Assembly: GCA_963765635.1 (NCBI GenBank)
Contig: CAVXXF010000002.1
Coordinates: 210,363 to 274,362 of the forward strand
Source: an uncultured Thermoleophilia bacterium
GTDB lineage: Bacteria; Actinomycetota; Thermoleophilia; UBA2241
Direction: 5' to 3'
Length of the DNA stretch: 64,000 nt
Shown: positions 1 to 64,000 of the stretch, piece by piece
How the letters are laid out: each line of letters begins with the position of its first letter
How positions within the stretch are numbered: position 1 is the first letter of the stretch
The notes under the pieces: generated by a model
The model's database searches: none
Seen by the model: the letters and a program-made list of their open reading frames with translations, nothing else
Told to the model about the DNA's origin: nothing
Translations under genes and position numbers: made by a program

Positions 1-1187
1 CGCAGGCGGCCGTTGACGTGCTCACCCATGACCTGGGGGTTGTTGATGATGAGCAGGGTGAACACCAGGATCACCGGCAGCAGGATGCCGTTGAGGGACT
101 GGGCAACGAGGATGACCTTGACCAGCGGCAGCCCCGGGATCACGGCCACGGCCGCGGGCACGAGCAGGAGGAACGTGATGATGCCGTTGAAGACTGGCGC
201 TTCGCGGAACGAGCTGTCGAGGCCCGACTCGAAGCCGAAGGCCTCGCAGACCACGTAGGCGGTGGCAAGCGGCAGCACGCCCGCGGCGAGGATCGAGACG
301 CTGAGCAGGCCGAGGCCGAACAGGTAGTGAGCGGCCGCGCCCAGGAAGGGTTCGAGCGCCATGGCCGCTTCCTGGGCCGACTCGACGACGATGCCTTCTT
401 TGTAGAGCGTCCCCGCGCAGGCCAGCACGATGAAGAAATCGACGGTCGTCATCATCACCGAGCCCACGTAGATCTCGTACTTCGTGTAGACGAACTGTCG
501 CAGGGAGATCTTCTTGTCGACCACCGCGGCCTGGATGAAGAACTGGCCCCAGGGCGTGAGTGTCGTACCCACGGCGGCGACCACGGTGAACAGCCAGAGG
601 CTGCTCATCTGCGCGTGAGGCACCAGCGCGCCGCGGGCGGCGCCCGACCAGTCGGGGCTCGCGAGGATGCCTGCGACGACGTAGGTCACGAGCACGAACC
701 CGAGCACGAGCAGCACGCGCTCGACCTTGCGGTAGGAGCCTCGCGTGACAAGAAACCAGAGGCCGACTGCCACGACCGGCACGCCCACGTACGAGGGCAC
801 GCCGAACAGGCCTCCGGCCGCGGCGACCCCCGAGAACTCGGCCACCGTGGTGCCGAAGTTGGCGATCACCGTGGCGAGGATCGCGAGAGCGGTCACCTTG
901 AGGCTGAAATTCTCGCGGATCAGGGCCGCCAGCCCGCGGCCGGTGACGACGCCCACACGCGCGTTCATCTCCTGCACGATGGCCAGCACGGGGGTGATCA
1001 GCACGAGGATCCAGATCATGCTGTAGCCGTACCGCGAGCCGATCACCGACCACGTGGTGATGCCGCCGGCGTCGTTGCCGGCGTTGGCGGCGATCAGGCC
1101 GGGGCCGACCATGCTCAGGATGATGAGCAGGCGCGTACGGCCGACGCGGCGGAGGACCCTGCCGCCGAGGTTGTCGCGAAGCCTCGT
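1..1187 (-). CDS. NRAMP (SLC11)-family divalent cation transporter; C-terminal part lies beyond the window edge. TM1/TM6 signature residues deviate from the canonical Mn2+/Fe2+ type (GNDAGG instead of DPGN; TTLTPWGQ instead of A..MPH), so possibly an NRMT-like (Mg2+) variant
   Basis: Own translation of the minus strand from a GTG at ~1187 gives a continuous hydrophobic ORF with no stop down to position 1: ...RTRLLIILSMVGPGLIAANAGNDAGGITTWSVIGSRYGYSMIWILVLITPVLAIVQEMNARVGVVTGRGL...TLTPWGQFFIQAAVVDKK.... The ORF-track entries 18..1196(+) and 22..1053(-) covering this DNA are Arg/His/Asp-rich wrong-frame artefacts. Confidence 0.7.
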
Positions 1188-1199
1188 CACGGCTGAGCC

Positions 1200-2492
1200 T
1201 TAGTGGAAGATCCTCGGCAGCCGTTTCTTCCAGGCAAGGGGGAGCACGAGGTCGATGGCGTCGTCGATGGTGATGATGCCGTGCAGCTCGCCGGCTGCAT
1301 CGACGATCGGCAGGGCGAGCAGGTTGTACTTGGCGATGACCTCGGTCACGGTCTCCTCGCTGGCGTCGGTGTCCACCGAGATGGGGTTCGCGGTCATGAA
1401 GTCGCGCACCTTCTTGTCGGGCGGCGTCGTGAGCAGGTCGCGCAGCGAGAACACGCCGCGCAGGTGCTCCGCGCGGTCGACCACGTAGATGTAATACACG
1501 GTCTCGACGTACTCTGCCTGCTGGCGAAGCCGCTGCGTAGCCTCTTCGGCGGTGTCATCGAGGCGCGCCCAGGCGTACTCGGTGGTCATGATGCCGCCGG
1601 CTGAGTGCTCGGGGTAGCTGAGCAGCTCGCACATGTCTTCGGCGTCGTCCTTCTCCATCATCGTGATGAAATGCGCGCGCCGGTCGTCGGGCAGGTCGGC
1701 GAGCAGGTCGGCGGCGTCGTCGGGCGACATCTCGTTGAGGATCTCGCTGGCCTTCTCGTCGGGCAGCTCGAGCAGCAGCGACGCCTGGTACGAGGAGTGG
1801 AGCTCCTCGAAGGTGTCGGCGGCGAGGTCGTCCTCGAGCGCGTCCAGCACGGCGGCGCGCTCGTCCGGCGAGAGCTCGTGGACGAGCTCAGCGATGTCGG
1901 CCGGATGCAGCAACTCGAGCCGGGTCTGGGGGACCGCGAGACGCACCGTGGCTTCGTCCGTGCGCTCCACGTCGACGTCCTTCCAGTCGATGAGGTGAGG
2001 ACGCGGGTTCTGGCGGCTCTTGGCGAGACGCTCGCTGACCTTGCCGAGCCCCACGCGGCGCAGGATCGCGCTGCTCGAGATGTCGACGGCGACGACGTGC
2101 ACGTCGGCGCCCATGCGCAGCAGCTGGATGTCGTTGACGCGGATGACCTTGCGGCCGTCGGTGTCGACCAGCTGCTTGTCGAGGAAGGTGCTCGAGAGGT
2201 GCAGTTCGTCGGCCTGCAGCTCGCGCGGCCCCAGGCGGCCGCGGGGCACGCGCAGCATGGTGCCCGACTCCTCGAAGCTGGTCACGTCGGGCCACGCCGC
2301 GTAAAGGGTCTTGCCGCGGCGGCGGATGCCGACGGCCGTGACCCGCGGGTACGCGTGGCCGGCCGTTGTGACCACCAGATCGTGCACCAAACCGGCCGGC
2401 GTGTCGTCGACGTCTCGCACTGGGCTGCCCAGCAGCTTGCTCAGAAAGAACACCGGCCTCACCTCCTCCGCGGTCGGTCGACCTCGAGACAC
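1200..2492 (-). CDS. Soluble MgtE-like regulatory protein: PRC-barrel-like N-terminus, MgtE_N domain, tandem CBS pair; no membrane domain
   Basis: 430-aa ORF. MgtE_N-like acidic helical region (ELLHPADIAELVHELSPDERAAVLDALEDD...LLADLPDDRRAHFI...GGIMTTEYAWARLDDT). Two CBS motifs (YIYVVDRAEHLRGVFSLRDLL...; ANPISVDTDASEETVTEVIAKYNLLALPIVDAAGELHGIITIDDAIDLV). Ends 3 nt before the start of the NRAMP gene at 1187. Confidence 0.75.
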   Translation of the reverse strand: MSRGRPTAEEVRPVFFLSKLLGSPVRDVDDTPAGLVHDLVVTTAGHAYPRVTAVGIRRRGKTLYAAWPDVTSFEESGTMLRVPRGRLGPRELQADELHLSSTFLDKQLVDTDGRKVIRVNDIQLLRMGADVHVVAVDISSSAILRRVGLGKVSERLAKSRQNPRPHLIDWKDVDVERTDEATVRLAVPQTRLELLHPADIAELVHELSPDERAAVLDALEDDLAADTFEELHSSYQASLLLELPDEKASEILNEMSPDDAADLLADLPDDRRAHFITMMEKDDAEDMCELLSYPEHSAGGIMTTEYAWARLDDTAEEATQRLRQQAEYVETVYYIYVVDRAEHLRGVFSLRDLLTTPPDKKVRDFMTANPISVDTDASEETVTEVIAKYNLLALPIVDAAGELHGIITIDDAIDLVLPLAWKKRLPRIFH

Positions 2493-2853
2493 ACAAAAGC
2501 CTCCCTCGCGGAAGGCTCCGTGCGCGCAGCAGGAGGGCGATCCTCACTCGTCCCAGCTTTAGCACAACATACCGTAGAGGTCAGGGCCTCAGCCGTCTTG
2601 GGCAAAACCTTGATCCGGTAGTGCCTGTCCTACCCGTTGGCGTCTCTGGACGTTTCCGGGCAACGGCCTCTATGTATGTCGGAGCCTCACCTAACGAGGA
2701 ACGCGCCGTAATTGACGCTCACGAAACGTACCTCCGCGCCCGCACGGTGTCAAGGCCGCGCGCGGGTGCTATACTGTGCCGCCGTAGGGGCCGGCGCGGT
2801 CAGGGCGCCGGCTTTCGTGCGAAGACTCAGAGAACCTCTCACGGGAAGCCCGC

Positions 2854-3819
2854 GTGATCATCACCGTCACACCTAACACCGCCGTCGACAAGACGCTCAC
2901 GGTGCCCAACTTCCAGACCGGCTTCAAGCACCGTGCCAGCGAGAGCATCTCGATGCCGGGCGGCAAGGGTGTCAACATCGCGCGCGCCCTCAAGACGCTC
3001 GGCCAGCCGGTGGTCGCCACCGGCCTTGTGGGCGGCCGCGCCGGTCTGCAGATCGTGGAGGGACTGCAGCGCGAGAACGTGCTCAACGACTTCGTGCACA
3101 TCGGCGGCGAGTCGCGCACGTCCACGGCCGTCGTCGACCCGACCACCATGACCCAGACCGAGATCATCGAGTACGGGCCGGTGGTCACGGCGCCGGAGGT
3201 CGCGGCCTTCTTCGAGAAGATCGAATACCTCGCCAAGGGCTCGCGTTTCGTCCTGCTCGTCGGCTCGCTGCCGCGCAAGATGCAGGAGGATTTTTACGCC
3301 GTCGTCATGCAGCGCGTGCGCCGGCACCGCTGCTTCGTCGTGCTCGACAGCGCCGGCGAGCCGCTGCGCCTGGGCATGAAGGGGCGCCCGCATCTCGTGG
3401 TCCCCAACCTGCGCGAGGCCGAAGACCTCGTCGGCCACGAGTTCCACGACGACCAGGACATCGTCGACGCCACGGCCATGCTCTGCGAGATGGGGGCGCG
3501 CAACGCCATCATCAAGACGCAGTACGGCTGCGTCGCCCGCTTCCAGGTGGGCCGCCGGCAGCGCGTCTTTCGCGCACGCATCGCGCCCCTCGAGAGCGTG
3601 GTGAGCACCGTCGGTTCGGGCGACGCCTTTCTCGCCGGCTTCGTGAGTGCGCGCTTCGAGAAGCTCGAGCTGCCGGAATGCCTGCGTCAGGCGCTGGCCG
3701 CCGGCGCCGCCAACACGCAGCGTTTCGGCGCCGGCGTACTGGATCCCGACGACGCCCGTCGTCTTCTCGACACCACCGACGTCGTCGAGCTCGACGACGC
3801 CGGGCACGCCGTCTCTTAG
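2854..3819 (+). CDS. PfkB-family carbohydrate kinase (1-phosphofructokinase / tagatose-6-phosphate kinase-like)
   Basis: 321 aa, GTG start. N-terminal MIITVTPNTAVDKTLTV...GGKGVNIARAL and C-terminal GSGDAFLAGF anion-hole motif typical of the ribokinase/PfkB fold. Confidence 0.8.
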   Translation: MIITVTPNTAVDKTLTVPNFQTGFKHRASESISMPGGKGVNIARALKTLGQPVVATGLVGGRAGLQIVEGLQRENVLNDFVHIGGESRTSTAVVDPTTMTQTEIIEYGPVVTAPEVAAFFEKIEYLAKGSRFVLLVGSLPRKMQEDFYAVVMQRVRRHRCFVVLDSAGEPLRLGMKGRPHLVVPNLREAEDLVGHEFHDDQDIVDATAMLCEMGARNAIIKTQYGCVARFQVGRRQRVFRARIAPLESVVSTVGSGDAFLAGFVSARFEKLELPECLRQALAAGAANTQRFGAGVLDPDDARRLLDTTDVVELDDAGHAVS

Positions 3820-3828
3820 AGACTCCGG

Positions 3829-4872
3829 ATGTCGGCGATGCTTGGGTCCCCATCTCGACGCCGCCGCGGACGCAGCGTCCGCGGCGTCGCACTGCTGTTC
3901 TTCCTTACCTGTGCGGCGGCGCTCCTCGCCCTGACGGTCGCCGTGTTCGCGTTGCAGGGTACGGGCGCCCCCACCGCCGCTCATGACCCGCTGTACGTGC
4001 CCACCGATCGCGCGGTCAAGATGCGCCTGCTCGAGCGACTGCCGCGAGCCCCGCATCTCCTCGTATTCGGCGGCTCCCGGGCCACCCGCTTCGAGCCTGC
4101 GTACTTCGAAGAACTGACTGGCCTCCGCGGCTTCAACCTCGCCTTTCAGAACGGGCGTCCCGAAGACGCCTGGGCCTTCGTCAACTTGATTCATGAGCGG
4201 TTCCCGGGCGCCAGGCTCCGCGTCGTCTGGTTTCTCCACGTGGAGGCGTTTCGCAGGCAGGGGCTTTCTCCGGGCCTCCTCCAGGACGAGAGCCTGAGCC
4301 GCTGGTTCCCGGCAGGGCTGATCGAGTCCGAGCGCAACAAGCTGCCGCAGTCCCCGGCGGAGGTCCCCAAAGCGCGCGATCTGGCGCTCACCCGCTTCGC
4401 GTCCGACGGTGTCGTGCTGCGCAATCGCTACGACATCGCGGAGGAGCGGGGCCGACCCCTGTCGCGCTCGATCGACTGGTCGATCCAGACGGCGCTCGAA
4501 CGCTACGCGACGACAGAAGCGGCGCTGTACCCGCGTTCGCAGCGCTACTTCGAGCGGACCCTGCAGCTGCTCTCTGAGATGGGGACCACGCAGGCGGTTG
4601 TGCTGATGCCGCTGCACCCTCGTCTGCTGGCGGCGGTGCGAACGGCTGGCTGGCAAGCGCGGCGCGCCGAGGTCATGACCTACTTGAAGGGGCTCCAGGA
4701 CCGCTACGGATTCGGGCTGCTCGACCGCAGCGATCTTGCGACCTTTGGTGGCGATCCCGACGAGTTCTACGACGGCTTCCACATGAAGCGCGCCAACGCG
4801 CGCAAGCTGACCAGAAGCGTCGTCGCCCAGCTGCCGGGTCCGTTCGCGGACGCTGCCGCGCCGCAGCCGTGA
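3829..4872 (+). CDS. Hypothetical signal-anchored protein of unknown function
   Basis: 347-aa ORF with Arg-rich N-terminus followed by one hydrophobic helix (GVALLFFLTCAAALLALTVAVFAL). Good codon usage for this genome. No recognisable catalytic motif. Confidence 0.5.
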   Translation: MSAMLGSPSRRRRGRSVRGVALLFFLTCAAALLALTVAVFALQGTGAPTAAHDPLYVPTDRAVKMRLLERLPRAPHLLVFGGSRATRFEPAYFEELTGLRGFNLAFQNGRPEDAWAFVNLIHERFPGARLRVVWFLHVEAFRRQGLSPGLLQDESLSRWFPAGLIESERNKLPQSPAEVPKARDLALTRFASDGVVLRNRYDIAEERGRPLSRSIDWSIQTALERYATTEAALYPRSQRYFERTLQLLSEMGTTQAVVLMPLHPRLLAAVRTAGWQARRAEVMTYLKGLQDRYGFGLLDRSDLATFGGDPDEFYDGFHMKRANARKLTRSVVAQLPGPFADAAAPQP

Positions 4873-5009
4873 GGCGCGGGCGGGCAGGCAGGCGCGCGGC
4901 GCGGCCCCGCGCGCCCGCGTGTTGATTCCCGCGGGGGCCGCTGGTAGAGTCGAGAGACGTTGCCACCCGTAACAGCAAGCCCACACATCAGCGCCGCACA
5001 GAGCCCCGA

Positions 5010-5045
5010 GACCCCGGTACGTCCGTGCCCGGGTCTTTTGCTTAA
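5010..5045 (+). terminator. Imperfect GC-rich hairpin (gaccccgg...cccgggtc) followed by tcttttgc; candidate intrinsic terminator ahead of guaB3
   Basis: Read directly from the sequence. 7 of 8 stem pairs plus a T-run, about 140 nt downstream of the 3829..4872 ORF. An AGGAGG Shine-Dalgarno follows, 8 nt upstream of the guaB3 ATG. Confidence 0.3.
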
Positions 5046-5090
5046 TCCGAGATCATCTCACCCGGTTCGCGTTCCTGTGAGGAGGACGGC

Positions 5091-6249
5091 ATGGAAGTAG
5101 AGATCGGCCGCGGCAAGAAGGGTCGCCGCGCCTACGGCTTCGACGACATCGCCATCGTACCCAGTCGCCGTACGCGCGACGCGGAGGACGTCGACATCAC
5201 CTGGAAGCTCGGCCCGCACACGCTGCCGCTGCCGTGCCTCGCCTCCGCCATGGACGGCGTGGTCGACCCGCAATTCGCCGTCACCATGGGCAAGCTCGGC
5301 GGCCTCGCGGTGCTCAACCTCGAGGGCGTGCAGACGCGCTACGAGAACGCCGACGAGCAGCTCGACCGCATCGCTGCGCTGCCCAAGGAGTCGGCCACTC
5401 GCACAATGCAGGAGATCTACAAGGCGCCCATCAAGCCCGAGCTGGTCGGCCGGCGCATCAAGGAGATCAAGGCCGGCGGCGTCCTGGCCGCCGCCTCGCT
5501 CACCCCGCAACGCGTCGAGGACTTCTACCAGATCGCCCTCGAGGCCGGCCTCGACGTGCTGATCATCCAGGGCACCGTGGTCTCGGCCGAGCACGTGAGC
5601 ACCAGGGTCGAGCCCCTCGACCTGCGCAAGTTCATCGCCCAGTGCCCCGTGCCGGTGATCGTCGGCGGCGTGGCCAGCTACGCCACCACGCTGCACCTCA
5701 TGCGCACCGGCGCCGTGGGCGTGCTCGTGGGCGTCGGCCCCGGTCACGCCTGTACGACGCGCGGCGTGCTCGGCATCGGCGTGCCGCAGGCCACGGCCAT
5801 CGCCGACGCCGCGGCGGCGCGCGTGCAGCACGTGCTCGAGACGGGCCAGTACTGTCACGTCATCGCCGACGGCGGCATGCGCACCGGCGGCGACGTCAGC
5901 AAGGCCATCGCCCTCGGCGCCGACGCGGTCATGATCGGCTCGCCGCTGGCCGCGGCCAGCGAAGCGCCCGGCCGCGGCTACCACTGGGGCATGGCCACCT
6001 TCCACCCCGAGCTCCCGCGCGGCACGCGCGTGAAGGCCGGGGTCAAGGGTACCCTCGAAGAGATCCTCCTCGGCCCGGCCCACGAGAACGACGGCACGCT
6101 CAACCTGTTCGGCGCGCTTGCGCACGAGCATGGCCACCTGTGGCTACGAGACGCTGAGCTCGTTCCAGAAGGCCGAGGTCATGGTGGCGCCGTCGCTGAT
6201 GACCGAGGGCAAGAAGCTGCAGAAGGAGCAAGACGTCGGCATGGGCTGA
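5091..6249 (+). CDS. guaB3: GuaB3-type IMP dehydrogenase-family protein (IMPDH catalytic barrel without CBS insert), with an apparent +1 frameshift near 6117-6121
   Basis: N-terminus MEVEIGRGKKGRRAYGFDDIAIVPSRRTRDAEDVDI...GKLGGLAVLNLEGV is typical of GuaB3. After ...NLFGAL the track frame reads non-protein-like AHEHGHLWLRDAELV.... The +1 frame (own translation) gives the conserved family C-terminus LRTSMATCGYETLSSFQKAEVMVAPSLMTEGKKLQKEQDVGMG*, stop ~6247-6249. Sits immediately upstream of guaA, as in Actinobacteria. Confidence 0.8.
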
Positions 6250-6300
6250 GGCCCGTCGCCGGCCAGCTGTACGCATTGACATCAGACTGAGGGAGGCGCC

Positions 6301-7857
6301 GTGGCGCAGGGCTCGCCGCAAGTGAAGGGGTTCGACACCGTGCTCGTCCTCGACTTCGGGGCGCAGTACGGGCAGCTCATCGCGCGTCGCGTGCGCGAGT
6401 GCCGCGTGTACTCGGAGCTCGTGCCGCACGATATGCCCATCGAGCGCATCAAGGCCTACGCGCCCAAAGGCATCATCCTCTCCGGCGGTCCCATGAGCGT
6501 GTACGTCGACGATGCCCCGCAGCTCGACCCCGAGATCCTCGAGCTGGGCATCCCGGTGCTGGGCATCTGTTACGGCATGCAGAGCCTCGCCCTCCACCTC
6601 GGCGGCACGGTGGCGCGCACCGACCTCAGCGAGTTCGGCAAGACGGCGCTCAGCGTGCTCCAGCCGGGGCTGCTCCTCGAGGGACTGCGTGGCGAGGAGC
6701 AGGCCTGGATGAGCCACCGCGACAGCGTCACCAAGGCGCCGCCCGGCTTCGAGGTGCTGGCCGCGAGCGCGGCTTCGCCCGTCGCGGCCATGGAGGCGCG
6801 CTCGCGGGGCTTCTACGGCGTGCAGTTCCACCCCGAGGTGCTGCACACGCCCAAGGGCACCGAGGTGCTCAAGAACTTCCTCTACAAGGCCTGCGGCTGC
6901 GCCCCCGCGTTCACCCCGGCCTCCATCATCGAGGAGTCCATCAAGCAGATCCGCGCCCAGGTCGGCGACAACAAGGCGATCCTGGGGCTCTCCGGAGGCG
7001 TCGACTCGTCGGTCGCCGCGCTGCTCATGTACAAGGCCATCGGCGAGCGCCTCACCTGCGTGTTCGTCGACCAGGGCATGATGCGCATGCGCGAGGCCGA
7101 ACGTGTGGTCGAGACCTTCGCCGGCACGTTCGGCATCCCGCTCATCGCAGTCGACGCCAGCGACCGCTTTCTCGACAAGCTTGAGGGCGTCACCGAGCCG
7201 GAGCGCAAGCGCAAGATCATCGGCGAGGAGTTCATCCGCTGCTTCGAGGAGGAGGCGCGCAAGCTTGTCGACGCCAGGTTCCTCGTGCAGGGGACGCTCT
7301 ATAGCGACGTCATCGAGAGTGGCACGCGCCAGGCCGCCAAGATCAAGAGCCACCACAACGTGGGCGGCCTCCCCGAGAAGATGGATTTCGCGCTCGTCGA
7401 GCCGCTGCGCTGGCTGTTCAAGGACGAGGTCCGCGCCGTCGGCGAGGAGCTCGGCCTGCCCGAGCGCATCGTGTGGCGCCAGCCGTTCCCCGGGCCCGGG
7501 CTCGCCATCCGCATCATCGGCGAGATCACGCGCGAGCGCGTCGACATCCTGCAGCGCGCCGATGCCATCGTGCAGGAGGAGATCCGCACGGCCGGCCTCT
7601 ACCGCGAGCTATGGCAGTGCTTCGCCATCCTGCCCGTGATCCGCAGCGTGGGCGTGCAGGGCGACGAACGCACCTACGGCTACCCGATCGCCATCCGGGC
7701 GGTCAAGAGCGACGATGCCATGACCGCCGACTGGGCGCACCTGCCGTACGACCTCCTCGAGACGCTCTCCTCGCGCATCATCAACGAGGTGCCCGAGGTC
7801 AACCGCGTGGTCTACGACATCTCGAGCAAGCCGCCGAGCACCATCGAGTGGGAGTAG
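6301..7857 (+). CDS. guaA: GMP synthase (glutamine-hydrolysing)
   Basis: 518 aa. Class-I glutamine amidotransferase domain ([19 protein letters not shown]...GICYGMQ) plus ATP-pyrophosphatase domain (SGGVDSSV). Full-length, no disruption. Confidence 0.95.
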
Positions 7858-7938
7858 GGTAGACCCTCGCCCTTAGCTCGGCCTTTCGGCGGTATACTCG
7901 GAGAGCAGGCCGAGACGGTCCCCGACCGGAGGTGCAGT

Positions 7939-8237
7939 GTGAGCGTGCACGTCGAGATCGAGCACGAGCGCGTCGCCGAGTTCTGCCGCCGCACCCCATC
8001 CAGCGTCTCGCCTTCTTCGGGTCCGTACTGCGCGCCGACTTCGGCCCGCGGAGCGACGTGGATGTGCTGGTGGAGTTTGCGCCCCAGTCCCAGGTCACAC
8101 TCCTCGACATGGTCCGCATGGAGGACGAACTGAGCGAGATCATCGGCCGCCGCGTCGACCTGCGTACCAAGGGTTTCCTCAGCCGCTACTTCCGTGACGA
8201 GGTCGTGGCCGAAGCCGAGGTCGAGTTTGTCGCGTAG
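7939..8237 (+). CDS. Minimal nucleotidyltransferase (MNT, Pol-beta superfamily) antitoxin-like protein; N-terminus and NTase core lie in two different frames (possible 1-nt indel near 7990-7997)
   Basis: Track ORF 7939..8133 begins protein-like MSVHVEIEHERVAEFCRR.... ORF 7932..8237 carries the NTase core HPIQRLAFFGSVLRADFGPRSDVDVLVEF but has an Arg-rich junk N-terminus. Joining the two at the cccc run restores a typical MNT. Confidence 0.65.
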
Positions 8238-8577
8238 CGACGACTGGGTGCGCCTCCGCCACATGCTCGATGCCGCGTGCATGGCGGTCGATTTCGTGGC
8301 ATCGCGTGATGCCGGCGGTCCTGACCTCCACCCGATCGAACTCCTGGGTCTCGAGAAGCTCGTCGAGAACATCGGCGAGGCCGCGAGTCGGCTGTCTCAG
8401 GGCACGATGGACCGCATGCCGGAAATAGAATGGAAGCAGATGATCGGCATGCGATACGTACTCGTCCACGACTACTTCGACGTGGACGACATGGTGGTCC
8501 TCAACACAGTGCGCGCCTACCTGCCGTCGCTGGCGCAGGTGCTTGAGCGTGTCCTGGCAGAAGACGGCGCCGCCTGA
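8227..8577 (+). CDS. HepT-like HEPN (DUF86) RNase toxin partner of the MNT
   Basis: R-x4-H-x-Y motif (MRYVLVHDY). N-terminal DDWVRLRHMLDAACMAVDFV matches the HepT family. Start uncertain: a TTG at ~8227 overlaps the MNT stop, or the track start at 8194. Confidence 0.7.
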   Translation: MSRSDDWVRLRHMLDAACMAVDFVASRDAGGPDLHPIELLGLEKLVENIGEAASRLSQGTMDRMPEIEWKQMIGMRYVLVHDYFDVDDMVVLNTVRAYLPSLAQVLERVLAEDGAA

Positions 8578-8617
8578 CGCCCGCTCCGCACCAGCGTGGG
8601 CCGGTCATCATCCGCTG

Positions 8618-9400
8618 CTACAGCGTCCGCCCGTCGCCGCCGCCGCTTGGCTTCGGCTTCAGCTTGCCCGTCTCCGCGGCGTTGAGGTAGAGCACCACCA
8701 GCACGACGTCGGCGACGAAGAGGACGCTGCCCATGATCACGCACTGCACCAGCATCATGGGCAGGGCGCGAGCGACGCTCCCCGTGACGTTCTCGTCGAG
8801 CAGCTGCGTGGCGTAGATGCCGACGAGACTCACGGTCAGCAAGACCAGCGCCGAGGGTACCAGCGTTGCCTTCACCGTGCGCCACGAAAGGGCGACCGCC
8901 CGGAGCGGTCCCACATCGCCGATCACGATGATGTAGTCGGCGTACAGCACGACGAAGTTGAAGGCGAGCAGAGCGAGGAAGACCGCGTTGGCCGGCAGCG
9001 GGTCGTCGCCGGCGAGCACGACGGCGCCGGCGACGAGCGCGCCGACGACCTCCAATGCCAGCTGGAGGGCAAGGAGCCGCAGAAACTGGCGGCGGTCGGC
9101 GGGACCCAGGTGGAAGGTCCCTACCAGCGAGCGGATGTAGCCGGCGCGCAGCCACGTGCTCGCCAGCAGATACGCGACGAAGACCGCCGCGATGAGCGCG
9201 CTGCGCGCGGCGACGGCGTCGGCGAGCGGCCCACCACCGCGCAGCAACTCCGCGAGCGGCTCGCGCCGATACAGCCAGGCCGCGCCGAGGGCCACGGCGA
9301 GATCGAACGTGTACAGGCCGATGGCGAAGAAGACGATGTACTGCCTGGCGTGCAGGACGGCGGTCACCCGCTGGGGGAGCGTGTGACTCGTGCGATCCAT
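8618..9400 (-). CDS. Hypothetical integral membrane protein (about 6 predicted TM helices)
   Basis: 260-aa ORF on the minus strand. Strongly hydrophobic segments throughout; no catalytic motif recognised. Confidence 0.55.
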   Translation of the reverse strand: MDRTSHTLPQRVTAVLHARQYIVFFAIGLYTFDLAVALGAAWLYRREPLAELLRGGGPLADAVAARSALIAAVFVAYLLASTWLRAGYIRSLVGTFHLGPADRRQFLRLLALQLALEVVGALVAGAVVLAGDDPLPANAVFLALLAFNFVVLYADYIIVIGDVGPLRAVALSWRTVKATLVPSALVLLTVSLVGIYATQLLDENVTGSVARALPMMLVQCVIMGSVLFVADVVLVVLYLNAAETGKLKPKPSGGGDGRTL

Positions 9401-9473
9401 GGGGCGAGGGTATCATGGAGCCAGGAGATACCCACTCTGCCGCAGGCGACAGGCGGGAGGCGAAGTGAGGCCC

Positions 9474-9782
9474 ATGCAGGAAGTGCTCGACGAGCTGGTG
9501 AGGCGCATCGTCGCGGAGGTCGGCCCGCGGCGCGTCGTGTTATTCGGGTCGGCGGCGCGCGGCGACGCGCGGCCGGGCAGCGACATCGATCTCCTCATCG
9601 TGATGCCGGACGGCGCGCATCGCCGTCGGACTGCCCAGCATCTTTACGGGCGCCTGGGCAGCGACCGCCCCCCGGTCGACCTTCTCGTGGCCACCGAGTC
9701 CGACATCCTTGACCACGGCGACGAGCCAGGCTACGTCTACCTTACGGCACTACGCGAGGGGCGCGAGCACTACGCGGCCTGA
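9474..9782 (+). CDS. Nucleotidyltransferase-domain protein (MNT-like), second copy
   Basis: MQEVLDELVRRIVAEVGPRRVVLFGSAARGDARPGSDIDLLIVMPDG...VDLLVATESD. The G[SG]xARG and DxD signature of minimal NTases. Internal ATG at 9474 chosen over the track start at 9390. Confidence 0.75.
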   Translation: MQEVLDELVRRIVAEVGPRRVVLFGSAARGDARPGSDIDLLIVMPDGAHRRRTAQHLYGRLGSDRPPVDLLVATESDILDHGDEPGYVYLTALREGREHYAA

Positions 9783-10083
9783 GGCCGCCGCGCGCTGGCT
9801 CGCCTATGCCGAGAGCGATCTGGCCGTCGCGCGCGGCGTCGACCGGCCGGGAGTGATCGCCGAGACGCTCTGCTTCCATGCCCAGCAGGCGGCCGAGAAG
9901 GCGATCAAGGTAGTTCTGGTGGCCGCTGGCGTCGACCCTCAGAGGACCCACGATGTCGAGATGCTGCTTGCTGCTGTTCCCGGGGACGTATCGATGGGAT
10001 TCGACCGTCGATCACGCTCGCCTGGCTGTTCATCCTCGTCCCGGGGGCGTTCGCGGCTGGGTCGTCGTATCATGAGACCATGA
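9709..10083 (+). CDS. HEPN-domain protein, partner of the 9474 NTase; C-terminal ~35 aa may be out of frame
   Basis: WLAYAESDLAVARGVDRPGVIAETLCFHAQQAAEKAIKVVLVAAGVDPQRTHDVEMLL is a classic HEPN helix pair. Overlaps the NTase ORF by ~70 nt. The tail RRSRSPGCSSSSRGRSRLGRR looks like wrong-frame sequence. Confidence 0.6.
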   Translation: MTTATSQATSTLRHYARGASTTRPEAAARWLAYAESDLAVARGVDRPGVIAETLCFHAQQAAEKAIKVVLVAAGVDPQRTHDVEMLLAAVPGDVSMGFDRRSRSPGCSSSSRGRSRLGRRIMRP

Positions 10084-10805
10084 GATTCCCCCGCAGCCTG
10101 CTCGTCTTCCTCGCCCTCAGCTGGGTACTGGTGATGCTGTACCCGGATCCCGGCGTCCTGGTGCGGAGCGTGCGCAACACGTTGCGGCCGCGCGTGGAGC
10201 CGCAGGCCGCGGCCGCTCTGGCGCGCACCCTCCCCGACGATCCCCGGGCGATCGAAGCCTACGTGCTCGACCAGCAGGTGCCTTACGCCTACGACTGGCA
10301 GTCGGCCGGCGTGCCGTGGTACTTCCCCACGGCGAGCGAGGCGCTGCGCGCCGGCCGCGGCGACTGTGAGAGCCGCGCTATCGTGCTGGCGAGCCTCCTC
10401 ACGGCCAAGGGCATCCCCAATGAGCTGCGCATGAGCTTTGACCACATCTGGGTCGACTACCCCGGCAAGGTGGCCAACGCCATGGAGAACGCCGCCGTGC
10501 AGTTCGCCGGCCGGCAGGACGGCCGCTTCTTTCTCCACTGGCCGGCTGACTTTCACCTGAGGCAGGAGGTCGCCGACCAGGTGGCGATCCACTGGACGCC
10601 GGCGCCGCGGTGGAGGCTGCTGCTGCTCGCCCTGGGCCTCACCCTCATCCCGCTCTGGAACGTGCTTTCGCGGCGGCTCGCCGGCAGCGAACTCGCGATT
10701 CGAGAGGCGCGCGCCACCGACAGGGCGAAGAGCGCGCCGGGCCGTCTGCGCCGCCGGCACCGGGCGTATTCCGTCGCGGCCGTCTCAACCAGGAAGGTGA
10801 CATGA
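10080..10805 (+). CDS. Transglutaminase-like (Cys-protease core) domain membrane protein
   Basis: N-terminal TM helix. [22 protein letters not shown] matches the transglutaminase-like catalytic Cys motif. C-terminal TM helix. Confidence 0.6.
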
Positions 10806-11845
10806 AGACGATCGACCTGCGCAGCGACACCGTCACGCGTCCGTCGGCGGAGATGCGCCGCGCCATGTTCGAGGCCGAGGTCGGCGACGACGTGCTCGGC
10901 GACGACCCCACGGTGATCCGCCTGCAGGAGCACGCCGCCGGCCTGCTCGGCAAAGAGGCCGGCCTCTACTTCCCGTCGGGGACGATGTGCAACCAGGCGG
11001 CGGTGCGCGCGCTCACGCAGCGCGGCGACGAGGTCTTTCTGCACGCCCAGGCGCACATCATGTTCTACGAGCAGGGCGGGGCCTCGGCGCTGAGCAACGT
11101 GCAGCTGCGCTGCTTCGATTCGCCCGACGGGACGCTCGACCTCGAGAAGATGGAGGAGTACGTCCACACCGACGCCGACGTGCACTGGGCGCCCACCCGG
11201 ATGGTGTGCCTCGAGAACACGCACAACCACTGCGGCGGCCTCGTGCTGCCCCTCGAGCACGTGCGTGCCGTGCGCGAGCTCTGCGACCGGCACGATCTGA
11301 GGATGCACCTCGACGGCGCCCGGCTGTTCAACGCCGTGGCGGCCTCGGGCATCCCTGCCGCGGAGCACGCCGCTCCATTCGACACTGTCAGCATCTGCCT
11401 GTCGAAGGGCCTGGGCGCGCCGGTCGGCTCGATGCTCGTGGGGGACGCCGCCACCATCGCCCTGGCGCAGCGCGCCCGCAAGCTCTACGGCGGCGGCATG
11501 AGGCAGGCCGGCATCATCGCCGCGGCCGGCCTCTACGCGCTTCAGCACAACGTCGTGCGCCTCGCCGACGACCACCGGCGCGCGCGCGAGCTCGCGGAAC
11601 GGCTGGCCGCGCTGCCCGGTCTCGAGATCGACCTGGCCACGGTGCAGACCAACATGATCTTCGCCGGCACGCGGGGCACCGGGCTGCCGGCCGCCGACCT
11701 CGTGGTGCGTCTGGGCGAGGCCGGCGTGCTGTGCCTCGACGAAGGCCCGTGGACCGTGCGCTTCGTCACGCATCTCGATGTGGACGATGCTGACATCGAG
11801 CAGACGGCCGTCGCCGTCGAGCGCGAGCTGGCCGCGAAGGCCTGA
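10802..11845 (+). CDS. ltaE: Low-specificity L-threonine aldolase
   Basis: [38 protein letters not shown]...SGTMCNQAA...[15 protein letters not shown] Lys in the SKGLGAP context. ATGA overlap with the upstream gene. Confidence 0.85.
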
Positions 11846-12145
11846 CGGCCGCGCGGCCAATGCCGAGGTGCTGGCCGGCCTCACGCTGAGCCAGCTCACG
11901 CGGCTTGGGGCGGCGGTGATCTATGGAAGTTCGACCACGGCCATGGACCTGCGTCTGGCCTCCGCTTCGGTGGGCTCACCCGAGTGCGCCCTCATCAGCG
12001 CCGCCGCCGGCCAGATCGCGCGCTTCTACCTCCTGGCCGGTTGGGTGGCGGGTGCGTAGGGCGACGCCTACTGGGCGTGGGCTGACGAGCACGACGCGCA
12101 GCCGCCGGGGCTGCGGCTACGTCCTCAAGCAGCCACTCGCCGCCC

Positions 12146-12661
12146 TCAGAGCCGCAGCGAGAAGAGCACGACGTCCTCGCCGGTTCCGTGCACGTTTCGA
12201 GTCACGGGGACGCCATCCACGAGCTCGTCGCCGTCCTCCAAGGTGAAGCCGAGACGGCGATGAAACGCGATCGAGCGCGTGTTGAAGGCGCCGGTCTCAG
12301 CCACGACGACCGTTGCGCCGCGCCGTCGCACGACGGCCGAGAAGCGCTCGTAGAGCTCTCGCCCCAGGCTGAGGCCGCGGAAGTCGGGATGCACGCCCAT
12401 GAAATGCACGTAAGCCTGTCCGGCATGGCGTTGAGAGAGCATGCCGACCAGGAATGCGACCAACGCCCCGTCGTCTTCGACCACCAGGCAGGTGTCGCCG
12501 AAGTGCTCGAGGAAGAGGGGATGCACGAAATGTCGCAGGTGGCGGGCCCACCAGTCCTCGATCGCGGCGGCGATGGGATCTGCATCGGCCGCTGTGGCCG
12601 ACCGCCAGAGCAGGCCGTCGTGGCCTGACTGGCCCCCCGTCTGGATCGCTGCGCACATGGC
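12146..12661 (-). CDS. GNAT-family N-acetyltransferase
   Basis: Acetyl-CoA-binding segment VHPDFRGLSLGRELYERF and overall GNAT fold pattern. Internal ATG (MCAAIQTG...) preferred over the track's longer low-complexity N-terminus. Confidence 0.7.
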   Translation of the reverse strand, partial: AMCAAIQTGGQSGHDGLLWRSATAADADPIAAAIEDWWARHLRHFVHPLFLEHFGDTCLVVEDDGALVAFLVGMLSQRHAGQAYVHFMGVHPDFRGLSLGRELYERFSAVVRRRGATVVVAETGAFNTRSIAFHRRLGFTLEDGDELVDGVPVTRNVHGTGEDVVLFSLRL

Positions 12662-12968
12662 ACTCCTCACTGACCTCACAGTTCTAGCACAAACCACCGA
12701 GGTCGCGAATCCTGTCGGTGGGTCCATCGCGGGTGTCGAGGCGGACGTGCCCTCACTGTCGTACATTCGGCGTCCCCGAGCAGGGCTGGGAGTGTGCACT
12801 CCACTCGCCGATGGGGAGTGGTGTTGCCCGCAGAGGCTCCCGAAACCTCTGGCAAGTACCGGTGAGAACCTGAGTAGAGTTTTATTCGTCAGGAGCATGT
12901 CCGGTCAGTAAGTTGACAGTCAGGACATACGCCAGCTAGCATGCGGCCATCCGACTCAGGGGGACGAC

Positions 12969-13442
12969 GTGGACGCTCTCGACCGTCAGATACTCATCGC
13001 GTTGCAGCAGGACGGGAGCCTCACCAACGCCAGGCTGGCGCAGGCGCTCGGACTCTCGCAGTCGGCCATGTCCGAGCGCGTCAGGCGCCTCGAGCAGGAC
13101 GGCCACATCGCCGGCTATCGCGCCTTGGTCAACCCCACCAGTCTCGGGCTCGGCCTGCAGGCGTTCGTGGCCGCCGAGCTCGACCATCACAGCACCGAGA
13201 GCATCGAGTCCTTCGAGCACGGGGTCGTGAAGCTCCAGGCGGTGCGCGCCTGCTACCACGTGGCCGGCCGCTTCGACTACCTGCTCCACGTGGCCGTGCG
13301 CGACCTGGAGCACCTGGGTCATCTCATCAAGTACGACATCGCCGCGATCCCTGGAGTCGACAAGGTCGAGACCATGCTCGTGTACTCGGAGGTGAAGCCC
13401 GACGTGGGCTGGCCCGTTCATCCCGAGGGCCGGGAAGAGTGA
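12969..13442 (+). CDS. Lrp/AsnC-family transcriptional regulator
   Basis: 157 aa. N-terminal HTH (MDALDRQILIALQQDGSLTNARLAQALGLSQSAMSERVRRLEQDGHIAGYRA) plus C-terminal RAM/AsnC_C domain. Confidence 0.9.
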   Translation: MDALDRQILIALQQDGSLTNARLAQALGLSQSAMSERVRRLEQDGHIAGYRALVNPTSLGLGLQAFVAAELDHHSTESIESFEHGVVKLQAVRACYHVAGRFDYLLHVAVRDLEHLGHLIKYDIAAIPGVDKVETMLVYSEVKPDVGWPVHPEGREE

Positions 13443-13478
13443 GCGCCGCCGGCGCTGAGCCGGCGCAACTGCAGGACC

Positions 13479-14777
13479 ATGGAGGCAGGAGGACCGATGA
13501 CCACCCGAGACGCGATGCGCGCGCAGCTGCGCATCAAGCCCGCCGACCTGGAGGCCGTGAACGCGGTCCTCGCGGGCCCCGACAACGCTCTCGTGGACGG
13601 CCTCCTCGAGCTTGTCGAGAAGTACGGCGGCGTGGCGGAGATCAACCGCCGGGCCGACGAGGCGGGCCGCCTCGAGACCCGCCTTGCGCGCCTGCAGGAC
13701 GAGGCCTCCCCCTTCCTCTCCGGCCTCCACTGGCTCGCCGAGCAGCGCGACGCAGGCGCCTTCGTCTCGCTGCCCGAGTACCGGCGCAGCGTCCTCGGCC
13801 CTGAGGCCGACGCCATGACCGTCGACGAGCGCAACGCCGTGACCCTCGAGATCAGCGCCCTGCAGTACTTCCCCTGGCTGATCAGCGAGGCCGAGCAAGC
13901 CATCGAGCGCCGCGAGCTCATGCCGGGCCGCTACATCCGCGTGCGCACCATGGCCGAGCAGTGCGCCCCCGGCGAGGACGTCCTCGCCGTGGCCGCCGCC
14001 ATGCAGATCATCGGCGCCACGCACGTCGAGACCCTCGACACCAAGGGCATCGATGGCAGCAACGTCCACCTCGGCGGCCCCGCCACGATCACCGGCTACT
14101 TCGGCGGCATCGGCCAGCCCAACGACTACCCGCTCAAGTGGGCCGACGAGTACCTCGGCGTGCTCACGCAGTACGGAATCCGCCAGGTGCTCAACATCAA
14201 CAGCGGCACCATCCTCGTGGCCCTCCTGATGCACAAGCTGGGTATACGCAACGAGTTCAAAGTCTCGGTTTTCATGGGCGTCGACAACCCTTGGTCGGTG
14301 CTCTGGCTCCTGATTGGCGCCCGCCTGCTGGCGGCCGACGACGGCTCGACCAGCATGATCGGCCTCAATCTCTCCAACTCTGTCGAGTTGCCCACCCTGC
14401 TCGCCGCCGCCGAAGTGCGCCGCGGCCTGGGCTTTGACGGCGGCGTGCGTCTCGAGCACCACGTCACCGAGACCTGGAAGTCTATCGTGCGCCAGCCCTA
14501 CGACCGCCGCGGGGACGTGGTCGCCGCCGCGGCCACCGTGCCCAACATCTCCGCCAAGCACGAGGGCGGCGACCCGGAGACCGAGACGACCCGCGAGCAC
14601 CCCACCGACATCCTCGACTACTTCATCCCCAAGGAGCAGGTCATCGCCGACGGCCTCATGCCGCTGCTGGAACAGAACTACCTCGACAAGCACGCCGCCG
14701 TGAACCACACGGCCGCGGACCTCACCCGCGCCGGCATCGGAGTGCGCGCAGCCGCCCTGCTCCACGCACCGGCCTGA
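13479..14777 (+). CDS. Conserved hypothetical protein (432 aa), unknown function; sits between the Lrp regulator and the MttB-family gene
   Basis: Clean protein-like ORF with few Cys. No motif I can assign. The family was not identified. Confidence 0.55.
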   Translation: MEAGGPMTTRDAMRAQLRIKPADLEAVNAVLAGPDNALVDGLLELVEKYGGVAEINRRADEAGRLETRLARLQDEASPFLSGLHWLAEQRDAGAFVSLPEYRRSVLGPEADAMTVDERNAVTLEISALQYFPWLISEAEQAIERRELMPGRYIRVRTMAEQCAPGEDVLAVAAAMQIIGATHVETLDTKGIDGSNVHLGGPATITGYFGGIGQPNDYPLKWADEYLGVLTQYGIRQVLNINSGTILVALLMHKLGIRNEFKVSVFMGVDNPWSVLWLLIGARLLAADDGSTSMIGLNLSNSVELPTLLAAAEVRRGLGFDGGVRLEHHVTETWKSIVRQPYDRRGDVVAAAATVPNISAKHEGGDPETETTREHPTDILDYFIPKEQVIADGLMPLLEQNYLDKHAAVNHTAADLTRAGIGVRAAALLHAPA

Positions 14778-14873
14778 GGTTTCCCCCAGCGTTGCTGCCG
14801 CTCGAGGGGCGCAGAGGATGTATCATGACCCCCCCTGGGGCCGGAACCTGCCCGGCTGTCGACTACCTGAAGA

Positions 14874-16331
14874 GTGAAGGACAGTCTCGTGGACTGGAGT
14901 CTCACCTGCACGACCCCCGCCGAGCGGGACCTCGTGATCGAATCCGCCCTGGCGGTGCTCGAGCGCGTGGGTATGCGCATGATGGGGGCGACGCGCGCGC
15001 TCGACGCGCTGGCGAGCCTCGGCGCCGGGGTCGACGTGGCGACGGGGGTCGTGCGCCTGCCGCCGGAGATGGTGCACGCGGCCCTGGCCACGCTCCCGGA
15101 CCAGCTGTTCATCGCGGGCGCGGTCCCCGCGCGAGATGTCGTCCTCGACCGGCACAGCGGCCCCTTCTTCAATCCCTCGGGGTGTCACGCCAAGACCCTC
15201 GACTTCCGCACGGGGCGGCTGCGCCCGTCCAGCATCCAGGATCTCCGCGAGGGTACCGTCGTCATGGACGCCACCCCGGAGATCGACGTGATGTGGACGT
15301 TCGTGACGGCCAACGACGTGCCCCTCGAGCGGCGTGAGCTGGTGGAGTGCTACACGTATCTCGCGAACACCTCCAAGCCGCTGGTGCTCGTCGACTGCCC
15401 GACGGATGCCACCGACGTGCGGCGCATCATGGATGTCCTCGGCGGCGGCCTGGAGGGCTTCCGCCGCCGCCCGCGCCTCGGCGTGCTCTGCGCGGCGCGT
15501 GCGCCGCTCGCGGTCAACGGCGCCCTGCTGGACGTCACCTGCGAGCTGGCCGCTCTCGGCAGCCCCGTCTGGGCCTACTCGATGGCCATGGCGGGGGCGA
15601 CCGGTCCCATCACGGTCGCCGGCATGCTGAGCCTGATGTGGGCCGAGATCCTCGGCCTCGTCACGGCGGTCCAGGCGGTCGCCCCCGGCGCGGCCGTCCT
15701 GGCCTGTTGCGGCCCGGGGATCCTCGACATGCGCACCGGCAACATGTCCCTCGGCAGCCCCGAAAACACGCTCATGGGCGTTGCCTCGGTCGAGATCGGC
15801 CACCATCTGGGGTTGCCGGTCCACAACTCCGCCCTGTCGACGGACGCCCAGCATCCCGGCGTACAGGCCGGGTACGAGAAGGGCATGAAGGTCCTTCCCG
15901 CGGTGCTGGCGGGCGTCGATCTCATCAGCGGGGGTTTCGGCGCCCTGGCCTCGTCGAGCGTATGGCATCTGCCCATGGTGCCCATCGACGCCGAGGTGGC
16001 GGCTCTCGTGCGGCGCCTCGCCGCGGGAAGCCCCATACGCCCGGAGGACGTGATGCTCGACATCATCGAGCGCGTGGGGGTCGGCGGCAGCTATCTCAAG
16101 GAGCGGGTCACCCGCGAGCGCGTGCGCGCCCTCGAGCACTTCACGCCCACGATCGGCAGCCGGCTGCCGATCGAGCAGTGGGTCGCCGCGGGCAAGCAGG
16201 AGGTCGACGTGGCGCGCGAACGCGTGGAGCAGACCCTGGCCGCAGCGCCGGCCCGGGAGGGCGCCGCGGCGCTCATGGGGGAAGAGCAGTTGCGCGCGCT
16301 CGCCGACGTGTGCGGCGTCGGGGTCAGTTGA
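14874..16331 (+). CDS. MttB-superfamily (COG5598, trimethylamine methyltransferase-like) protein, non-pyrrolysine type; presumed quaternary-amine:corrinoid methyltransferase
   Basis: 485 aa. Family-typical length and TIM-barrel-like sequence pattern (LERVGMRM...LPDQLFIAGA...NTLMGVASVEIGHHLGLPVH...LISGGFGALASS). No in-frame amber codon. No corrinoid-protein gene (DxHxxG) seen nearby. Confidence 0.75.
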   Translation: MKDSLVDWSLTCTTPAERDLVIESALAVLERVGMRMMGATRALDALASLGAGVDVATGVVRLPPEMVHAALATLPDQLFIAGAVPARDVVLDRHSGPFFNPSGCHAKTLDFRTGRLRPSSIQDLREGTVVMDATPEIDVMWTFVTANDVPLERRELVECYTYLANTSKPLVLVDCPTDATDVRRIMDVLGGGLEGFRRRPRLGVLCAARAPLAVNGALLDVTCELAALGSPVWAYSMAMAGATGPITVAGMLSLMWAEILGLVTAVQAVAPGAAVLACCGPGILDMRTGNMSLGSPENTLMGVASVEIGHHLGLPVHNSALSTDAQHPGVQAGYEKGMKVLPAVLAGVDLISGGFGALASSSVWHLPMVPIDAEVAALVRRLAAGSPIRPEDVMLDIIERVGVGGSYLKERVTRERVRALEHFTPTIGSRLPIEQWVAAGKQEVDVARERVEQTLAAAPAREGAAALMGEEQLRALADVCGVGVS

Positions 16332-16392
16332 CGCGCGAGCGCTGACCCCTAGCGTTCCACCCAGGAGGACATCAGACCGAGAGGGAGGACCC

Positions 16393-17766
16393 ATGGCAGA
16401 TCTGCCGGAGACGCGTGAACACGAGGCGCTCGAGGAGGATTTCCTCGGCCACCTCTGGCCGCCGTTCACGCAGATGCAGGGCCTCAAGCCCGTGATCATG
16501 GACCACGCCGAGGGCGCGCTCGTCTACGACGCCGCCGGCAAGGCCTACATCGATGCCTTCGCCAGCCTGTGGACCGTCAACGTCGGCCACGGCCGCCAGG
16601 AGATCTTCGACGCCATCGCAGAGCAAGCGCAGAAGCTGGCGATCTACCACATCTTCCAGATCGCCAACGAGCCCTCCATCAAGCTCGCCGCCAAGGTCGC
16701 GGAGCACATGCCCGGCGACCTCAACCACGTCTTCTTCACACTCGGCGGCGGCGAGTCCGTGGAGACCGCCGTCAAGATGGCGCGCCAGTACTGGCGCAAC
16801 AAGGGCATGGGCACCAAGTACATGATCATGTTCCGCGACCGCTCCTACCACGGCACCACGATGACCAGCACGAGCGCCCAGGGCCTCTCCATGAACCGCG
16901 CCAAGTTCGAGCCCCTGCTGCCCGGGTTCATCAAGCTCGGCGCGCCCTACTGCTACCGCTGCTTCTGGGGCAAGACCTACGGCGAGGACTGCAAGATGGA
17001 GTGCGCCCGGCAGGTCGAGCAGGAGATCGCCTTCTACGGTCCCGAGAACGTTGGCACCATGCTCGGCGAGACGATGATCGGCACCGGCGGCGTGATCCCC
17101 CCGCCGCCCGAGTACTGGCCGATGGTCAACGAGATCTGCAAGGCGAGCGACGTGCTCGTGATCAACGACGAGGTGATCACCGGCTTCGGCCGCGCCGGCA
17201 CCTGGTTCGGCTTCGAGCAGTTCGGTTCCGACCCCGACCTCATCACCCTCGCCAAGGGCCTCTCTTCCGGCTACCTGCCGCTCGGCGCCGTGGGCGCCCG
17301 CGACCACGTCTTCGAGGCCTTCCTCGGCGACCCCGGCAGGACCTTCATGAGCGGCGCCACCTACAACGGGCACCCGCTCTGCTCGGCGGCCGGCATCGCC
17401 AACCTCGAGATCATCGAGCGCGAGCACCTCGTGGAGCGCTGCGCCGAGCTGGGCCCCTACCTCCAGGACGGCCTCGCGACGCTACTTGCGCACCCCATCG
17501 TCGGCGACGTGCGCGGCGTGGGCCTCGTGGCCGGGGTCGAGTTCGTCAAGGACAAGGAGACGCGCGAGTGGTTCGCCGCGGCACAGGGCGTGGCCGCCAA
17601 GGTCCGCGACGAGGCCTTCGCCCGCGGCGTCTTCGTACGCCTCCTCGGCGGCGGCCACGTGCTTGCCGTGGCGCCGCCGTTCATCATCAGCAAAGCGCAG
17701 ATCGACACTGTCGTGGCCGTCCTCGACGAAGCCATCGCCGTCGTCGAGCAGGAGCTCGGTCACTAG
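16393..17766 (+). CDS. Class-III PLP aminotransferase (omega-amino acid / GABA:pyruvate transaminase-like)
   Basis: 457 aa. Class-III signatures (VINDEVITGFGRAGTWFGFEQFG; GLSSGYLPLGAV). Complete. Confidence 0.85.
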   Translation: MADLPETREHEALEEDFLGHLWPPFTQMQGLKPVIMDHAEGALVYDAAGKAYIDAFASLWTVNVGHGRQEIFDAIAEQAQKLAIYHIFQIANEPSIKLAAKVAEHMPGDLNHVFFTLGGGESVETAVKMARQYWRNKGMGTKYMIMFRDRSYHGTTMTSTSAQGLSMNRAKFEPLLPGFIKLGAPYCYRCFWGKTYGEDCKMECARQVEQEIAFYGPENVGTMLGETMIGTGGVIPPPPEYWPMVNEICKASDVLVINDEVITGFGRAGTWFGFEQFGSDPDLITLAKGLSSGYLPLGAVGARDHVFEAFLGDPGRTFMSGATYNGHPLCSAAGIANLEIIEREHLVERCAELGPYLQDGLATLLAHPIVGDVRGVGLVAGVEFVKDKETREWFAAAQGVAAKVRDEAFARGVFVRLLGGGHVLAVAPPFIISKAQIDTVVAVLDEAIAVVEQELGH

Positions 17767-17846
17767 CGTAGGTACCGGCTGCGTACGCAGAAGAGGGCGG
17801 GCGGGGTGACCGTTCTGGTCGCCCCGCCCGCCCTCTTCGTGCGCGT

Positions 17847-19073
17847 CTACTTCTTGACGGGAGCCTTCTTGGCCGGCGCCTTCTTCTCCTTGACCGGCTC
17901 GGTCCCCGGCTTGACGGCCATGTTGCGGTAGACCTGCTCCATGTCCTCGGCAGTGAACTTGCGCGGGTTGTTGTTCCACAGGCGGGCCTGCGTAAGGGCG
18001 CCCTTGACGAGGTCGGGGATCGCCGACTCGGGGATGCCCACCTCGTTGAGGTACTGCGGCACCTCGAGGTCCTCGGCCAGCGTGCGCAGGGCCTGCAGCG
18101 TGACCTCGCAACCCTCGCGATCGCTGAGGCCTTCCATGTTCTCGCCCATGAACTCGCCGATCTCGCGGAAGAACTGCGGGCAGGCGAGCATGTTGTACTC
18201 CATGACCCACGGCAGCATGAGCGTGTTGGCGATGCCGTGCGGCACATGGAACATGCCGCCCACGGGGTAGCTCATGGCGTGCACGGCGCCCACACCGGCG
18301 TTGCCGAAGGAGATGCCGCCGAGCAGCGAGCCGATGGCCATGTTGTGGCGCGCCCAGGCGTTGCTGCCGTCGAACACCGCCGTGCGGATGCTCTTGCTGA
18401 CGAGCTTGATGCCTTCAGCGGCGAGCGGGTCGGTGTGCATCGTGGCGTTCACCGAGATGTAGGCCTCGATGTTGTGGATCAGGGCGTCCATGCCGCTGGC
18501 GGCGGTGACGCCCGCCGGGCAGCTGTAGGTGAGCACGGGGTCGACGAGAGCGATGTTGGGGATGAGGTGCGGGCTCACGACGCCCTGCTTCACGTTCAGC
18601 TTCTCGTTGCTGAAGATGGCGATGGCCGTGACTTCGGTGCCGGTGCCGGCGGTGGTGGGCACGGCGATGAAGGGCAGACCCTTGTGGGGTACCTGGTCGA
18701 TACCGACGTAGTCCTCGAGACGGTCGTCGTTGGGCGCGAGCACGGCGACCACCTTGGCGACATCGATGGCCGAGCCGCCGCCGAAGCCGACGATGAGGTC
18801 GTACTTGCCTTCTTTGGCGATATCGACGATCTCGTGCACGCTGCCCATGGGCGGCTCGGGGACGGCCTTGTCGTAGATGCCGACGTCCATGCCCGCCTCG
18901 CGCAGCGGGGCCTCCACGCTTTCCACGGTGCCGCAGCAGGCCACGCCGGGGTCGGTGATGATGAGCACCTTCTTGGCGTGCAGCTTCTTGGCCTCGGCGC
19001 CGATCTGGGCGACGCAGCCGTTGCCTGTGATTAGCGTCTTGGGCGCTCTGTGCACGCGGATCTTGGTATCCAT
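17847..19073 (-). CDS. Iron-containing (group III) alcohol dehydrogenase, contextually a 4-hydroxybutyrate dehydrogenase; unusual Lys/Ala/Pro-rich C-terminal tail
   Basis: 408 aa. GGGS nucleotide motif (GFGGGSAIDVAK) and Fe-binding His cluster (GAVHAMSYPVGGMFHVPHG). Tail ...KPGTEPVKEKKAPAKKAPVKK. Confidence 0.8.
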   Translation of the reverse strand: MDTKIRVHRAPKTLITGNGCVAQIGAEAKKLHAKKVLIITDPGVACCGTVESVEAPLREAGMDVGIYDKAVPEPPMGSVHEIVDIAKEGKYDLIVGFGGGSAIDVAKVVAVLAPNDDRLEDYVGIDQVPHKGLPFIAVPTTAGTGTEVTAIAIFSNEKLNVKQGVVSPHLIPNIALVDPVLTYSCPAGVTAASGMDALIHNIEAYISVNATMHTDPLAAEGIKLVSKSIRTAVFDGSNAWARHNMAIGSLLGGISFGNAGVGAVHAMSYPVGGMFHVPHGIANTLMLPWVMEYNMLACPQFFREIGEFMGENMEGLSDREGCEVTLQALRTLAEDLEVPQYLNEVGIPESAIPDLVKGALTQARLWNNNPRKFTAEDMEQVYRNMAVKPGTEPVKEKKAPAKKAPVKK

Positions 19074-19098
19074 GACTTCTTTCTCCTCCGTTGGACGG

Positions 19099-20409
19099 CT
19101 AGCGCGCGAGGCGGCCGGGGCCGTAGACGCCGGCCGCCTCCTCGCGGATCTGGTCTCTGAATGCTGGGTCGGCGATCTCGATGAGCGCTTCGGCGCGTTC
19201 GCGCAGGCCCATGCCGCGCAGGTGCGCGACGCCGTGCTCTGTGACGATGTAGTCGACGTCGGCGCGCATGGTGGTCACCGCCGTGCCGGGGCTGAGGGCG
19301 GCGACGATGCGCGACACGGCGCCCTTCTTCGCCGTGGACGGCAAGGCGATGATCGCCTTGCCGTCGCGGCTGCGGGCGGCGCCGCGCACGAAATCGACCT
19401 GCCCGCCGATGCCGGTGAACTGCACGGCGCCCATGGTGTCGGCCACCACCTGACCCTGCAGGTCGACCTGGATCGCCGAGTTGATGGCCACCACGCGGTC
19501 GTTCTGACCGATGAGATACGGGTCGTTGATGATGTTCACGGGGAACATGTTGACGGCGGGGTTGTCGTCGACGAAGTCGTACAGGCGGCGAGTGCCCATG
19601 AGGAAGGTCGCCGCCATCTTGTCGCGGTTGATGGTCTTGTTGCGGTTGGTGATGACGCCCTCGTTGTAGAGGTCGACGACGCCCTCGCTGAACATCTCGC
19701 TGTGGATGCCGAGGTCGTTCTTCTCGTGCAGAAAGAGGAGCACCGCGTCGGGGATGCCGCCGATGCCGAGCTGCAGGCAGGAGCCGTCCTCCACGAGGCC
19801 GGCGATGTGCTTGCCGATGGCCTCCTCGACGGGGCCGATGCGCGGCGGCTGCAGTTCGATGATCGCCTGCTCGCTCTCGACGACGAAGTCGATCTCGCTG
19901 ACATGGATGAACGAATCGCCGTGGGTGCGCGGCATGTTGGGGTTCACTTGGGCGACGACGGTCTTGGCGACCTGGGCGGCCGGCTTCGTGTAGTCCACCG
20001 AGACGCCGAAGGAGCAGAAGCCGTGCTTGTCGGGCGGCGACACATGGATGAGCACCACGTCGGGCGGCAGGTAGCCCTCGCAGAACAGCTTGGGGATCTC
20101 GTGGAAGAACACCGGGATGTAGTCGCCGCGCCCGTCCTTGACCGCCTCCCGCGAGGAGGCGCCGACGAACAGCGACTTGTGGAAGAAGGAGTCGGCGAAC
20201 TCGGGCTGGCAGTACTCGCCCTTGCCCATGGCGACCATGTGGTTGATCTCGACGCGCTCCAGATCGGCGGCCCGCGCCACGAGCGCGTCGACCAGCTCGA
20301 GGGGTTCGCCGCAGGCGTGCGCGAACACCACGCGGTCGCCCGACTTCACGCAGTCCATCGCCACGGCGGGGGAGACCCGTTTGCGATCGTAGTCCGACTT
20401 CCACTCCAT
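19099..20409 (-). CDS. abfT: 4-hydroxybutyrate CoA-transferase (acetyl-CoA hydrolase/transferase family)
   Basis: Start taken at internal MEWKSDYDRKRVSPAVAMDC. The track ORF has a Ser/Pro-rich extension. Family pattern throughout (GIGGIPDAV...; ...TEHGVAHLRG). Confidence 0.8.
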   Translation of the reverse strand: MEWKSDYDRKRVSPAVAMDCVKSGDRVVFAHACGEPLELVDALVARAADLERVEINHMVAMGKGEYCQPEFADSFFHKSLFVGASSREAVKDGRGDYIPVFFHEIPKLFCEGYLPPDVVLIHVSPPDKHGFCSFGVSVDYTKPAAQVAKTVVAQVNPNMPRTHGDSFIHVSEIDFVVESEQAIIELQPPRIGPVEEAIGKHIAGLVEDGSCLQLGIGGIPDAVLLFLHEKNDLGIHSEMFSEGVVDLYNEGVITNRNKTINRDKMAATFLMGTRRLYDFVDDNPAVNMFPVNIINDPYLIGQNDRVVAINSAIQVDLQGQVVADTMGAVQFTGIGGQVDFVRGAARSRDGKAIIALPSTAKKGAVSRIVAALSPGTAVTTMRADVDYIVTEHGVAHLRGMGLRERAEALIEIADPAFRDQIREEAAGVYGPGRLAR

Positions 20410-20413
20410 GCGC

Positions 20414-20671
20414 TTACTCCTTGAGCTTTCGCGTGACCGTGGGCGCGAGCTCGGCGGCCGGCGTGGGGACGCCGTCGACGAGCTCGCCGGCGACGACCAC
20501 GGTACCGGGGTCGTCGCTGACGAGCAGGTGGTCTGAGGCGCAGGCGCGAGGGCAGCCATTGACGTGCACGGTGACTCCCGGATCTACACCAGGGTCCTCG
20601 GCGAGCAGTTCGCCGGCCACGGCGGTACGGTCGATGTGGGGGTTGCAGCCCCCGCAGTACACGACCTTCAC
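20414..20671 (-). CDS. Small 85-aa four-cysteine protein (CxxC...CxxxC), thioredoxin-like or metal-binding; translationally coupled to abfD
   Basis: Own translation: MKVVYCGGCNPHIDRTAVAGELLAEDPGVDPGVTVHVNGCPRACASDHLLVSDDPGTVVVAGELVDGVPTPAAELAPTVTRKLKE. The GTG start overlaps the abfD TGA (GTGA). Stop is 4 nt before the abfT ATG. In the track this DNA is hidden inside the junk ORF 20414..21364. Confidence 0.55.
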   Translation of the reverse strand: MKVVYCGGCNPHIDRTAVAGELLAEDPGVDPGVTVHVNGCPRACASDHLLVSDDPGTVVVAGELVDGVPTPAAELAPTVTRKLKE

Positions 20672-22167
20672 GCGTCGGCTACCGCCGTGGGGGCCTTGAC
20701 CTTGCCCTTGTCCCACGGTTTGCCCACGCCGGCCAGCGCCTTGGCCAGATCCTTCTTGTGATCGATGTTGGACTGGCGCGCGATCATGATGCGCTGCGCC
20801 TGCGGTGAGCCCGCGCCGTGCATGCTCTCGGTGCGGTAGCCGACGGCCGCGGTGCCCAGCGTGAGGTTTTCGACGAGGCGCAGGATGCGCATGCGGTCGA
20901 TGGTCGGCGTGTCGCACTGCCCCACGAGATACTTCTCGACGATGGGGCCGAGCTTTTCGTCGGCGAGGTCGTGAGCCGACGGCATGGTGACCATGAGGCC
21001 GCCGGCGATGTCCTCGGCGAGGCGCGCGATCTCGTAGGGGAAGCGCGTGACGTTCTGCTTGCACACGTTGGCCAGCAGCATGTCGATCTGGAAGTTGCCG
21101 GCCGGCATCTTGACGCCCTCGTAGGAGCAGGCGAGCCCGCACGAGAACAAGGTCTCGTTGAGATGCGTCATCTCGATGAGCTTGTCCTTGATGTGGCTGG
21201 CCCTGGCGGCGCCGTTCATGTCGGCGGCTGTGGCGGCGGCGCCGATGAGCACGTCGCCGACGCCGACCTTGCAGCCGCCGTAGCTCTGGCGGTGGAAGCC
21301 GGCGAAGCGCTCGACGAGCGCTCCGGAGAACTCGATCTCGCCGCACAGGTACACCCTGTCCCACGGCACGAACACGTCGTCGAACACCATCAGTGCCTCT
21401 TGCCCGCCGAACTGGGCGTTGCCCACGTCGAGGTCGTTGCCCTCGAGCTTGCGCGTGTCGCAGCTCTGGCGGCCGTAGATGTAGTACACGCCCTCGGCGT
21501 TGGCCGGGCAGCTGAAGCTCACGGCGTAGTCCTCGTCGCCTTCGCGCATGGCGACCGTGGGCATGACGATGATCTCGTGAGAGTTGCAGGCGCCCGTCTG
21601 GTGCGCCTTGGCGCCGCGCACCACGATGCCGTCATCGCGCTTGTCGACGATGTGCAGGTACATGTCGGGGTCGGGCTGCTGGTGGGGCGCCAGGCCGCGA
21701 TCCCCCTTGGGATCGGTCATGGCGCCGTCGGCCACGAGGTCGTTGTCCTGCAGGTACTGGACGTACTTCTTGAAGCGCTCGTGGTACTGCGTGCCTCGCG
21801 CCTTGTCCGTCTCGTAGGTCACGGAGTACAGGGCGTTGATGGCATCCATGCCCACGCAGCGCTGGAAGCACGAGCCTGTCTTCTGGCCCAGCAGGCGCTG
21901 CATCTTGACCTTCTTGCTGAGGTCGTCGGTGGACTGGTGGATGTGGGTGAAGCGGTTGACCTTCTTGCCCGTGAGGTGGCTGGTGGCCAGCATGAGGTCT
22001 TCGTACTCGGGCAGAGCCGCCAGCTCGTAGGTCATGGCGATGCAGTTGATGCTGGGGCGGATCACGGGGTGGTCCACGTAGTCGTCGATCTGCTCGCCGA
22101 ACATGTAGATCTTCAGGTGCAGGTCGGCGATGCTCTGGCGGAACTCCTCGGGCGTCTTGAGAGCCAT
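20668..22167 (-). CDS. abfD: 4-hydroxybutyryl-CoA dehydratase / vinylacetyl-CoA delta-isomerase
   Basis: 500 aa from MALKTPEEFRQSIADLHLKIYMFGEQIDDYVDHPV.... Characteristic Cys/His [4Fe-4S]-FAD enzyme pattern (CFQRCVGMD; HQTGACNSHE; C..C). Confidence 0.85.
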   Translation of the reverse strand: MALKTPEEFRQSIADLHLKIYMFGEQIDDYVDHPVIRPSINCIAMTYELAALPEYEDLMLATSHLTGKKVNRFTHIHQSTDDLSKKVKMQRLLGQKTGSCFQRCVGMDAINALYSVTYETDKARGTQYHERFKKYVQYLQDNDLVADGAMTDPKGDRGLAPHQQPDPDMYLHIVDKRDDGIVVRGAKAHQTGACNSHEIIVMPTVAMREGDEDYAVSFSCPANAEGVYYIYGRQSCDTRKLEGNDLDVGNAQFGGQEALMVFDDVFVPWDRVYLCGEIEFSGALVERFAGFHRQSYGGCKVGVGDVLIGAAATAADMNGAARASHIKDKLIEMTHLNETLFSCGLACSYEGVKMPAGNFQIDMLLANVCKQNVTRFPYEIARLAEDIAGGLMVTMPSAHDLADEKLGPIVEKYLVGQCDTPTIDRMRILRLVENLTLGTAAVGYRTESMHGAGSPQAQRIMIARQSNIDHKKDLAKALAGVGKPWDKGKVKAPTAVADA

Positions 22168-22419
22168 CGGACAACTCCTCACGGGCGAGCGCGCGCTCTC
22201 GCGGGGCGCGCGCGGTGGCTAGCGGTGCGGTACTTCTGACTATAGAAGCGAGGCTGGGCTTCGTCAATTATCGCTAAAGACCAGCCAATCAGTGGCATCC
22301 AACTTGGACATTCCGTACAAGAACTGACGCTGCCCGAAGGTCCGCCGGGGGGTGGAGCGGGCCGCCTGCGGCCGCCGCCCCCGCCGGCACGTTTCGCCAA
22401 GGTGTACCAATTGGACTAG

Positions 22420-22448
22420 GCCCAGCGGGCAAGTTTGGCCCGCTGGGC
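22420..22448. promoter_or_regulatory. Perfect 11-bp inverted repeat (gcccagcgggc-N7-gcccgctgggc), about 100 nt upstream of gdhA; a CCAATTGG palindrome lies just upstream at ~22406-22413
   Basis: Read directly from the sequence in the divergent abfD/gdhA intergenic region. Confidence 0.35.
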
Positions 22449-22548
22449 GACTGCGGGGTGGCACGCGACGGCGTATACTCCGGGCGCCCCGCGCCGCTGT
22501 CTCAGACGCGCGAGGCATGCATCCGGACCGCCAAGTGGAGGGCACTAC

Positions 22549-23910
22549 ATGAGCACATTCGTCGACGAGTATATGGCCTGGCTGAAGGCCAAGAACCCTG
22601 CTGAGCCCGAGTTCCATCAGGCAGCGATGGAGGTCGCGGAGTCCCTCGAGGTCGTCCTCGACAGGCACCCGGTCTATCGCGAGAAGAAGATCCTCGAGCG
22701 CATCTCCGAGCCCGAGCGCGTCATCCTGTTCCGCGTGCCCTGGATCGACGACAAGGGCGAGGTCCAGCTCAACCGCGGCTTCCGCATCGAGATGAACAGC
22801 GCCATCGGCCCCTACAAGGGCGGCATGCGCTTCCACCCCACCGTGTACCTCGGCCTCCTCAAGTTCCTCGCCTTCGAACAGGTGTTCAAGAACTCTCTGA
22901 CCACGTTGCCCATGGGCGGCGGCAAGGGCGGCTCCGACTTCGATCCCAAGGGTAAGAGCGACAACGAGGTCATGCGCTTCTGCCAGAGCCTCATGACCGA
23001 GCTGTGCCGGCACATCGGCCAGTTCACCGACGTGCCCGCCGGCGACATCGGCGTGGGCGGCCGTGAGATCGGCTTCATGTTCGGCCAGTACAAGCGCGTG
23101 CGCAATGAGTTCGTCGGCGTGCTCACCGGCAAGGGTCTGAACTGGGGCGGTTCCCTGATCCGCCCGGAGGCCACGGGCTACGGCGCCGTGTACTTCGCCG
23201 CCGAGATGCTCGCCACGCGCGGCGAGACCCTTGAGGGCAAGACCTGCCTCGTCAGCGGCTCCGGCAACGTGTCGCAGTACGCCATGGAGAAGATCCTCGA
23301 CCTCGGCGGCAAGCCGGTCACCTGCTCCGACTCGGGCGGCTACATCTACGACGAGGCCGGCATCGATCGCGAGAAGCTCGCCTTCGTGCTCGAGCTCAAG
23401 AACGTCAAGCGCGGCCGCATCAGCGAGTACGCCGACAAGTTCCCGGGCGCCGTGTACACGCCCGTCGACAAGGCCAAGGACCACAACCCGCTGTGGGCCC
23501 ACAAGGCAGACTGCGCCTTCCCCTGCGCCACGCAGAACGAGATCAACGCCAAGGACGCCCAGAACCTGGTCGACAATGGCGTGTACCTGATCAGCGAGGG
23601 CGCCAACATGCCGACGGTGCCCGAGGGCGTCAACCTCTTCGTTGAGAAGAAGCTCCTCTACGGCCCCGGCAAGGCCGCCAACGCCGGCGGCGTGGCCACC
23701 TCGGGCCTCGAGATGAGCCAGAACAGCCTGCGCCTCGCCTGGACGCGTGAAGAAGTGGACGCGCGCCTGCACGGCATCATGAAGGCCATCCACAAGCAGT
23801 GCATCGACGCCTCCGCCGCCTACGGCTTCGAGGGCAACTACGTGGCGGGCGCCAACATCGCCGGCTTCCTCAAGGTCGCCGACTCGATGCTCGACCAGGG
23901 CGTCGTCTGA
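22549..23910 (+). CDS. gdhA: NADP-specific glutamate dehydrogenase
   Basis: MSTFVDEYMAWLKAKNPAEPEFHQA...KGGMRFHP...GGGKGGSDFDPKGKS. Hexameric GDH signature including the catalytic Lys region. Confidence 0.9.
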   Translation: MSTFVDEYMAWLKAKNPAEPEFHQAAMEVAESLEVVLDRHPVYREKKILERISEPERVILFRVPWIDDKGEVQLNRGFRIEMNSAIGPYKGGMRFHPTVYLGLLKFLAFEQVFKNSLTTLPMGGGKGGSDFDPKGKSDNEVMRFCQSLMTELCRHIGQFTDVPAGDIGVGGREIGFMFGQYKRVRNEFVGVLTGKGLNWGGSLIRPEATGYGAVYFAAEMLATRGETLEGKTCLVSGSGNVSQYAMEKILDLGGKPVTCSDSGGYIYDEAGIDREKLAFVLELKNVKRGRISEYADKFPGAVYTPVDKAKDHNPLWAHKADCAFPCATQNEINAKDAQNLVDNGVYLISEGANMPTVPEGVNLFVEKKLLYGPGKAANAGGVATSGLEMSQNSLRLAWTREEVDARLHGIMKAIHKQCIDASAAYGFEGNYVAGANIAGFLKVADSMLDQGVV

Positions 23911-23940
23911 CCGACCGAGCGACTCAAAGGAGCTAGTACG

Positions 23941-24282
23941 ATGAAAAAGATCGAGTGCTTCATTCAGCCCTACAACCTCGACACCGTCGCCGAGGCGCTG
24001 GCCGTCGAGGGCGTGCTCGGCATGTCCGTCGGCGAGGTCAAGGGCTTCGGCGTGCAGAAGGGCTTCACGCGCGGCGAGGACGTCAAGGCGCACGAGTACC
24101 GCTTCCACCCCAAGATGAAGGTCGAGATGGTCGTGCTCGAGAGGGACGTCGAGCGCATCGTGGCGGCCATCACCAAGTCGCTGAAGAGCAACCAGATCGG
24201 CGAGGGCAAGATCTTCGTGCTGCCGATCGACGACGCCGTGCGCACGCGCACCGGCGAGCGCGGTCGCGACGCTATCAAGTAG
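23941..24282 (+). CDS. P-II (GlnB/GlnK)-family nitrogen regulatory protein, divergent
   Basis: 113 aa. MKKIECFIQPYNLDTVAEALAVEGVLGMSVGEVKGFGVQKG...GKIFVLPIDDAVRTRTGERG. P-II fold with T-loop region. Confidence 0.75.
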   Translation: MKKIECFIQPYNLDTVAEALAVEGVLGMSVGEVKGFGVQKGFTRGEDVKAHEYRFHPKMKVEMVVLERDVERIVAAITKSLKSNQIGEGKIFVLPIDDAVRTRTGERGRDAIK

Positions 24283-24327
24283 CACGCCTGACTGCGGCTG
24301 CGGCCGCAGGCGCGACGAGTACACGAG

Positions 24328-24372
24328 GGGCCCGGCGCCGTTTCAGCGGCCGGGCCTCTCGGCTTTTCTGTC
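24328..24372 (+). terminator. Intrinsic terminator after the gdhA-P-II operon
   Basis: Stem ggcccggc / gccgggcc with an 11-nt loop, followed by tctcggcttttctg. Confidence 0.55.
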
Positions 24373-25038
24373 ACGCGCGCGAGAGCGGCGGCTGCGCCGC
24401 GCTCCCTCGCTTCGCGGGGGCGTCACGGGGCTGCCCCTGGGCTCGCTGTAGGGTCTGCGGCTTCAGCCCGCCGTCACTGCTGCCGATGATGGGAGCAGTC
24501 CTGAGGGGCTCCGCTGCGCTCCGCCCCGGGATATGAAGGTTTCGGGAGTTTCGTGTTGCACCGCTAACGGGCACACGGTAGAGTGCCCCACAACGGACGT
24601 GCCCGGACGGGCGTCCGACGGCGTGTAGGAGGCTACGAAGAGGGAGGTGGGTGCTTCTGCCGGAGAAGGAAAGTCGTGGCTCGCGTTGTAGAGAGACACC
24701 TGACCGAGTCTATCTGGAGGTCGTTCGACCTTGAGGGTCCCCAAAATCAGAAGCGCACAACTCGCGGCTCCGGTCCTCGCTGGACTCCCACGCCGCGGTC
24801 GTTATAGAGTGTGTAGTTGTGTGGAGTAAGCAGCACAGGGGGCGTTGTGTTCGTTCGTGCAGCGACGAGCAGAACGCGAAAGCGGGTCAGTGCATGGCCC
24901 CGACTCAGGCGGGTAGGGCTCTGCAAGCAAGCCTTGGAGGTGGTCGTGTCGTGAAAAAAATATGCGTCCCCGTGGGTGCATCATCCCACGTCAATTTGGC
25001 TGAAAGCCATCGTAGTGAACCACTCAGGAGGTCGTAAC

Positions 25039-27673
25039 ATGCAGCAAACGAAACGAAGGAGTAAGAAGGGCGTCATCCTTCTTGCGTTGACGATCGCCTT
25101 GCTGGTCTTGGCGTTCGTGCCGGCCGCGATGGCCGCCGGGCCGGGTTTCCTCACGGTGAACAACGGCGCCACCATCATCGGCGACACCACACGTCACGCT
25201 CCAGTTCAAGAGTGACGCTGTCGTTCTGGGCATCACTCAGTACACGATTCAGGACTCCAACGCAGGTGCTGGTCTCTTCGTTCCCCCGTCGCCGACCAAG
25301 GTGCCCTACGTCGCCGACGCGCTCATCGACATCGACTACACGATGGCGAGCACGGCGACCCCGGTCGTGGGCCAGTCCTTCACGGTGCGGGTGCGTTTCT
25401 ATGACGCCGGCAACAACGTCGTGGACACTTACGACCGCAACCGTGGTTTTCGACAATACCAAGACGGTCTCGGTGCTCGACTGGAACGGCTATGGCATCG
25501 CCGGCGACTACGGCACGACGCTGGTTCGGCGTACCGTCGCGCCTTCACGCCGGTCCGGGCCAATCTCTCCACCACCGGCGCTGCGCCTCACTCCATCGTC
25601 TGGAAGATCGACAGCGGCGCTTGGGCGGATCTTCTGTGCCCGCGGCTGTCGACCCGATCGACTTCGGTAGCATCTTCGCCGACGGCAAGCACACGATCGC
25701 AGCACTACGGTGTCGCAGCCGATACGCTGATCACTGACGGCGCAGTCACCTTCAGCGAGTTCGGCTGGGACATCGACTGCCTCCGACCGTGGACCTTCAG
25801 CAGAGGCCCCAGCACGACCAAGTGGTACGGCAACGCGCCGATCCCGTGGGCCGCGACGATCACTGACGACACCGGCTCGGGCGTGGCTCCGACGCCGCTC
25901 GTCAGCTATACCGACGCGGCGGCTCACTGGCGTTCGTGACGCCACCCCGCTGCCGTGGTCGATGTACCGCTATCAGGCCAGCGGCATCGTCCCGGTCGGC
26001 GCTGACGTGAATGTGCACCGCTGTCGACATGGTCGGCAATGGCGGCACCGATCTGGATACGCCTCTCAGGTGGGACCTCATCGCTCCTCATACCTCCTAC
26101 ACACTCGAACACCCAACTGCAAACGCAGACAGCATCGCGGGCTGGACCAACAAGGACGTCAAGGTGACGTTCCACGCGATGGACCCGGGCGCTCCCTTGA
26201 CGGGCTCCGGCGTGGCCTACACCGAGTACATCGAGGGTAACGCCACCTCGACCGCGCCTGCGTTCAGCGCGTCGGGCACCAAGCTCACAGTCGCTGCCGA
26301 TGGCACGTCTTCGATGACCGTCACCGAGACGGCTCCCACCGGCCCCCGCGTCGTCTGGTTCCGCTCGGTCGACAAGGCCGACCCGGCCAACAAAGAAGTC
26401 TGGCAGTCGGTCTATATCTTCATCGACAAGCTCGCCCCGACGTTCACAACCGACGCTCCGAGCTGGTGGATCAACGGCCCGACTGTCCAGATTTCTTGAT
26501 CTCCCTGACTGTGGAGGATCTGAACAGCGGCGTCCTCTCGCCTCCGGGCCTCGAGTACAAGGTCCCCGGCTGGCATGGAGCAATAGCCGACTGGACGGCC
26601 GGCACGTCCATCGCTCTCTCGGTGGACTATCTCGGCCACTTCACCGACGGGCTCTATGACTACATGTGGCGTGCCTCCGACTTGGCCGGCAACACGGGCG
26701 AGGGCAGCGGCAAGTTCGGTATCGACTCGCGTGCTCCCGTCACCGACGGCGCCGCGGGCTGGATCAACGGCACCAAGCCGTACGTCCTGACAGCGACCGA
26801 CCAGGTCATCGGCGCCGGTACTGCCGCGACGTCCTACCGCGTCGACCAGGCCACCCCATGGACCACTAACGTCGCCGGCACCGTGGCGACACAGCTCATG
26901 ACTGAGCTGCCGCTCTTCGCTCAGGTCCAGGGTGCTCTGCACACGATCGACTTCGCGTCCTTGGGACGCGGCGCTCCCGTACGGCTACACGCCCGTTACG
27001 GGCATTCCGAGCTGGCATTTCGGAAACTACGAAGGCCTGACGTTCGTGTGGGGCGGCATCAGTGAGCAGCGCATCACCACGATCACCGGCTACAAGACCC
27101 GCACCGTGCAGCTCGACATCACGGCTCCTGCGGTCACCGCCATGGATCCCAAGCTCGGCGAATGGCAGAAGGGCCCGGCCATCGTCAACTTCAGCGGCAC
27201 CGATGTTGGCTCCGGCTATGCCTACACCGAGTGGAAGACCAGCGGCTCCGACTGGACCAAGGGTGAGGTCGCCTCAGTCGGCGGCAACGGTGAGATCACC
27301 GTCACCTACCACGGCGTCGACAAGGTCGGCCTCGTGTCGGCCGACCAGACCATCATGGTCAAGGTCGCCTCGCACCCGTCCGAGCGTCACCGGCGGCAAC
27401 GTCACCGTCAAGAAGGGCCACAAGGCCACCATCCGCTTCAACGTCACTGCGGTCACGCCGACGGCCACCAGCGTCGTCATCGAGATCCGCAACAAGGCCA
27501 CTGGCAAGACGTACATCACCAAGCGTTATGCCAACGTGACCACGAATTCCGATCAGACCAGGTCCTTCAAGGTCAATCTCAAGAAGGGCAAGTACAACAT
27601 CCGCATCGGCGCCACCGATGCAGCCGGCAACGTGCAGGCCAAGAGGGGCGGCGGCACTCTGACGGTCAAGTAA
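25039..27673 (+). pseudogene. Secreted multi-Ig-like-domain surface protein, pseudogenized (at least 5 frameshifts/stops), paralog of the two downstream genes
   Basis: AGGAGG SD and signal peptide (MQQTKRRSKKGVILLALTIALLVLAFVPAAMAAGPG). Coding signal then continues through track ORFs 25212, 25301, 26011, 26466, 26932 and 27062 in changing frames. Repeated D-x-AGN motifs. C-terminal domain (...KGKYNIRIGATDAAGNVQAKRGGGTLTVK) homologous to the C-termini of 27918..29516 and 29679..31190. Confidence 0.7.
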
Positions 27674-27917
27674 GTCACGACCGCCTTCACTCGAAGGCAG
27701 CTGCAGTGGGCGGGGCGCCGAAAGGCGCCCCGCCCATTTTTTGTGCCCGGCAACAGGTTCGAGGGGCGGTCGGAGGGTACGCTGAGCAGTGTGGAAGGCC
27801 GCAGAACACGTGGCCGTCTCGAGAGGGCGCCTTGCCTTTGCAGGCTCAGCCCGGTAGAACTAAGGCAAGGGACCGCTGGCGCTTCGCCCGCCAGACCAAC
27901 GGCATCGGAGGTACCGC

Positions 27918-29516
27918 ATGGGCAGACTGACACATGGTTCACACAAGACGCGCCGACGTGGCGTCGCACGCGGCGTGAAGGTGGGGAGCCTGGTCGCGTT
28001 GCTGGCGCTGCTCGTGGCAGCGCCCGTGGCGCTGGCGGCGGTCGACAAGCAGCACGTCGTACTACGAACTTCGCACGACAACGGCAATCCGGGCGACAAC
28101 CACTGGAGGAACACCAACCAGACGGTGTCTGTCCTGGTCCAGCCCAGTGTGGGCACCACGGCCACGGCTTACTTCAGCTCCGACGGCGGCGCGACCTACA
28201 CTTCGAAGACCTACGGGACCATGGGTACCGCCGCCTTCGATTTCCTCGTGATCGCCGAGGGGTCCAATGCGGTAAGGTACGCCGCCACCGATAGTGGGGG
28301 GGCCACCGAGGCCACGAAGTCGCCCGGCTACGTCAACATCGACAAGACCGCCCCGGTCACCACGCCCACGGGCCTCGCACCAGTCTCGACGCAGACCGAT
28401 GACGCCAAGTGGTCCAAGGATGTCACGCGGACTGTCACGCTTGCGGCGACAGACGTAGTCGCGGGCATCAGCACGTCCGGCGTGCGCTGGAGCTTGCGGA
28501 GGATCAACAGCGGCTCTGTGGCCACGAGCGACACGGCCTCCGTCACCTTCACGCTGACCAAGGGCAGCGGTGGCGTGGTCGAAGGCGCCAACGCCGTGAC
28601 CTACTCGGCCGTGGATTGGGCGGGCAACTTCGAGACTACCCGCACCGGGTACGTCAACATCGACACCATCACGCCGACGACGACTCCCTCGCCGAATCTG
28701 GCCGCGAATGCGACGACCGGCTGGCGCAACACGCCGGCCACCGTCACGTTCGGTTGGACCGATGTCTCGTCGGGCGTGCCCACCGGGGGTACGACGTATC
28801 GGGTGAACGACGGAAACCCGACGGTCTATTTCAGCCCGTTCACGGTGAGCACGCAGGGCTCGACGAAGCTCTCGTATCGCTCGTTCGACAGGGCTCAGAA
28901 TGTTGAGGCCACGCAGACTGCGTACGTCAACATCGATGAGACGTCCCCGACCGTGAGCGCCGCGACGGCGCCGGCGGGCAGCTCGGGCTGGTACAACACC
29001 GACGTCGTGGTCAAGATTACGGGCGTCGATGCTCTATCGGGCATCGCGAAGACGCAGTACCGCCTCCAGGCAACTCCCCCGCTGCAGTGGGTCGACGCCG
29101 CGAGCGATCAGTTCACCGTGCTGTCGAGCGTCAATGCCAAGCAGACGTTCCAGTACCAGGCTGTGGACAAGGCCGGCAACGCGAGCGCTCTTGGCACGCT
29201 CGAGCTCAAGATGGACTCGGTCAGGCCCCAGGCCTCTGGCAAGGCGGCCTCGGGCAGGCACGGCAAGAACATCAAGCTCAAGTACAAGTTCACCGACAAC
29301 ATGAGTCCGTCGGCGACTGATGCATGGGTGAGGATCACGAAATCCAACGGCGCCGTGGTGAAGAACCAGAAGCTCAACGGCACCAAGGCTGTGAACAAGT
29401 GGTACTCCTTCAAGTGGAAGGCTGGGTCCAAGGGGACCTACAAGTACTACGTGCACGGCTTGGACCTCGCCGGGAACGCGTCGAAGACGAGCGCGGCGAA
29501 GATCAGGGTGAAGTAG
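27918..29516 (+). CDS. Secreted surface protein with tandem Ig-like (OmpL47/CHB_HEX_C-like, D-x-AGN-terminated) domains and a conserved C-terminal domain
   Basis: 532 aa. Signal peptide (VGSLVALLALLVAAPVALAAVD). Repeats ending YSAVDWAGNFE, YRSFDRAQNVE, YQAVDKAGNAS. C-terminal ...KGTYKYYVHGLDLAGNASKTSAAKIRVK. Confidence 0.7.
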   Translation: MGRLTHGSHKTRRRGVARGVKVGSLVALLALLVAAPVALAAVDKQHVVLRTSHDNGNPGDNHWRNTNQTVSVLVQPSVGTTATAYFSSDGGATYTSKTYGTMGTAAFDFLVIAEGSNAVRYAATDSGGATEATKSPGYVNIDKTAPVTTPTGLAPVSTQTDDAKWSKDVTRTVTLAATDVVAGISTSGVRWSLRRINSGSVATSDTASVTFTLTKGSGGVVEGANAVTYSAVDWAGNFETTRTGYVNIDTITPTTTPSPNLAANATTGWRNTPATVTFGWTDVSSGVPTGGTTYRVNDGNPTVYFSPFTVSTQGSTKLSYRSFDRAQNVEATQTAYVNIDETSPTVSAATAPAGSSGWYNTDVVVKITGVDALSGIAKTQYRLQATPPLQWVDAASDQFTVLSSVNAKQTFQYQAVDKAGNASALGTLELKMDSVRPQASGKAASGRHGKNIKLKYKFTDNMSPSATDAWVRITKSNGAVVKNQKLNGTKAVNKWYSFKWKAGSKGTYKYYVHGLDLAGNASKTSAAKIRVK

Positions 29517-29678
29517 GGACTGGGCTTCAGCAACGAAGCGCGTTCAGCGAGGGGCGGGGCGCCCGAAGGGGTCCCCGCCCCTCGCTCTTTGCGCGCGCGG
29601 CCGCTGTGGGCGCAGCGGGCATGCAGGCGACGTAGTACAATCAAGGGCGTTGCTCAATCGCTGAGGGGGCCTCAAGCA

Positions 29679-31190
29679 ATGCGCATCGTCGCCCGAGTAG
29701 GAGTCGTCACCGCCGTCCTTGCGGTCGTCCTTACAGGGGGCTTCTGGGGCTTCGCCACGCGCGCACAGGGTGCGGCGGTCCAGGGCGACAGCCCGGCGCC
29801 GTTCATCAGCACCCTGTCGCCCAGCGCGGCCGCGATCGGCGGTCCGGACTTCACGCTGACCGTAGACGGCAGCGGCTTCGTGCCGGGTTCCCAGGTGCAG
29901 TGGAACGGTGAGTCACGGCCGACCGCCTGTCTGTCGGCGAGGCAGCTCACCGCCCAGATCAGCGCCGCCGATATCGCGGCGGCACAGACGGCCGTCGTGA
30001 CCGTGCTCAACCCGCTCCCCGGCGGCGGCGTGTCACCGCCGTTCTCCTTCGCGGTCCAGGCGCCCAATCCGCTGCCGGACCTGACCGGCCTCAGCCCGGC
30101 TCAGGCTATGGTGGGCGACGGCGCCTTCGGCCTCACCGTCATCGGCAGCGGCTTCGTGCCGGGATCGACTGTGCTGTGGAACGGTGAGGACCGCACCACC
30201 GGCTACATCAACGAGTTCATGCTCGCGGCGACGATCCGCGCCGGTGACGTCGCCGCCGTCGGTACTGCGTTCGTGAGCGTACTGAACCCGGCGCCTGGCG
30301 GCGGCCAGTCGCTGTCGGCGAGGGTGTTCACCATCATGTATCCGGCGCCGACGATGCAGCTGCTCGAGCCGGCCTCTGTGTGGGCGGGCGGCCTCGCGTT
30401 CACGCTCGCGGTCGCGGGCAGCCGATTCACGCCCGTCTCCGTGGTGCAGTGGGCGGGCGTCGATCGCCCGACGATCTATGTATCACCCGAGCGCCTCGAG
30501 GCGCAGATCTCCGCCGCCGAGATTGCCCACGCGGGCGCCCTCAGCGTGCGCGTGTTCACGCCCGGCCCCGGGGGCGGGCTCAGCGCCCCGTTGCTCGTCG
30601 ACGTACGCGCCGACGACGTGGCCCCCGTCACCGCGGCGAGCGGGCTCAAGGGCACCTGGCATCGAGGCACCACCAGGTTCACCCTGGTGGCGACGGATGT
30701 TGGCCTCGGGGTCCAGTGGACCTACTACCGTCTCGGACAGCTCGGCGACCTCAAGGACGGCCCCACGGTCGTCGTCCCCGCACCGAAGAACCACTCGAAC
30801 GATGGTATGCACACGGTGGTCTTCTACTCCGTGGACAAGGTGGACAATCTGGAGGCGCCCAAGAGCGTACAGGTGGGCATCGACACGCGGCCGCCGGTCA
30901 CGACCGTGGCCGCCGCCAGAGTGGCCCGCGGCGGCACCCTGCGGCCCAAGTATCGCATCGACGACGCCATGAGCACGCGGGCTCTCGACGCCCGCCTGAC
31001 GGTCAGCACCGCGGCCGGCAAGGTGGTGCTGCGCTGCGACCTCGGGCATCCGGCCACGCGCACGTGGCGCACGGGAGGTGCGTGCCGGGTCACGCTCCCC
31101 AAGGGCACGTACCGGATGCGCGTCCTGGCCCACGACCTGGCCGGCAACGCGCAGTCAGGCACGAGATCCGGCACGCTGACGGTGTACTGA
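29679..31190 (+). CDS. Secreted surface protein: three tandem IPT/TIG-like repeats followed by Ig-like domains and the family C-terminal domain
   Basis: Start at MRIVARVGVVTAVLAVVLTGGFWGFATRAQGAA (signal). C-terminal ...KGTYRMRVLAHDLAGNAQSGTRSGTLTVY. Confidence 0.7.
   Translation: MRIVARVGVVTAVLAVVLTGGFWGFATRAQGAAVQGDSPAPFISTLSPSAAAIGGPDFTLTVDGSGFVPGSQVQWNGESRPTACLSARQLTAQISAADIAAAQTAVVTVLNPLPGGGVSPPFSFAVQAPNPLPDLTGLSPAQAMVGDGAFGLTVIGSGFVPGSTVLWNGEDRTTGYINEFMLAATIRAGDVAAVGTAFVSVLNPAPGGGQSLSARVFTIMYPAPTMQLLEPASVWAGGLAFTLAVAGSRFTPVSVVQWAGVDRPTIYVSPERLEAQISAAEIAHAGALSVRVFTPGPGGGLSAPLLVDVRADDVAPVTAASGLKGTWHRGTTRFTLVATDVGLGVQWTYYRLGQLGDLKDGPTVVVPAPKNHSNDGMHTVVFYSVDKVDNLEAPKSVQVGIDTRPPVTTVAAARVARGGTLRPKYRIDDAMSTRALDARLTVSTAAGKVVLRCDLGHPATRTWRTGGACRVTLPKGTYRMRVLAHDLAGNAQSGTRSGTLTVY
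29793..30618 (+). repeat. Three tandem ~85-aa (~255-nt) IPT/TIG-like coding repeats inside the 29679..31190 gene
   Basis: P-x-I/L-x-x-LSP-x-x-A-x-x-GG-x-F-x-LTV-x-GSGFVPGS-x-V-x-WNGE-x-R-x-T......NP-x-PGGG pattern recurs three times. Confidence 0.6.
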
Positions 31191-31204
31191 GGCGCGCGTA
31201 GCCC

Positions 31205-31564
31205 CTACGCCACCCACACCACTTCCGTGCGCAGGCGGTGCGCGAACGGCGCCTCCTGGGCCTCGAGCAGACGCCACTCATCGTGCGTGTAGACGAGCAG
31301 GTCCACCGGCACCGGGAAGCCGCTGATGGTGTCGAAAGCAAGGCCGCGCCGTAGCGGCGGCTCGCGGCACTCCGTGAGGACGACCACGAGGTCGAGGTCG
31401 CTGCCCACGCCCCAGTCGCCGCGCGCGTACGAGCCGAAATAGCCGACCCTCACGACATCCGAGCGGGAGGCTTTGAGGGCGGCGCCCCAGGCGCGCGCGG
31501 CCCCTGCTACCGCTTCAGGCGGCGGCCACGTAAGGACGTGCGAACTCGATGATCTCACGGGCAT
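31205..31564 (-). CDS. Nucleotidyltransferase (MNT)-domain protein, third copy
   Basis: ...VVRVGYFGSYARGDWGVGSDLDLVVVLTEC...VPVDLLVYTHDEW. Start (ATG MPVRSS..., or GTG 6 nt later) overlaps the upstream HEPN gene by ~45 nt. Confidence 0.65.
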   Translation of the reverse strand: MPVRSSSSHVLTWPPPEAVAGAARAWGAALKASRSDVVRVGYFGSYARGDWGVGSDLDLVVVLTECREPPLRRGLAFDTISGFPVPVDLLVYTHDEWRLLEAQEAPFAHRLRTEVVWVA

Positions 31565-31904
31565 AACGGAGTGCCTCGTCGCTGTGGATGACGCCGAAGT
31601 GCTCAAAGGGCGGGCCTTCGGCATGGCTGTTGGCGTAGCGCGTGGGGATGTAGAAGCCGTCGAGGACCTTGGCCTTCTCCACGAGATCCGTGGGAACAGC
31701 GACCGGCAGTTCACTCAAGAGGCGCGCCACCACGTGACCCCAGGCATCCTGAGCGAGAGAGAGGTGGACGGCCTTCACTGCCTTCTCGGCGGCCTGCTGG
31801 GCGGCGAAGCAGGCCCACTCGTGGCGTCCGTCACGGCGCGACGATTCCGCCTGCTCGAGATCGCGGAGTGCCTGTTCGAACCAATCGGCGGCGCGTGAAG
31901 TCAC
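31515..31904 (-). CDS. HEPN-domain protein partner of the third NTase; here HEPN precedes MNT
   Basis: 129 aa. WFEQALRDLEQAESSRRDGRHEWACFAAQQAAEKAVKAVHLSL...GFYIPTRYAN. HEPN helix pair plus R/Y-x-x-T-RY motif. Confidence 0.7.
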   Translation of the reverse strand: MTSRAADWFEQALRDLEQAESSRRDGRHEWACFAAQQAAEKAVKAVHLSLAQDAWGHVVARLLSELPVAVPTDLVEKAKVLDGFYIPTRYANSHAEGPPFEHFGVIHSDEALRYAREIIEFARPYVAAA

Positions 31905-32007
31905 GTCATTCCTTCTCTTGGGTTCGACGGCAGTCTACCACCTGCCTTGCGAGTTGCGTGGTCGCGACACAGCGGAGGTACTACAATCATGAGCGTCCTC
32001 AGGCCGT

Positions 32008-33892
32008 TCAATGACAGACGCTAGGACTCACCACGTGCTGAAGAGAATCTGGGACTTCCTCAACGAGTTCCTGCGCATCAACGCCATACGGCGGATGCTC
32101 GCCATCGTCGACGTGACGAGCCGCAGAAGTCGGCGGGCTGGTCGGGTTTGCCGTCCTCTTCGCGATCTTCGAAGGTATCGGCCTCGCGCTGCTGCTGCCC
32201 ATCCTGCAGTACGCCGACGGCGGTCAGACGGCCATCTTCGACAGCTCGGGCATCGTCTGGCAGGCGATCGCGAAGTTCATGGACTTCTTCCACCTCCCAG
32301 TCACGCTGCCGGTGCTCCTGGTGCTCGCGTTCATCCCCATTCTGCTGCGGCAGGTGGTGTTCTACTTCAACGCCTGGTACTCAGCCGTGGTCTCCACCCG
32401 CATCGGCATGCGCCTGCGGATGCAGACCCTCGACACCATCCTCGACGCCGACCCCGAGTTCTTCTCGCGCCACTCCGTCGGACATCTCGTGGGCGTCGTC
32501 ATCACCCAGACGGCAGTGGGCGGCAGCGCGATCCTTGCCGTCATCAAGCAGCTCTCGATCGCGCTGCTCATGCTGGTCTACGTCGCGATACTGCTGGCGC
32601 TCTCGGTGCCGCTCACGCTCAGCATCCTGTTCTTCGCGGTCATGGTGTCGCTGGCAGTCCGCGCCAACATCAGGCGCATCCGCGAGTACGGTCTCGTGAC
32701 CGCTCGGGTCACGCAAGAGGTATGGAGCACGATCGTCGAGCGCTTCGGCATGATGCGCCTGATCAAGCTGCGCGACCAGAAGCAGCTCGAATCGAACCGG
32801 GTCCGGGGTCTTCTGGAAAGGCTCCGCGCGGTCGATGTGCGGCAGGCCCGCCTGGGAGCGAACATCGAGGTGACGGCCGACCCCCTGCTCATGCTCTCGG
32901 CGTTCGTGACGCTCTACATCGGCATCGCGGTGCTGGGCATGACCCTGCCCCAGCTCGGGCTGCTGCTCTTCGTGCTCAACCGGCTCAACGCCAAGGTGAA
33001 GGAGTTCAACGCCGGCCGTCAGGCGATCTCGCAGAATATGGCCGGATTGCTGCTCGTCAAGGACCTGACTGTCGAGGCTGCGGCCGCCAACACCATACGT
33101 CGCAGGTCGGCGCCCTTCGAGGGCCTTCGAGCGCGAGCTCGTGCTCGCCGACGTGACGTTCGAGTATCCGGACACGGACGCGCCTGACGGTACGGTGGTG
33201 TCCGCGGACCGCTCCGTGCTGAAGGGGATCTCCGTCGCGATCCCCGCGGGGTCGTTCACGGCAGTGGTCGGTCGCTCCGGTACCGGCAAGTCGACGCTGG
33301 TGGAGCTCCTCCCTCGCCTGCGGGAGGCCACGAGCGGCAGCATCACGTACGACGGCACGGACATCAAGCCGAATTCGACGTGGGTACCCTGCGCCGGGGC
33401 ATCGGCTATCTCACCCAGGACGCGATGCTGTTCAACGACACCGTCCGCGAGAACCTCGTCTACGGTCTTGGCTTCGAGCCGTCGGACGGGCAGATCCGTG
33501 ACGCCCTCGAAGGCGCTCACGCCGGCTTCGTCTACGACCTCCCGCAGGGGCTCGAGACCATGCTGGGCGATCGAGGAGTGCGGTTCTCGGGGGGTGAGCA
33601 ACAGCGCATCGCCCTCGCGCGCGTGCTTCTGGAAGACACGTCGATCGTGATCCTCGACGAGCCGACCAGTGCGCTGGACTCCGAGTCCGAGACATACATC
33701 CAGGACGCGCTCGCAAAGCTGCATGGGCACAAGACTCTCATCGTCATCGCGCACCGCCTCGCGACAGTCATCCAGGCGGACCAGCTGTTGGTCATCGAGG
33801 ACGGGCGCATCGTGGAGCGCGGGACGCACCAGGAACTCGTGGCTCGAGCGGGCGCGTACCAGCAGCTGTTTCAGAGCCAGCTGCTGGCGTAG
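32008..33892 (+). pseudogene. ABC exporter (fused TMD-NBD, MsbA/polysaccharide-exporter type) disrupted by at least three frameshifts
   Basis: TMD spread over track ORFs 32008 and 32279; NBD over 33141 (Walker A GRSGTGKST) and 33380 (signature FSGGEQQRIALAR, Walker B IVILDEPTSALD, H-loop IAHRL). Frame changes at ~32118-32124, at 33114-33133 (10-bp tandem duplication ccttcgaggg/ccttcgagcg; removing one unit restores ...RRRSAPFERELVLADVTFEYP) and at ~33368-33376. Confidence 0.75.
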
Positions 33893-33898
33893 GGAAGT

Positions 33899-35896
33899 CT
33901 ACGAGACGAGCTTCCGGTACAGGCGCAGGTAGCCGTCGACCATGCGCTCGACGGGGAACCGCTCCTCGACCCGGCGCGCGCCGGCAGCGGCGAGGGCGCG
34001 TGACAGTACGGGGTCGTCCAGAAGCCGGGCGACGGCACGGGCGAGCGCTGCCTCGTCGGCGGGATCGACGAGCAGACCGGTCGCTCCATCGACGACCACC
34101 TCAGGGAGGCCACCCACACGCGTGGCGACGACGGGCACGCCGAGCGCGAGCGCTTCCATCGCAGTCAGCCCCGAGGCCTCTGAGAGCGACGGGACGACCA
34201 CGACGTCGAGCGCCGCGAGCAGGGGTGGCACAGATTCCACGTAGCCGAGGAACTCGATACGGTCGGCCATGCCGAGTGCTGCGGCGAGTGCTCGCAGTTC
34301 GTCCTCGTCGGATCCGTGGCCCGCGACGACGAAGCGCACACCGGGATGGTCTGCGGCCAGGATCGCCGCGGCGCTGACGAAGTACTCAGCGCCCTTGATG
34401 CGCTCGAGGCGCCCGATGAAGCCGACGCGCGCACTCGCCTGGCGGAGTGCGACGGCACTCTCGCCCTCAGCGTCGCGCCTGAGCCGAGCGAGGTCGATAC
34501 CGTTGGGGATCACGGTGATCCTGCTCGCGGCGACCTTGTCTGCGACAAGTCCCGTCGCGACGGCCTGCGAGACCGCGACGAAGCGGGTGACGTAGCGTCG
34601 CGTCAACCGGTCGAGAGTCATGCGGAGGGCAGAAACGGCTGGCGCTTCCCCGTCTAGGCGCGCGGCACCAGGGACGACGTGGACCGTATTCACGACCGGC
34701 ATGCGGGCACGCGACCCCACCAGCCGCGCAATCAGGTTCGTCAAGTAGCCCGTCCCCTGGATGAGCTGACCGCCTCGCAGCCGGTCGGAGAGGAGGGTGA
34801 TGAGCGACGGCAGGCAGCGCAGCGTGAAGTCGACGGGGATGACGTCGACGCTCTCGAGATCGCGTGTCTCGCGTTCCAGCGCCGAGCCTGCCGCGCAAAC
34901 GACGCACGGCCTGACGTCCGCGGCCGACAACCCGCGCAGCAGGGCCAGAAGCTGCACTTCTCCGCCGCCGAGCGACGGCCCGGGGAAGTTGTTGATGAAG
35001 GCGACCGCGAGACCGCCGGTCACGGGGGCATGCTTGGCGGGCGCGCCCGCGCGCAGAGAACGGATACTCGCCGTGAGCCGTTCGAGAGCAGTCGGCCCAA
35101 CGGTCTTCGCGAGGATCTTCCTGACCGCGATGTTCCACTGCAGTCGCGTGGTGGAACGACGGGCCGCGGCGAGCTGGGAGTTGGAGAGCAGCCCGCTGCC
35201 CACGACCTCGGTGATGACGCGCAGGTCTGTCTCGCGCATGAGGAGGGCGTTCGCGGACTTCTGCACCGTGCCGCGCCGGTGGACGGACAGCGGTTGGGCG
35301 ATGTGCTGGTGCCTGAAGCCGTGGGCCAAGGCGAGCAGCCAGAACAGATAGTCCTCCGCGTAGATGCCTTCGCGGAAGCCGCCGACGGCATCGAAGACCT
35401 CGCGTCGGTACACCGCGCCGACGCCGTAGAAGCAGGCCGCGAGCAGCTCCTCAAGAACGCAGCCGGCGGGGTCCGCCCAGAGCGCTTGAGGTCGCGCCGT
35501 CTCCCGGCGGCCGTCCTCGTACTCGTACCATCCGTCGGACGTGAAGACCGAGGCCTCGGGGTTATCGCGGATGCAGGCGTCGAACGTGGCCAGATGATCG
35601 GGGAGCAACAGGTCGTCGGCCGAGAGCATCACCAGGAGGTCGCCGCGCGCGCTGGGTACCGCCGCGTTGTACGCGCCGCCGGAGCCGCGGTTCGCCTGGG
35701 ATACCACGTGGACGCGCGCATCCTCCCTGGCGAATCGCTCGGCGAGCCGAGCGTCGCCGTCCGTTGAGCCGTCGTCGACGATGACGAGCTCCCAGTCGGT
35801 GATGGTCTGCGCCTGTACCGACTCGATCGTCCCGGCCAGCGTGGCCTGGGCGTTGAATGCGGGGATCGTGACCGAGAAGCGCGGATTATCAGCCAT
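33899..35896 (-). CDS. Bifunctional glycosyltransferase: N-terminal GT2 fused to C-terminal GT4, intact copy A
   Basis: From MADNPRFSVTIPAFNAQATL...VIVDDGSTDG...SADDLL (GT2). GT4 part ...EASGLTAMEALALGVPVVATRVGGLPEVV. The track ORF begins 39 nt further upstream at an alternative start. Confidence 0.8.
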   Translation of the reverse strand: MADNPRFSVTIPAFNAQATLAGTIESVQAQTITDWELVIVDDGSTDGDARLAERFAREDARVHVVSQANRGSGGAYNAAVPSARGDLLVMLSADDLLLPDHLATFDACIRDNPEASVFTSDGWYEYEDGRRETARPQALWADPAGCVLEELLAACFYGVGAVYRREVFDAVGGFREGIYAEDYLFWLLALAHGFRHQHIAQPLSVHRRGTVQKSANALLMRETDLRVITEVVGSGLLSNSQLAAARRSTTRLQWNIAVRKILAKTVGPTALERLTASIRSLRAGAPAKHAPVTGGLAVAFINNFPGPSLGGGEVQLLALLRGLSAADVRPCVVCAAGSALERETRDLESVDVIPVDFTLRCLPSLITLLSDRLRGGQLIQGTGYLTNLIARLVGSRARMPVVNTVHVVPGAARLDGEAPAVSALRMTLDRLTRRYVTRFVAVSQAVATGLVADKVAASRITVIPNGIDLARLRRDAEGESAVALRQASARVGFIGRLERIKGAEYFVSAAAILAADHPGVRFVVAGHGSDEDELRALAAALGMADRIEFLGYVESVPPLLAALDVVVVPSLSEASGLTAMEALALGVPVVATRVGGLPEVVVDGATGLLVDPADEAALARAVARLLDDPVLSRALAAAGARRVEERFPVERMVDGYLRLYRKLVS

Positions 35897-38048
35897 CGAG
35901 GACCTCCCGGTAGACGTCGAGGATCTGCTCGGCAACCACGTCGGGTGCGAAGCGCGCTCTGCGCGTATCGGTGAAGCGCTCGCGGGTCGAACTCAGTGAA
36001 GTGGTCGAGCATCCAGTCGAGACCCTCCGCCAGCGCGTCGACGCTCATCGGCTCGACGAGCCGGCCGACCTCCGGGGTGACGAACTCCTCGGGCCCCCCG
36101 CAGCGCGTCGAGACCACCGGGCGGCCGCACATGAGTGACTCCGCTGCCGATACCGAGAAGGTCTCGTGCGTGCTGCTCACAACGGTGAACGCCGATTCCG
36201 CGAGAATCTCGGCGGACCTCCTCGGCGGACATCGCGGCCGGTGAACTCGACCACGTCGGCTGAGCCCAGCGAGACGGCGATCGCTTCGGCTCGGCGCTGC
36301 GACTCCCCGTCGCCCACGAGCCTGAGCCGGAAGTCAGTCCGCCGTCCCGCAGAGTCTTCACCGCCTGTAGCAGGCCGGGAGGTTCTTTGCGGGCCCCATG
36401 ACCGAGATATGCGCGATCGTGGACGTCGGCCGAGACGGCATCGGCGCGGGCTCTGACACCGGCACCACGTTGGGGATGACGACGGGATCCACGGCGAGGC
36501 CGGAGCTCCACGAGCCGGTCGGCCAGAAAGCGGCTCACCGCGATGGTGCGCGATGCGTCTCGCGCGAGTGGCCTGTAGCAGCGATGGGCACGACGCCCGG
36601 GTACCTGACGAGCTTGCGCTCGCTGGCGGCCAGATACTCCTCGGAGTGCTCGGTGACCACGTACGGGATGCCGTAGCGGCGCTTGATGGCTCGCGCGATG
36701 AGCCCGGCGGGCCACAGCGCCTGGACGTGGACGATGTCTGGGGTGCCCCAGGCGTCGCGCAGGGCGTCGAATGCGGCCAGGGCGGTGCGCCTGTATGTCA
36801 CCAGCCATCCGTAGCGTCCGGCGGACCCGGCACTGACGCGGACCACGACGGCCCCCCCCTCTCCCTCCACCGTTGCAGGAAGCGACGTCTTGCTTGGATC
36901 CAGGTGGAGGACCGCAACGTCCCCCCTCCGCGCGAGGGCGTGCACCTGCTGCTGGATGAATACCCCAGCTGTAGGGTTGCCGGCGCTCGGGAACCAGCTG
37001 GGGACGACCAGGATGCTCAACGCTCGCTCCACACCGCCGACGGCGTCGGTCGGTGGCGTCGACGCGCAAAGGCGATGCATCCTTGTCTCCAGCGACTTGC
37101 GAGCTTTGCTCTCGGCGATCAGCCGACGGATGGGCCTGAAGAGCCAGGTCACTCTGTGCGCGGCGGCAAGGATCTCTCGAGCTGCGCGCTTCCCGAGATA
37201 CCGCTCGAGCGACTCTCTGAGGCGATCGGCCTGGCGAGCGAGCTCCTGCTCCTGCGCCACCGTCACCACTTGACGACGCTTGGCATCAAGCGCCGCCTCC
37301 ACTCTGGAGGCCATCTGCGGAGTGAGCGGGCACTCCTGCAGGAGGGCGGCAAGAGACACGACGAGCGCCTCCGCGCCAGCAAGCGCGTCTTCGCTGCGCC
37401 GTCCGGCCCTGTCTTGCCTGTAGTTGTACAGCGGGGTAGGCAGATACAGCGCCTTGGCTCCCTGTGCCGTTGCTCTCAACCAGAAGTCGTAGTCTTCGCA
37501 GTGAATGCCTGACCGGAAGCCTCCGAGCTTCTGGTAGCGGTCGCGGCTGACCATCGCGCCGCCCACGGCGATGACGCACTCCGTAAGGAGGTCGATCAGG
37601 CCAAACGAAGTCACCACGGTAGAAGCGCTGAACAGCGACTCCCGACCGTTGCGCGCCTACGACCTTGAGGTTGGGGTGGTAGATGTCGTGGCCTGGGTGG
37701 CCGCGTATGAATGCGTCCATCGCACGAAGGTAGTCCGGGTGCAGCTCATCGTCGGCATCGAGAAAGCCCACGTAGTCCCGTGGCGCACAACCCGACACCG
37801 GTGTTGCGCCCTTGGGCGACGCCGTGGTTCTCTTGTCTAGCCACGACGATCCGTGGGTCAGTCGCCGCGTACCGTGTGGCGATGGCCTCAGTGCCGTCAG
37901 TCGATCCGTCGTCGACGACGACAAGGCTCCAGTCGGGGAGGCTCTGGGCGCGCACCGACTCAATGGCCGCGCCGATTGTCGCCTCGGCGTTGAATGCCGA
38001 CATCACGATCGAGTATGCGCGATCCGCGCGTGTCTTGACGGTGCCCAC
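35889..38048 (-). pseudogene. GT2-GT4 bifunctional glycosyltransferase paralog, copy B, shattered by at least 5 frame changes
   Basis: Homologous pieces in five different minus-strand frames: GT2 N-terminus (ORF 37746..38048: YSIVMSAFNAEATIGAAIESV...VVVDDGSTDG); GT2 middle (37286..37963: DYVGFLDADDELHPDYL); GT2 C-terminus plus GT4 N-terminus (36535..37617: ...CEDYDFWLRA...ILVVPSWFPS...); GT4 middle (35993..37069 frame); GT4 C-terminus (35629..36180: SAAESLMCGRPVVSTRCGGPEEF). The true C-terminal RFAPDVVAEQILDVYREVLDG* (own translation) mirrors copy A's RFPVERMVDGYLRLYRKLVS*. Confidence 0.7.
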
Positions 38049-38959
38049 GGCCAGGCTACTTCCGGGCTCCGCGGCCGCTCACGGATCTCACTGCGCGAGA
38101 GACGCCGGGCTCTCCGCTCGCCAAGCAGACGAAGTGCGAGTGTCAACGCAGCGCTGCGCAGGCGGCCTGGGGTGGACCGTGGAGACGGGTCGAGCTGAGC
38201 TATCAGGCGCTGCCGCTCCAGAACACACTCGTCGACGGCGCGGCGATCCTCAGCGGAGAGCGCGAAATCCCGCCGCAAGTCGGTCACCAGACGGATGTCA
38301 GACCGATACGCGGTCTCCAGACTCGCCGACTTCTGAGTCGCGCTCACCCTGTGCAGCGATAGAGGCTCAGGCAGGTAGCGGTGCCGCGCCCCCGAGGCCA
38401 TGGCGCGAAGCCAGAAGTCGTAGTCCTCTCCGAACACGTCTGAGCGGTAGCCGCCGACCGTTGCGAACAGCTCCCGGCGGTACACGGCGCCGACGCTGTA
38501 GAAGCACAGACGGATCACGTCGCCGAGTTCAAGGGAGTGGACCTCGTCTCGCTTTCCCGGAATGTAGACGAGCTTCCGAGAATCGCCCGGACTCCAGAAG
38601 TATCCGTTCGTCGAGTAGATGTCGTAGCCGCTCTCTCGCGTGATGAAGTCGTGCATCTTGGAGAGGTGCTCTGGCAACAGGATGTCATCCGCCGAGCAGA
38701 GAACGATGAAGTCACCGGCAGCGGCCACGACGCCTGAGTTGTAGGCGCCGGCAGAACCCCGATTGTCCTGGTGGACGATCCGTATGCGGGGGTCTTGCTT
38801 AGCGTATGTCGACGCGATTCGAAAGGTCCCGTCCGTGGAGCCGTCATCCACAACGACACATTCCCAGTCGCCAACCGACTGGGCCGTGATCGCTTCAAGC
38901 GTTGCGGCGAGCGTCGCCTCGGCATTGTAGGCGGGCACGATAATCGAGAAGAGAGGCAC
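38003..38959 (-). CDS. GT2-family glycosyltransferase, intact copy C
   Basis: MPLFSIIVPAYNAEATLAATLEAITAQSVGDWECVVVDDGSTDG...CSADDILLPEHL...GEDYDFWLRA. DxD motif and family pattern; 318 aa. Confidence 0.8.
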   Translation of the reverse strand: MPLFSIIVPAYNAEATLAATLEAITAQSVGDWECVVVDDGSTDGTFRIASTYAKQDPRIRIVHQDNRGSAGAYNSGVVAAAGDFIVLCSADDILLPEHLSKMHDFITRESGYDIYSTNGYFWSPGDSRKLVYIPGKRDEVHSLELGDVIRLCFYSVGAVYRRELFATVGGYRSDVFGEDYDFWLRAMASGARHRYLPEPLSLHRVSATQKSASLETAYRSDIRLVTDLRRDFALSAEDRRAVDECVLERQRLIAQLDPSPRSTPGRLRSAALTLALRLLGERRARRLSRSEIRERPRSPEVAWPWAPSRHARIAHTRS

Positions 38960-39334
38960 GTCGATCCCCTAGGCCCGGCTAACCGGGGCGCTGTCTGCAT
39001 GCCGGCCTGAGTCTCAACGGCCGGATCGTCCAGGAGACGGAATGAAAGACCCCCGAGACGGGATCGGCCAGACGTGCGCCGACGACCTTTGCGACGCCGG
39101 TGCGAAGACGCTGGGGCTGCTCCTCCAGCCTGATCTCGGCAGCCTCCGCGAACGAGAAGAAACGCCGCCTCGCCAAGCGTCTTCGGCCTGTCGCCGAACT
39201 CAGCGCGGGCGGCGCCGGGGTGGACAGAGAAGACAAGGTGTTCACGTTCGACATGCCACAGGAGTGGGTCGCCCGGCTCATCTGGTCGCTCCTGCTTCTC
39301 TCTCCAGAACACGCGACGTCCTTTGCACGTGAAG

Positions 39335-40222
39335 CTACGACCGGCCCGAGACTGCAGCATCTGAGTGCTCCCGCGCCAGTTGCTCGAGCATCTCGTCCCA
39401 GTTCGGCGGAGTCCACCCCGTGCGCTCGCGGAAACGCGTGCTGTCGAGCGAGCGGTCGATGAGCGGCTCGTCCGCCGCGATGAGGTCCACGTCCCACCCG
39501 AGGTAGCCGGCGAGTCTGGCGAGCAGCGTGTACTTGTCGACAGGGTCCGCGGATACGTGCCAGAGGCCGCACAGGCTCTCGTCCGGCAGGATCACGTCGC
39601 GGATGAGGACGGTGAGCGCCTGCGTGGTCAAGCCGCTGAACACGGCTTTCGCGAAACCCGTGAGCGCCTCGGTGCGGTGGGCGGCGAACCAGCCCACCAG
39701 CCCGGTGGGTGCGCCGAGCTGCCAGCCGACGATGGACGTGCGAAGGGTGACGACGTGGTCGCGGTCGATGACCTCACCCAGCAGCTTCGAGCGGCCGTAG
39801 AGGTCGAAGGCGTCGGGCGCATCGTCCTCGGTGTAGCTTCCTCGCGCGCCGCTGAACACGCAGTCGGTGCTCACGTGCACCATGCGGGCACCATGAGCGG
39901 CGCAGGCGTCCGCGAGCACGTGCGGCCAGAGGCTGTTGACCGTGATGGAGGGGATGGCGGCCTTGGCGGCGGCGAGCTGCTTGACGATGCCGACGGCGTT
40001 GAGCACGAGGTCGGGCTTCACGCGCTCGACGAGAGCGTGTGCCGAAGTGCCATCGGTGGCGTCGAGACCGCCGAGCATTCGCTCGGCGGGTACGCCCAGG
40101 TCAGAGAGCGCTTCGGGATCGCGGCACGCACCCCACACCTTGAAGTCCGCGGCCAGTACGCGGATGGCCTCGTGGCCCAGCATCCCGCTGGCGCCGATCA
40201 CCAGGATGCGGGGTGCGCTCAC
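39335..40222 (-). CDS. RmlD/FnlB(Cap5F)-like NAD(P)-dependent sugar-nucleotide reductase
   Basis: MSAPRILVIGASGMLGHEAIRVL. SDR Rossmann fold. YxxxK in the ...DLYGRSKLLGE context. Confidence 0.75.
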   Translation of the reverse strand: MSAPRILVIGASGMLGHEAIRVLAADFKVWGACRDPEALSDLGVPAERMLGGLDATDGTSAHALVERVKPDLVLNAVGIVKQLAAAKAAIPSITVNSLWPHVLADACAAHGARMVHVSTDCVFSGARGSYTEDDAPDAFDLYGRSKLLGEVIDRDHVVTLRTSIVGWQLGAPTGLVGWFAAHRTEALTGFAKAVFSGLTTQALTVLIRDVILPDESLCGLWHVSADPVDKYTLLARLAGYLGWDVDLIAADEPLIDRSLDSTRFRERTGWTPPNWDEMLEQLAREHSDAAVSGRS

Positions 40223-41295
40223 GCGAGTCCCAGTACGATCCTCGCGACGACGTCGGAGACGTTCTCAGCGAGGTACTCGGCCGGCGGGTTCCACGTGCCG
40301 GCGGAGCGGACGGCGAGGTCGATCGCCGGCAGAATGCGCTCAGCCTCGACGCCGGCCAGCAGGTTGCTGCCGCACTCGATGGTCTCGGGCCGCTCTGTGA
40401 CATCGCGCATCGTGACCGTGGGCACACCGAAGATGCAGCATTCTTCCTGCACTGTTCCGCTGTCGGAGAGTACGCAGAACGCTTCCTTCTCGAGGCGCAC
40501 GAAATCAAAAAGCCCAAGAGGCGGGACGAAGCCGATCTTGCCGGCCTCCATGCCGAACTGCTGCATCTTGTCGGCCGTGCGTGGGTGCAACGAGGCCAGA
40601 ATCGGCAGGTCGTACTTCGCGATCGTCCGGTTGAGCGCCTCGATCAGGGCCGCGAGTCGCTCGGGATCGTCCACGGTCTCGGCGCGATGGGCGGTGACCA
40701 GGAAGTACTTGCCCGGCTCCACGCCGAACGTTGTGAAAGGGTCGGCCGCGTCGATCTGTGGGGCGTAGTGGTCCAGCACTTCCTTGATGGGGTTGCCGGT
40801 GACGTAGATTCTCCGGCGTTCGATGCCCTCGCGCACGAGATTCTCGGCGCTCCGATGCGTGTACGGCATCAGGACGGTGCTGGAATGGTCGATGACGCGG
40901 CGGTTGACCTCTTCCGGTACGCGGTCGTCATAGCAGCGGTTGCCGGCCTCCATGTGACAGACGCGGATGCCCATGCGCTTGGCCACGAATGCGGCGAGGC
41001 CGGTGTTGGTGTCGCCGAGGATGAGGACTGTGTCGGGGCTCTCCGCGCGGAAGAGCTCTTCGCATCTGGCGAGTATCTGCCCGATCTGATCGGCGAACCC
41101 CGCACCGCGCACGCCCATGAAGAGGCCGGGCTCACGCAGCCCGAGATCGCGGAAGAACATGCCGCTCAGCCGGTCGTCGTAGTTCTGGCCGGTGTGGACG
41201 AGCAGGTGCTCGCACGAAGCATCAAAGACTGGAATCACTCGCGAGAGACGGATGATCTCGGGCCGCGTGCCCAGCAGCGTGATGACCTTGGCCAC
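40219..41295 (-). CDS. UDP-N-acetylglucosamine 2-epimerase (non-hydrolysing; FnlC/Cap5G-like)
   Basis: MAKVITLLGTRPEIIRLSRVI...HTGQNYD...VLILGDTNT...HMEAGNRC. Classic WecB-family motifs. Confidence 0.85.
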   Translation of the reverse strand: MAKVITLLGTRPEIIRLSRVIPVFDASCEHLLVHTGQNYDDRLSGMFFRDLGLREPGLFMGVRGAGFADQIGQILARCEELFRAESPDTVLILGDTNTGLAAFVAKRMGIRVCHMEAGNRCYDDRVPEEVNRRVIDHSSTVLMPYTHRSAENLVREGIERRRIYVTGNPIKEVLDHYAPQIDAADPFTTFGVEPGKYFLVTAHRAETVDDPERLAALIEALNRTIAKYDLPILASLHPRTADKMQQFGMEAGKIGFVPPLGLFDFVRLEKEAFCVLSDSGTVQEECCIFGVPTVTMRDVTERPETIECGSNLLAGVEAERILPAIDLAVRSAGTWNPPAEYLAENVSDVVARIVLGLA

Positions 41296-41296
41296 G

Positions 41297-42352
41297 TTAC
41301 GCCTCCAGGTAGCGCTCGCCGAGGACCTCGGGGACCTTACTTGCGAGGAAGCCGGCGAGCTCCTCGGTGCTCATCAGCGCGTTCGCCGAACCGTAGTCGC
41401 CGACGAGCGCCGGCTCGTCGACCGGACCAGCCAGCTCGGGGAGCATGGGGCGAAGCGCGAAGTAGCCCTCCTGCCCGTGGATGGTGCGGGTGGCTTCTTC
41501 TTCGGAGAGCAGGATCTCGTGGATCTTCTCTCCGGGGCGGATACCGGTGACGACCATCTCGATGTCGCGGTCGCCGATGAGGTAGGCGGCGAGGTCGGTC
41601 ATCCTGGCGCTTGGGCAGCGCGGGATGTAAGTCTCACCGGCTGCCCCGGATCGCACCGCCGCGAAGATCGTGTCTACAGCGTCCTCGAGCGTCAAGAGGA
41701 AGCGCGTCATGTCTGAGGTCGTGATGGTGACCGGGCCGCCGGCGGCGATCTGATCGAGGAACAGCGGCACCACGGAGCCGCGCGAGGCCAGCACATTGCC
41801 GTATCGCGCGCAGATGAAGCGCGTCTGCGGGCAATGGATGTTGCCGTCGATGTAGACGCGCTCCTGGATGGCCTTGGTCATGCCCATGACATTGACCGGC
41901 TTGCACGCCTTGTCGGTGGAGATGCCAACGACGGTCTCGACCGGCAGATGCGACTCCGCGATGGCTCGCACGAGATTCACGGCGCCTTCGACGTTCGTGC
42001 GGCAGGCCTCCCATGGGTAGTACTCGCAGCTCGGGACCTGCTTGAGGGCCGCCGCGGCGAAGACGATGTCGGCCTTCTCGGCGGCGCGAACGACACTCGC
42101 GTAGTCACGCACGTCCCCGATCATGAACTTCAGCCGCTGTCTGCTGTTCTCGAAGATGACTTCGTCGGTGGCGGCGCTCTGGTTCATGAAATCCAGACGC
42201 ATGTAGTGCTGCTTGGCTTCGTCCCGCGAGAAGACGGTGACGCTCTCAGGGACGCCCTCGGCGCCGGTCATCAGACGACGCGTGAGCACCTGCCCGAGCG
42301 AGCCGGTGCCTCCTGTGATGAGGATGCGTTTGCCTTCGAACATGCCTGCCAT
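41297..42352 (-). CDS. UDP-GlcNAc 4,6-dehydratase/epimerase (FnlA/CapD/Cap5E-like short polysaccharide-biosynthesis protein)
   Basis: KRILITGGTGSLGQVLTRRL...FMIGDVRD...GMTKAIQE. Extended-SDR pattern of the CapD subfamily. Confidence 0.8.
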   Translation of the reverse strand: MAGMFEGKRILITGGTGSLGQVLTRRLMTGAEGVPESVTVFSRDEAKQHYMRLDFMNQSAATDEVIFENSRQRLKFMIGDVRDYASVVRAAEKADIVFAAAALKQVPSCEYYPWEACRTNVEGAVNLVRAIAESHLPVETVVGISTDKACKPVNVMGMTKAIQERVYIDGNIHCPQTRFICARYGNVLASRGSVVPLFLDQIAAGGPVTITTSDMTRFLLTLEDAVDTIFAAVRSGAAGETYIPRCPSARMTDLAAYLIGDRDIEMVVTGIRPGEKIHEILLSEEEATRTIHGQEGYFALRPMLPELAGPVDEPALVGDYGSANALMSTEELAGFLASKVPEVLGERYLEA

Positions 42353-42832
42353 CGTCGATACCCCTGTCCGATTCGCTGCTGGGCGCCCCGCAATTCGAGC
42401 GGCTTCTGCATTCTAGACCATGTGGACCAGCCCGACGCCTGAGTGCGTAGTCTGGCGCGGGACGCGGTGCGAGTGCCGGGCCTTGCCGAGGAGGCCGCCC
42501 GCGACCTGGTGCGCGCCCGTGAGGACGCCTGCGGCGACCTGATGGGCGCGCGGCACTGGCGGCGGCACTGTTCCGCGGAGCATTGCAGCTTCGGGCCGGG
42601 CTACCTGGCGCCCCCTGAGTAGACCATCAAACGTCTCCGGCAAACGTCCACCTTGTCGCACGCTCGCGAGATGCTACTCTGGGATAGCACGCCGAAGATG
42701 CCTCCTTGCTTGCCACCAAGACCTCCGCCCCGAGGCGCTCATGGCGGTCACCGGCAAGCAGCGCATAGGGTAGATGGGCGGTCCATCAGCGGTGACTCGC
42801 TGTACTGACGTCAATCGGAAAGGAGATCCTCG

Positions 42833-43060
42833 ATGCATGGAATGGAAGAAATAATCGAAGAAGCGGAATGTCTTCCTGTTGAAGAACGGGTCATAGTCAT
42901 CGATTCCCTGCTCCGAACGATCAATCCACCTCTGGCCGAAGTCGAGATCGAATGGATCATGGTCGCCAAACGCCGTCTCGCCGAGCTGCGATCCGGCCAG
43001 GTAACGGCTGTTCCCGGGAATGAGGTGTTCGCCAAGATCCGTGACCGTTTCGAGACATGA
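42833..43060 (+). CDS. Putative addiction-module antitoxin (small acidic protein preceding a ParE/RelE toxin)
   Basis: 75 aa. MHGMEEIIEEAECLPVEERVIVIDSLLRTINPP...VAKRRLAELRSGQV. Local GC markedly lower than the surroundings. Confidence 0.6.
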   Translation: MHGMEEIIEEAECLPVEERVIVIDSLLRTINPPLAEVEIEWIMVAKRRLAELRSGQVTAVPGNEVFAKIRDRFET

Positions 43061-43347
43061 CCTTTTCGTTTCACCCCGAGGCAGAAGAGGACTTACGCTC
43101 AGCCATCGACCACTATGAGTGTCTCGAAGCCGGCCTTGGCCACGAATTCTCCCTTGAAGTCCTCACAGCCATCTACAGCATCGTCACGCACCCGAATGCC
43201 TGGCCGGTCATAGAAGACGACGTTCGTCGTTGCCTTGTGAACCGTCTTCCCTTCGGCGTTCTCTACAGCCTCGAACCGACGAGCATCTTCGTTCCTGCAG
43301 TGATGCATCACCGGAGGCGGCCCGGCTACTGGAAGAACAGAGAATAG
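43057..43347 (+). CDS. ParE/RelE-superfamily toxin
   Basis: 96 aa. ATGA overlap with the antitoxin. ...AIDHYECLEAGLGHEFSLEV...RRCLVNRLPFGVLYSLEPTSIFVPAVMH is typical of ParE/RelE. Confidence 0.65.
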   Translation: MTFSFHPEAEEDLRSAIDHYECLEAGLGHEFSLEVLTAIYSIVTHPNAWPVIEDDVRRCLVNRLPFGVLYSLEPTSIFVPAVMHHRRRPGYWKNRE

Positions 43348-43439
43348 AGACGAGCGATCCCCTCGGCCGCACGCACGAGTCTGGACTGCCAGAGCGCTGA
43401 CCCGTCGCTTTCCGCTCGGGCGTGAGAGAATGGCGCCGG

Positions 43440-44637
43440 ATGAAGCTGCCCTCCCACCCGCTGCGCGTCACGATGGTCAACAAGTACTACTCGCCGCCGC
43501 ACCTTGGCGGTGTGGAGATCAGTCGTGCGCACCCTGTCCGAGGGCCTCGTGGAGCATGCCGGGGCGCGGGTGCGCGCGCTGGTGAGCAACGAGGGCCGCG
43601 AGCGCCTGGAGGAGAGCATCGGCGGCGTGGACGTGGTGCGCCTGCCGCGGCAGCTGGCGCTGTCGTCGGCGCCGGTGGCCGCAGGCATGCCCGGCGCGCT
43701 GCGCGACGAGATGCGACACGCGGGACCCGACGGCCCGGAGCCGCCCGACGTCGTCAACCTGCACTCTCCGTACCCGTGGGGCGAGCTGTCGTTTCTGCAG
43801 GCGAGCCCAGACGTACCCAGCGTCGTGCTGTACCACAGCGACATCGTGCGCCAGAAGCGCCTGCTCGCCGCCTACCGGCCCTTTCTGGAACGGTTTCTCG
43901 ATAGAGTCGACCTCATCGTGACGTCGTCGCCCAACATGGTCAGGAGCTCGCCGTTTCTCGCGCCGCGCGCCGAGAAGTGCCGCGTGGTGCCGTTCGGCCT
44001 GCCGGCGGCGCGTCTGGCAGCCACGCCCGCCGTTCTGCGGCGCGCCGCGGAGCTGCGCGCCGCCCATGCCGGGCGCAAGGTCGTGCTCTTCGTCGGCCGG
44101 CTCGTGTACTACAAGGGCGTCGATGTGCTCGTGCGCGCCATGGCACAAGTCGATGCTGACCTCGTGCTGATCGGCCGCGGCCCGCTCGAGGCAGAGCTGC
44201 GCGAGCTCGCCTCCGCCGCCGGTATCGCCTCGCGCGTGACCTTCCTCGCCCCGCAGGGCGACGAGGAGCTCTCCGCCTGGTACCACGCCGCCGACGTCTT
44301 CTGCCTGCCCAGCGTGGCCCGTAGCGAGGCGTTCGGCCTTGTGCAGATCGAGGCGCACGCCGCCGGCACGCCGGTGGTGTCCACCGACGTGCCCACCGGC
44401 GTCCCGTACGCCAATCCCGACGGCGTCACCGGGTTCACGGTGCCGCCCGGTGATGCGCTGGCGCTGGGCGCGGCGCTGATCCGCCTGCTCGGCGACGACG
44501 AGCTGCGCGCGCGCCTCGGCGGCCAGGCGCAGGCGCGCGCGCAGCGCGTGTTCACGGTCCCGCGCATGGTCGCCGGTACGCTCGAGGTGTATGCCGAGGC
44601 GGCCGGGCGGCACGCGGCCAGGCGCGGCAGAGCGTAG
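43440..44637 (+). CDS. GT4-family glycosyltransferase with an apparent 1-nt frameshift at ~43521
   Basis: N-terminus MKLPSHPLRVTMVNKYYSPPHLGGVEI is in the frame of ORF 43422. The rest (VVRTLSEGLVEHAGARV...GLVQIEAHAAGTPVVSTDV) is in the frame of ORF 43504. Deleting one base at gagatcAgtcgtg gives the canonical ...GGVEIVVRTL... Confidence 0.7.
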
Positions 44638-46011
44638 ATGTCGCGCAACCGCTTCATCGCGCTTTCCATCGCTGTCGATGCCGTGCTCGTCAACGTCGGT
44701 TTCGTGCTTGCCTTCTTGGTGCGCTTCGAGGGCCGGCTGCCGGCGTTCAACTTCCAGGCCTACCTCTTCCTCGCGCCGCTGCTCACGGTGCTCTACATCG
44801 GCGGCGCCTGGACATACGGTCTCTACGATCCCGAGCGCGCCGATACCGCCTGGGCGGTGGTCCGCGGCGCCGTGGCGGCGGTGACGGTCGGCACGCTGCT
44901 CACCGCCGCGATCGCCTTCTTCGGCGGCGCGCGCACGGCCTCGTTCGCGCGCTCCACCATTCTGCTCGCCTGGGTCATCGACCTCGTGCTGCTCACGGGC
45001 TGGCGGCTCGCCTTCCTGCGCCTGGCACGCGTGAGCTGGCCGGAGCAGCGCGTGCTCATCGTCGGCACCGGCACGGCGTCGGTGGAGCTCGCCCAGAAGG
45101 TGTCGCAGCGCGACCGCTGGGGCTGGACGGTGACCGGCCTCATCGACGCGAGCACCGATCCCGGCCATACGCGGCCGGCCGAGGTCGGCGGCTTCCCCGT
45201 TCTCGGCGGCGCTCACGACGTGGCGCGCATCGCCGGCGAGCACCATGCCAACCGCGTTATCGTCGTCAGCCCGATCGCTCTGCGCGAGCTCGTCGAGTCG
45301 CTGGTGCTCGCCGACGAGGCGAACGTGCGCGTCGACGTAGTGCCCGAGCTCTACGAGATCTTCATCGGCACGGTGGACGCCATCGTCGGCGACGTGCCGC
45401 TCATGGAGATCACGCACGCCAGCGTGCCGCGCTACTACGCCGCCGCCAAGCGCACGATCGATGTGCTGGTCGCCCTCGTCGGTCTTGTCGTGACCAGCCC
45501 ACTTCTGCTGGCGGCGGTCATCGCCATCGCCATCGACGACGGCTTCCCGGCGCTCTTCTCCCAGGAGCGCGTCGGCCGGAGGATGAAGCCGTTCCGCATG
45601 CACAAGCTGCGCACCATGGTCAAGGACGCCGAAGGCGACAGCGGGCCGGTGCTCGCCGCGGAGAACGACGCGCGCGTCACGGCCGCCGGCCGCGTGCTGC
45701 GCAAGTACCGCATCGACGAGATCCCCCAGTTCGTCAACATCATCAAGGGTGAGATGAGCTTCGTGGGTCCGCGCCCCGAGCGCGCCTACTTCGTTGAGCA
45801 GTACAGCCTCGAGACGCCGGGCTACCGCGAGCGCTTCAACGTCAAGCCGGGAGTCACCGGCTTGGCCCAGGTCAGCGGCGGCTACGCGACTACGCCTGAG
45901 CGCAAGCTCAAGTACGACCTCATCTACATGTATCATCAGACCCTGGCCATGGACGCACAGATCGTGGCCGAGACCCTGCGCGTGGTGCTCACCGGGCGCG
46001 GAGCCAGATAG
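44638..46011 (+). CDS. Polyprenyl-phosphate sugar phosphotransferase (WbaP/WcaJ/EpsL 'sugar transferase' family); priming glycosyltransferase
   Basis: 457 aa. N-terminal TM helices. C-terminal ...IDEIPQFVNIIKGEMSFVGPRPERAYFV...KPGVTGLAQVSG is the bacterial sugar-transferase signature. ATGA overlap with the upstream GT4. Confidence 0.85.
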   Translation: MSRNRFIALSIAVDAVLVNVGFVLAFLVRFEGRLPAFNFQAYLFLAPLLTVLYIGGAWTYGLYDPERADTAWAVVRGAVAAVTVGTLLTAAIAFFGGARTASFARSTILLAWVIDLVLLTGWRLAFLRLARVSWPEQRVLIVGTGTASVELAQKVSQRDRWGWTVTGLIDASTDPGHTRPAEVGGFPVLGGAHDVARIAGEHHANRVIVVSPIALRELVESLVLADEANVRVDVVPELYEIFIGTVDAIVGDVPLMEITHASVPRYYAAAKRTIDVLVALVGLVVTSPLLLAAVIAIAIDDGFPALFSQERVGRRMKPFRMHKLRTMVKDAEGDSGPVLAAENDARVTAAGRVLRKYRIDEIPQFVNIIKGEMSFVGPRPERAYFVEQYSLETPGYRERFNVKPGVTGLAQVSGGYATTPERKLKYDLIYMYHQTLAMDAQIVAETLRVVLTGRGAR

Positions 46012-46023
46012 GGGAGCAGGCGC

Positions 46024-48285
46024 TTGGCCAAGGCCGATCAGAACCGCCGCGCCGCGCGGCGTCAGGCGGAGCGCAAGCAGGCCGCCGGCAAGAAGGCCGC
46101 CGGCAAGCAGCCGCCGTCTGAGCAGCCGCCGGCCAAGCGACAGTCGGCCAAGCAGGTCGCCGGTGCGCCGGCGCCCAAGCCGGCGGCGCGCGCGGCCGCG
46201 CCTGCGGAGGCTTCCGCCGAGTCCATGAGCGTCGCCCGCCGGGTCTCCTGGTGGGCGCTGCTGGCCATGGTGTTCCTCGTCCCCATCGCCTTCAGCAACC
46301 TCACCTTCCTCGGCTTCCAGACTCCCTTCACCTTCGACGCCTTCGACATCGTCAAGGTGTCTCTCGAGCGCGTGCTGGGGCTCGTCGCGCTGGGCGCCTG
46401 GGCCTGGGACATGCTACGCAAGGGCGGCCGCATACGGCGCACGCCGGTGGACTGGCTCATCCTCGCCTTCCTCGCTTGGGTGGCGCTCACCACGGTGACG
46501 TCCATCCACTGGCCCACGGCGCTGTTCGGCAAGCCGCGGCGCTATGAGGGGCTGCTCTCTTTCGTCAACTACGCCGTCATCTACTTCCTCGTCCTGCAGT
46601 TCGCCGATCACGCGCCACGAGTCCGGCGCCTCGCGCAGTCCCTGTTCTGGGCGAGTGTGATCGTGGCCGGCTACGGCCTTCTGCAGTTCGCCGGCCTGGA
46701 GTTCGTCAGCTGGGGCACCCTCCCGTTTGAGACCAACCGCGCCTTCTCCACCTACGGCAACCCCGATCTGCTCGGTGGCTTCCTGATCTTCTCGGTCACG
46801 GTCGCCCTCGGGCTCGCACTCCTCGAGCAGCGACTTGCGTGGCGCCTGGTGTACTGGGTGGGCTTCGGCCTCAACGGATTGGCGCTGATCGTCGCCTTCA
46901 CGCGCGGCGCCTGGATCGGCGGCGCCGTCAGCCTCGTCCTTCTAGGCGTCATCGCCTGGCGGCAACGCGCCACAATGCGCCGCATCGACTGGGCACCCGC
47001 CGGAGTCTCCATCGCCGTCGGCGCCGCCGTCATCTGGCGCAGCCTCTCCAGCCCCAACGAGGTCATGAACTTCGGCAAGCGCCTGGCCTCGATCTTCCAG
47101 TTCAGCGGCGGCAGCGGGCAGACGCGCACCGAGATCTGGCAGGCGGCCATCGCGGCCATCAAGGAGCGCCCGGTCCTCGGCTACGGCGCCGACACCTTCC
47201 GTCTTGTATTCCCCACGTTCAAGCCGGTCGAGTACGTGCGCGACGCCGGCGGCTCGTCGGTGGCCGACAACGTGCACGACTATCCGCTGCAGCTGGCCGC
47301 CGGCATCGGCATCCCCGGCATGCTCCTGTTCTACGGCATCTTCGTCTGGGCCGGGGTGCGGTCCTTCAGCACCGTGTTCCGGCGCTCGAGCGACCCCACG
47401 CGCCTCATCCTGGGGGCGTTCTGGGCCGCCGCGGTGGGCTACCTTGTGCAGCTGCTCTTCGGCATCTCGGTCACTGGCAACACGTTTCTGCTATGGATCG
47501 CGCTGGCGGTCGTGCTCGTGCCGACCGCGCGGTGCGTCGAGGTGAAGGCTCTCCGCTGGGGCACCGCGGCCGGCGTGATCGTCCTCGCAACCGTCGCGCT
47601 GGCCATTGGCTACCAGGGGGTATTCGTTCTGGCGGACAACGCCTACCTGCAGGCGCAAACGGCGCCGTCGCTGGCCGACCGCACCGCAGCGGCGGTTCGG
47701 GCGGTCAAGCTCAACTCGCTCAATCCGACCTATCGGGGCGCCGTGGGCTTTGCCTACCTCGATGAAGTCCGCGCCGCCCTGCAGGCCGGCGCTCAGGCGC
47801 AGCAGAACGGCGAGGACACAGCCCCGTATGCGGAGGCGGTCAAGCGGAGCTTCGCGAACGCGGAGACCGCGCTCAAGGATGCCATCGCCTTCGCTCCCGA
47901 CGAGTACGACAACTACGTGACCCTGGCCGACCTCTACAACGTCGGCGGCGGAGCCCTGACCGAGGACCTCTACCAGAGCGCCATCGAGGTCGCCGAGCAA
48001 GCGCTCGAGGTGGCGCCCTTCGGCACCGCGATCCGCGTGCAGTTGGCGCGATCACTGCTCGCCGTCGGCAAGACCGCCGAGGCCGTGAAGACGCTGGAGT
48101 ACGTGGTGCGCATCGACCCGACCGGCGGTCAGGCGGCGCTCATGCTGGCGGACGTCTATCAGCAGCAGGGGAAGCCGGCCAAGGCGCTCGCCGTGTTGAA
48201 GTCGCTGGAGGCGATCGCTCCCGGCCAGCCCGGCATCGCCGAGGCCATCCAGCAGCTCGAAGCGAGCGTCACGCCGGCTCCATAG
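46024..48285 (+). CDS. Wzy/O-antigen ligase-like polytopic membrane protein with Lys/Ala/Pro-rich N-terminal tail and C-terminal TPR domain
   Basis: 753 aa. ~67-aa low-complexity N-terminus (KADQNRRAARRQAERKQAAGKKAAGKQPP...), ~10 TM helices with a large loop (O-antigen ligase/Wzy-like), then TPR-like helical repeats at the C-terminus. Confidence 0.7.
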   Translation: MAKADQNRRAARRQAERKQAAGKKAAGKQPPSEQPPAKRQSAKQVAGAPAPKPAARAAAPAEASAESMSVARRVSWWALLAMVFLVPIAFSNLTFLGFQTPFTFDAFDIVKVSLERVLGLVALGAWAWDMLRKGGRIRRTPVDWLILAFLAWVALTTVTSIHWPTALFGKPRRYEGLLSFVNYAVIYFLVLQFADHAPRVRRLAQSLFWASVIVAGYGLLQFAGLEFVSWGTLPFETNRAFSTYGNPDLLGGFLIFSVTVALGLALLEQRLAWRLVYWVGFGLNGLALIVAFTRGAWIGGAVSLVLLGVIAWRQRATMRRIDWAPAGVSIAVGAAVIWRSLSSPNEVMNFGKRLASIFQFSGGSGQTRTEIWQAAIAAIKERPVLGYGADTFRLVFPTFKPVEYVRDAGGSSVADNVHDYPLQLAAGIGIPGMLLFYGIFVWAGVRSFSTVFRRSSDPTRLILGAFWAAAVGYLVQLLFGISVTGNTFLLWIALAVVLVPTARCVEVKALRWGTAAGVIVLATVALAIGYQGVFVLADNAYLQAQTAPSLADRTAAAVRAVKLNSLNPTYRGAVGFAYLDEVRAALQAGAQAQQNGEDTAPYAEAVKRSFANAETALKDAIAFAPDEYDNYVTLADLYNVGGGALTEDLYQSAIEVAEQALEVAPFGTAIRVQLARSLLAVGKTAEAVKTLEYVVRIDPTGGQAALMLADVYQQQGKPAKALAVLKSLEAIAPGQPGIAEAIQQLEASVTPAP

Positions 48286-48336
48286 CGGGCGCCTGGCGGG
48301 GGGTATGCGCCCGACCGAGCGGCCCGCTCGTACGCG

Positions 48337-48380
48337 AAAAGGGGAGAGAGGGAACTCAGCGCCCCTCTCTCCCCCTTGTC
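48337..48380. terminator. Bidirectional intrinsic terminator between the Wzy-like gene (+) and trxA (-)
   Basis: aaaa-GGGGAGAGAGGG-aactcagcgc-CCCTCTCTCCCC-ttgtc. 12-bp perfect stem flanked by A-run and T-rich tail. Confidence 0.6.
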
Positions 48381-48406
48381 ACTAGACGATCCCGATCGCG
48401 TGTGAC

Positions 48407-48730
48407 TCAGACCAGTTCGAACTCCCGCTCGAAATCGGCCTTCGAGCGCGCCCCGATGACCTTCTTGGCGGGCTCGCCGTCCTTGAACAGGATGATCGTG
48501 GGGATGCTCATGATGCCGAGCTTGCCGGCGATGCCCGGGTTCTCGTCGACGTTGACCTTGCCGATGGCCACCTTGTCGCCGTGCTCTTGGGCGATCTCAT
48601 CGATGATAGGGCCGACCATGCGGCACGGGCCGCACCACGGCGCCCAGAAATCGACGATCATCGGCGTCGTGGATTTGCCTATCTCGTCGTCGAACGTCGC
48701 ATCGGTCAGGGTCTTCACTTCGCTTGCCAC
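48407..48730 (-). CDS. trxA: Thioredoxin
   Basis: 107 aa with WCGPC active site (MIVDFWAPWCGPCRMVGPIIDEIA). Confidence 0.95.
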   Translation of the reverse strand: MASEVKTLTDATFDDEIGKSTTPMIVDFWAPWCGPCRMVGPIIDEIAQEHGDKVAIGKVNVDENPGIAGKLGIMSIPTIILFKDGEPAKKVIGARSKADFEREFELV

Positions 48731-48742
48731 CTGGGTTCCTCC

Positions 48743-49135
48743 TTAGAGACTCTCGAGCACGCGCGTGAGGCGTGCCTGGACTTCGTCGGCGATGGGGGCG
48801 AGCTCGGGGTTGCCCACCATGCCGAGCATGGCGCCGGCGTTGACGGCCGCTACCCTCGTGCCGGCGTCCGTCTCGTAGACTACGACGTTGCAGGGAAGCA
48901 GTAGACCCAGGTCGGCCTCCACGCCGAGCGCCGCGTGCGCGAGCTTGGGATTGCAGGCGCCGAGAATCACGGACGGGCGCGTGTCCACGCCGAGCTTGTC
49001 TTTCATCGTCTTCTGGACGTCGATCTCGGTGATCACGCCGAAGCCCTCAGCCTTGAGGGCCTCGAGGACGCGCTGAAGCACTGTGTCGTATGACCCGGTC
49101 AGGTCGCGTCCAACGCCGTACTCGACTGCCTGCAT
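48743..49135 (-). CDS. DUF302-domain protein
   Basis: MQAVEYGVGRDLTGSYDTVLQRVLEALKAEGFGVITEIDVQKTMKDKLG...ILGACNP...GLLLPCNVVVYE. Start at internal ATG rather than the track's Arg-rich extension. Confidence 0.7.
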   Translation of the reverse strand: MQAVEYGVGRDLTGSYDTVLQRVLEALKAEGFGVITEIDVQKTMKDKLGVDTRPSVILGACNPKLAHAALGVEADLGLLLPCNVVVYETDAGTRVAAVNAGAMLGMVGNPELAPIADEVQARLTRVLESL

Positions 49136-49166
49136 GGTGAACCTCCTGGGGGAACGGGGACGCCGT

Positions 49167-49189
49167 GATATACCCAAGGGGGTATATTC
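49167..49189. promoter_or_regulatory. Perfect palindrome ATATACCC-aagg-GGGTATAT in the divergent DUF302 / ilvD intergenic region; candidate operator
   Basis: Read directly from the sequence. AT-rich palindrome in an otherwise ~70 % GC context. ~30 nt upstream of the DUF302 start and ~200 nt upstream of ilvD. Confidence 0.4.
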
Positions 49190-49383
49190 TCACGCCTCAA
49201 CCCGTCCGAGTGCTCAGGGCTACCATGCCCACGGCGGGCGCTGGTCAATCCCGGCGCGGGCCGGGCACGGGACTCGAGTCCTACGCCTTGCCGACCGTTT
49301 CGGGTATCATTCTGGGTTCTCGGCCGGCGCCGCCCGCGGCTCCGCCGGCCGCAGCCGGTCCCCGCGGAAAGGGCGTGGTGAGC

Positions 49384-51045
49384 GTGAGAAGCGACGAGAT
49401 CAAACGCGGCGTGGCGCGCGCCCCGCACCGCTCGCTGCTGCGCGCGCTGGGCATCAGCGACGCCGAGATGGAGAAGCCGTTCATCGGTGTGGCCAACGCC
49501 TTCAGCGAAGTGGTGCCCGGCCACGTGCACCTGCGCAGCGTCGTCGAGGCCGTCAAGGCCGGCGTGCGCGGCGCCGGCGGCGTGCCCCTGGAGTTCGGCG
49601 TCATGGGCATCTGCGACGGCATCGCCATGAACCATCTGGGCATGAACTACTCGCTGCCCAGCCGCGAGCTCATCGCCGACACCGTCGAATCGATGACCAT
49701 CGCCCATGCCTTCGACGCGCTGGTGCTGGTGCCCACCTGCGACAAGATCGTGCCCGGCATGCTCATGGCCGCCATGCGCCTCAACGTGCCCGCCATCATG
49801 GTGGGGGGCGGGCCCATGCTCGCCGGCCACCTGGACGGGCGCACCATCGACCTCAACAGCGTGTTCGAGGCCGTGGGCCGCCACCAGGCAGGCACCCTCG
49901 ACGACGACGGCCTCAAGGCCATCGAATGTGGCGCCTGCCCCACCTGCGGCTCGTGTTCGGGCATGTTCACCGCCAATTCCATGAACTGCCTCGCCGAGGT
50001 CATCGGCATGGCGCTGCCCGGCAACGGCACCATCCCGGCGGCCTACAGCGAGCGCCTGCGCTATGCCAAGGACGCCGGCGCCAAGGTCATGGACGTGCTG
50101 GCCGCCGACCTCAAGCCGCGCGACCTGCTCACGGAGGCCGCGGTCGGCAACGCTCTCGCAGCAGACGCCGGCCTGGGCTGCAGCACCAATACCGTCCTTC
50201 ACCTTGCGGCGATCGCCACCGAGGCGGGCCTCGAGTTCGATCTGCAGAGCATCAACGAGGTCGCCGCTCGGGTGCCGCACATCTGCCTGCTCGCGCCGGC
50301 GGGCGTTCATCACATGGAAGACCTGTACCGGGCCGGCGGCGTGCAGGCCGTGATGAAGCAGCTCATCGGCGCCGGCCTCATGGACGGCTCCGCCCTCAGC
50401 GTGGCCGGCGGCACCGTCGCCGAGGCAGTGGCCGGCGCCCGCGTCGTCGACGACGACGTGATCCGGCCCCTCGACAAGGCCTACCACGCCACCGGCGGCC
50501 TGGCCGTGCTCTTCGGCAACCTCGCCCCCGACGGCGCCGTGGTCAAGGAGGGCGCCGTGGCCGACGAGATGCTGCGCCACGGCGGCCCCGCCCAGGTCTT
50601 CGAGAGTGAGAGAGACGCCGTGGCGGCTATCGCCGACGGCGCTATCCGCACCGGCTCGGTGGTCGTGATCCGCGGCGAGGGCCCCAAAGGTGCGCCCGGC
50701 ATGCCCGAGATGCTCAGCGCCACGTCGATGCTCGCCGGCCAGGGCCGCGACAAGGACGTCGCGCTCCTCACCGACGGGCGCTTCAGCGGCGCCACGCGCG
50801 GCGCCGCCATCGGCCACGTGGCGCCCGAAGCGTACGCCGGCGGACTCATCGGCCTCGTCCACGAGGGCGACACCATCAGCATCGACATCCCCGCACGCAG
50901 CCTCACCCTCGACGTCGACGAAGAGGAGATCGCGCGGCGCCGGGCGGCGCAGCCGCCCATCACGCCGCGTGCCGGCGTAACCGGCTACCTCGCCCGTTAC
51001 GTCAAACTCGTCTCCGGCGCGGAGAAGGGAGCCGTGCTCCGATGA
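49384..51045 (+). CDS. ilvD: Dihydroxy-acid dehydratase
   Basis: GTG start giving MRSDEIKRGVARAPHRSLLRALGISD.... The track ORF extends upstream through a Pro/Ala-rich leader. [2Fe-2S] Cys ligands (CDKIVPGM; CGACPTCGSCSG). Full-length. Confidence 0.9.
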   Translation: MRSDEIKRGVARAPHRSLLRALGISDAEMEKPFIGVANAFSEVVPGHVHLRSVVEAVKAGVRGAGGVPLEFGVMGICDGIAMNHLGMNYSLPSRELIADTVESMTIAHAFDALVLVPTCDKIVPGMLMAAMRLNVPAIMVGGGPMLAGHLDGRTIDLNSVFEAVGRHQAGTLDDDGLKAIECGACPTCGSCSGMFTANSMNCLAEVIGMALPGNGTIPAAYSERLRYAKDAGAKVMDVLAADLKPRDLLTEAAVGNALAADAGLGCSTNTVLHLAAIATEAGLEFDLQSINEVAARVPHICLLAPAGVHHMEDLYRAGGVQAVMKQLIGAGLMDGSALSVAGGTVAEAVAGARVVDDDVIRPLDKAYHATGGLAVLFGNLAPDGAVVKEGAVADEMLRHGGPAQVFESERDAVAAIADGAIRTGSVVVIRGEGPKGAPGMPEMLSATSMLAGQGRDKDVALLTDGRFSGATRGAAIGHVAPEAYAGGLIGLVHEGDTISIDIPARSLTLDVDEEEIARRRAAQPPITPRAGVTGYLARYVKLVSGAEKGAVLR

Positions 51046-52766
51046 CACCAGACAAGAGAATGAAAGGCTCGCAGGCCCTCGTGGCCGCCCTCGAGCACGA
51101 GGGCTGCGAGGTCATCTTCGGCTATCCCGGCGGCGTCGCGATCCCTTTCTACGACGCCCTGTACGACGCCAAGAAGCTGCGCCACGTGCTGGTGCGCCAC
51201 GAGCAGGGTGCGGCGCACGCCGCCGACGGCTACGCGCGCGCCACCGGCAAGGTGGGCGTCTGCACCGCGACCAGCGGCCCCGGGGCCACCAACCTCGTCA
51301 CCGGCATCGCTACGGCCTACCTCGACTCGTCGCCGTTGGTGGTCATCACCTGGCAGGTGCGCAGCGACCTCATCGGTACCGACGCCTTTCAGGAGGCCGA
51401 CATCACCGGCATCACCCTGCCGATCGTCAAGCACTCCTACCTTGTCAAGGCCTCGGCCGACCTGCCGCAGATCGTCCACGAGGCCTTCCACATCGCCTCG
51501 ACGGGGCGTCCCGGCCCGGTGGTCATCGACATCCCCGTCGACATCGCCCTGGGTGAGCTCGCCTACCACGACGCCGACTCCATCGATCTGCCTGGCTACC
51601 GGCCCACGTTCAAGGGGCATATAAAGCAGATCCGCGCCGCCGCCAAGGCGATCAACGACGCCCAGCGCCCGGTGCTGTACCTGGGCGGGGGCGCTATCGC
51701 CTCCGACGCGGCCCCCGAGATCTTGCGGCTCGCCGAGTTGCGCCGGTTACCTGTGGCGACCACGCTCATGGCCCTCGGCGCCTTCCCCGAGACGCACGAG
51801 CTCTCCATGGGCATGCTGGGCATGCACGGTACCGTCACCGCCAACTACGCGGTGCACGAGTGCGACCTGCTCATCAATCTGGGAGCGCGCTTCGACGACC
51901 GCGTCACCGGCAAGCTCAAGGCGTTCGCGCCGCATGCGCGCGTCATCCACGCCGACGTGGATCCAGCCGAGATCGGCAAGAACGTCGTGCCGCTCATCCC
52001 CATCGTCGGCGACGCCAGGCACGTGGCTGCGGGGCTGGTCAAGGAGCTCGAGGGTATGGAGTGGCCGCCCGAGCGCACCGCCGAGTGGCTGGCGCGCATC
52101 GCCGCCCGCAAGGAGGAGTTCCCCCTGCATTACGAGGACCCCAAGGACGGCAAGCTCGCGCCCCAGCTCGTGATCCAGGAGATCGACCGCGTCACCGCTC
52201 ACGACGCCATCATCTGTACCGACGTGGGCCAGCACCAGATGTGGGCGACCCAGTACTACACGTACCTTTATCCGCGGCAGTTCATCAGCTCCGGCGGCCT
52301 CGGCACGATGGGCTTCGGGCTGCCGGCGAGCATCGGCGCCAAGATCGCCTACCCCGACAAGACGGTGATCGACGTCAGCGGCGACGGTGGCTTCCAGATG
52401 ACGATGCAGGAGCTCGCGACGGCCGTGAGCTACGACGTCCCGGTCGTGGTCTGCATCCTCAACAACGGCTATCTGGGCATGGTCCGCCAGTGGCAGGACC
52501 TCTTCTGGAACAAACGCTACTCGTTCACCTGCATCGAGGCGCAGCCCGACTTCAAGATGCTGGCCGAGGCGTTCGGCGCCGTGGGCTTCCTGGTCACAGA
52601 GAAGGACGAGATCGAGCCGGCCCTGCGCGAGGCCATCGGCTGCGGCCGCCCGGCGGTGATCGACTTCCGGACCTCCGCCGAGGAGAACGTGTTCCCGATG
52701 GTGCCGGCGGGGCAGGAGATCACCGAGATGATCGGCGGCCAGAGCCGCAAGGGGAGAAAGTCATGA
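51042..52766 (+). CDS. ilvB: Acetolactate synthase large subunit
   Basis: 574 aa. TPP-binding (GDGGFQMTMQEL) and FAD-binding regions. ATGA overlap with ilvD. Confidence 0.95.
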   Translation: MTPDKRMKGSQALVAALEHEGCEVIFGYPGGVAIPFYDALYDAKKLRHVLVRHEQGAAHAADGYARATGKVGVCTATSGPGATNLVTGIATAYLDSSPLVVITWQVRSDLIGTDAFQEADITGITLPIVKHSYLVKASADLPQIVHEAFHIASTGRPGPVVIDIPVDIALGELAYHDADSIDLPGYRPTFKGHIKQIRAAAKAINDAQRPVLYLGGGAIASDAAPEILRLAELRRLPVATTLMALGAFPETHELSMGMLGMHGTVTANYAVHECDLLINLGARFDDRVTGKLKAFAPHARVIHADVDPAEIGKNVVPLIPIVGDARHVAAGLVKELEGMEWPPERTAEWLARIAARKEEFPLHYEDPKDGKLAPQLVIQEIDRVTAHDAIICTDVGQHQMWATQYYTYLYPRQFISSGGLGTMGFGLPASIGAKIAYPDKTVIDVSGDGGFQMTMQELATAVSYDVPVVVCILNNGYLGMVRQWQDLFWNKRYSFTCIEAQPDFKMLAEAFGAVGFLVTEKDEIEPALREAIGCGRPAVIDFRTSAEENVFPMVPAGQEITEMIGGQSRKGRKS

Positions 52767-53242
52767 AGCACACCCTCTCCATCCTCGTCGAGAACAAGCC
52801 CGGCGTGCTCACGCGGGTCGCCGGGCTCTTCGCACGGCGCGGCTTCAACATCGAGAGCCTGGCGGTGGGGCTCAGCGAAGACCCCAAGCTCTCGCGCATC
52901 ACGATCGTCATCGACGGCGACGAGCACCCCGTCGATCAGGTCACCAAACAGCTGCACAAGCTCATCAACGTGGTCAAGATACGCGACCTCGACGCGGGCA
53001 ACTCCGTGTCGGCCGAACTGCTGTTCGTGCGCGTCGCCGGTGAGGGGGAGAAGCGCACCGAAGCGCTGCAGATCGCCGAGATCTTCAAGGCCAAGATCGT
53101 CGATGTGGATCGCCGCGCGCTCACGTTGCGCGTCGTGGGCGTGAACGACAAGCTCGAAGCGCTTCTCGAGTTGCTGCAGCCCCTGGGCATCCTCGAAGTC
53201 GTGCGCACGGGCACGATCGCCATGGGGCGCGGGCGCGGCTGA
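52763..53242 (+). CDS. ilvN: Acetolactate synthase small (regulatory) subunit
   Basis: MKHTLSILVENKPGVLTRVAGLFARRGFNIESLAVG. ACT domain. ATGA overlap with ilvB. Confidence 0.9.
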   Translation: MKHTLSILVENKPGVLTRVAGLFARRGFNIESLAVGLSEDPKLSRITIVIDGDEHPVDQVTKQLHKLINVVKIRDLDAGNSVSAELLFVRVAGEGEKRTEALQIAEIFKAKIVDVDRRALTLRVVGVNDKLEALLELLQPLGILEVVRTGTIAMGRGRG

Positions 53243-53312
53243 CGCCAGCCCGCGCCGCGTCCCTTTCACTCAGAAGTCTTCCCAGCAAAGCAGACACGTC
53301 ACGAGGTGATGA

Positions 53313-54545
<1,233 letters not shown>

Positions 54546-54585
54546 GCGCCCGTCCGGGGGACCCGTGGCCACGAGAGGAAGGACC

Positions 54586-55416
54586 ATGAGAACCGTGCGT
54601 CTGTTCATGACCCTTGCCGGCGCTCTTCTGCTCATCTCGGGGTGCGGGGCAGGGGGGTCAGGCGATGTGCGGTCTCCTTCGTCCAGTCCCTCCCCGGTCG
54701 CCACCGAGCCGGCGACCGCCCCACCGGCGTCCGGCGTCACGATCCGCTATGAAGGCAACGCCCAGGTCGAGGTGAGCCTGAACGGCGGCGCCCGGGTGCT
54801 GATCGACGTCTACGACCCGTCTGCTCTCTCGGCGCCGCCGACGGCCGACGACATTTTGTTGACCACGCACACTCACGACGACCACCTGTCGCACGGCTTT
54901 CGCGGCAGCTTTCCCGGCCGCCAGCTGTTCGTGAGGGAGGGTACGATCGAGACGCCCGACGCGGTCATCACGGGCATGGCGGCGGCGCACAACGAGGGCG
55001 ACCCACTGCTGCCGAAGAACGGCACCGACTACATCTTCGTCATCGACATCGGTGGCCTGCGCATCGCCCACTTCGGCGACCTCGGGCAGACCGTTCTGAC
55101 GGCCGGGCAGCTGGAGAAGCTGGGCGACGTCGACATCGCCGTCACCCAGTTCGAGAACTCCTTCAGCCATATGGACGCGATCAACCAGAAGGGCTTCCGC
55201 CTCATGGAGCAGGTCAAGCCGCCGCTCATCCTCCAGACGCACACGAGCCCAGCCGCGGTGCAGTATGCCGGGACCCTGTGGCCGGTGCTGTTCTCGGGGC
55301 GATCCGCGGTGACGATCGCAGCCACCGATCTCCCCGCCGAGACCAGCCTGCTGCTGCTCGGCGACGACGCCGCCTTCTACGCTGGGCTCGTGCCCGCGGA
55401 GAAGGTGGACTGGTGA
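54586..55416 (+). CDS. MBL-fold metallo-hydrolase lipoprotein
   Basis: Lipobox LLISGCG. THTHDDHL (HxHxDH) metal-binding motif. Confidence 0.7.
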   Translation: MRTVRLFMTLAGALLLISGCGAGGSGDVRSPSSSPSPVATEPATAPPASGVTIRYEGNAQVEVSLNGGARVLIDVYDPSALSAPPTADDILLTTHTHDDHLSHGFRGSFPGRQLFVREGTIETPDAVITGMAAAHNEGDPLLPKNGTDYIFVIDIGGLRIAHFGDLGQTVLTAGQLEKLGDVDIAVTQFENSFSHMDAINQKGFRLMEQVKPPLILQTHTSPAAVQYAGTLWPVLFSGRSAVTIAATDLPAETSLLLLGDDAAFYAGLVPAEKVDW

Positions 55417-55420
55417 GGCC

Positions 55421-56674
55421 GTGTCGTCGGCTCCGGGACTGGGCGACGTGACCGCCGCCGGCGACCCCGTCCTCGAGAAGGCGGGCCTGGACGAGGCAGC
55501 CCTGGAGGCCGCTGAAGACAGCGGCCGCCATGCTACCAACCTGGAGCTCTTCCTTGACCTCGTCTTCGTCTTCGCGGTCACGCAGGTCGCCGGGGTGCTC
55601 GCCTCCGACCTGAGCGTGGCCGGCTTCGCCAGGGGGCTGCTCCTGGCTTGGCTGGTGTGGTGGTTGTGGTCGCAGTTCACCTGGCTGGGCACCGCGATCG
55701 ACCTGGGCGGCCGCTCGGCGACCCAGTTCCTGGTGCTGGCCACGGTGCCGCTCACCTTGCTCATGGCGGTCGCCTTGCCGGGGGCCTACGGGTCATCGGG
55801 GCTCGAGTTCGCGGGCGCGTATCTGGCCGTGAACCTGTGGGCGCTGGCGATCCAGGGCTGGGGCTTGCGGCGGGAGCCGGCGACTCGAAGAGCGTGGCTC
55901 CGCTACGCGCCGCTGGCGGCCCTGGCGCCGCTGGTGCTGCTCGGCGGCGCCTTTCTCCCCGATGGCGCGCGCTTCGGCGTGTGGTGCGCGGTCGCGGCGT
56001 TCAGCGTCGCCAGCGCCCTGGCCGGCGGACGAGGCCAGGAGGGGACCATCGAATGGACGGTCGACCCCGGGCATTTCACCGAACGGCACGCGCTCTTCGT
56101 CATCATCTCTCTCGGTGAGATCCTGGTCGCAGTGGGCGCCTCGGCCGCCGGAGTGCGTCTCAGCCCGGTGGTCGGCGCCGGCCTGCTCGCCACCGTGGCC
56201 GTCGCCTGCGTGTTCTGGTGGACCTACTTCGCTTATGTGCCTGAGGCGGTCGAGCGGGCCCTGCGCTCGGCCAGTCACCACGAACGTGGGCGCATCGCCC
56301 GCGACCGCTTCACCCTCGGCCACTTCCCGATCGTCTTCGGCCTGGTCCTCTTCGCCGTGGTCGCCGAACACGTCGTCGCGCATCCGACCGACTCCCCGTC
56401 TGGCGGCGAGCTCGCGGTGCTGGCCGGCGCCGTCGCGTTCTTCGTGGGCGGTCTCCTGGGCCTGCAATGGCAGGCCGTGCGTCGGCTGGCGCCTGAGCGC
56501 GTCGCGGCCATCGTCGCTGTGGCGGCGCTGTGCTGGGTCGCCGGGCCCAGGGTGCCCGGCGTGGTGCTGGTCGCCGTGGTCGCGGTCATCATCGCGATCA
56601 TGCAGACGATCTCGTTGCGCCGCTACGATCGGCTCGTGGCCGAGCGGACGAAGTCCGGGGAGGAGCCGACATGA
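55421..56674 (+). CDS. LtrA (low-temperature-requirement A)-family membrane protein
   Basis: NLELFLDLVFVFAVTQV start motif and ~10 TM helices typical of LtrA/bacilliredoxin-associated family. Confidence 0.7.
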   Translation: MSSAPGLGDVTAAGDPVLEKAGLDEAALEAAEDSGRHATNLELFLDLVFVFAVTQVAGVLASDLSVAGFARGLLLAWLVWWLWSQFTWLGTAIDLGGRSATQFLVLATVPLTLLMAVALPGAYGSSGLEFAGAYLAVNLWALAIQGWGLRREPATRRAWLRYAPLAALAPLVLLGGAFLPDGARFGVWCAVAAFSVASALAGGRGQEGTIEWTVDPGHFTERHALFVIISLGEILVAVGASAAGVRLSPVVGAGLLATVAVACVFWWTYFAYVPEAVERALRSASHHERGRIARDRFTLGHFPIVFGLVLFAVVAEHVVAHPTDSPSGGELAVLAGAVAFFVGGLLGLQWQAVRRLAPERVAAIVAVAALCWVAGPRVPGVVLVAVVAVIIAIMQTISLRRYDRLVAERTKSGEEPT

Positions 56675-57099
56675 AACAGCTGGTCGTGGCCATCGTTCTC
56701 CTGGGTCTCGCGGGGGTCGCTGCCGGCGGGTGCGCAGCGTCCGAAGCGGACGCAGAGGGCGACCCCGGAGACGCGATCCTGGCTGCGGCTTTCAGGGATC
56801 GCGCGAACGACCTGCAGGTGCAGGGCCGCGGCACGGTGTCGAGGCTGCTCACCGATGACGACGAGGGCAGCCGTCACCAGCGCTTCATCGTGCGCCTGGA
56901 TTCCGGTCAGACGCTTCTCGTGGCGCACAACCTCGATGTGGCCCCCCGCGTCGTGGGTCTGGCGGTCGGCGACGAGATCGCCTTCAGCGGAGTCTATGAG
57001 TGGAGTGCCGAGGGCGGCACCATTCACTGGACGCATGCGGACCCGGACGGGGATCACGCCCCGGGATGGCTGCGCCGCGACAAGAAGACGTACCAGTAG
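56671..57099 (+). CDS. DUF3465-like lipoprotein
   Basis: MKQLVVAIVLLGLAGVAAGGCAAS lipoprotein signal. HQRFIVRLDSGQTLLVAHNLDVAPRV...GVYEWSAEGGTIHWTHADPDGDHAPGWL. ATGA overlap with ltrA. Confidence 0.6.
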   Translation: MKQLVVAIVLLGLAGVAAGGCAASEADAEGDPGDAILAAAFRDRANDLQVQGRGTVSRLLTDDDEGSRHQRFIVRLDSGQTLLVAHNLDVAPRVVGLAVGDEIAFSGVYEWSAEGGTIHWTHADPDGDHAPGWLRRDKKTYQ

Positions 57100-57204
57100 G
57101 CGCACCGCGGGCGGCGTCCACGTTGCCGCACCAGGCGCGACGCAGTAAAGTTCATCGTTCGGAGTGCACCCGCCCCGTGGGGCGTACACAGGAGGAGACA
57201 TCGC

Positions 57205-58209
<1,005 letters not shown>

Positions 58210-58225
58210 GCTGGGGGGCCGTGAG

Positions 58226-59779
58226 ATGAGCGAGAAGAAGAGAGTCATCGTTCTCGAGGAGCTTGCTCCCGAGGGCATCGACCTTCTTCGCGGCGAAGGC
58301 CTCGCGGTCGACGTCGGCATAGGCTGGGACGACGACGAGCTTCTCATCAGGATCCCCGGATGCCACGGTCTGATCGTCGGCCCGGCGCATGGCGTCACGG
58401 CGGACATGCTCCGGGCCGGCGGCGACCTTCAGGTGGTGGGTCGCACCGGGCTGAGCGTGGCCGACATCGACGTCGCCGAGGCGACCAGGCGCGGCGTCGT
58501 CGTGGTCCACACTCCGCAGAGCAACGCGATCTCCGCGGCTGAGCAGGCGCTGGCGCTCGTGCTGGCGTGCGCGCGCGACCTGGCGGGTACGCACGCCGAC
58601 CTTCGCGCCGGCCGCTGGGAGCCGGATGCCTGGGCGCGGTCTGGCGTCGAGGTGCGGGGCCGGACGCTCGGTATCGTGGGGCCCGGACACGTCGCGCTGC
58701 TGCTCAGCGAAGCCGCTTCAGCCTTGGGCATGAACGTGCTGACGGCGGCCGACGATTCCGAGCGCCTCTACGCCGAAGCCGATTTCATCCTGGTGGATCT
58801 GCCCGGCGACCCGCAGCCTGGGGAGCTCGTCGGTGAGGCCGAGTTCGCACTCATGAAGGACGGTGTGCGGGTCATCAGTCTGGCGCCGGCGGGCGTCGTC
58901 GACCCGGCGGCATGGGCGGCCGCTATCGCCGGAGGCAAGGTGGCGGCCTCGGCCGCCGCGGTGCACGCCGGCGATCCGCCGCTCAGCGGCCCTCTCGCGA
59001 CGCATGACCGCCTACTTCTCGCGCCCCACCTTGAAGAGTCGACCCTCGATGCACGACTGCGCGCGGGCCTCATGATCGCCGAGCAGGTCGCCGCCGTGCT
59101 GCGCGGCGAGTTCGCCAGCAATGCCGTCAACGTGCCGGTCACGCTGGTCGACGACGCCGACGAGCTCATGCCGTATCTGGGTCTGTGCGCCCAGCTGGGG
59201 CGGTTGCTCGTGGGTCTCGCCGGCGGCTCAGTCGAAGAGGTCGAGATCAGCTACGGCGGCAGCTTCGCCTTCTTCGACACGCGGATCCTCACGCTCGGCG
59301 TGCTTGGCGGCGTGCTCGCCGACCAGGTGGAGGGCCGCGTCAACTACGTCAACGTCCAGTCCATCGCGGAGGCGCGGGGTGTGAGCGCCCGCGAGACGAA
59401 GCAGTCGGACCTTCCCGACTTCCCGCGGCTCATCACGGTGTCGACGCGCGGTCCTCAGGGCCTCGTGTCGGTCTCGGGCACCTCACTTGGTCCGGAGCAC
59501 AAAGCGCGACTCGTGAGGGTCTTCGGCGAAGACATCGATATCGATCCGGCGCCGCACATGCTGTTCCTGCGGTACGTCGACGCACCGGGCGTGGGCGGTG
59601 CGGTCGGCACCATGCTCGGGCAGTGGGGGATCAACATCCGCCACATGTCTGTCGGTCGTGGTACGGCTCAGCGAGAGTCGGTCATGGCCCTCACCCTCGA
59701 CGAGCCGCTCGACGCGGATCAGCTCGAGCAGCTTGTCGCGCGCTGCGGGCTGGCGTTCGGCAAGGGCGTCGAGCTGTAG
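58226..59779 (+). CDS. SerA-like paralog (D-3-phosphoglycerate dehydrogenase architecture with ASB and ACT domains) lacking the NAD-binding and catalytic signatures; probable pseudo-enzyme
   Basis: Aligned to the bona fide serA at 61309. GLGRIG -> GPGHVA. A ~20-aa deletion removes the AYDP NAD-Asp segment. Catalytic VARGGIID -> LAPAGVVD. AVDVYPKEP -> AAAVHAGDP. Flanking segments and the C-terminal ASB/ACT half are well conserved (e.g. RILTLGVLGGVLADQVEGRVNYVNVQSIAEARG). Confidence 0.7.
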   Translation: MSEKKRVIVLEELAPEGIDLLRGEGLAVDVGIGWDDDELLIRIPGCHGLIVGPAHGVTADMLRAGGDLQVVGRTGLSVADIDVAEATRRGVVVVHTPQSNAISAAEQALALVLACARDLAGTHADLRAGRWEPDAWARSGVEVRGRTLGIVGPGHVALLLSEAASALGMNVLTAADDSERLYAEADFILVDLPGDPQPGELVGEAEFALMKDGVRVISLAPAGVVDPAAWAAAIAGGKVAASAAAVHAGDPPLSGPLATHDRLLLAPHLEESTLDARLRAGLMIAEQVAAVLRGEFASNAVNVPVTLVDDADELMPYLGLCAQLGRLLVGLAGGSVEEVEISYGGSFAFFDTRILTLGVLGGVLADQVEGRVNYVNVQSIAEARGVSARETKQSDLPDFPRLITVSTRGPQGLVSVSGTSLGPEHKARLVRVFGEDIDIDPAPHMLFLRYVDAPGVGGAVGTMLGQWGINIRHMSVGRGTAQRESVMALTLDEPLDADQLEQLVARCGLAFGKGVEL

Positions 59780-59884
59780 GGGCCGCGCTCACCGGGACCC
59801 TGGCGCTTGTGCATCTGGACACAAGGCGTGGCCCTGAGCTATCATGTCCGCCATGCGAGACTCGACACATCGCCCGTCGTGACG

Positions 59885-59927
59885 GCTGGAGCGGGCGGGG
59901 CGGATCTACCGCCCCGCCCGCTCCAGC
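59885..59927. other. Perfect 19-bp-arm inverted repeat (gctggagcgggcggggcgg-atcta-ccgccccgcccgctccagc); strong stem-loop after serA', candidate factor-independent terminator or REP-like element
   Basis: Read directly from the sequence. No T-tract follows. Confidence 0.5.
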
Positions 59928-60133
59928 CGGCTCCCGCATCTAACCGTGACGCTCCACTCTTTCTCAGGGCCGTGCGGCTGCAGCCGCGCCTGATCATCCC
60001 CCGATCGTCCGTCTGACGTCCAACAGTTGTGAGGGCCGCCGCCGATTGGCTACGATGGCGACTTCGCCCACTCACTCGCTCACTCCGCGGCCCTCTGCGC
60101 CCCGGCCCCGAACCGCCCGGAAAGGACACTCCG

Positions 60134-61294
60134 ATGCAGAAGCGTTTCCTCATCACTCCCGGCCCCACGCCTGTGCCGCCAGAGGTGCTCTCGGCCCTGG
60201 CCGAACCGGTCATCCACCACCGCGCGCCGCGCTTCACCGAGATCCTCACGCAGGTCGTCGCGGGCATGAAGTACATCTACCAGACCGAGAACGACATCAT
60301 GGTGTACGCCGCCAGCGGCACCGGCGCCATGGAGGGCGCGGTCGTCAATGTCGTGAACCCGGGCGACCACGTCCTGGTCGCCTCCATCGGCAACTTCGGC
60401 GAGCGCTGGAAGAAGCTGAACGCCACGTGGGGCGCCGAGGTCACCGTGCTCGACTACGCGTGGGGCACCAAGGCCGACCCGGCCGACATCGAGAAGGCGC
60501 TGGCCGCCGACCCGGCGATCAAGGCCGTTTTCGTGCAGCACAGCGAGACGTCCACCGGCGTCGTCAACGACATCGAGGCGCTCGGCGCGATCGTCGCCAG
60601 GACGCCGGCGATCCTCGTCGTCGACGCGATCAGCGGCCTCGGCGCCAGCGATCTCAAGACCGACGCGTGGCACGTGGACATCTGCGTGGCCGGCTCCCAG
60701 AAGGCCCTGATGGTGCCGCCGGGCCTCGCCTACGCCGCCGTCAGCGAAAAGGCCTGGGCCGTCATCGACCAGTGCAAGACCCCACGCTTCTACTTTGACT
60801 TCGTCGCCATGCGCAAGAAGATGACCGGCGACTCCGCGCAGACGCCGTACACGCCGGCCGTGAACCTCATGGTCGCGCAGAACGCCGCCATCGACCTGAT
60901 CAAGGAAGAGGGCCTCCAGAACGTGTTCGAGCGGCATCGCGTGCTCGGCAAGGCCGCCCGCGAGGGCGTCAAGGCGCTCGGCCTCGAGCTGTTCGCGGTC
61001 GAGGATCCGGAGGCCAACTCCGTGACCGCCGTCAAGGTGCCGGAGGGCGTCGACGGCGGCAAGATCGGTAAGATCGCCCGCGACAAATGGGGCGTATGGC
61101 TCGCCGGCGGCCAGGGCGCCGTCAAGGGCAAGATCTTCCGCTTCGGCCACTGTGGCTACTTCGGCCACAGCGACATCATCGTCGGGCTCACCACGGTCGA
61201 GATGGTGCTGGCCGAGCTGGGCTACGACGTCAAGTTCGGCGCCTCCGCGGCCGCCGCCGAAAAGGTGTTCATGCAGAGCACCGTGCAGCTCTGA
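60134..61294 (+). CDS. Class-V PLP aminotransferase (serine-pyruvate / phosphoserine aminotransferase family), likely the SerC-equivalent
   Basis: MQKRFLITPGPTPVPPEVL.... Class-V fold pattern with SQKALMVPPGLA (PLP Lys). Located between the two serA homologs. Confidence 0.75.
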   Translation: MQKRFLITPGPTPVPPEVLSALAEPVIHHRAPRFTEILTQVVAGMKYIYQTENDIMVYAASGTGAMEGAVVNVVNPGDHVLVASIGNFGERWKKLNATWGAEVTVLDYAWGTKADPADIEKALAADPAIKAVFVQHSETSTGVVNDIEALGAIVARTPAILVVDAISGLGASDLKTDAWHVDICVAGSQKALMVPPGLAYAAVSEKAWAVIDQCKTPRFYFDFVAMRKKMTGDSAQTPYTPAVNLMVAQNAAIDLIKEEGLQNVFERHRVLGKAAREGVKALGLELFAVEDPEANSVTAVKVPEGVDGGKIGKIARDKWGVWLAGGQGAVKGKIFRFGHCGYFGHSDIIVGLTTVEMVLAELGYDVKFGASAAAAEKVFMQSTVQL

Positions 61295-61308
61295 AGGGGG
61301 CGACCGAG

Positions 61309-62910
61309 ATGATCGACAAGAAGAAGGTCCTGATCAAGGAGAAGCTCGCCCCCGAGGGCATCTCGTACCTCGAAGAGCAGGGTTTCCAGGTGGACGTGGG
61401 CACGGACTGGGATGCGGACGAGCTCCTTGCCCGCATCCCCGAGTACAACGGCATCATCATCCGCTCCGCCACCAAGGTGACGGCGGACGTCATCGCGGCC
61501 GGCGCGAAGCTCCAGGTGGTGGGCCGCGCCGGCGTCGGCGTCGACAACGTCGACGTCGCCGCGGCGACCAAGCGCGGCGTCATCGTCGTCAACGCGCCGC
61601 AGAGCAACGTGCTCTCTGCCGCCGAGCATACGGTGGCTCTGATCATGGCCACTGCGCGCAACATCCCGCAGGCCCACGCCGACCTCAAGGACGGCCGCTG
61701 GGAGAAGGGCAAGTGGGGCAAGGGCGGCGTGGAGCTGCGCGGCAAGACGCTCGGCATCCTCGGCCTGGGGCGCATTGGCTTTCTGGTCGCCGAGGACGCT
61801 CGCGGTCTCGGCATGGACGTGCTCGCCTACGACCCGTTCGTGCCCGCCGAGAAGTTCCACGAGCTCGGCCTCAAGCGCGCCGACAACCCCGACAAGATCT
61901 ACCGCGAGGCCGATTTCATCACCGTACACCTGCCGAAGAACGCCGAGACCCTCGGCTTCATCGGCGACGAGGAGTTCGCCAAGATGAAGGACGGCGTGCG
62001 CGTGGTCAACGTCGCCCGCGGCGGTATCATCGACGAGGACGCCTGGGCGCGCGCCATCGAAAACGGTAAGGTCGCCGTCTCCGCGGTCGACGTGTACCCC
62101 AAGGAGCCCACCACCGAGAGCCCCTTGTTCAAGTACGACAGCGTCATCGCCACGCCGCATCTCGGGGCCAGCACCGTGGAAGCTCAGCTGCGCGCCGGCA
62201 CGATCATCGCCGAGCAGGTGGCGGCGGTGCTCAACGGCGAGTTCGCCAGCAACGCCGTGAACATCCCGCTGGCGCCCGGCGAGGACGCCGACGAGCTGAT
62301 GCCGTTCCTTGGGCTCTGCAAGCAGCTCGGCAAGCTCGTGGTGCAGCTCGCCGAGGGCCCGGTCGACGCCTTCGAGATCGGCTACGGCGGCGGCATCGCC
62401 CGCTACGACACCCGCATCCTCACGCTCGGCGTGCTGCAGGGGGTGCTCGCCGACAAGGTGGACGGGCCGGTGAACTTCGTCAACGTGCAGAACATCGCCG
62501 AGGAGCGCGGCATCACCGCCAAGGAGACCAAGCAGCCGGCGGCTATCGACTTCCTCAACCTCATCACGGTGACGACCCGCGACGCGCAGGGCGAGCTCTC
62601 GGTGTCCGGGACGACCCTGGGCCCGAAGCATCGGCCGCGCCTGGTCAGGGTGTACCGGCAGGACGTCGACATCGAGCCGGCGCCGCACATGGTCTTTCTG
62701 CGCTACTCGGACGTGCCCGGCATGATCGGCCGCATCGGCACCAAAGTCGGCGAGTTCGGCATCAACATCGGCCAGATGGGCGTGGGGCGCGATCTCAAGG
62801 AGCACGAAGCCATGATGGGCCTCACGCTCGACGAGTCCCTCACCGCCGACCAGCTCGCCGATCTCGTGGCGAGCTGCGATCTGCTCGGCGGCCGGCGGGT
62901 GGAGCTCTAG
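61309..62910 (+). CDS. serA: D-3-phosphoglycerate dehydrogenase (long form with ASB and ACT domains)
   Basis: GKTLGILGLGRIGFLVA; catalytic R (VARGGIID), E and H (TPHLGAST); ACT domain at the C-terminus. Confidence 0.9.
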   Translation: MIDKKKVLIKEKLAPEGISYLEEQGFQVDVGTDWDADELLARIPEYNGIIIRSATKVTADVIAAGAKLQVVGRAGVGVDNVDVAAATKRGVIVVNAPQSNVLSAAEHTVALIMATARNIPQAHADLKDGRWEKGKWGKGGVELRGKTLGILGLGRIGFLVAEDARGLGMDVLAYDPFVPAEKFHELGLKRADNPDKIYREADFITVHLPKNAETLGFIGDEEFAKMKDGVRVVNVARGGIIDEDAWARAIENGKVAVSAVDVYPKEPTTESPLFKYDSVIATPHLGASTVEAQLRAGTIIAEQVAAVLNGEFASNAVNIPLAPGEDADELMPFLGLCKQLGKLVVQLAEGPVDAFEIGYGGGIARYDTRILTLGVLQGVLADKVDGPVNFVNVQNIAEERGITAKETKQPAAIDFLNLITVTTRDAQGELSVSGTTLGPKHRPRLVRVYRQDVDIEPAPHMVFLRYSDVPGMIGRIGTKVGEFGINIGQMGVGRDLKEHEAMMGLTLDESLTADQLADLVASCDLLGGRRVEL

Positions 62911-62912
62911 CT

Positions 62913-64000
62913 TCAGCCGCCGTTGAACACGACCCGCAGGCGGGCGCTGCGGGAGACGCCCGCCTCGTGGTCGCTGTGCGCCGGGAGCAGCGTGCGGAAC
63001 AGGTAGGTGGCCGCGCGCAGCGGCAGCGGCCAAGAGACGCGGTAGCGGGAGCGGCCGTCGAGCGAGCCGCCGGCCACCGTGCGCCAGGAACCGCCGCTGC
63101 GCCGCTGCACGAGCACCCGGCTGCCCGGGTGGGCCGGTTTGACGGCCCCCGAGAAGATCTCGACGTATCCGCTGCCGGCCCGGCGGCTGGCGAGCGCGAT
63201 CGAGACCTGGGGCGCCACCGTGAGGTCGCGGAACGCCTCGCTGACGATGCTTTCGCCGGCTGGGCCCGTGGCCGCGGCGGTCCACACAACGGTGGCGTCG
63301 GGGGCGATCGTCGCTCGGTAGAAACCGTTGCCGTCGGTGGTCGCCGTCGCCGCCGTCTTCTTGACGCCGCCGGCGCTGGCCCAGCGGATCTCGACGCAGC
63401 GTTCGGCGAGCGGGCCTCCGGCGGCCGTGAGGTACCCGGAAACGCCGACCTTCTCTCCGTAGGTGATCTGGGAGGCGCGGGGGCGTAAGGTGAGCGCCGC
63501 GCCCGCTTCGCCCAGCCGCCAGAGCCGGGCGCCGGGGCCCATACCGAGGGCGTACTCGCCGCCGGCTTGGTCGGGAGCGATGGCCTCTAAGGCTGCCGGG
63601 ATGGGGCTCAGGGCGGGGTTCGACCAGGCGCCGAGATAGGTCATCCGCGCCACGCCGGCGGAGGTTCTGCCGTCGCCGTAGGCGACGGCGAGGTCGCCGG
63701 CGCTGTTCCACGAGACGCCGTCCACGCTGGGGTCGGCCAGGCCGAGGCGCAAGGCGCTGCCGCCGGGATCGCCCACGAGGCTGCCATCCTCGGCGATGTG
63801 CTGTACGCGCAGGCCATCGCCGGACGTGCCCGCGAGGTAGCAGCCGCCCCAGGCATCGTCGGCGAGCGTCGTCTCACCGCTCACGCTCACGGCGGCAGGT
63901 CGCAGCCACAGGCGGTCTCCGGCGGCGGCGAAGCGCTGCACCTTGAGCGCGCCGCCTTCGCGCCATGCCATCGTCGCGCTCGACGCCGCGACGATGCCCA
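62913..64000 (-). CDS. Hypothetical secreted/beta-rich protein; N-terminus lies beyond the window end
   Basis: Minus-strand ORF running off the 3-prime edge of the window. Gly/Ser/Thr-rich beta-strand-like composition. No motif identified. Confidence 0.4.
   Translation of the reverse strand, partial: GIVAASSATMAWREGGALKVQRFAAAGDRLWLRPAAVSVSGETTLADDAWGGCYLAGTSGDGLRVQHIAEDGSLVGDPGGSALRLGLADPSVDGVSWNSAGDLAVAYGDGRTSAGVARMTYLGAWSNPALSPIPAALEAIAPDQAGGEYALGMGPGARLWRLGEAGAALTLRPRASQITYGEKVGVSGYLTAAGGPLAERCVEIRWASAGGVKKTAATATTDGNGFYRATIAPDATVVWTAAATGPAGESIVSEAFRDLTVAPQVSIALASRRAGSGYVEIFSGAVKPAHPGSRVLVQRRSGGSWRTVAGGSLDGRSRYRVSWPLPLRAATYLFRTLLPAHSDHEAGVSRSARLRVVFNGG

Follow-up and report, generated by a model that had tools for sequence, protein, structure and literature searches.

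What does a soluble protein built like the cytoplasmic part of an MgtE channel do next to a carrier of the NRAMP (SLC11) family? The question was raised by one end of the window, that is, the whole 64,000-nt stretch of DNA from an uncultured Thermoleophilia bacterium that was analyzed here. We consider it highly probable that positions 1-2753 (minus strand) form a two-gene operon for Mg2+ acquisition and that it belongs to the type reported in 2014 by Shin et al. (PLoS Genet, PMC4072509). In the operon, a gene for an NRAMP-related Mg2+ transporter (NRMT) follows a gene for an MgtE-like partner.

The two genes adjoin on the minus strand, with the soluble-protein gene upstream, where the earlier note had placed them. 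The partner gene (positions 1200-2453, minus strand; 417 aa plus stop, assigned from Pfam, the 2YVY match, and homologue lengths) ends with a TAA codon at 1202-1200, and the transporter gene begins in the same frame at GTG 1190, its sole possible start. The gap is therefore 9 nt and not the 3 nt that had been reported; the codon 3 nt past the stop is TCA. The partner start had been put at GTG 2492 (430 aa), but it is most likely GTG 2453 (417 aa), because homologues among the matches listed were 416-417 aa long, a Shine-Dalgarno sequence (GGAGGAGG, 2462-2469, minus strand) lies 8 nt upstream, and GTG 2492 falls within the terminator U-tract. This Shine-Dalgarno sequence was conserved among the aligned relatives (alignment columns 113-120). 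The transporter gene (1-1190, minus strand; Pfam Nramp and 7QIA matches) is visible for its first 396 codons, because the C-terminus (approximately 25-30 aa) lies beyond the window edge; a complete gene, 92% identical, was found at locus L001 (5220-6530). Plus-strand open reading frames at 18-1196 and 1605-2621 overlap both genes. They were rejected as antisense shadows, because third-position GC in the minus-strand frames was 0.93 for the transporter and 0.92 for the partner.

Profile searches of the kind suggested in the earlier note matched Pfam Nramp, MgtE_N, and CBS at the locus. The partner matched MgtE_N (PF03448, 1.5e-27; helical domain, aa ∼176-282, positions 1928-1608, minus strand) and two CBS domains (PF00571, 9.3e-19; CBS pair, aa 285-403, positions 1601-1245, minus strand), and the Pfam search found no match in it to the MgtE pore domain PF01769. 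The TIGR00400 match was confined to profile positions 25-251 of 450 (189 bits vs. a cut-off of 232.75), and the protein ends 14 residues beyond the CBS pair; thus, it is not an MgtE channel. Its best solved match was the cytosolic domain of Thermus thermophilus MgtE (2YVY, E = 4e-38). The AF2 model of the partner (mean pLDDT 87.4) could be superposed on the cytosolic domain of MgtE in its Mg2+-bound form (target TM-score 0.84-0.86, rmsd approximately 2 Å). As had been claimed from the reading frame, the partner reproduces the cytoplasmic module of MgtE without its pore; the possibility that a transmembrane domain had been missed was answered by the lack of a pore domain and by the clean stop followed by the NRMT start in the same frame. 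The approximately 170 residues ahead of MgtE_N correspond to two predicted PRC-like β-barrels (aa 1-67, positions 2453-2253, and aa 83-172, positions 2207-1938, minus strand), which were all-beta modules with pLDDT mostly >90 in the model. The Pfam PRC profile (PF05239) scored 28.8 bits over the whole protein (gathering score 21.2), with no single stretch passing alone, and reached up to 4e-11 in relatives.

The partner has several of the carboxylates with which MgtE binds Mg2+. When 36 diverse partners were compared at the MgtE positions (site numbering as in PMC5882242), acidic residues were found at D95 in all 36, at D91 and D247 in 35 each, at D250 in 33, and at E59 in 30. Thus, the carboxylates of Mg4 (D91/D247), Mg6 (D95), and Mg7 (E59) are retained. 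Mg5 is half kept: its D226 is Asn in 22 of the 36 and also in the window partner. The plug-helix ligands E258 and D259 (Mg2, Mg3) are Lys or Arg in partners (Lys-Lys in the window partner), so the gating geometry of MgtE is not literally transferable. MgtE-like ATP sensing by the CBS pair was considered and judged unlikely to be conserved, because, of the two ATP contacts, F227 is Leu in 31 of the 36 partners and N203 is variable. Following the CBS pair, exactly where MgtE joins its sensor to its pore, the acidic plug helix is replaced by a conserved basic tail of the form LPxxWKKRLPRxF (LPLAWKKRLPRIFH in the window partner, aa 404-417, positions 1244-1203, minus strand).

Adjacency of the partner and NRMT genes was near-obligate in both directions, and the two-gene unit proposed earlier is thus conserved. 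The partner loci came from genomes of Actinomycetota, Chloroflexota, Dormibacterota, Nitrospirota, Firmicutes, Deltaproteobacteria, and Methanobacteriaceae. Of the 73 that were informative, 68 had an NRMT gene (66 immediately downstream, 1 directly upstream, and 1 in what is read as a pair disrupted by an indel). Among the informative NRMT loci from metagenomes, 72 of 74 had a partner gene. An NRMT gene was absent within 4 kb of the partner gene in 6 of the 73 loci (approximately 8%), where the neighbors were unrelated. The paired genes were tightly spaced or overlapping, and the pair was found at well over a hundred loci in many phyla, with roughly 130 natural pairs collected. [quoted passage not shown] Co-expression of Acp2976 with Acp2977 of Acidobacterium capsulatum, the sole pair tested, had no visible effect (PMC4072509). 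The regulatory role is thus a published, unproven hypothesis.

The partner might instead buffer Mg2+ or serve as its chaperone, aid assembly or stability, or act as a sensor on other targets; it would then be co-transcribed only as a member of the low-Mg2+ regulon, without gating the NRMT. The chaperone suggestion, the negative co-expression result, and the orphan partner genes all fit this explanation, as do the complementation of Mg2+ transport by NrmT genes without the MgtE-like protein (PMC4072509) and transport by EleNRMT alone in proteoliposomes (PMC8806188). Such a role does not readily account for near-obligate adjacency in both directions, for the tight spacing or overlap of the genes, or for a conserved, partner-specific tail at the sensor-pore junction of MgtE. 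Moreover, full-length PRC-MgtE channels share the same cytoplasmic module, which argues for gating as the ancestral job of the module. We regard a nongating partner as unlikely, and gating of the NRMT by the partner as the preferred, though uncertain, reading.

The transporter itself is, judged from its sequence, a member of the NRMT clade, with all published binding-site residues present. Its match to Pfam Nramp (PF01566; 2.6e-83) spanned nearly the whole profile (positions 1-356 of 357). The closest solved relative was EleNRMT (7QIA; E = 7e-103, 348 bits), with an alignment that was gapless over transporter residues 20-391 (372 residues); every other solved SLC11 protein scored ≤98 bits, and canonical MntH structures matched with 1e-20 or weaker. 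In the minus-strand frame the TM1 sequence is AGNDAGG and the TM6 sequence is GTTLTPWGQ; they contain the very GNDAGG and TTLTPWGQ that had been noted in place of DPGN and MPH. Their interpretation as NRMT-type substitutions was upheld both by the suggested alignment with EleNRMT and by the DxxG-TxxT motif, which conforms to the DxxG-TxxA/T signature that Ramanadane et al. gave for NRMTs in 2022 (PMC8806188). The DxxG of α-1 is D40-A-G-G43, in place of DPGN, with D40 and G43 invariant in 21 relatives, and the TxxT of α-6 is T209-T-L-T212, in place of AxxM. W214 and I219 occupy the two proton-pathway His positions of α-6b, and Q364 and E118 also agree with the NRMT definition (PMC8806188).

A full-length M-box (ykoK-type) Mg2+ riboswitch aptamer was found upstream of both genes at 2536-2705 (minus strand). 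The match to the covariance model RF00380 covered model positions 1-169 of 169 (150.2 bits vs. a gathering score of 44, E = 3e-34), and the 3′-end of the aptamer lies 82 nt from the partner GTG 2453 on the same strand. The closest relatives (L001-L003, L081-L083, L085, and L086) have an M-box at the same position. Approximately 20 nt upstream of the riboswitch, a putative promoter was recognized by eye (2725-2753, minus strand; TTGACA 2753-2748, a 17-nt spacer, and TACGTT 2730-2725); the weakness of its -10 hexamer kept this site out of the promoter scan results. Between the aptamer and the Shine-Dalgarno sequence, the terminator scan identified an expression platform of the intrinsic-terminator type (2488-2518, minus strand), with a hairpin GAGCCUUCC-GCGA-GGGAGGCUU followed by UUGUGUGU (-14.6 kcal/mol). 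When folded individually, 14 of 14 M-box loci gave a hairpin and U-run in this interval, with differing stem sequences. When the expression platforms were aligned with MAFFT and folded jointly, RNAalifold gave a weak consensus (-9 kcal/mol) in which CCCUCCU pairs with AGGGAGG. This consensus was not accepted as a replacement for the simple hairpin, because per-sequence folding produced the hairpin and U-run in every case; the CCCUCCU/AGGGAGG pairing may be a competing anti-terminator.

The order of elements is thus promoter-like site, M-box, intrinsic terminator, PRC-MgtE_N-CBS gene, 9-nt gap, and NRMT gene. The M-box with its terminator hairpin, the approximately 170 N-terminal residues of the partner, and the precedent of Shin et al. 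were all absent from the earlier note.

An alternative concerning the substrate is that the transporter is mainly an importer of Mn2+ (or another transition metal) and that the partner senses that metal instead of Mg2+. Acp2977 fully rescued a Mn2+-uptake defect, whereas its rescue of a Mg2+ defect required millimolar Mg2+ (PMC4072509); EleNRMT also carries Mn2+ (PMC8806188); and the Met-equivalent residue of the window transporter is Thr instead of Ala, a TxxT variant that might prefer Mn2+ to Mg2+. However, the operon is headed by a high-scoring M-box, and Shin et al., who found that an M-box-associated NrmT rescues a Mg2+-transport-deficient strain, regarded an M-box as the mark of those NrmT proteins that transport Mg2+ (PMC4072509). 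In the surveys, 10 of 80 and 7 of 80 loci had an M-box upstream of the pair, including all close relatives with upstream DNA, and M-boxes precede TxxT loci (L001-L003, L066, L075, and L076) and TxxA loci (L038, L054, and L058) alike. Furthermore, T209 was invariant among the relatives compared, and its equivalent in EleNRMT, T224, is required for Mg2+ transport (PMC8806188). A mainly Mn2+-importing transporter is therefore improbable, and Mg2+ is retained as the probable substrate.

Under the preferred reading, both genes would be transcribed when Mg2+ is low. At high cytoplasmic Mg2+ the aptamer would compact, the terminator would form, and transcription would stop ahead of the genes, as expected from the established behavior of M-box RNAs. 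By extrapolation from EleNRMT and CabNRMT, the NRMT would take up Mg2+ in hydrated form, as well as Mn2+, with no coupling to protons. The partner would bind Mg2+ at the kept interface sites between its N-domain and CBS pair (equivalents of Mg4, Mg6, and Mg7), close up like the MgtE cytosolic domain, and dock through its basic C-terminal tail, possibly also through the PRC barrels, on the cytoplasmic face of the NRMT or on the membrane. Once docked at replete Mg2+, it would shut off uptake and so provide a fast post-translational brake atop the slower riboswitch control. This brake, from Mg2+ binding through closure and docking to the shut-off of uptake, is the least certain step of the mechanism, and we give it an even chance of being correct. 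To the more specific proposal, in which the partner physically complexes the NRMT through LPxxWKKRLPRxF, and possibly the PRC barrels, and closes the carrier when Mg2+ occupies Mg4, Mg6, and Mg7, we give somewhat less than an even chance. If this were true, an MgtE-type sensor would have been moved from a channel pore to a LeuT-fold transporter as a detachable subunit. Feedback regulation has been suggested in print before, but such a complex, its docking element, and its mechanism have not.

The earlier note had taken the locus for an undescribed arrangement in which an MgtE sensor was newly grafted onto an SLC11 carrier. The searched literature contained neither structural nor biochemical work on the partner-NRMT pair, nor any mention of a PRC barrel together with MgtE, and the only papers that it yielded besides Shin et al. 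2014 ignore the partner. Nevertheless, Shin et al. had already described the pairing, its frequent co-transcription behind an M-box, and the feedback hypothesis (PMC4072509), and with the pair present at more than a hundred loci in many phyla, novelty of the arrangement is very improbable. The locus is a real, well-conserved operon type described in 2014, with nothing new in kind. That the partner is a truncated or pseudogenized MgtE, with its pore lost or misread, can be dismissed: its closest relatives do include ∼600-aa PRC + MgtE_N + CBS proteins fused to a PF01769 pore, but 2,776 database proteins matched it at E ≤ 1e-10, nearly all of the best 120 being 414-428 aa long, its stop is clean with the NRMT start next in the same frame, its third-position GC is typical of a functional gene, and its conserved C-terminal tail is distinct from the MgtE plug helix.

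NRMTs constitute a fourth bacterial Mg2+ uptake route. Structural work on EleNRMT treated the carrier in isolation, whereas in the surveys it almost never occurred without its MgtE-like partner. The locus reinforces the question posed in 2014 about the role of the partner, which keeps interface carboxylates of the MgtE Mg2+ sites yet has a basic tail where MgtE has its plug helix, and it supplies residues and a tail motif for mutation.

In the KtrA/TrkA systems, RCK rings on KtrB/TrkH likewise represent a cytoplasmic ligand-sensing protein that is encoded beside a membrane subunit and gates it. The similarity to the partner-NRMT pair is one of concept only, an analogy; the folds and ligands are unrelated, and a complex of the NRMT pair is hypothetical.

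Closer parallels are the Ca_c0685 and Ca_c3329 operons of Clostridium acetobutylicum and their relatives (PMC4072509), which have the same order of M-box, MgtE-fragment gene or genes, and NrmT gene and the same proposed logic. In Ca_c0685 the MgtE-like part is split over two small genes, whereas the window has a single 417-aa protein, with two N-terminal PRC-like barrels that are unmentioned in the searchable part of the text of Shin et al. The hosts of these operons are Clostridia or Deltaproteobacteria, and the window host is a high-GC, Thermoleophilia-like member of the Actinomycetota; its transporter has the TxxT variant of the binding site, unlike the C. acetobutylicum-type operons. Acp2976/Acp2977 of A. 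capsulatum share with the window an MgtE-like fragment gene directly upstream of an NrmT-group gene; however, no riboswitch precedes the A. capsulatum pair, which acted as a Mn2+ transporter, whereas the window locus has a strong M-box. EleNRMT of Eggerthella lenta (7QIA/7QIC, PMC8806188), which was studied without any partner protein, has a TM1 motif (AGNDAGG) identical to that of the window transporter. Equivalents of its T224, W229, Q379, and E133 are all present in the window transporter, and the proton-pathway His residues are absent from both. The Met-equivalent position is Ala in EleNRMT and Thr in the window transporter, both of which the DxxG-TxxA/T motif permits.

The partner has the fold of N-domain and CBS pair in common with the cytoplasmic domain of T. 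thermophilus MgtE (2YVY/2YVX/5X9G). It differs in having no transmembrane pore, in the replacement of the plug helix EAEATEDI by its basic tail, in the substitution of D226 by Asn and of the ATP-stacking F227 by Leu, and in the approximately 170 extra N-terminal residues of the PRC-like barrels. Full-length PRC-MgtE channels (∼600 aa; e.g., P0135, P0138, and P0149) have the same PRC + MgtE_N + CBS architecture, with 39-42% identity over residues 1-403, and are as close to the window partner as other soluble partners are. Beyond this module the channels have an acidic plug helix and then the PF01769 pore, whereas the window partner terminates in its basic tail and is accompanied by an SLC11-fold carrier.

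The locus is a newly found, high-GC actinobacterial member of the known M-box/MgtE-like fragment/NrmT operon type. The observation in the earlier note was confirmed, with minor corrections: the identities of the two proteins and the two-gene unit stood, but the claim that the arrangement was undescribed did not, since both the arrangement and the feedback hypothesis had already been reported by Shin et al. 2014 (PLoS Genet; PMC4072509), who coined the name NrmT. In that study, M-box-associated NrmT members rescued a Mg2+-transport-deficient B. subtilis strain, the MgtE-like gene of C. acetobutylicum was in two pieces, and co-expression made no difference for the pair from A. capsulatum. The partner protein was not discussed in the later NRMT/SLC11 papers PMC8806188, PMC9606685, and PMC10606218.

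Both genes are on the minus strand. The partner gene, with its probable start at GTG 2453, ends at TAA 1202-1200, and the transporter gene extends from GTG 1190 to the left edge of the window (396 codons visible), with a 9-nt gap between them and the same reading frame. GTG 1190 was the sole start codon between the in-frame TAA and the first transmembrane helix of the transporter. Codon-position GC (GC3 of 0.93 and 0.92) marked the minus-strand frames as coding; thus, the large plus-strand ORFs over the two genes were ruled out as antisense shadows. ORF prediction gave a 430-aa partner from GTG 2492. This start was disfavoured because homologues are 416-417 aa long, a Shine-Dalgarno sequence (GGAGGAGG, 2462-2469) is located 8 nt 5′ of GTG 2453, and GTG 2492 sits within the terminator U-tract; the partner is therefore most likely 417 aa long.

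The transporter matched Pfam Nramp (2.6e-83). Its top match among all solved structures was EleNRMT (7QIA; E = 7e-103, 348 bits), with a gap-free alignment of 372 residues, whereas canonical MntH/DMT/NRAMP structures scored ≤98 bits. NRMTs are defined by the binding-site motif DxxG-TxxA/T rather than DxxN-AxxM, have the two α-6b histidines replaced by Trp and Asn, conserve a Gln on α-10, and need Thr T224 for Mg2+ transport (Ramanadane et al. 2022; PMC8806188). The corresponding region of our transporter contained D40-A-G-G43, T209-T-L-T212, W214, I219, Q364, and E118. The transmembrane residues GNDAGG and TTLTPWGQ read in the earlier note matched the sequence exactly, and the NRMT assignment was right, as indicated by the DxxG/TxxT motif, W214, Q364, and EleNRMT as the top structure.

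The partner matched MgtE_N (1.5e-27), two CBS domains and, weakly, a PRC-barrel, and the Pfam search found no MgtE pore domain in it. The NCBIfam MgtE equivalog matched it over the cytoplasmic half of the equivalog only, at a score below the cut-off, and the top solved relative was 2YVY (4e-38), the cytosolic domain of T. thermophilus MgtE. These matches bear out the proposal of an MgtE_N and CBS protein without a pore. AlphaFold2, given 36 diverse homologues, predicted two modules of beta structure throughout, at aa 1-67 and at aa 83-172, followed by a helical N domain, the CBS pair, and a short C-terminal tail modelled with low confidence (mean pLDDT 87.4); the model superposed on Mg2+-bound MgtE cytosolic domains with a target TM-score of 0.84-0.86 (rmsd ∼2 Å). 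Public records in the 90% cluster of the partner, from Actinomycetota MAGs, are named "CBS domain-containing protein," "magnesium transporter," or "YlmC with PRC-barrel domain."

The adjacency of partner and NRMT was conserved, although gene order was not strictly so. An alignment of 36 diverse partners returned 80 loci from species-representative genomes. An NRMT was directly downstream on the same strand in 66 of these and directly upstream in one; six had no NRMT within 4 kb, six ended at a contig edge and were uninformative, one was a full-length MgtE, and one (L069) was read as an indel-disrupted pair. The independent, reciprocal survey (alignment of 21 NRMTs, metagenome collection, 80 loci) found the partner directly upstream in 67/80 loci, upstream across a gap in two, directly downstream in three, and absent in two, with six uninformative. 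The lack of a conserved gene pairing, named in the earlier note as a result that would refute it, was thus clearly not borne out. Hosts were Actinomycetota/Thermoleophilia (the nearest, 79-89% identity), Chloroflexota, Dormibacterota, Nitrospirota, Firmicutes, Deltaproteobacteria, and Methanobacteriaceae. Every NRMT of the genome survey had the DxxG/TxxA-or-T motif, with ExxG occasionally replacing DxxG.

Several loci departed from the usual layout. The order was reversed, with NRMT first and the partner directly downstream, in L029, L119, L124, and L138, and in L026 (3998-7941), one of the 66 loci above, two NRMT paralogues in tandem (5292-6572 and 6646-7941) came after a single partner gene. 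Partner genes without an NRMT within 4 kb (L030, L039, L044, L055, L060, and L064) had unrelated neighbours, e.g., uvrB/uvrA-like, SMC-like, and TRAP-transporter genes; L094 and L158 had an NRMT without a partner within the DNA available. In L069 (3671-6782, long-read MAG), the two frames seemed run together or frameshifted: the partner match did not go beyond residue 297, and the match to NRMT began in the same long ORF region. An assembly indel is a likelier cause than natural fusion, and the most likely one.

Absent from the earlier note was a full-length aptamer of the M-box Mg2+ riboswitch at 2705-2536 (-) (150 bits; Rfam gathering score 44), the one element that Rfam found in the 64-kb window. 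Its 3′ end is 82 nt from the partner start. The interval between aptamer and Shine-Dalgarno sequence contains the hairpin GAGCCUUCC-GCGA-GGGAGGCUU, followed by UUGUGUGU. Hairpin and U-run were also present at this place in close relatives and in distant M-box-bearing loci, with different stem sequences in both. This leader has the classical M-box OFF-switch layout, and its transcription would be expected to respond to Mg2+. A promoter-like site (TTGACA-17-TACGTT), read by eye only, lies ∼20 nt 5′ of the M-box.

CCCUCCU (2531-2537, -), directly 3′ of the aptamer P1 strand, can pair with AGGGAGG (2499-2505, -), the 3′ arm of the terminator hairpin. RNAalifold favoured this pairing, with several compensatory changes, and it may represent an anti-terminator or other alternative conformer; CCUCCU could also pair with the Shine-Dalgarno sequence.

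A covariance model from nine M-boxes, used on both sets of surveyed loci, placed an M-box 5′ of the partner gene in 10/80 genome loci and 7/80 metagenome loci, including all close relatives of the window having upstream DNA. Both TxxT and TxxA transporter variants were found with M-boxes. A Pelosinus MAG (L066) had two tandem full-length aptamers (3278-3455 and 3596-3767; 163 and 161 bits) preceding its partner-NRMT pair. The response of tandem riboswitches is usually steeper and more digital.

Around the operon lie unremarkable chromosomal genes (pfkB, a guaB-like gene, guaA, genes of amino-acid metabolism, and an exopolysaccharide cluster); GC content is uniform (0.64-0.72), and neither tRNAs nor signs of a mobile element were found in the context of the two genes. 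The pfkB-family sugar kinase gene (2854-3819, +) is divergent from the riboswitch operon, and its promoter-like site (GTGTCA-17-TATACT, 2747-2775, +) overlaps that of the operon on the opposite strand. The exopolysaccharide-type cluster (33902-48282), unrelated to the NRMT operon, encodes a glycosyltransferase in which GT2 and GT4 are fused, a priming transferase (Bac_transf), and a TPR-repeat protein resembling Wzy_C/O-antigen ligase.

What the analysis contributes is specific residues and a tail motif that bear on the putative role of the partner. MgtE sites were taken from Maruyama et al. 2018 (PMC5882242) and Tomita et al. 2017 (PMC5529423), and the register came from a HMMER alignment to 2YVY, confirmed by labelled isoleucines (I28, I84, I190, I242, and I260). 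Among 36 diverse partners, the equivalents of D91 (Mg4), D95 (Mg6), D247 (Mg4), D250 (Mg5), and E59 (Mg7) were acidic in 35, 36, 35, 33, and 30, respectively, and that of D226 (Mg5) was Asn in 22. On these residues, the sensor core looks intact. ATP sensing is doubtful because the equivalent of F227 (adenine stacking) was Leu in 31/36 and that of N203 (ATP contact) was variable.

Among the closest relatives of the partner are ∼600-aa proteins in which PRC, MgtE_N, and CBS are fused to a PF01769 pore domain. Three of these (P0135, P0138, and P0149; 599-604 aa), full-length MgtE with an N-terminal PRC-barrel, were as similar to the window partner as other soluble partners were. The C-terminal extensions (200-340 aa) of three longer relatives (P0163, P0198, and P0259; 607-749 aa) had no Pfam match at 1e-3. 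The ∼600-aa channels retain an acidic plug helix (EEAxEDI) like that of T. thermophilus MgtE, whose sequence past residue 252 agrees with the E258/D259/I260 labels of Maruyama et al. 2018, whereas soluble partners end there in LPxAWKKRLPRxF. The element linking sensor to pore in MgtE thus appears to have been swapped in the partner for a basic, Trp-containing tail, plausibly a docking or membrane-anchoring element.

Follow-up and report, generated by a model that had tools for sequence, protein, structure and literature searches.

Gene content of the region

We analyzed a 64-kb stretch of DNA from an uncultured Thermoleophilia bacterium (the window), in which a first-pass annotation had described eight genes between positions 12969 and 22167 as a single catabolic island. 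All eight genes are present there. The 432-aa protein found no match, but each of the other assignments has support from searches of Pfam, NCBIfam, or PDB sequences. The features of the region and its flanks are as follows.

11859-12068, plus strand: relic of a pyrrolysine (Pyl)-type trimethylamine methyltransferase gene (mttB), 210 bp, about 70 codons (tblastn)
12146-12898, minus strand: GNAT acetyltransferase, inside the variable segment described below (PF00583, E 1.5e-16)
12913-12942, plus strand: promoter-like site TTGACA-18-TAGCAT upstream of lrp (consensus scan, 10/12; a pattern match only)
12969-13442, plus strand: Lrp/AsnC-family transcription regulator (PF01037, PF13404, PF13412)
13479-14777, plus strand: 432-aa protein with an N-terminal helical domain and a (beta/alpha)8 TIM barrel (AlphaFold2, pLDDT 86)
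14874-16331, plus strand: MttB-A, a non-pyrrolysine MttB-superfamily protein (PF06253, E 6e-63)
16393-17766, plus strand: class III aminotransferase of the omega-amino-acid:pyruvate type (PF00202, E 4e-88)
17786-17843, no strand assigned: long hairpin of about 26 bp, almost perfectly paired (RNA fold)
17847-19073, minus strand: group III iron-containing alcohol dehydrogenase, Fe-ADH (PF00465, PF25137)
19099-20409, minus strand: AbfT/Cat2-type 4-hydroxybutyrate CoA-transferase (PDB 3eh7 and 3gk7 matches)
20414-20671, minus strand: AF_0334-family four-Cys protein, 85 aa (PF27236, precomputed on homologs)
20668-22167, minus strand: AbfD, 4-hydroxybutyryl-CoA dehydratase/vinylacetyl-CoA isomerase (PDB 1u8v match)
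22239-22267, minus strand: promoter-like site TTGACG-17-TATAGT upstream of abfD (consensus scan, 10/12; a pattern match only)
22549-23910, plus strand: gdhA, glutamate dehydrogenase, NADP-type by family (NF006929, 738 bits versus a cut-off of 536)
23941-24282, plus strand: P-II nitrogen regulatory protein, GlnB/GlnK type (PF00543, E 3e-23)

The first-pass annotation had overlooked gdhA, the P-II gene, and the 210-bp mttB relic.

The minus-strand operon is as tightly coupled as had been described: the abfD stop overlaps the start of the 85-aa ORF (GTGA), so that the two are translationally coupled, and gaps of 4 and 25 nt follow the 85-aa gene and abfT, respectively. The assignments of abfD and abfT hold on homology. 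AbfD, which is about 70% identical to the Clostridium aminobutyricum 4-hydroxybutyryl-CoA dehydratase over its full length (1u8v, E 4e-231), conserves the Fe-S ligand motifs CFQRC and HRQSYGGC and starts at an ATG with a GAGGAG ribosome-binding site, giving 499 aa as in relatives. AbfT is 436 aa long, versus 486 aa for the maximal ORF; its best PDB match is 3eh7 from Porphyromonas gingivalis (E 1.6e-150), and it also matches C. aminobutyricum AbfT (3gk7, E 3.9e-143). For the third enzyme, the Fe-ADH family stands, but the protein reaches no equivalog cut-off, including that of the 4-hydroxybutyrate dehydrogenase model (258 versus 500 bits), and we infer from context alone that it is a succinic semialdehyde reductase/4-hydroxybutyrate dehydrogenase. 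The 85-aa protein carries the conserved cysteines CGGC...GCPRAC; across 35 homologs, C9, C40, and C44 never vary, and C6 occurs in 90% or more. Its gene always lies between abfD and abfT in the loci examined for this arrangement (L166-L170); its AlphaFold2 model (pLDDT 47) is unusable. The promoter-like site of abfD falls within a 381-bp divergent region common to abfD and gdhA. The hairpin that separates the aminotransferase gene from the convergent ADH gene (-63 kcal/mol, z = -8.4, with none of 200 shuffles as stable) is likely a bidirectional terminator.

Conserved and variable parts of the locus

The comparison covered ten abf loci, anchored on abf or on the aminotransferase, among them the window locus and those designated L004, L124, L129, and L166-L170. 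Wherever the flank was recovered, gdhA is adjacent to and divergent from abfD (the window, L004, L124, L129, and L166-L169); in L170, where the contig breaks off within the gene upstream of abfD, Pfam gives that gene no assignment. The P-II gene after gdhA is conserved in L004 and L166-L169. Fe-ADH is the final gene of the operon in the window, L124, L166, L168, L169, and L170, is fragmented in L004, and was not called in L167 or L129. The gdhA-P-II pair, rather than the plus-strand genes, is the conserved partner of the abf operon.

Two more distant relatives, L169 and L170, whose small four-Cys proteins are 68% and 59% identical to that of the window, have no Lrp, 432-aa protein, MttB, or class III aminotransferase within 7 to 10 kb of the abf operon, which directly abuts a threonine-aldolase-like (Beta_elim_lyase) gene. 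Because of this direct abutment, we define positions 11859-17818 as a variable segment, flanked here by the same conserved gene at 10.9 to 11.8 kb and by the ADH gene. Nucleotide alignment placed the indel at these coordinates; alignment with L169 resumes at 17819, and the right edge falls in the loop of the hairpin. The left edge is marked by the mttB relic, which is 91% identical to residues 262-331 of an intact, TAG-containing mttB in L004 (tblastn) and keeps an in-frame TAG at 12057-12059, with the translation ...WVAGA*GDA that constitutes the Pyl motif. At the position of the relic, L004 carries the intact Pyl-mttB and a TetR gene. Within the segment, the relic is accompanied by the minus-strand GNAT gene, which is present in L004 and L166 and absent in L169 and L170, and by the plus-strand lrp, 432-aa, mttB-A, and aminotransferase genes.

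In relatives, this slot is either empty or filled by a far longer series of genes for amine and amino-acid catabolism, in the order TetR, Pyl-mttB, lrp, panB, 432-aa gene, BKACE, SDR, thiolase, POR, ACS, mttB-A, lrp, ABC importer, mttB-B, aminotransferase, gap, pgk, larA. The segment here is a compacted remnant of that series; the lineage of the window lost gap, pgk, and larA but kept the aminotransferase. The 4-hydroxybutyrate genes, in turn, are absent from many relatives that keep the plus-strand genes. The proposal that the lrp, 432-aa, mttB, and aminotransferase genes and the abf operon constitute one pathway was thus not borne out: a single new pathway is unsupported because the MttB homolog, the 432-aa protein, and the aminotransferase occupy DNA whose presence differs from one relative to another. 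We conclude that a known 4-hydroxybutyrate module is present in Thermoleophilia and adjoins a compacted mosaic, and we hold with moderate confidence that the 9.2-kb region as a whole is a mosaic of two parts rather than a single pathway.

Plus-strand genes of the variable segment

In relatives, panB and the 432-aa gene are preceded by an lrp gene, and the Lrp encoded here is orthologous to its product. The 432-aa protein probably starts at M7 (position 13497) and would then have 426 aa, the length of its relatives. Profile and structure searches agree with the annotation that its family is unrecognized: Pfam, NCBIfam, and PDB sequences yielded no match, and fold comparison of the model returned generic TIM-barrel matches only. 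It represents a new TIM-barrel family without a Pfam match, which accounts for more than 8000 metagenomic clusters and occurs in at least 589 species from different phyla. The gene directly follows panB in 49 to 58 of 85 loci, and 35 of the 85 have a same-strand lrp upstream of the gene. These panB partners are bona fide (TIGR00222, 299-314 bits versus a cut-off of 207.55), and in L002 and L003, both annotated relatives, the stop of panB overlaps the start of the 432-aa gene. The association with panB and Lrp extends to Desulfobacterales, Anaerolineae, Spirochaetales, Thermoleophilia, and others, whereas MttB, aminotransferase, and abf genes occur nearby only in the closest relatives; with panB and Lrp as its conserved neighbors, the protein is not supported as the missing step of a 4-aminobutyrate (GABA) pathway. 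Lrp and the 432-aa protein would instead be members of a cross-phylum lrp-panB-432-aa-gene module whose probable role is a metal-dependent step of 2-oxoacid/pantoate-type chemistry. In contrast to panB operons, the conserved neighborhood of the 432-aa gene has no panC, panD, or panE, Lrp is upstream and often a class I/II aminotransferase downstream of the pair, and the protein resembles no known pantothenate-pathway enzyme; panB itself is missing from the locus here.

MttB-A belongs, as annotated, to the non-pyrrolysine branch of its superfamily: its ORF is uninterrupted, with Ser at the pyrrolysine position, and it scores 286 bits against the TIGR02369 cut-off of 525. [quoted passage not shown] All substrate-binding residues of MtgB are replaced (Y97, R312, H348, and F356 align to C, H, G, and S), and MttB-A is without the carboxylate-binding Arg/His of MtgB, MtcB, MtyB, and MtpB; Arg312 is the one residue common to the characterized enzymes. 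The protein is equally distant from MtgB and MttB (E about 1e-40 each), is not a chimera, has orthologs at 70 to 79% identity in L003, L005, L022, L091, and L096, and, together with a second paralog (45-49% identical), makes up a lineage-specific clade; in relatives, that paralog is encoded ahead of the aminotransferase. The link between MttB and GABA is weak, and MttB-A may be an orphan methyltransferase paralog within the remnant. No corrinoid protein, RamA-like activase, or tRNA turned up in the 64-kb window (tRNA scan; Pfam scans of about 60 ORFs), in agreement with the annotation on the first two. This is uninformative because characterized systems also encode such components elsewhere: in Eubacterium limosum and Ruegeria, the corrinoid protein, second methyltransferase, and activase are not beside the MttB gene (PMC8604678, PMC12478193).

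The aminotransferase was correctly placed in class III and the omega-amino-acid type, but not in the GABA (GabT) subgroup. In NCBIfam, it matches PRK07480 best; in PDB, omega-transaminases and a putrescine aminotransferase score highest, and plant POP2 matches at E 8e-81. Orthologs are usually embedded in the arrangement SBP-permease-permease-ATPase-MttB-B-aminotransferase-gap-pgk-larA, and of the 38 loci that reach far enough upstream, 22 have an MttB-family gene immediately before the ortholog, a recurrent adjacency that hints at a real partnership. An abf operon follows the ortholog in only two of the seven loci whose downstream sequence extends for 9 kb or more; a second count gave 2 of 12.

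Metabolic role of the abf unit

The gene content, with abfD-abfT-Fe-ADH, a class III aminotransferase, and an adjacent glutamate dehydrogenase, is that of the GABA-to-crotonyl-CoA route of C. aminobutyricum (GABA aminotransferase, NAD-GDH, AbfH, AbfT, AbfD). AbfT and the [4Fe-4S] ligands of AbfD match, and Fe-ADH takes the position of AbfH. The locus differs in its high-GC Thermoleophilia (Actinomycetota) host, in the extra AF_0334-family gene between abfD and abfT, in an aminotransferase that is of the omega-amino-acid:pyruvate type rather than GabT and is not a conserved neighbor, and in a glutamate dehydrogenase of NADP type by family. A 2014 survey had found the 4-aminobutyrate fermentation pathway in only four other phyla, apart from Actinomycetota (PMC3994512). 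The stable functional unit would be the minus-strand operon, with its own promoter-like site and strong terminator hairpin, divergent from gdhA-P-II. Judging by its context, Fe-ADH would reduce succinic semialdehyde to 4-hydroxybutyrate; homology strongly supports AbfT as the predicted source of 4-hydroxybutyryl-CoA and AbfD, with its Fe-S ligands present, as the enzyme predicted to dehydrate and isomerize it to crotonyl-CoA. GdhA may recycle 2-oxoglutarate/glutamate, as in classical GABA fermentation.

The annotation had proposed that MttB demethylates an imported or received N-methylated 4-aminobutyrate derivative, such as gamma-butyrobetaine, that the 432-aa protein contributes the missing step, and that the aminotransferase then supplies succinic semialdehyde for conversion to crotonyl-CoA by the abf enzymes. 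We consider this very unlikely, even though the genes are physically adjacent, the MttB-aminotransferase adjacency recurs in relatives, the abf operon is downstream of the aminotransferase whenever both occur, and a Clostridiales MAG (L077) has the 432-aa gene and panB beside two AbfD-like genes. The four plus-strand genes, separated by gaps of 36 to 96 bp with no predicted internal terminator, may also be co-transcribed here, whatever their history, which counts against a mosaic. Opposed to a single pathway are the panB and Lrp partners of the 432-aa gene, found across phyla in no fewer than 49 of 85 loci, the abf-gdh unit of L169 and L170 without plus-strand genes and the converse elsewhere, and the His and Gly of MttB-A at the carboxylate-binding Arg312 and His348 of MtgB. 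Moreover, known MttB-family enzymes take one methyl group off a quaternary amine to give a tertiary amine (PMC8604678). A tertiary amine is unusable by an aminotransferase. Two further demethylations would be needed, for which no candidate enzymes are present.

Within the mosaic that we favor, no gene of the segment other than the aminotransferase is a plausible source of substrate for the abf operon. The aminotransferase would turn GABA into succinic semialdehyde, a role that is possible but unproven. Its retention near abf would be expected if it serves that operon, which again counts against a mosaic. It lies within about 0.1 to 5 kb of the operon end in the window, L004, L124, L129, and L166-L168, and thus always near abf when both occur, but all loci with both belong to one Thermoleophilia lineage, and shared ancestry and function are therefore inseparable. 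Somewhat unlikely is the alternative that the operon is independent of this enzyme and draws succinic semialdehyde from succinyl-CoA (SucD-type), from 2-oxoglutarate by way of a decarboxylase whose substrate GdhA makes from glutamate, or from a GabT whose gene lies outside the locus; together with an MttB paralog and an Opp-type ABC importer, the omega-aminotransferase would then form a separate pathway for another amine. Consistent with this, abf-gdhA-P-II is the only association conserved across the ten abf loci, including the two that lack a class III aminotransferase within 7 to 10 kb, the aminotransferase orthologs mostly lack abf neighbors and belong to an ABC-MttB-B-aminotransferase operon, and a pyruvate-type aminotransferase does not need glutamate dehydrogenase. 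The succinate-to-4-hydroxybutyrate route (SucD, 4HbD, Cat2, AbfD) is well known from Clostridium kluyveri and Porphyromonas (PMC3994512) and shares its three downstream enzymes with the locus, along with the best PDB match of AbfT (3EH7). However, the 64-kb window shows no CoA-dependent succinate-semialdehyde dehydrogenase (SucD), Cat1, 2-oxoglutarate decarboxylase, or gabT, and the omega-transaminase family includes GABA:pyruvate transaminases such as plant POP2.

The reactions of AbfD, AbfT, and Fe-ADH are all reversible, and the neighboring gdhA is of the assimilatory (NADP) type by family. Both points would suit a biosynthetic direction from crotonyl-CoA through 4-hydroxybutyrate to succinic semialdehyde, resembling the 4-hydroxybutyrate segments of archaeal CO2 fixation run backwards or butyrate/crotonate oxidation. 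We regard this direction as very improbable: nearby genes for a 4-hydroxybutyrate-CoA synthetase, a succinyl-CoA reductase, or a carboxylase are missing, and the operon has the gene order and the type of AbfT seen in the fermentative systems of clostridia and Porphyromonas (1e-143 to 1e-150).

The 4-hydroxybutyrate operon and its conserved neighbors

The first-pass annotation joined four plus-strand genes and a convergent minus-strand operon (abf) into a single pathway that would carry GABA or an N-methylated 4-aminobutyrate to crotonyl-CoA. All of the genes it listed are present, and their coordinates required only small corrections. The window is GC-rich throughout (0.64-0.72), and GC content at the third codon position identifies a single clear gene in each stretch of sequence. 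The abf operon and the two genes diverging from it are as follows.

17847-19073, minus strand: group-III Fe-ADH gene
19099-20409, minus strand: abfT, with PDB sequence matches 3eh7, 3gk7, and 9vag
20414-20671, minus strand: ORF for an 85-aa protein with four Cys residues, whose GTG start overlaps the abfD stop
20668-22167, minus strand: abfD, matching 1U8V over residues 8-486 (E 4e-231)
22549-23910, plus strand, divergent from abfD: gdhA (738 bits versus a cut-off of 536)
23941-24282, plus strand, divergent from abfD and 3′ of gdhA: P-II gene

The identities of AbfD and AbfT, and the tight organization of the operon, are strongly supported. AbfD is homologous to 1U8V over its full length, retains all of the [4Fe-4S] ligands (Cys99, Cys103, His292, and Cys299), and carries SCFQRC and FHRQSYGGC motifs identical to those of 1U8V, as is required of a 4-hydroxybutyryl-CoA dehydratase. 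Likewise, AbfT exhibits the full-length homology to solved AbfT/Cat2 enzymes expected of a 4-hydroxybutyrate CoA-transferase (3eh7, E 1.6e-150; 3gk7, the Clostridium aminobutyricum AbfT, 3.9e-143; 9vag, 1.6e-135). Sequence searches upheld these two assignments of the earlier annotation. The Fe-ADH reaches 258 bits with the 4-hydroxybutyrate dehydrogenase model NF058672 (cut-off 500), scores better with models for ErcA, lactaldehyde reductase, and sulfoacetaldehyde reductase, and passes none of the equivalog cut-offs. Therefore, the 4-hydroxybutyrate dehydrogenase step is assigned by operon position and context, from which we infer that the Fe-ADH reduces succinic semialdehyde. Promoter-like hexamers precede both abfD and the plus-strand regulator gene lrp, and between the convergent genes for the aminotransferase and the ADH lies a near-perfect ~26-bp hairpin (-63 kcal/mol, z = -8.4).

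The small protein encoded within the operon carries the pattern CGGC...GCPRAC, in which all four Cys residues are invariant or near-invariant. A precomputed match to the AF_0334 family (PF27236) is recorded for all 120 homologs listed, including one that is 95% identical to the window protein, which itself gave no match in the Pfam scan. The AlphaFold2 model of the 85-aa protein has a pLDDT of 47. Binding of a metal or Fe-S cluster, or a role in the maturation or activation of AbfD, are guesses as to its function. In the window lineage, its gene always lies between abfD and abfT, and in relatives the conserved blocks of the protein are spaced by low-complexity insertions that vary and can reach ~60 residues.

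By anchoring on this small protein, we recovered additional abf neighborhoods (L166-L170). The gene arrangement of L166 is the same as that of the window. L167 and L168 have the operon facing larA, pgk, gap, an aminotransferase gene, the gene for a second MttB paralog (MttB-B), and ABC genes in convergent orientation. In the two most distant loci, L169 and L170, the genes for AbfD, the AF_0334-family protein, AbfT, and the ADH directly adjoin a Beta_elim_lyase gene and a gene for a ~230-aa protein, and the operon has no class-III aminotransferase gene within 7-10 kb. The gdhA gene diverges from abfD in the window and in L004, L124, L129, and L166-L169; in L169 it is accompanied on the abfD side by the P-II gene, and the same flank of L170 is lost to the contig end. 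These data strongly support abf-gdhA-P-II as a conserved unit. Accordingly, the locus possesses the pathway-associated glutamate dehydrogenase of GABA fermentation, and by analogy with the classical process GdhA would recycle 2-oxoglutarate and glutamate.

In a catalogue from 2014, the route from 4-aminobutyrate/succinate to crotonyl-CoA was confined to Firmicutes, Fusobacteria, Spirochaetaceae, and Bacteroidetes (PMC3994512). The abf operon is a new taxonomic occurrence of this known module rather than a new mechanism, to which the window adds the AF_0334-family Cys protein and the conserved gdhA-P-II partner. Its presence in uncultured soil and sediment Thermoleophilia extends a fermentative route from GABA or succinic semialdehyde to crotonyl-CoA into the Actinomycetota, and points to an anaerobic, amino-acid-fermenting lifestyle in this group.

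A variable segment opposite the operon

The plus-strand genes facing the operon are as follows.

12969-13442, plus strand: lrp, Lrp/AsnC regulator
13479-14777, plus strand: gene for a 432-aa protein that matches nothing in Pfam, NCBIfam, or the PDB sequences
14874-16331, plus strand: mttB-A, for the non-Pyl MttB homolog MttB-A (PF06253, E 6e-63)
16393-17766, plus strand: class-III aminotransferase gene

The Beta_elim_lyase gene of L169 and L170 corresponds to the window gene at 10.9-11.8 kb. The nucleotide alignment between the window and L169 ends at position 11858 and restarts at 17819, inside the hairpin loop, indicating that 11859-17818 is a segment subject to insertion or deletion. That the plus-strand block varies among relatives is strongly supported. 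Its fullest version, a composite assembled from L002, L005, and L168, begins with genes for TetR, a Pyl-type MttB, and an FAA hydrolase, followed by lrp, panB, the gene for the 432-aa protein, and a beta-lactamase-family gene. It continues with genes for a hydrolase-BKACE fusion, an SDR, a thiolase, POR, a second SDR, ACS, and a GNAT protein, and ends with mttB-A and lrp, then genes for an ABC importer, MttB-B, and the aminotransferase, and finally gap, pgk, and larA. The window is a compacted remnant of this arrangement.

A 210-bp relic of a Pyl-type mttB gene (11859-12068) occupies the left end of the segment. It aligns at 91% identity with residues 262-331 of the gene that is intact in the relative L004, and the TAG codon is retained at 12057-12059. 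Thermoleophilia relatives carry mttB (trimethylamine) and mtbB (dimethylamine) methyltransferase genes whose in-frame TAG falls precisely on the pyrrolysine codon (L002:6220-7686, L004:5711-7180, and L003:600-1982; also L093, L104, L118, and L119), often preceded by a TetR gene. In a full-text literature search, we encountered no description of pyrrolysine use by Thermoleophilia. These genes and the decayed window copy are a by-product of the analysis that may outweigh the original claim.

The aminotransferase, the MttB homologs, and their relation to the operon

The aminotransferase had been described as a class-III enzyme of the GABA/omega-amino-acid type. It falls in the omega-amino-acid:pyruvate subgroup: its best-matching families are of that type (for example, PRK07480), and the best 25 of its 69 family matches do not include a GabT model. 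Its PDB neighbors are omega-transaminases and putrescine aminotransferase, not GabT, so the GABA:2-oxoglutarate aminotransferase characteristic of GABA fermentation is not represented by this gene. Nevertheless, the enzyme may act on GABA.

Orthologs of the aminotransferase occur at 80 metagenomic loci, 79 of them at 67-97% identity and one outlier at 35%. They recur in an operon encoding SBP_bac_5, two permeases, a fused ABC ATPase, MttB-B, and the aminotransferase, followed by genes for a type-II GAPDH, PGK, and a LarA-like protein. MttB-B is a non-Pyl paralog with 45-49% identity to MttB-A, and an MttB-family gene lies directly 5′ of the aminotransferase gene at 22 of the 38 loci with enough upstream sequence. 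That genes for an MttB paralog and an omega-aminotransferase repeatedly occur side by side is a further by-product that may prove more important than the claim under study. We considered whether GAPDH and PGK form an aldehyde-oxidizing, ATP-yielding module for the aminotransferase product, but disfavored this idea: GAPDH scores far above the equivalog cut-off for bona fide GAPDH and PGK is a strong Pfam match, making incidental glycolytic synteny the likelier explanation. The operon with the Opp-type ABC importer, MttB-B, and the aminotransferase is conserved in Thermoleophilia (L086-L164, L167, and L168; for example, L097:1-11078 and L168:13011-20297). The type-II GAPDH is of the archaeal type, and a few loci carry an aldehyde:ferredoxin-oxidoreductase-like gene (identified by eye) in place of gap and pgk.

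MttB-A has the PF06253 TIM barrel of the quaternary-amine MttB superfamily without pyrrolysine. Its ORF is unbroken, with no in-frame UAG and with Ser aligned to the Pyl residue of 7xcl (Methanosarcina barkeri MttB), and it scores 286 bits with TIGR02369 (cut-off 525), which separates it from Pyl-type trimethylamine methyltransferases. It is equidistant from MttB and the glycine-betaine enzyme MtgB (E about 1e-40 each). Residues Y97, R312, H348, and F356 of MtgB bind glycine betaine; for holding the acidic group of the substrate, MtcB, MtpB, MthB, and MtyB have in common R312 and, less so, H348 (PMC13080624). In a pairwise alignment at ~30% identity, where a local shift is possible, the four positions correspond to Cys104, His317, Gly353, and Ser361 of MttB-A, such that the aromatic pair Y97/F356 is replaced and the carboxylate-binding Arg312/His348 pair is missing. 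The non-Pyl, non-MtgB-like character of the predicted active site is strongly supported, and the residue pattern speaks against a substrate of the betaine type whose carboxylate is bound in the known mode. We rejected the notion that MttB-A is a chimera of two paralogs produced by deletion, given that its identity to the "A" clade does not vary from one end of the protein to the other.

A tRNA scan and Pfam scans of ~60 ORFs across the 64-kb window turned up neither a corrinoid protein nor a RamA-type activase, in agreement with the first-pass annotation, and likewise no methylcorrinoid:THF methyltransferase and no tRNA. This finding is uninformative, since in Eubacterium limosum and Ruegeria the corrinoid protein and partner components are encoded elsewhere than the MttB-family gene (PMC8604678, PMC12478193).

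Two observations separate the plus-strand genes from the operon they face. Many relatives keep the plus-strand genes without those for 4-hydroxybutyrate metabolism, a pattern that the first-pass annotation itself had named as counting against its proposal. Of the seven loci where the sequence 3′ of an aminotransferase ortholog extends for 9 kb or more, only two have abf there; conversely, L169 and L170 retain the genes for 4-hydroxybutyrate metabolism but none of those on the plus strand. Conserved linkage between the aminotransferase and abf is therefore lacking. A residual link is kept alive by the proximity of the two (within ~5 kb whenever both are present), by the retention of the aminotransferase gene in the window despite the loss of gap, pgk, and larA, and by the recurrent adjacency to MttB genes. 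All of this evidence comes from one lineage and is indistinguishable from inherited gene order. The aminotransferase may supply succinic semialdehyde to the operon. The proposed connection between MttB-A and GABA is not supported and appears improbable.

A more novel reading is that, in these Thermoleophilia, a non-Pyl MttB enzyme and the omega-aminotransferase that follows it jointly demethylate and transaminate an imported N-methylated omega-amino compound, with the resulting aldehyde being succinic semialdehyde where abf is present and being fermented through 4-hydroxybutyrate to crotonyl-CoA. We regard such joint action as a long shot. If true, it would widen the substrate range of the MttB superfamily by a new class, comprising precursors of secondary or primary amines rather than betaines, and would provide a new entry into the 4-hydroxybutyrate pathway.

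A panB-associated TIM-barrel family

The 432-aa protein had been proposed as a missing step of the GABA route, a role at odds with the panB and Lrp genes that proved to be its conserved neighbors in a survey of 85 loci. Exact-sequence look-ups of its 432-aa and 426-aa forms returned no matches, the family profile found nothing meaningful among PDB sequences, and a fold search against the PDB yielded generic TIM-barrel matches only. Thus, the protein has no sequence or fold match specific to any described family. Its family is large, with more than 8000 clusters at 90% identity (a lower bound), all labeled "hypothetical," and yet compact, with only 455 representatives at 50% identity, mostly fragments. 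When one genome per species was scanned, homologs turned up in at least 589 species, with cross-phylum identities of 60-64%; hosts include Thermoleophilia, Desulfobacterales, Anaerolineae, Ardenticatenia, Spirochaetales, Myxococcota, and one Bathyarchaeia MAG, among others.

The association of this family with panB and Lrp is strongly supported. A panB gene (TIGR00222, 299-314 bits versus a cut-off of 207.55) lies immediately 5′ of the family gene at 49-58 of the 85 loci, and its stop overlaps the start of that gene in L002 and L003, the two relatives that are annotated. At 35 of the 85, the pair is preceded by a gene for an Lrp regulator, and a class-I/II aminotransferase gene often follows. 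We conclude from these neighbors that the protein belongs to an lrp-panB module; at this locus, the window genome has lost panB. MttB genes occur near the family only within Thermoleophilia, and an omega-aminotransferase together with abf only in the window and L004 among the 85 loci, plus the near-identical L166 recovered additionally.

His, Glu, Asp, and Lys residues are conserved at the C-terminal ends of the barrel strands, and our best guess is that the protein is a metal-dependent enzyme acting on a 2-oxoacid made or used by PanB. We also considered a corrinoid or THF partner of MttB. MTHFR-like Foldseek matches are weak (TM ~0.3), there is no B12-binding fold, and the distribution of the protein tracks panB, not MttB; we therefore rejected this reading. 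Literature searches on a missing ketopantoate-pathway enzyme and on abf/gabT clusters gave nothing directly relevant. As a panB/Lrp-coupled TIM-barrel family with no Pfam model, it is a well-defined target for function discovery, and this too may outweigh the original claim.

The only locus from outside Thermoleophilia with the family near an AbfD homolog is L077 (Clostridiales bacterium PH28_bin88, a Firmicutes MAG), in which the family gene and panB directly follow two AbfD-like genes (59% identity to window AbfD), an SDR gene, and a thiolase gene. The region reaches ~5.4 kb to the upstream side of the match at 10001-11251 and 1.1 kb to its downstream side.

Several features lie elsewhere in the window. 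An M-box (Mg2+) riboswitch (2536-2705, minus strand, 150 bits) is located 5′ of genes for an MgtE-N/CBS/PRC-domain protein (1200-2492) and an Nramp transporter (3-1190). Genes for a HepT-like ribonuclease and an MNT-type nucleotidyltransferase, a toxin-antitoxin-like pair, are close together at 8194-8577 and 9390-9782, with a 260-aa ORF without a Pfam match on the opposite strand between them. The region 24300-31200 has a lower GC content (0.64-0.66) and few convincing ORFs until ~27.9 kb, after which come two ~530-aa proteins with TIG and Big_13 Ig-like domains; similar Ig-domain genes lie beyond the P-II gene in L168 and L169. Finally, region 32279-33892 holds a 302-aa ABC_membrane ORF and a short, 170-aa ABC_tran ORF that matches the ATPase domain in its C-terminal part only, which together resemble an ABC exporter gene that has split or decayed.

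Follow-up and report, generated by a model that had tools for sequence, protein, structure and literature searches.

The window analyzed here, a 64,000-nucleotide stretch of DNA (68% G+C) from an uncultured Thermoleophilia bacterium, carries on its forward strand a string of genes headed by an Lrp/AsnC-family regulator, in which the gene under study (hereafter the target) is followed by an MttB-superfamily methyltransferase homologue and an aminotransferase that ends the string (Table 1); the flanks are thus those that an earlier note on this DNA had named, an Lrp regulator and an MttB-family gene. The site that may act as a promoter, judging from its match to the consensus, is one of two found in a scan of positions 12600 to 17900, against 0.3 expected from shuffled sequences, and no terminator-like sites were found over the same interval. 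With this promoter-like site, short intergenic gaps (97 nt between the target and the MttB-family gene), and no terminator-like site, the proposed co-transcription of the target with the MttB homologue is possible in the window. When the window was scanned, the MttB homologue showed neither an in-frame stop nor a PYLIS element and is therefore a non-pyrrolysine member, and the best NCBIfam models for the aminotransferase all scored under their cutoffs. PanB is absent from the window, and the window genes scanned include no corrinoid protein. A 4-hydroxybutyrate module stands opposite the forward-strand string, and an AbfD-like dehydratase is encoded in the window.

Table 1. Features of the gene string containing the target (window coordinates)
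Feature	Position	Strand	Evidence
Sigma-70-like promoter candidate (TTGACA-18 nt-TAGCAT), 5' of the Lrp gene	12913..12942	+	10/12 consensus matches
Lrp/AsnC-family transcription regulator, 157 aa	12969..13442	+	HTH_AsnC-type E 5e-15; AsnC_trans_reg E 9e-19
GGAGG-rich ribosome-binding sequence GGAGGCAGGAGG for start 13497	13481..13492	+	Read directly from sequence
Target, 426-aa protein of undescribed family (probable start)	13497..14777	+	Maximal ORF from 13479
MttB-superfamily methyltransferase homologue	14874..16331	+	PF06253 E 6e-63; TIGR02369 286 bits vs. cutoff 525
Class III (omega/GABA/beta-alanine type) aminotransferase	16393..17766	+	PF00202 E 4e-88

The maximal ORF of the target (13479 to 14777, forward strand, 432 aa, including the peptide GGPATITGYFGGIGQPNDYPLKWADEYLG) is uninterrupted and has a G+C content by codon position of 0.71/0.44/0.94, a pattern repeated in the neighboring genes; a 609-aa ORF on the minus strand (12936 to 14765) that fully overlaps the target has values of 0.93/0.43/0.71, the mirror image of the coding frame. 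More than 8,000 database proteins match the target, the best 120 of them at 73 to 90% identity, and relatives are encoded also in genomes of 44 to 47% G+C (L033, L063, and L044), in which ORFs of such length would not be expected by chance. Codon-position composition, homologues, and low-G+C relatives together confirm a genuine and very strongly conserved gene. Translation probably starts at the ATG at 13497 (MTTRDA..., 426 aa) and not at 13479, since the GGAGG-rich sequence lies just 5' of this codon and most close homologues, of 425 to 428 aa, begin at that methionine; the ribosome-binding sequence falls within the ORF as originally drawn. The earlier remark on few cysteines holds, the 426-aa protein containing one.

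Searches of Pfam, NCBIfam, and PHROGs found no family for the window protein or its distant relatives (in Pfam, no match to the window protein at E values up to 0.01 and, chance and fusion matches aside, none to nine relatives at E values up to 1), sequence searches of the PDB with a single sequence and with a profile returned noise only at E values up to 10, a phage collection searched with a virus-contig homologue gave no match, and literature searches did not find a description of the family. An HMMER scan of 1.84 billion representatives recovered family members only, in 455 clusters that are mostly fragments; four nominally full-length representatives (P0124, P0126, P0208, and P0231) were left out as frameshifted chimeras. 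The family is an orphan, in agreement with the claim that it was unrecognized. It spans hundreds of species in at least eight phyla, archaea included, with 52 to 60% identity between distant phyla of bacteria and archaea, and it has a cultured carrier in Polaromonas sp. P1-6 (protein UUZ66483.1). Widely spread and highly identical, yet without a family, a name, or a solved relative, it is a genuine conserved unknown.

The predicted model of the target (pLDDT of 94.9, pTM of 0.92) consists of an N-terminal helical domain (about residues 1 to 105) and a (β/α)8 barrel in which eight parallel strands alternate with helices and close on themselves, so that the fold, as modeled, is a TIM barrel. The alignment contains about 50 invariant residues, mostly polar or glycine, and many of them fall at or just after the ends of barrel strands, judged by their sequence position in the predicted strands. 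Conserved across phyla (counting from the methionine at 13497) are E118, S120, R145, R150, N189, H191, G200, G204, G206, N209, E218, K255, S257, D263, N264, N291, S295, R308, R318, E320, H322, Q333, P334, R338, K354, H355, and E356; strand 1 ends in E-I-S, strand 5 has K-x-S, strand 6 has N-x-S-N-S, and strand 8 has K-H-E. This pattern of conservation appears active-site-like and, together with the modeled barrel, makes the earlier suggestion of a novel enzyme plausible; the target is best explained, as far as annotation goes, as the first member of a (β/α)8-barrel enzyme family that has yet to be described. That it is instead a binding, scaffold, or regulatory protein without catalytic activity, for instance a ligand sensor that acts together with the AsnC regulator, would fit a tight link to that regulator and the failure to assign any catalytic motif, but we consider this highly improbable, because invariant polar and glycine residues at strand ends are typical of active sites, the identity kept between bacterial phyla and archaea speaks for constraint by catalysis, and the target is translationally coupled to an enzyme gene.

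The residue pattern matched no testable known TIM-barrel catalytic signature. Foldseek searches with the first model gave weak matches that included several MTHFR chains (E. coli MetF among them, with TM scores of 0.41 to 0.50), and one chain each of BHMT and glutamate mutase, at E values of 0.016 to 0.05, as well as an amidohydrolase-2 lactone isomerase (4mup); the similarity of the modeled structure to known barrels appears generic. Among known systems, the nearest are generic metal-dependent (β/α)8 barrels acting on 2-oxo or hydroxy-carbonyl compounds, namely, class II fructose-bisphosphate aldolase, xylose-isomerase-like TIM enzymes, BKACE/Kce, and HMGL-like carboxyltransferase domains. 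The xylose-isomerase-like enzymes are recognized by the Pfam family AP_endonuc_2 (PF01261) and a Glu/Asp/His/Glu metal site.

The family profile (A3), aligned by hhalign with 30-odd operon PanBs of the isocitrate lyase-PEP mutase superfamily, reached a probability of at most 0.4%, and hhalign was likewise negative at the profile level for BKACE (PF05853). Amidohydrolases close strand 1 with HxH and have a His on each of strands 5 and 6 and an Asp on strand 8; the alignment has no HxH at strand 1. The stretch ETLDTKGxDG resembles the DTTLRDG of DRE-TIM metallolyases but lies at strand 3 rather than strand 1, again with no HxH, and a PLP enzyme of fold type III, considered for the glycine-rich loop, is contradicted by the lack of a lysine at strand 1 and of structural matches. 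The Pfam match and FAD-binding barrel of MTHFR (PF02219) were not found, nor were the ApbA and ApbA_C domains of the ketopantoate reductase PanE/ApbA (PF02558/PF08546) or the B12-binding (PF02310/PF02607) and pterin-binding (PF00809) domains of corrinoid proteins and methylcorrinoid:THF methyltransferases. A PanB-target fusion was rejected, because in high-G+C loci the frame stays open upstream of the gene and so lengthens the ORF.

The proposal that the target is a component of the MttB system, as a substrate-binding, corrinoid-handling, or methyl-accepting partner, derives from the window itself, where the target, like the MttB partners MttC/MtgC (the corrinoid protein) and MtgA (the methylcorrinoid:tetrahydrofolate methyltransferase), adjoins an MttB-family gene, may share its transcript, and would supply a partner to a methyltransferase that has no obvious one. 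MttB genes also lie within about 6 kb of the target in L006, L030, L041, and L044, and two of these genes carry PYLIS elements, but these loci and the window make up 5 of the 84 nonredundant loci, a number that may be coincidental should MttB paralogues be numerous in the genomes of these lineages, as we assume. In the co-occurrence check that the earlier note had itself named as able to refute its view, the pair proved not to be conserved: MttB is found within 1.5 kb of the target in 2 of the 84 loci, it accounts for 1 of the 130 genes just downstream of family members, and in cyanobacterial, Polaromonas, and archaeal loci, the family is present with no MttB in the 12- to 25-kb stretches examined. 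The target differs from MttB partners also in its lack of a B12- or pterin-binding domain. A role in the MttB system is, in our estimation, very unlikely, and the tempting misannotation "MttB accessory protein" can be corrected before it spreads.

Other linkages recur. Of the loci whose upstream sequence reaches 3 kb or more (66 in all), 31 have an AsnC/Lrp gene next to the target, either co-directional or divergent; the orthologues of the window Lrp that stand beside the target in other genomes are 41 to 89% identical, and divergent AsnC-target pairs share 230 to 280 bp of intergenic DNA. From this conserved adjacency, regulation of the target by Lrp, which the earlier note had suggested, is plausible.

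PanB (ketopantoate hydroxymethyltransferase) is encoded directly upstream in 33 of the 66 loci, and directly upstream on the same strand in 42 to 45 of all 84, which represent at least five phyla; the PanB-target junction is sometimes a 4-nt overlap. A GcvT-SHMT fusion occurs in 10/66, one or the other of the two is encoded no more than 5 kb upstream in 42/66, and both use 5,10-methylene-tetrahydrofolate. The GcvT-SHMT fusion is the partner in many Thermoleophilia. The operon PanB passes the TIGR00222 cutoff (302 bits versus 207.55), and operon PanBs are 72.8% identical among themselves and about 41% identical to E. coli PanB, and they diverge in parallel with the barrel genes with which they are paired (r = 0.73); by sequence comparison, they form a tight, specialized clade that is evidently co-inherited with the barrel gene. 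These linkages stand as counted.

A gene so tightly paired with panB might be a nonorthologous replacement in pantothenate/CoA biosynthesis, serving 2-dehydropantoate reduction, beta-alanine formation, or the joining of pantoate and beta-alanine. The target, directly following PanB, takes a place that is often held by panE, the ketopantoate reductase step is known to be served by several unrelated proteins (IlvC and PanG are alternatives to PanE/ApbA), and the PanC, PanD, and PanE families are absent from the 25 most frequent neighbor families. Moreover, L098 consists of the PanB-target pair with no flanking gene of related function, CoaE is encoded just downstream in L060 and L063, an archaeal PPS_PS gene lies 7 kb away in L095, and the archaeal copies stand alone in a housekeeping-like context. 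We nevertheless regard this replacement as unlikely. The paired PanB belongs to an unusually conserved clade that spreads horizontally, unlike a housekeeping gene passed down by vertical descent, and AsnC regulators, aminotransferases, transporters, and catabolic genes are tied to the pair. Calothrix already has an ApbA/PanE-family gene beside it, and L060 a gene for a HIBADH-like reductase; many Thermoleophilia, that of the window included, retain the target without an adjacent PanB; and the target, which has neither a Rossmann fold nor an ApbA domain, shows no evident nucleotide-binding motif.

The two commonest upstream partners also suggest a folate-dependent one-carbon enzyme, either a noncanonical methylene-/methyl-tetrahydrofolate oxidoreductase or another enzyme that makes, delivers, or recycles 5,10-methylene-tetrahydrofolate for PanB and SHMT. 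The target resembles MTHFR and FAD-linked TIM-barrel oxidoreductases in its predicted barrel and its weak Foldseek matches (to MTHFR chains, alongside BHMT and glutamate mutase chains), and it is linked to users of methylene-tetrahydrofolate; in L060 and L063, both Vecturithrix-like, FolC follows the target at a distance of two to three genes, and MttB-type neighbors feed methyl groups to folate. When the window and 20 loci (21 sources in all) were scanned for riboswitches and RNAs, no riboswitch of the THF, ZTP, or any other type was seen immediately 5' of the target or of PanB-target pairs; only glycine riboswitches were found, further upstream in L001 and L002, where they head the gene string that contains GcvT-SHMT. 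A folate-directed role explains the linkage to PanB and GcvT-SHMT as well as an oxo-acid-directed one does, and we rate it as rather unlikely.

Beyond PanB and AsnC, the neighbors are heterogeneous and include BKACE, membrane Fe-S proteins, and ABC binding proteins. Just downstream of the target, class I/II aminotransferases account for 9 of 130 genes and Glu/Leu/Phe/Val-type dehydrogenases with CBS domains for 5; loci of the 40%-identity clade carry an IlvD/Edd dehydratase and a branched-chain amino acid-type ABC transporter, the Calothrix locus carries a ThDP enzyme, ApbA, an amino acid dehydrogenase, and a DHDPS-like aldolase, and the Polaromonas locus carries an FAD-linked oxidase, a DHDPS-like aldolase, a TRAP transporter, Fe-ADH, and an aldehyde dehydrogenase. 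AbfD-like dehydratases are encoded near the target in L068, L075, L085, and the window. Enzymes producing or consuming 2-oxo and 4-hydroxy acids recur in this way around the target, and the substrate class deduced from such heterogeneous content is a synthesis of weak signals.

The same neighbors would suit a hydrolase or isomerase of a 4-hydroxy-acid lactone or amide whose product feeds reverse PanB and 4-hydroxy-acid modules, with pantolactone, ketopantoyl-lactone, gamma-butyrolactone, or homoserine lactone hydrolases and the orphan pantothenase as candidates. Consistent with this are the recurring genes for Fe-ADH, 4-hydroxybutyrate-type CoA-transferase, AbfD-like dehydratase, and succinate-semialdehyde dehydrogenase, the beta-lactamase-fold esterase/amidase genes that follow the target in L006, L009, and L022, a barrel rich in His, Glu, Lys, and Asp that is compatible with a metal hydrolase, and the weak match to 4mup. 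The missing amidohydrolase HxH, a structural similarity that is generic, and a basis in gene context make such a hydrolase or isomerase distinctly unlikely.

The reading that we tentatively prefer, and hold to be possible while stopping short of calling it probable, is an Lrp-controlled enzyme at the node of 2-oxoisovalerate, ketopantoate, or 4-hydroxy-2-oxo acids and methylene-tetrahydrofolate, partnered with PanB or GcvT-SHMT and not with MttB. From the model, the conservation, and the gene context, we infer enzyme activity, the substrate class, metal dependence, and Lrp regulation. The adjacent Lrp/AsnC-type regulator, presumably sensing an amino acid, would control expression of the target, whose functional partner would be the co-inherited PanB clade or, in many Thermoleophilia, the GcvT-SHMT fusion. 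Invariant arginines of the barrel may bind a small anionic acid, which would be transformed at a Glu/Asp/His/Lys center at the C-terminal strand ends, perhaps aided by a divalent metal. As substrate we envisage a compound at the node linking 2-oxoisovalerate and 2-dehydropantoate, or another 4-hydroxy-2-oxo acid or a 2-amino or 2-hydroxy derivative, and the target would act one step before or after hydroxymethyl transfer; in the window, the target, set in the Lrp-headed string with MttB and the aminotransferase and opposite the 4-hydroxybutyrate module, probably serves the same hydroxy- or oxo-acid chemistry. Against this preferred reading, about one-third of loci have no PanB, GcvT-SHMT, or AsnC nearby, the archaeal copies stand amid housekeeping genes, and the window itself has no PanB.

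That an orphan barrel is tightly coupled to GcvT-SHMT fusions and to a PanB clade set apart from others points to unrecognized chemistry that joins pantoate and branched-chain 2-oxo acids with one-carbon units carried on folate, a part of metabolism in which some enzyme activities are still orphans and some genes are still missing. It is fairly unlikely, in our view, that the target and the PanB inherited alongside it make up a mobile module of two enzymes with undescribed chemistry. If they do, the barrel would be a new catalytic TIM-barrel type that might fill an orphan EC activity, and the module might perform a reverse hydroxymethyl transfer, in which a C1 unit is stripped from a 4-hydroxy-2-oxo acid (which could derive from pantoate, pantolactone, or homoserine) onto tetrahydrofolate, or might constitute a natural PanB-based route of C1 assimilation.

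The gene between an Lrp/AsnC regulator and an MttB-family gene has the full-length, 432-amino-acid reading frame described in the earlier note, with the quoted peptide inside it and, as also claimed there, few cysteines (a single one). Because long open reading frames arise by chance in DNA of 68% G+C, and because an antisense frame of 609 amino acids spans the whole gene, the coding strand was in question. The G+C contents at codon positions 1, 2, and 3 are 0.71, 0.44, and 0.94 in the plus frame, resembling the adjoining Lrp and MttB genes, and 0.93, 0.43, and 0.71 in the antisense frame, the mirror image, which shows the latter to be a shadow of the real gene that an ORF caller could wrongly annotate. 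Relatives are encoded also in genomes of 44 to 47% G+C (homologous loci L033, L063, and L044), where chance frames of this length are unexpected, and this further supports a gene whose reality we regard as established. Its start is better placed at ATG 13497 (MTTRDA..., 426 amino acids), since the GGAGG-rich ribosome-binding sequence GGAGGCAGGAGG precedes this codon and most close homologues, of 425 to 428 amino acids, begin at the equivalent methionine, from which residues are numbered below.

Coordinates of features in the window and in homologous loci (L numbers)
Feature	Location	Coordinates	Strand	Remark
MgtE-type gene	window	1200-2492	-	
M-box (magnesium) riboswitch	window	2536-2705	-	150 bits; directly upstream of MgtE-type gene
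NTP_transf_2 and HEPN-domain genes	window	9390-10083	+	overlapping
Beta-eliminating lyase/threonine aldolase-type gene	window	10796-11845		upstream of barrel gene
Antisense shadow ORF	window	12936-14765	-	609 aa
Lrp/AsnC regulator	window	12969-13442	+	
Ribosome-binding sequence	window	13481-13492		ahead of ATG 13497
Barrel gene, full ORF	window	13479-14777	+	432 aa
MttB-family gene	window	14874-16331		
Class-III aminotransferase	window	16393-17766		end of Lrp-barrel-MttB-aminotransferase string
Fe-alcohol dehydrogenase	window	17847-19073	-	family assignment
Acetyl-CoA hydrolase/transferase-family CoA-transferase	window	19099-20559	-	family assignment
HpaB/AbfD-family protein	window	20668-22182	-	family assignment
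Putative fermentation-type set	window	17847-24282		
Two Big_13/TIG proteins	window	27918-31190	+	adjoining, ~530 aa each
Glycine riboswitch-headed string	L001	1208-5313		contains GcvT-SHMT
Glycine riboswitch-headed string	L002	3750-7881		contains GcvT-SHMT
PYLIS element	L006	4220-5686		
PYLIS element	L044	5518-5617	-	
Acido-Lenti-1 RNA motifs	L060	7080-7903		three copies
Virus-like contig homologue	L091	8001-9158		385 aa
Sigma-54 promoter-like site	L099	10108-10123	-	one mismatch
Sigma-54 promoter-like site	L099	11917-11932	+	one mismatch

No Pfam, NCBIfam, or PHROGs model matched either the protein or the relatives farthest from it, and searches of PDB chains with the single sequence and with a family profile returned only noise at E values up to 10; the family is an orphan, as the earlier note had it. 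All source names checked read "hypothetical protein," with one exception, an automatic JGI label of "DNA-binding phage protein." A first AlphaFold model, built on 32 close homologues, left the most conserved loop unreliable, whereas a second, built on 73 sequences with identities as low as 39%, has high confidence (pLDDT of 94.9, pTM of 0.92). It predicts seven helices over approximately residues 1 to 105, then eight strands alternating with helices, i.e., a (β/α)8 barrel, and finally a long C-terminal helix and a last strand. The predicted fold, a TIM barrel, is itself ordinary, but it belongs to a new family of wide distribution and unusual conservation. Residues invariant among the 73 sequences, drawn from many phyla, include E118, S120, R145, R150, N189, H191, G200, G204, G206, N209, E218, K255, S257, D263, N264, N291, S295, R308, R318, E320, H322, Q333, P334, R338, K354, H355, and E356. 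Mapped by sequence onto the predicted strands, many lie at or just past barrel strand ends, where the active sites of TIM barrels are located, and the set looks like an active site; its several arginines, with Glu, Asp, His, Lys, and Asn, suggest that the substrate is anionic and that catalysis is of the acid-base or metal type. That this orphan is no enzyme at all is scarcely credible beside such residues.

In a set of 5.8 billion proteins, the barrel protein matches more than 8,000 clusters at 90% identity, the best 120 matches being 73 to 90% identical and mostly from Thermoleophilia metagenome-assembled genomes (MAGs). A library clustered at 50% identity holds only 455 clusters of the family, fragments for the most part; four of its apparently full-length representatives (P0124, P0126, P0208, and P0231) are frameshifted chimeras from high-G+C contigs, which match the family over part of their length only and would corrupt alignments. 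Scanning a single genome for each species recovered at least 582 confirmed relatives, at 59 to 89% identity to the window protein among the matches listed, whose carriers include Thermoleophilia, Desulfobacterales, other Thermodesulfobacteriota, Anaerolineae, Ardenticatenia, Spirochaetales, a Clostridiales MAG, “Candidatus Vecturithrix,” and a few Alphaproteobacteria. The family also occurs in Calothrix and Prochloraceae MAGs, in one Euryarchaeota MAG, in a small clade at 40% identity, and in one cultured carrier, Polaromonas sp. P1-6 (52.7% identity; 564-kb plasmid CP087967.1, locus L099). Identities of 52 to 60% across distant phyla and an archaeon, with patchy occurrence, indicate a family under strong constraint that has also spread horizontally. 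One homologue (46% identity), its N-terminal domain partly missing, lies among many small genes without Pfam matches on a 41-kb, VirSorter category-3 contig and may be phage borne; the GenBank phage collection held no match for it.

The earlier note had proposed the barrel protein as a candidate enzyme or substrate-binding component of the MttB system, its gene cotranscribed with that of the methyltransferase under Lrp control, and had staked this partnership on conservation of the gene pair. Among 84 nonredundant loci the pair is not conserved: MttB lies within 1.5 kb of the barrel gene in two (the window and L006), and in five when the radius is widened to ~6 kb (adding L030, L041, and L044), and MTTB supplies 1 of the 130 genes occupying the two positions downstream. 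Chance alone may account for co-occurrence in 5/84 loci if these lineages hold, as we assume, many MttB paralogues per genome. Cotranscription survives as a possibility for the window, where the barrel and MttB genes may share a transcript: a promoter-like site precedes the Lrp gene, gaps of 54 and 97 nt separate the genes of the Lrp-barrel-MttB string, and the sequence up to position 17900 contains no terminator-like site. No corrinoid protein that could partner the window MttB was found among the scanned window genes, but nothing marks the barrel protein as that partner; we reject the role of MttB accessory as highly improbable. Two MttB genes near barrel genes carry PYLIS elements, the one in L006 spanning the break between two adjoining ORFs that both match MTTB; the elements suggest pyrrolysine-type trimethylamine methyltransferase genes in L006 (a Thermoleophilia MAG) and L044 (a deltaproteobacterial MAG).

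Two linkages of the barrel gene recur, one to AsnC/Lrp and the other to either PanB (ketopantoate hydroxymethyltransferase) or a GcvT-SHMT fusion. Among the 66 loci whose upstream sequence extends for 3 kb or more, an AsnC/Lrp regulator is nearby in 31, either just upstream and codirectional (the window arrangement) or divergent, with 230 to 280 bp between; Lrp control, as proposed in the earlier note, is plausible, and regulation by amino acids would be its implication. PanB lies directly upstream on the same strand in 42 to 45 of the 84 loci, across Thermoleophilia, Desulfobacterales, Chloroflexota, Spirochaetales, and Clostridia, with a 4-nt gene overlap in L006 and no functionally related flanking gene in L098. 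This PanB exceeds the NCBI equivalog cutoff (302 versus 207.55 bits), and the one operon PanB inspected by eye retains what we take to be the catalytic residues of Escherichia coli PanB (D45, S46, D84, K112, E114, and E181). Averaging 72.8% identity among themselves across phyla versus ~41% to E. coli PanB, the operon PanBs constitute a distinct clade and an unexpected partner, and divergence between pairs of them correlates with divergence between their partner barrel genes (r = 0.73); PanB and the barrel gene form a co-inherited two-gene module. In the Vecturithrix-like locus L060, an unusual PanB-barrel spacer of ~1 kb is filled by Acido-Lenti-1 RNA motifs (45 to 56 bits; gathering score of 37). 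The unusual ~900-amino-acid GcvT-SHMT fusion, found chiefly in Thermoleophilia without an adjacent PanB, is encoded on the barrel-gene strand, 1.4 to 4.7 kb upstream, in 10 loci, one of them deltaproteobacterial. It is often accompanied by a 2-hydroxyacid dehydrogenase, possibly a hydroxypyruvate reductase, as well as by glycerate kinase and aminotransferase genes; glycine riboswitches head two such strings. PanB or the fusion is present in 42 of the 66 loci. Replacement of a pantothenate biosynthesis step, a reading that draws on the PanB pairs, is quite unlikely. PanB and the fusion both use 5,10-methylene-tetrahydrofolate, and that the barrel protein is itself a folate-dependent one-carbon enzyme we consider unlikely.

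Downstream genes are heterogeneous, those for enzymes converting between 2-oxo and 2-amino acids being the commonest; the 130 include 9 class I/II aminotransferases, 8 BKACE genes, and 5 Glu/Leu/Phe/Val-type dehydrogenases with CBS domains. 2-Oxo and hydroxy acids feature in further contexts as well: the 40%-identity clade (branched-chain amino acid-type ABC transporter, barrel gene, IlvD/Edd dehydratase, metallo-beta-lactamase-fold protein, and Dak1/Dak2), Calothrix (ThDP enzyme, ApbA, amino-acid dehydrogenase, DHDPS-like aldolase, and barrel gene), Vecturithrix-like loci (AsnC, HIBADH-like reductase, PanB, barrel gene, amino-acid dehydrogenase, CoaE, and FolC), three loci with AbfD-like dehydratases upstream (L068, L075, and L085), and Polaromonas. 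In the last, a sigma-54 activator gene separates the barrel gene and an SDR gene from an operon of FAD-linked oxidase, DHDPS-like protein, TRAP transporter, Ldh_2, Fe-alcohol dehydrogenase, and succinate-semialdehyde-type dehydrogenase. Sigma-54 promoter-like sites face the barrel gene on one side and this operon on the other, weak evidence because matches overall are no more numerous than chance would give. Archaeal copies are located among housekeeping genes. A lactone or amide hydrolase supplying a PanB run in reverse seems quite improbable.

In the window, a minus-strand set opposes the Lrp-barrel-MttB-aminotransferase string and is followed on the plus strand by glutamate dehydrogenase and PII protein genes; together with the class-III aminotransferase, it looks like a fermentation-type module resembling the GABA/4-hydroxybutyrate route known from Clostridium aminobutyricum. 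The barrel gene is thus again beside 4-hydroxy-acid, amino-group, and one-carbon enzymes. Elsewhere in the window, the nucleotidyltransferase and HEPN genes are arranged as an MNT-HEPN toxin-antitoxin pair, and the Ig-like Big_13/TIG proteins, whose first- and second-position G+C is atypical for the genome (0.53/0.54 in the first), precede an extensive block of glycosyltransferase and O-antigen-ligase genes.

We tentatively favor, among readings that partly overlap it, an enzyme under amino acid-responsive control that would have a small anionic acid as its substrate, at the node of 2-oxoisovalerate, 2-dehydropantoate (or another 4-hydroxy-2-oxo acid), and methylene-tetrahydrofolate, perhaps in the step that immediately precedes or follows hydroxymethyl transfer. 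The comparison defines a PanB/AsnC module around this family, and Polaromonas sp. P1-6 offers a cultured carrier for experiments on it.

Follow-up and report, generated by a model that had tools for sequence, protein, structure and literature searches.

A four-cysteine protein of the AF_0334 family encoded between abfD and abfT: a candidate accessory protein of 4-hydroxybutyryl-CoA dehydratase

In an uncultured Thermoleophilia bacterium, a small gene located between abfD and abfT encodes a protein with four cysteine residues. Our analysis of 64,000 nucleotides of this genome, referred to as the window, leaves us highly confident that this is a real and conserved Cys4 protein and that it is genomically tied to AbfD. 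On balance, we favour the idea that it acts as an Fe-S accessory protein for redox or cluster maintenance that is dedicated to AbfD-type enzymes. In chemical terms, the dehydration catalyzed by AbfD is among the most difficult known. The enzyme has a key part in 4-aminobutyrate fermentation and in two archaeal CO2-fixation cycles, and work on it has so far treated it as a homotetramer that stands alone.

The small gene between abfD and abfT

The small open reading frame extends from position 20671 to position 20414 on the minus strand of the window. As judged from the sequence and its translation, it consists of 85 codons followed by a TAA stop, begins with GTG AAG GTC GTG TAC TGC and finishes with AAG GAG TAA. 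The start codon GTG is located at 20671..20669 and the stop codon at 20416..20414, and the product of 85 amino acids reads VKVVYCGGCNPHIDRTAVAGELLAEDPGVDPGVTVHVNGCPRACASDHLLVSDDPGTVVVAGELVDGVPTPAAELAPTVTRKLKE. Its cysteine codons (C6, 20656..20654; C9, 20647..20645; C40, 20554..20552; C44, 20542..20540; all on the minus strand) give the spacing C-x2-C-x30-C-x3-C. The first-pass annotation of this DNA had described precisely such an ORF, with a GTG that overlaps the abfD stop in the sequence GTGA, an end 4 nt before the abfT ATG and this cysteine pattern, and all these statements were correct. It had also regarded the ORF as hidden, and this is only partly the case: In the mechanical six-frame list, the ORF is indeed visible only as the 3' end of a junk ORF of 316 amino acids (20414..21364) that reads out of frame through abfD, but the identical 85-residue protein has already been called in public collections (P0323, in NCBI and ENA). 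Thus, standard gene callers find the small ORF, and it is concealed only from a longest-ORF reading.

The window has a G+C content of 68% and is rich in long non-coding ORFs, and together with the location inside a junk ORF this could suggest a spurious, untranslated ORF of a GC-rich genome. This reading is hardly credible and can be regarded as effectively refuted by the codon-position bias, the invariant cysteines and the conserved coupling to the neighbouring genes. First, a search of 5.8 billion proteins returned 366 close homologues that match over the full length with 51-95% identity, 90 clusters were found when 1.8 billion cluster representatives were searched exhaustively, and a profile built from 19 divergent members matched 3,227 proteins. 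This is the opposite of the random GC-rich ORF that profile searches were thought to be able to expose. Second, a comparison of the window with the orthologous loci, about five or six in all, revealed 113, 125 and 286 differences at the first, second and third codon positions, respectively. Moreover, the orthologs are 258, 261 or 309 nt long, so that all length differences are multiples of three. Finally, the cysteines are invariant across phyla, and both the position of the gene and its coupling are conserved. On these grounds, the small ORF is a genuine translated gene, as had been supposed initially.

Several matches had to be set aside. Repeated hits to residues 2-29 came from the large proteins P0160, P0161, P0170 and P0204; they fall in surface-protein repeats that contain a VVYCSIC motif, and these proteins are not homologous. 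In the genome scan, the locus L003 from Salinicola turned out to be a chance match within a gene for a GntR/MocR-type aminotransferase, and only two loci (L001 and L002) are true. In metagenome contigs, abfD, gdh or abfT are broken by frameshifts (L004, 4661-5996; L008, 2633-3995 and 6300-8535; L022, 4506-6004), which are probably assembly or sequencing errors. Such frameshift-split genes account for two apparent fusions, of an AbfD fragment with the small protein (P0121) and of the small protein with AbfT (P0146), which are read-throughs.

The small gene is part of an operon of only four genes on the minus strand that extends from abfD to an alcohol dehydrogenase gene and that contains no nifU gene. 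The first gene (20668..22167) codes for a protein of 499 amino acids with HpaB_N and HpaB domains that matches the 4-hydroxybutyryl-CoA dehydratase / vinylacetyl-CoA isomerase of Clostridium aminobutyricum over its full length (1u8v, residues 3-481, E 3.8e-231) as well as the Nitrosopumilus enzyme (6vjr, E 2.1e-189). In this protein, the motif CFQRC starts at residue 100 and HRQSYGGC at residue 292; we take the two to provide the Cys3-His ligands of the [4Fe-4S] cluster as in the 1u8v structure. By both full-length similarity and ligand motifs, the gene is a true abfD. Since the homologues align only from residue 6 of the listed ORF, the start codon is most likely the ATG at 22167 rather than the GTG at 22182. 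Upstream of abfD, a promoter-like site (22239..22267, minus strand; TTGACG and TATAGT separated by 17 nt) matches the consensus at 10 of 12 positions, a resemblance to the consensus only.

Downstream of the small gene follows an abfT-like gene for a 4-hydroxybutyrate CoA-transferase of 436 amino acids (19099..20409, minus strand; AcetylCoA_hydro and AcetylCoA_hyd_C domains), an arrangement that is found in all actinobacterial loci. The last gene of the operon (17847..19073, minus strand) encodes an iron-containing alcohol dehydrogenase of 408 amino acids (Fe-ADH and ADH_Fe_C domains). With 258 bits, this protein stays under the cut-off of the 4-hydroxybutyrate dehydrogenase model; it is nevertheless the probable 4-hydroxybutyrate dehydrogenase, and its position is kept in L001, L002 and L004-L008. 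The genes for glutamate dehydrogenase and a P-II protein are divergently oriented to the abf operon, and genes for a class-III aminotransferase, an MTTB-family protein and an AsnC-type regulator are located on the other side. The picture is that of a 4-aminobutyrate/4-hydroxybutyrate catabolic cluster. The MTTB-family (trimethylamine methyltransferase-like) gene (14874-16331, plus strand) lies directly upstream of the aminotransferase gene (16393-17766, plus strand), with the AsnC/Lrp regulator gene nearby (12969-13442, plus strand), and this neighbourhood might link the catabolism of methylated amines (betaine-type substrates) to the 4-aminobutyrate/4-hydroxybutyrate route. Two further long ORFs of the window, 13479-14777 and 27918-29516 (both plus strand), are gene-like in their third-position G+C (0.94 and 0.87, respectively) and have no Pfam matches at E<=1e-5.

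The junctions of the small gene with its neighbours are very tight. The abfD stop codon TGA (20670..20668) and the GTG start codon have two bases in common and form the GTGA overlap (20668..20671, minus strand). At the other end, the TAA is separated from the abfT ATG (20409..20407) by the four nucleotides GCGC. The last two sense codons, for Lys and Glu, form the sequence AAGGAG (20417..20422, minus strand) 7 nt upstream of this ATG, and this sequence likely serves as the Shine-Dalgarno sequence of abfT. The same AAGGAG is present at the 3' end of the small gene in L022, the product of which is 80% identical to that of the window. In this locus the GTGA junction is kept base for base, and the public gene call likewise begins at the GTG overlapping the abfD stop. 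In most actinobacterial homologues, the arrangement is different: abfD ends with ...GCCGAC TGA, followed by 2-5 nt, an ATG with 12 codons (MTEEQQAEPERR-like) and only then by GTG AAG GTC GTG TAC TGC. Compared to these homologues (L001, L004, L005 and L008, around position 6000), about 39 nt, i. e. the abfD stop, the short spacer and the ATG with the 12-codon N-terminal extension, are absent at 20668-20675 of the window and from L022, and this loss created the GTGA overlap. The abfD gene of the window is extended by one Ala codon and closes in the TGA that overlaps the conserved GTG. No alternative start codon is present in the 12 in-frame codons upstream of this GTG, as read from the sequence. 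Two explanations are conceivable: the N-terminal extension can be dispensed with, or translation begins at the conserved GTG in all loci. Translational coupling from abfD via the small ORF to abfT is a reasonable inference from these junctions, and the C-terminal ...RKLKE probably owes part of its very strong conservation to this coupling.

The AF_0334 family and its linkage to AbfD genes

All homologues returned carry the precomputed Pfam domain PF27236 ("AF_0334"), including the cluster representative P0001, which is 95% identical to the window protein and the 90% cluster of which contains exactly this protein. When the window protein itself was scanned, nothing significant was obtained with Pfam and NCBIfam; the Pfam set that was used lacks the PF27236 model, and the direct scan was therefore empty. 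By the annotation of its homologues, the window protein is with near certainty a member of PF27236, a family that is already catalogued and functionally blank. AF_0334 is an Archaeoglobus fulgidus locus tag, and the family name thus implies a member in Archaeoglobus; the named sources of the family include Actinomycetota, Thermoleophilia, Smithella, Syntrophaceae, Desulfosalsimonas and Desulfobacteraceae.

The members of PF27236 are stand-alone proteins of about 85-110 amino acids with the signature [YF]CGGCNPxIDR ... GCxxxC ... AG, which the window protein has in full. In alignments down to about 26-30% identity, C6, G7, C9, P11, G39, C40 and C44 are invariant, and N10, I13, R15, Y5, D14 and G62 are near-invariant. 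The loop between the two cysteine pairs is 30 residues long in the actinobacterial proteins, whereas its length in the other members is 38-43 residues. The pI values range from 4.6 to 9.7, and this spread rules out a uniformly acidic, ferredoxin-like family. The window copy has the size and the signature of the family and does not differ in anything that defines it; its sublineage merely lacks the 12-residue N-terminal extension. Many actinobacterial homologues (P0058, P0067, P0082, P0090, P0093, P0104, P0112 and P0118) contain in-frame low-complexity insertions of 15-60 residues that are rich in Ala, Glu, Pro and Gly and in part internally repeated, such as DGVRG(T/A)(A/P)GTP(H/Q) in P0104. 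These insertions are confined to two loops, of which one follows helix 1 and the other the CxxxC pair, and leave the core intact.

The first-pass annotation had proposed to look for a similar small ORF at other abfD-abfT loci, and one is present in all actinobacterial loci (L001, L002, L004-L008 and L022). Together with the window, these loci share the arrangement of divergent glutamate dehydrogenase and P-II genes followed by abfD, the small gene, abfT and the alcohol dehydrogenase gene. We have analyzed the neighbourhood of a small sample of 22 loci within a radius of 6 kb: An AbfD-family gene is present in all actinobacterial loci and in six of the seven distinct context types outside this group, which represent distant members with small proteins 27-37% identical to that of the window. 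In L011 and L012, genes for a thiolase, a 3HCDH protein and AbfD are followed, after an interval, by a further AbfD gene, a NifU gene, the AF_0334 gene and a gene for an aminotransferase IV, and L019 has the same order with a single AbfD gene. In L015, L016 and L018, the AF_0334 gene is located between genes for AbfD and for a TetR regulator, followed by genes for an AbfD paralogue, an SDR protein and an isochorismatase. This cassette also occurs with two acyl-CoA dehydrogenase-like genes ahead of the AF_0334 gene (L009 and L010) and in a rearranged form interrupted by a HigB/HTH pair (L017). L020 has the order thiolase, enoate reductase, MaoC, AbfD-like and AF_0334, and in L013 and L014 no AbfD gene is found within 6 kb. 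In tblastn comparisons, identity to the window AbfD was 53-70% for the adjacent AbfD genes and 37-38% for the paralogues, and the CxxxC and Hx6C cluster-ligand motifs are kept in every AbfD-family gene that was checked (L005, L009, L011, L015, L017, L019 and L020).

These contexts bear on the possibility that the protein is a general-purpose small Fe-S electron carrier, the adjacency of which to AbfD reflects operon packing in anaerobic acyl-CoA metabolism. The absence of AbfD from L013/L014 fits such a carrier, as does L009/L010, where the small gene follows the two acyl-CoA dehydrogenase-like genes rather than AbfD. Yet the position directly downstream of AbfD persists across lineages in which the small proteins are only about 30-36% identical, and if a genome contains a few AbfD-family genes, one of them would be expected within 6 kb by chance in a few percent of the cases at most. 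With chance adjacency at the percent level, the occurrence of AbfD in six of the seven context types and in all actinobacterial loci is a strong linkage signal, and we regard a general carrier as unlikely.

Further genes recur in these contexts. In L011, L012 and L019, a gene for a NifU-domain protein (PF01106) of 97 amino acids is inserted at 5718-6011 between the AbfD and AF_0334 genes and overlaps the start of the latter by 11 nt. NifU/Nfu-type cluster carriers are likewise small cysteine-containing products of AbfD-adjacent genes, but they differ from AF_0334 in family and fold, and since both are encoded in one locus, neither is a simple substitute for the other. These arrangements suggest that AbfD loci recruit dedicated Fe-S helpers. 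On Syntrophales-type contigs, a cassette of TetR, the divergent AbfD paralogue (37-38% identical, with the cluster ligands kept), SDR and an isochorismatase-like hydrolase recurs beside the AF_0334 gene (L009, 7263-10192; L015, 7321-10211; L017, 8627-11445; L018, 7300-10229). In L017, a HigB-like toxin/HTH antitoxin pair and then a duplicated C-terminal AbfD fragment (75 amino acids, 69% identical to the window AbfD) lie between the AbfD and AF_0334 genes (2751-3784), which looks like a local insertion or rearrangement.

The predicted fold and the cysteine site

A confident AlphaFold2 model of the window protein was obtained with 58 family sequences (pLDDT 88.5, pTM 0.83). It predicts an alpha/beta sandwich with a strand (2-5), a helix (15-24), two strands (34-38 and 57-61), a short hairpin and a final helix (72-84), and each of the two cysteine pairs is placed in a loop, one behind the first strand and the other behind the second. 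All top matches of this model in the structure search are [4Fe-4S] domains, and the first three cysteine positions correspond: IspG (3noy_A, score 8.4, 76 of 85 residues aligned), DsrB (3mm5_B, 6.4), nitrite reductase (3b0g_A, 6.1), GcpE (2y0f_A, 6.0), DsrA (3mm5_A, 5.9), F420-dependent sulfite reductase (7np8_A, 5.3) and SiRHP (4g38_A, 5.0). Independently, Foldseek placed IspG, the tobacco nitrite reductase and GcpE on top, even though weakly (best E 0.032, prob 0.96). The matches obtained with the model of a second family member were for the most part generic alpha/beta folds. With moderate confidence, the [4Fe-4S] domain shared by IspG and the sulfite and nitrite reductases thus appears to be the closest counterpart of the predicted fold.

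The comparison with IspG is instructive. The cluster ligands of the E. coli enzyme, C270, C273, C305 and E312, have the spacing C-x2-C-x31-C-x6-E, and the first three are thus spaced almost as in the window protein. As in the model, the ligands in the C-terminal [4Fe-4S] domain of IspG/GcpE (3noy, 2y0f) follow the first strand (C-x2-C) and the central strand that comes next. In contrast, the fourth ligand of IspG is a glutamate (C-x6-E) whereas the window protein has Cys44 (C-x3-C), and the IspG domain is fused to a TIM barrel with a cluster that binds the substrate, whereas the window protein stands alone with its 85 residues. No homology was detectable when the family profile A2 was aligned to the C-terminal region of E. 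coli IspG (hhalign probability 0.15), and a profile search of the PDB with the family did not return IspG but solely NirA (1zj8, E 1.8). Faint sequence echoes of sulfite and nitrite reductases are present in the match to a CobG model (E 0.0033), in a match to a NirA model and in the GCPNSC loop of NirA 1zj8, and JGI records of the family bear the label 'sulfite reductase beta subunit-like hemoprotein'. However, neither the window protein nor the 58 members have a Pfam match to NIR_SIR (PF01077), and the NCBIfam scores are far from the cut-offs (CobG, 16.5 bits versus 234.8; NirA, 9.4 bits versus 523). A distant relationship between the AF_0334 family and the IspG/SiR cluster module is possible, and the model suggests that it could work like this module.

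It had been proposed that the protein resembles small thioredoxin-fold, Rdx/SelW or rubredoxin proteins, and C-x2-C motifs do occur in these families. This likeness was not borne out, and we consider a redox protein of one of these types very improbable. For the thioredoxin fold and for thioredoxin-like [2Fe-2S] ferredoxins, there is neither a Pfam match nor a match of the fold, as the structure searches return IspG and the [4Fe-4S] domain of sulfite and nitrite reductases. The window protein does not match Rdx/SelW (PF10262), for which the scan of the 58 members gave matches in four (E >= 0.11). For rubredoxin, no Pfam match was found with the window protein or the 58 members, the second cysteine pair has the spacing C-x3-C, and an alpha/beta sandwich is predicted. 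Among the 58 members, the Pfam scan otherwise yielded only rare matches below the threshold, to DGC (4/58, best E 0.0032) and CGGC (2/58, best E 0.0019).

These matches to the putative zinc-binding domains DGC and CGGC are of relevance for a different explanation, i. e. that the protein is a zinc-binding (Cys4) structural protein that serves as an assembly factor, a stabilising subunit or a regulator of AbfD-type enzymes and has no part in redox or cluster chemistry. Four invariant cysteines suit zinc as well as an Fe-S cluster, the second family model resembles generic alpha/beta folds, and the loci of the Syntrophales type often have a TetR regulator gene after the small gene, which would be in line with such a role. 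However, the DGC and CGGC matches are rare and under threshold, whereas the top structural matches of the window protein are [4Fe-4S] domains throughout, with agreement in the first three cysteine positions. Moreover, the neighbours are Fe-S enzymes, in some loci accompanied by the NifU-domain protein. A zinc protein is therefore a serious but rather improbable alternative, and we lean towards iron-sulfur rather than zinc at the Cys4 site.

A possible accessory function for AbfD

How might such a protein act? We suggest that the small gene shares a transcript with abfD and abfT and is coupled to both in translation, and that its four invariant cysteines would hold an iron-sulfur cluster, probably [4Fe-4S], arranged as predicted by the comparison with IspG and the sulfite and nitrite reductases: The C-x2-C pair would be provided by the loop after the first strand and the G-C-x3-C sequence by that after the next central strand, and the cluster would be placed at an exposed site, as in IspG. 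Genomically, the family is tied to that branch of the HpaB superfamily which comprises the Fe-S/FAD enzymes of the AbfD type, and operon coupling and this tie together lead us to propose an accessory protein dedicated to AbfD. Two roles can be envisaged. The protein might be a one-electron partner that restores the FAD/[4Fe-4S] pair of AbfD to its catalytically competent redox state; the AbfD of C. aminobutyricum shows activity when its FAD is oxidised and loses it upon full reduction or exposure to air. Alternatively, it might be a helper that inserts or repairs the labile cluster of AbfD, and the NifU neighbour is consistent with this second role. A strict need for the small protein is argued against by the two solved AbfD structures, both of which are homotetramers without a partner, and by the one family context without AbfD. 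The identity of the metal, a physical interaction with AbfD and the actual role are thus inferred from genomic and structural comparison.

A dedicated redox or cluster-handling partner had been postulated from the operon of the source genome. With the linkage to AbfD extending well beyond this genome, this is a reasonable reading, and the odds for it are in our estimate a little better than even. The accompanying claim that the protein is new for the pathway holds only in part: The family is present in Pfam and the ORF in public records, but a search of open-access text found no paper on PF27236/AF_0334 or on a small protein linked to AbfD, and the open-access literature on abfD/abfT operons, on NifU with AbfD and on AbfD reactivation contained nothing on a small protein.

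It is tempting to speculate that AF_0334 represents an unrecognised class of stand-alone [4Fe-4S] modules of the IspG/SiR type that serve AbfD-type radical dehydratases as dedicated partners, poising their redox state or repairing their cluster independently of ATP, although in this full form we consider the proposal doubtful. The idea is conceptually similar to the activators of 2-hydroxyacyl-CoA dehydratases ('archerases'), Fe-S helpers that are encoded with a radical acyl-CoA dehydratase and set the redox state of the enzyme. The likeness ends there: AF_0334 has no ATPase (BcrAD_BadFG) domain, shows no relation to the archerases in sequence or fold, and is much smaller. AbfD is known to function without an activator of the archerase type. 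If the proposal were true, AbfD, which has long been treated as self-sufficient, would have an accessory protein in many anaerobes, among the Actinomycetota, the Desulfobacterota/Syntrophales and possibly in Archaeoglobus.

The window copy is an ordinary member of PF27236, and the interest is in the testable hypothesis on AbfD rather than in the locus as such. A conserved, coupled Cys4 protein encoded beside AbfD genes of the Fe-S type in distant phyla is a candidate for a missing accessory function, which might be to maintain the active redox state of FAD and cluster or, alternatively, to install or repair the oxygen-labile cluster. For the heterologous expression of AbfD in engineered 4-hydroxybutyrate or carbon-fixation pathways, a helper of this kind could be of importance, and the proposal would provide a first functional hypothesis for the uncharacterised Pfam family PF27236.
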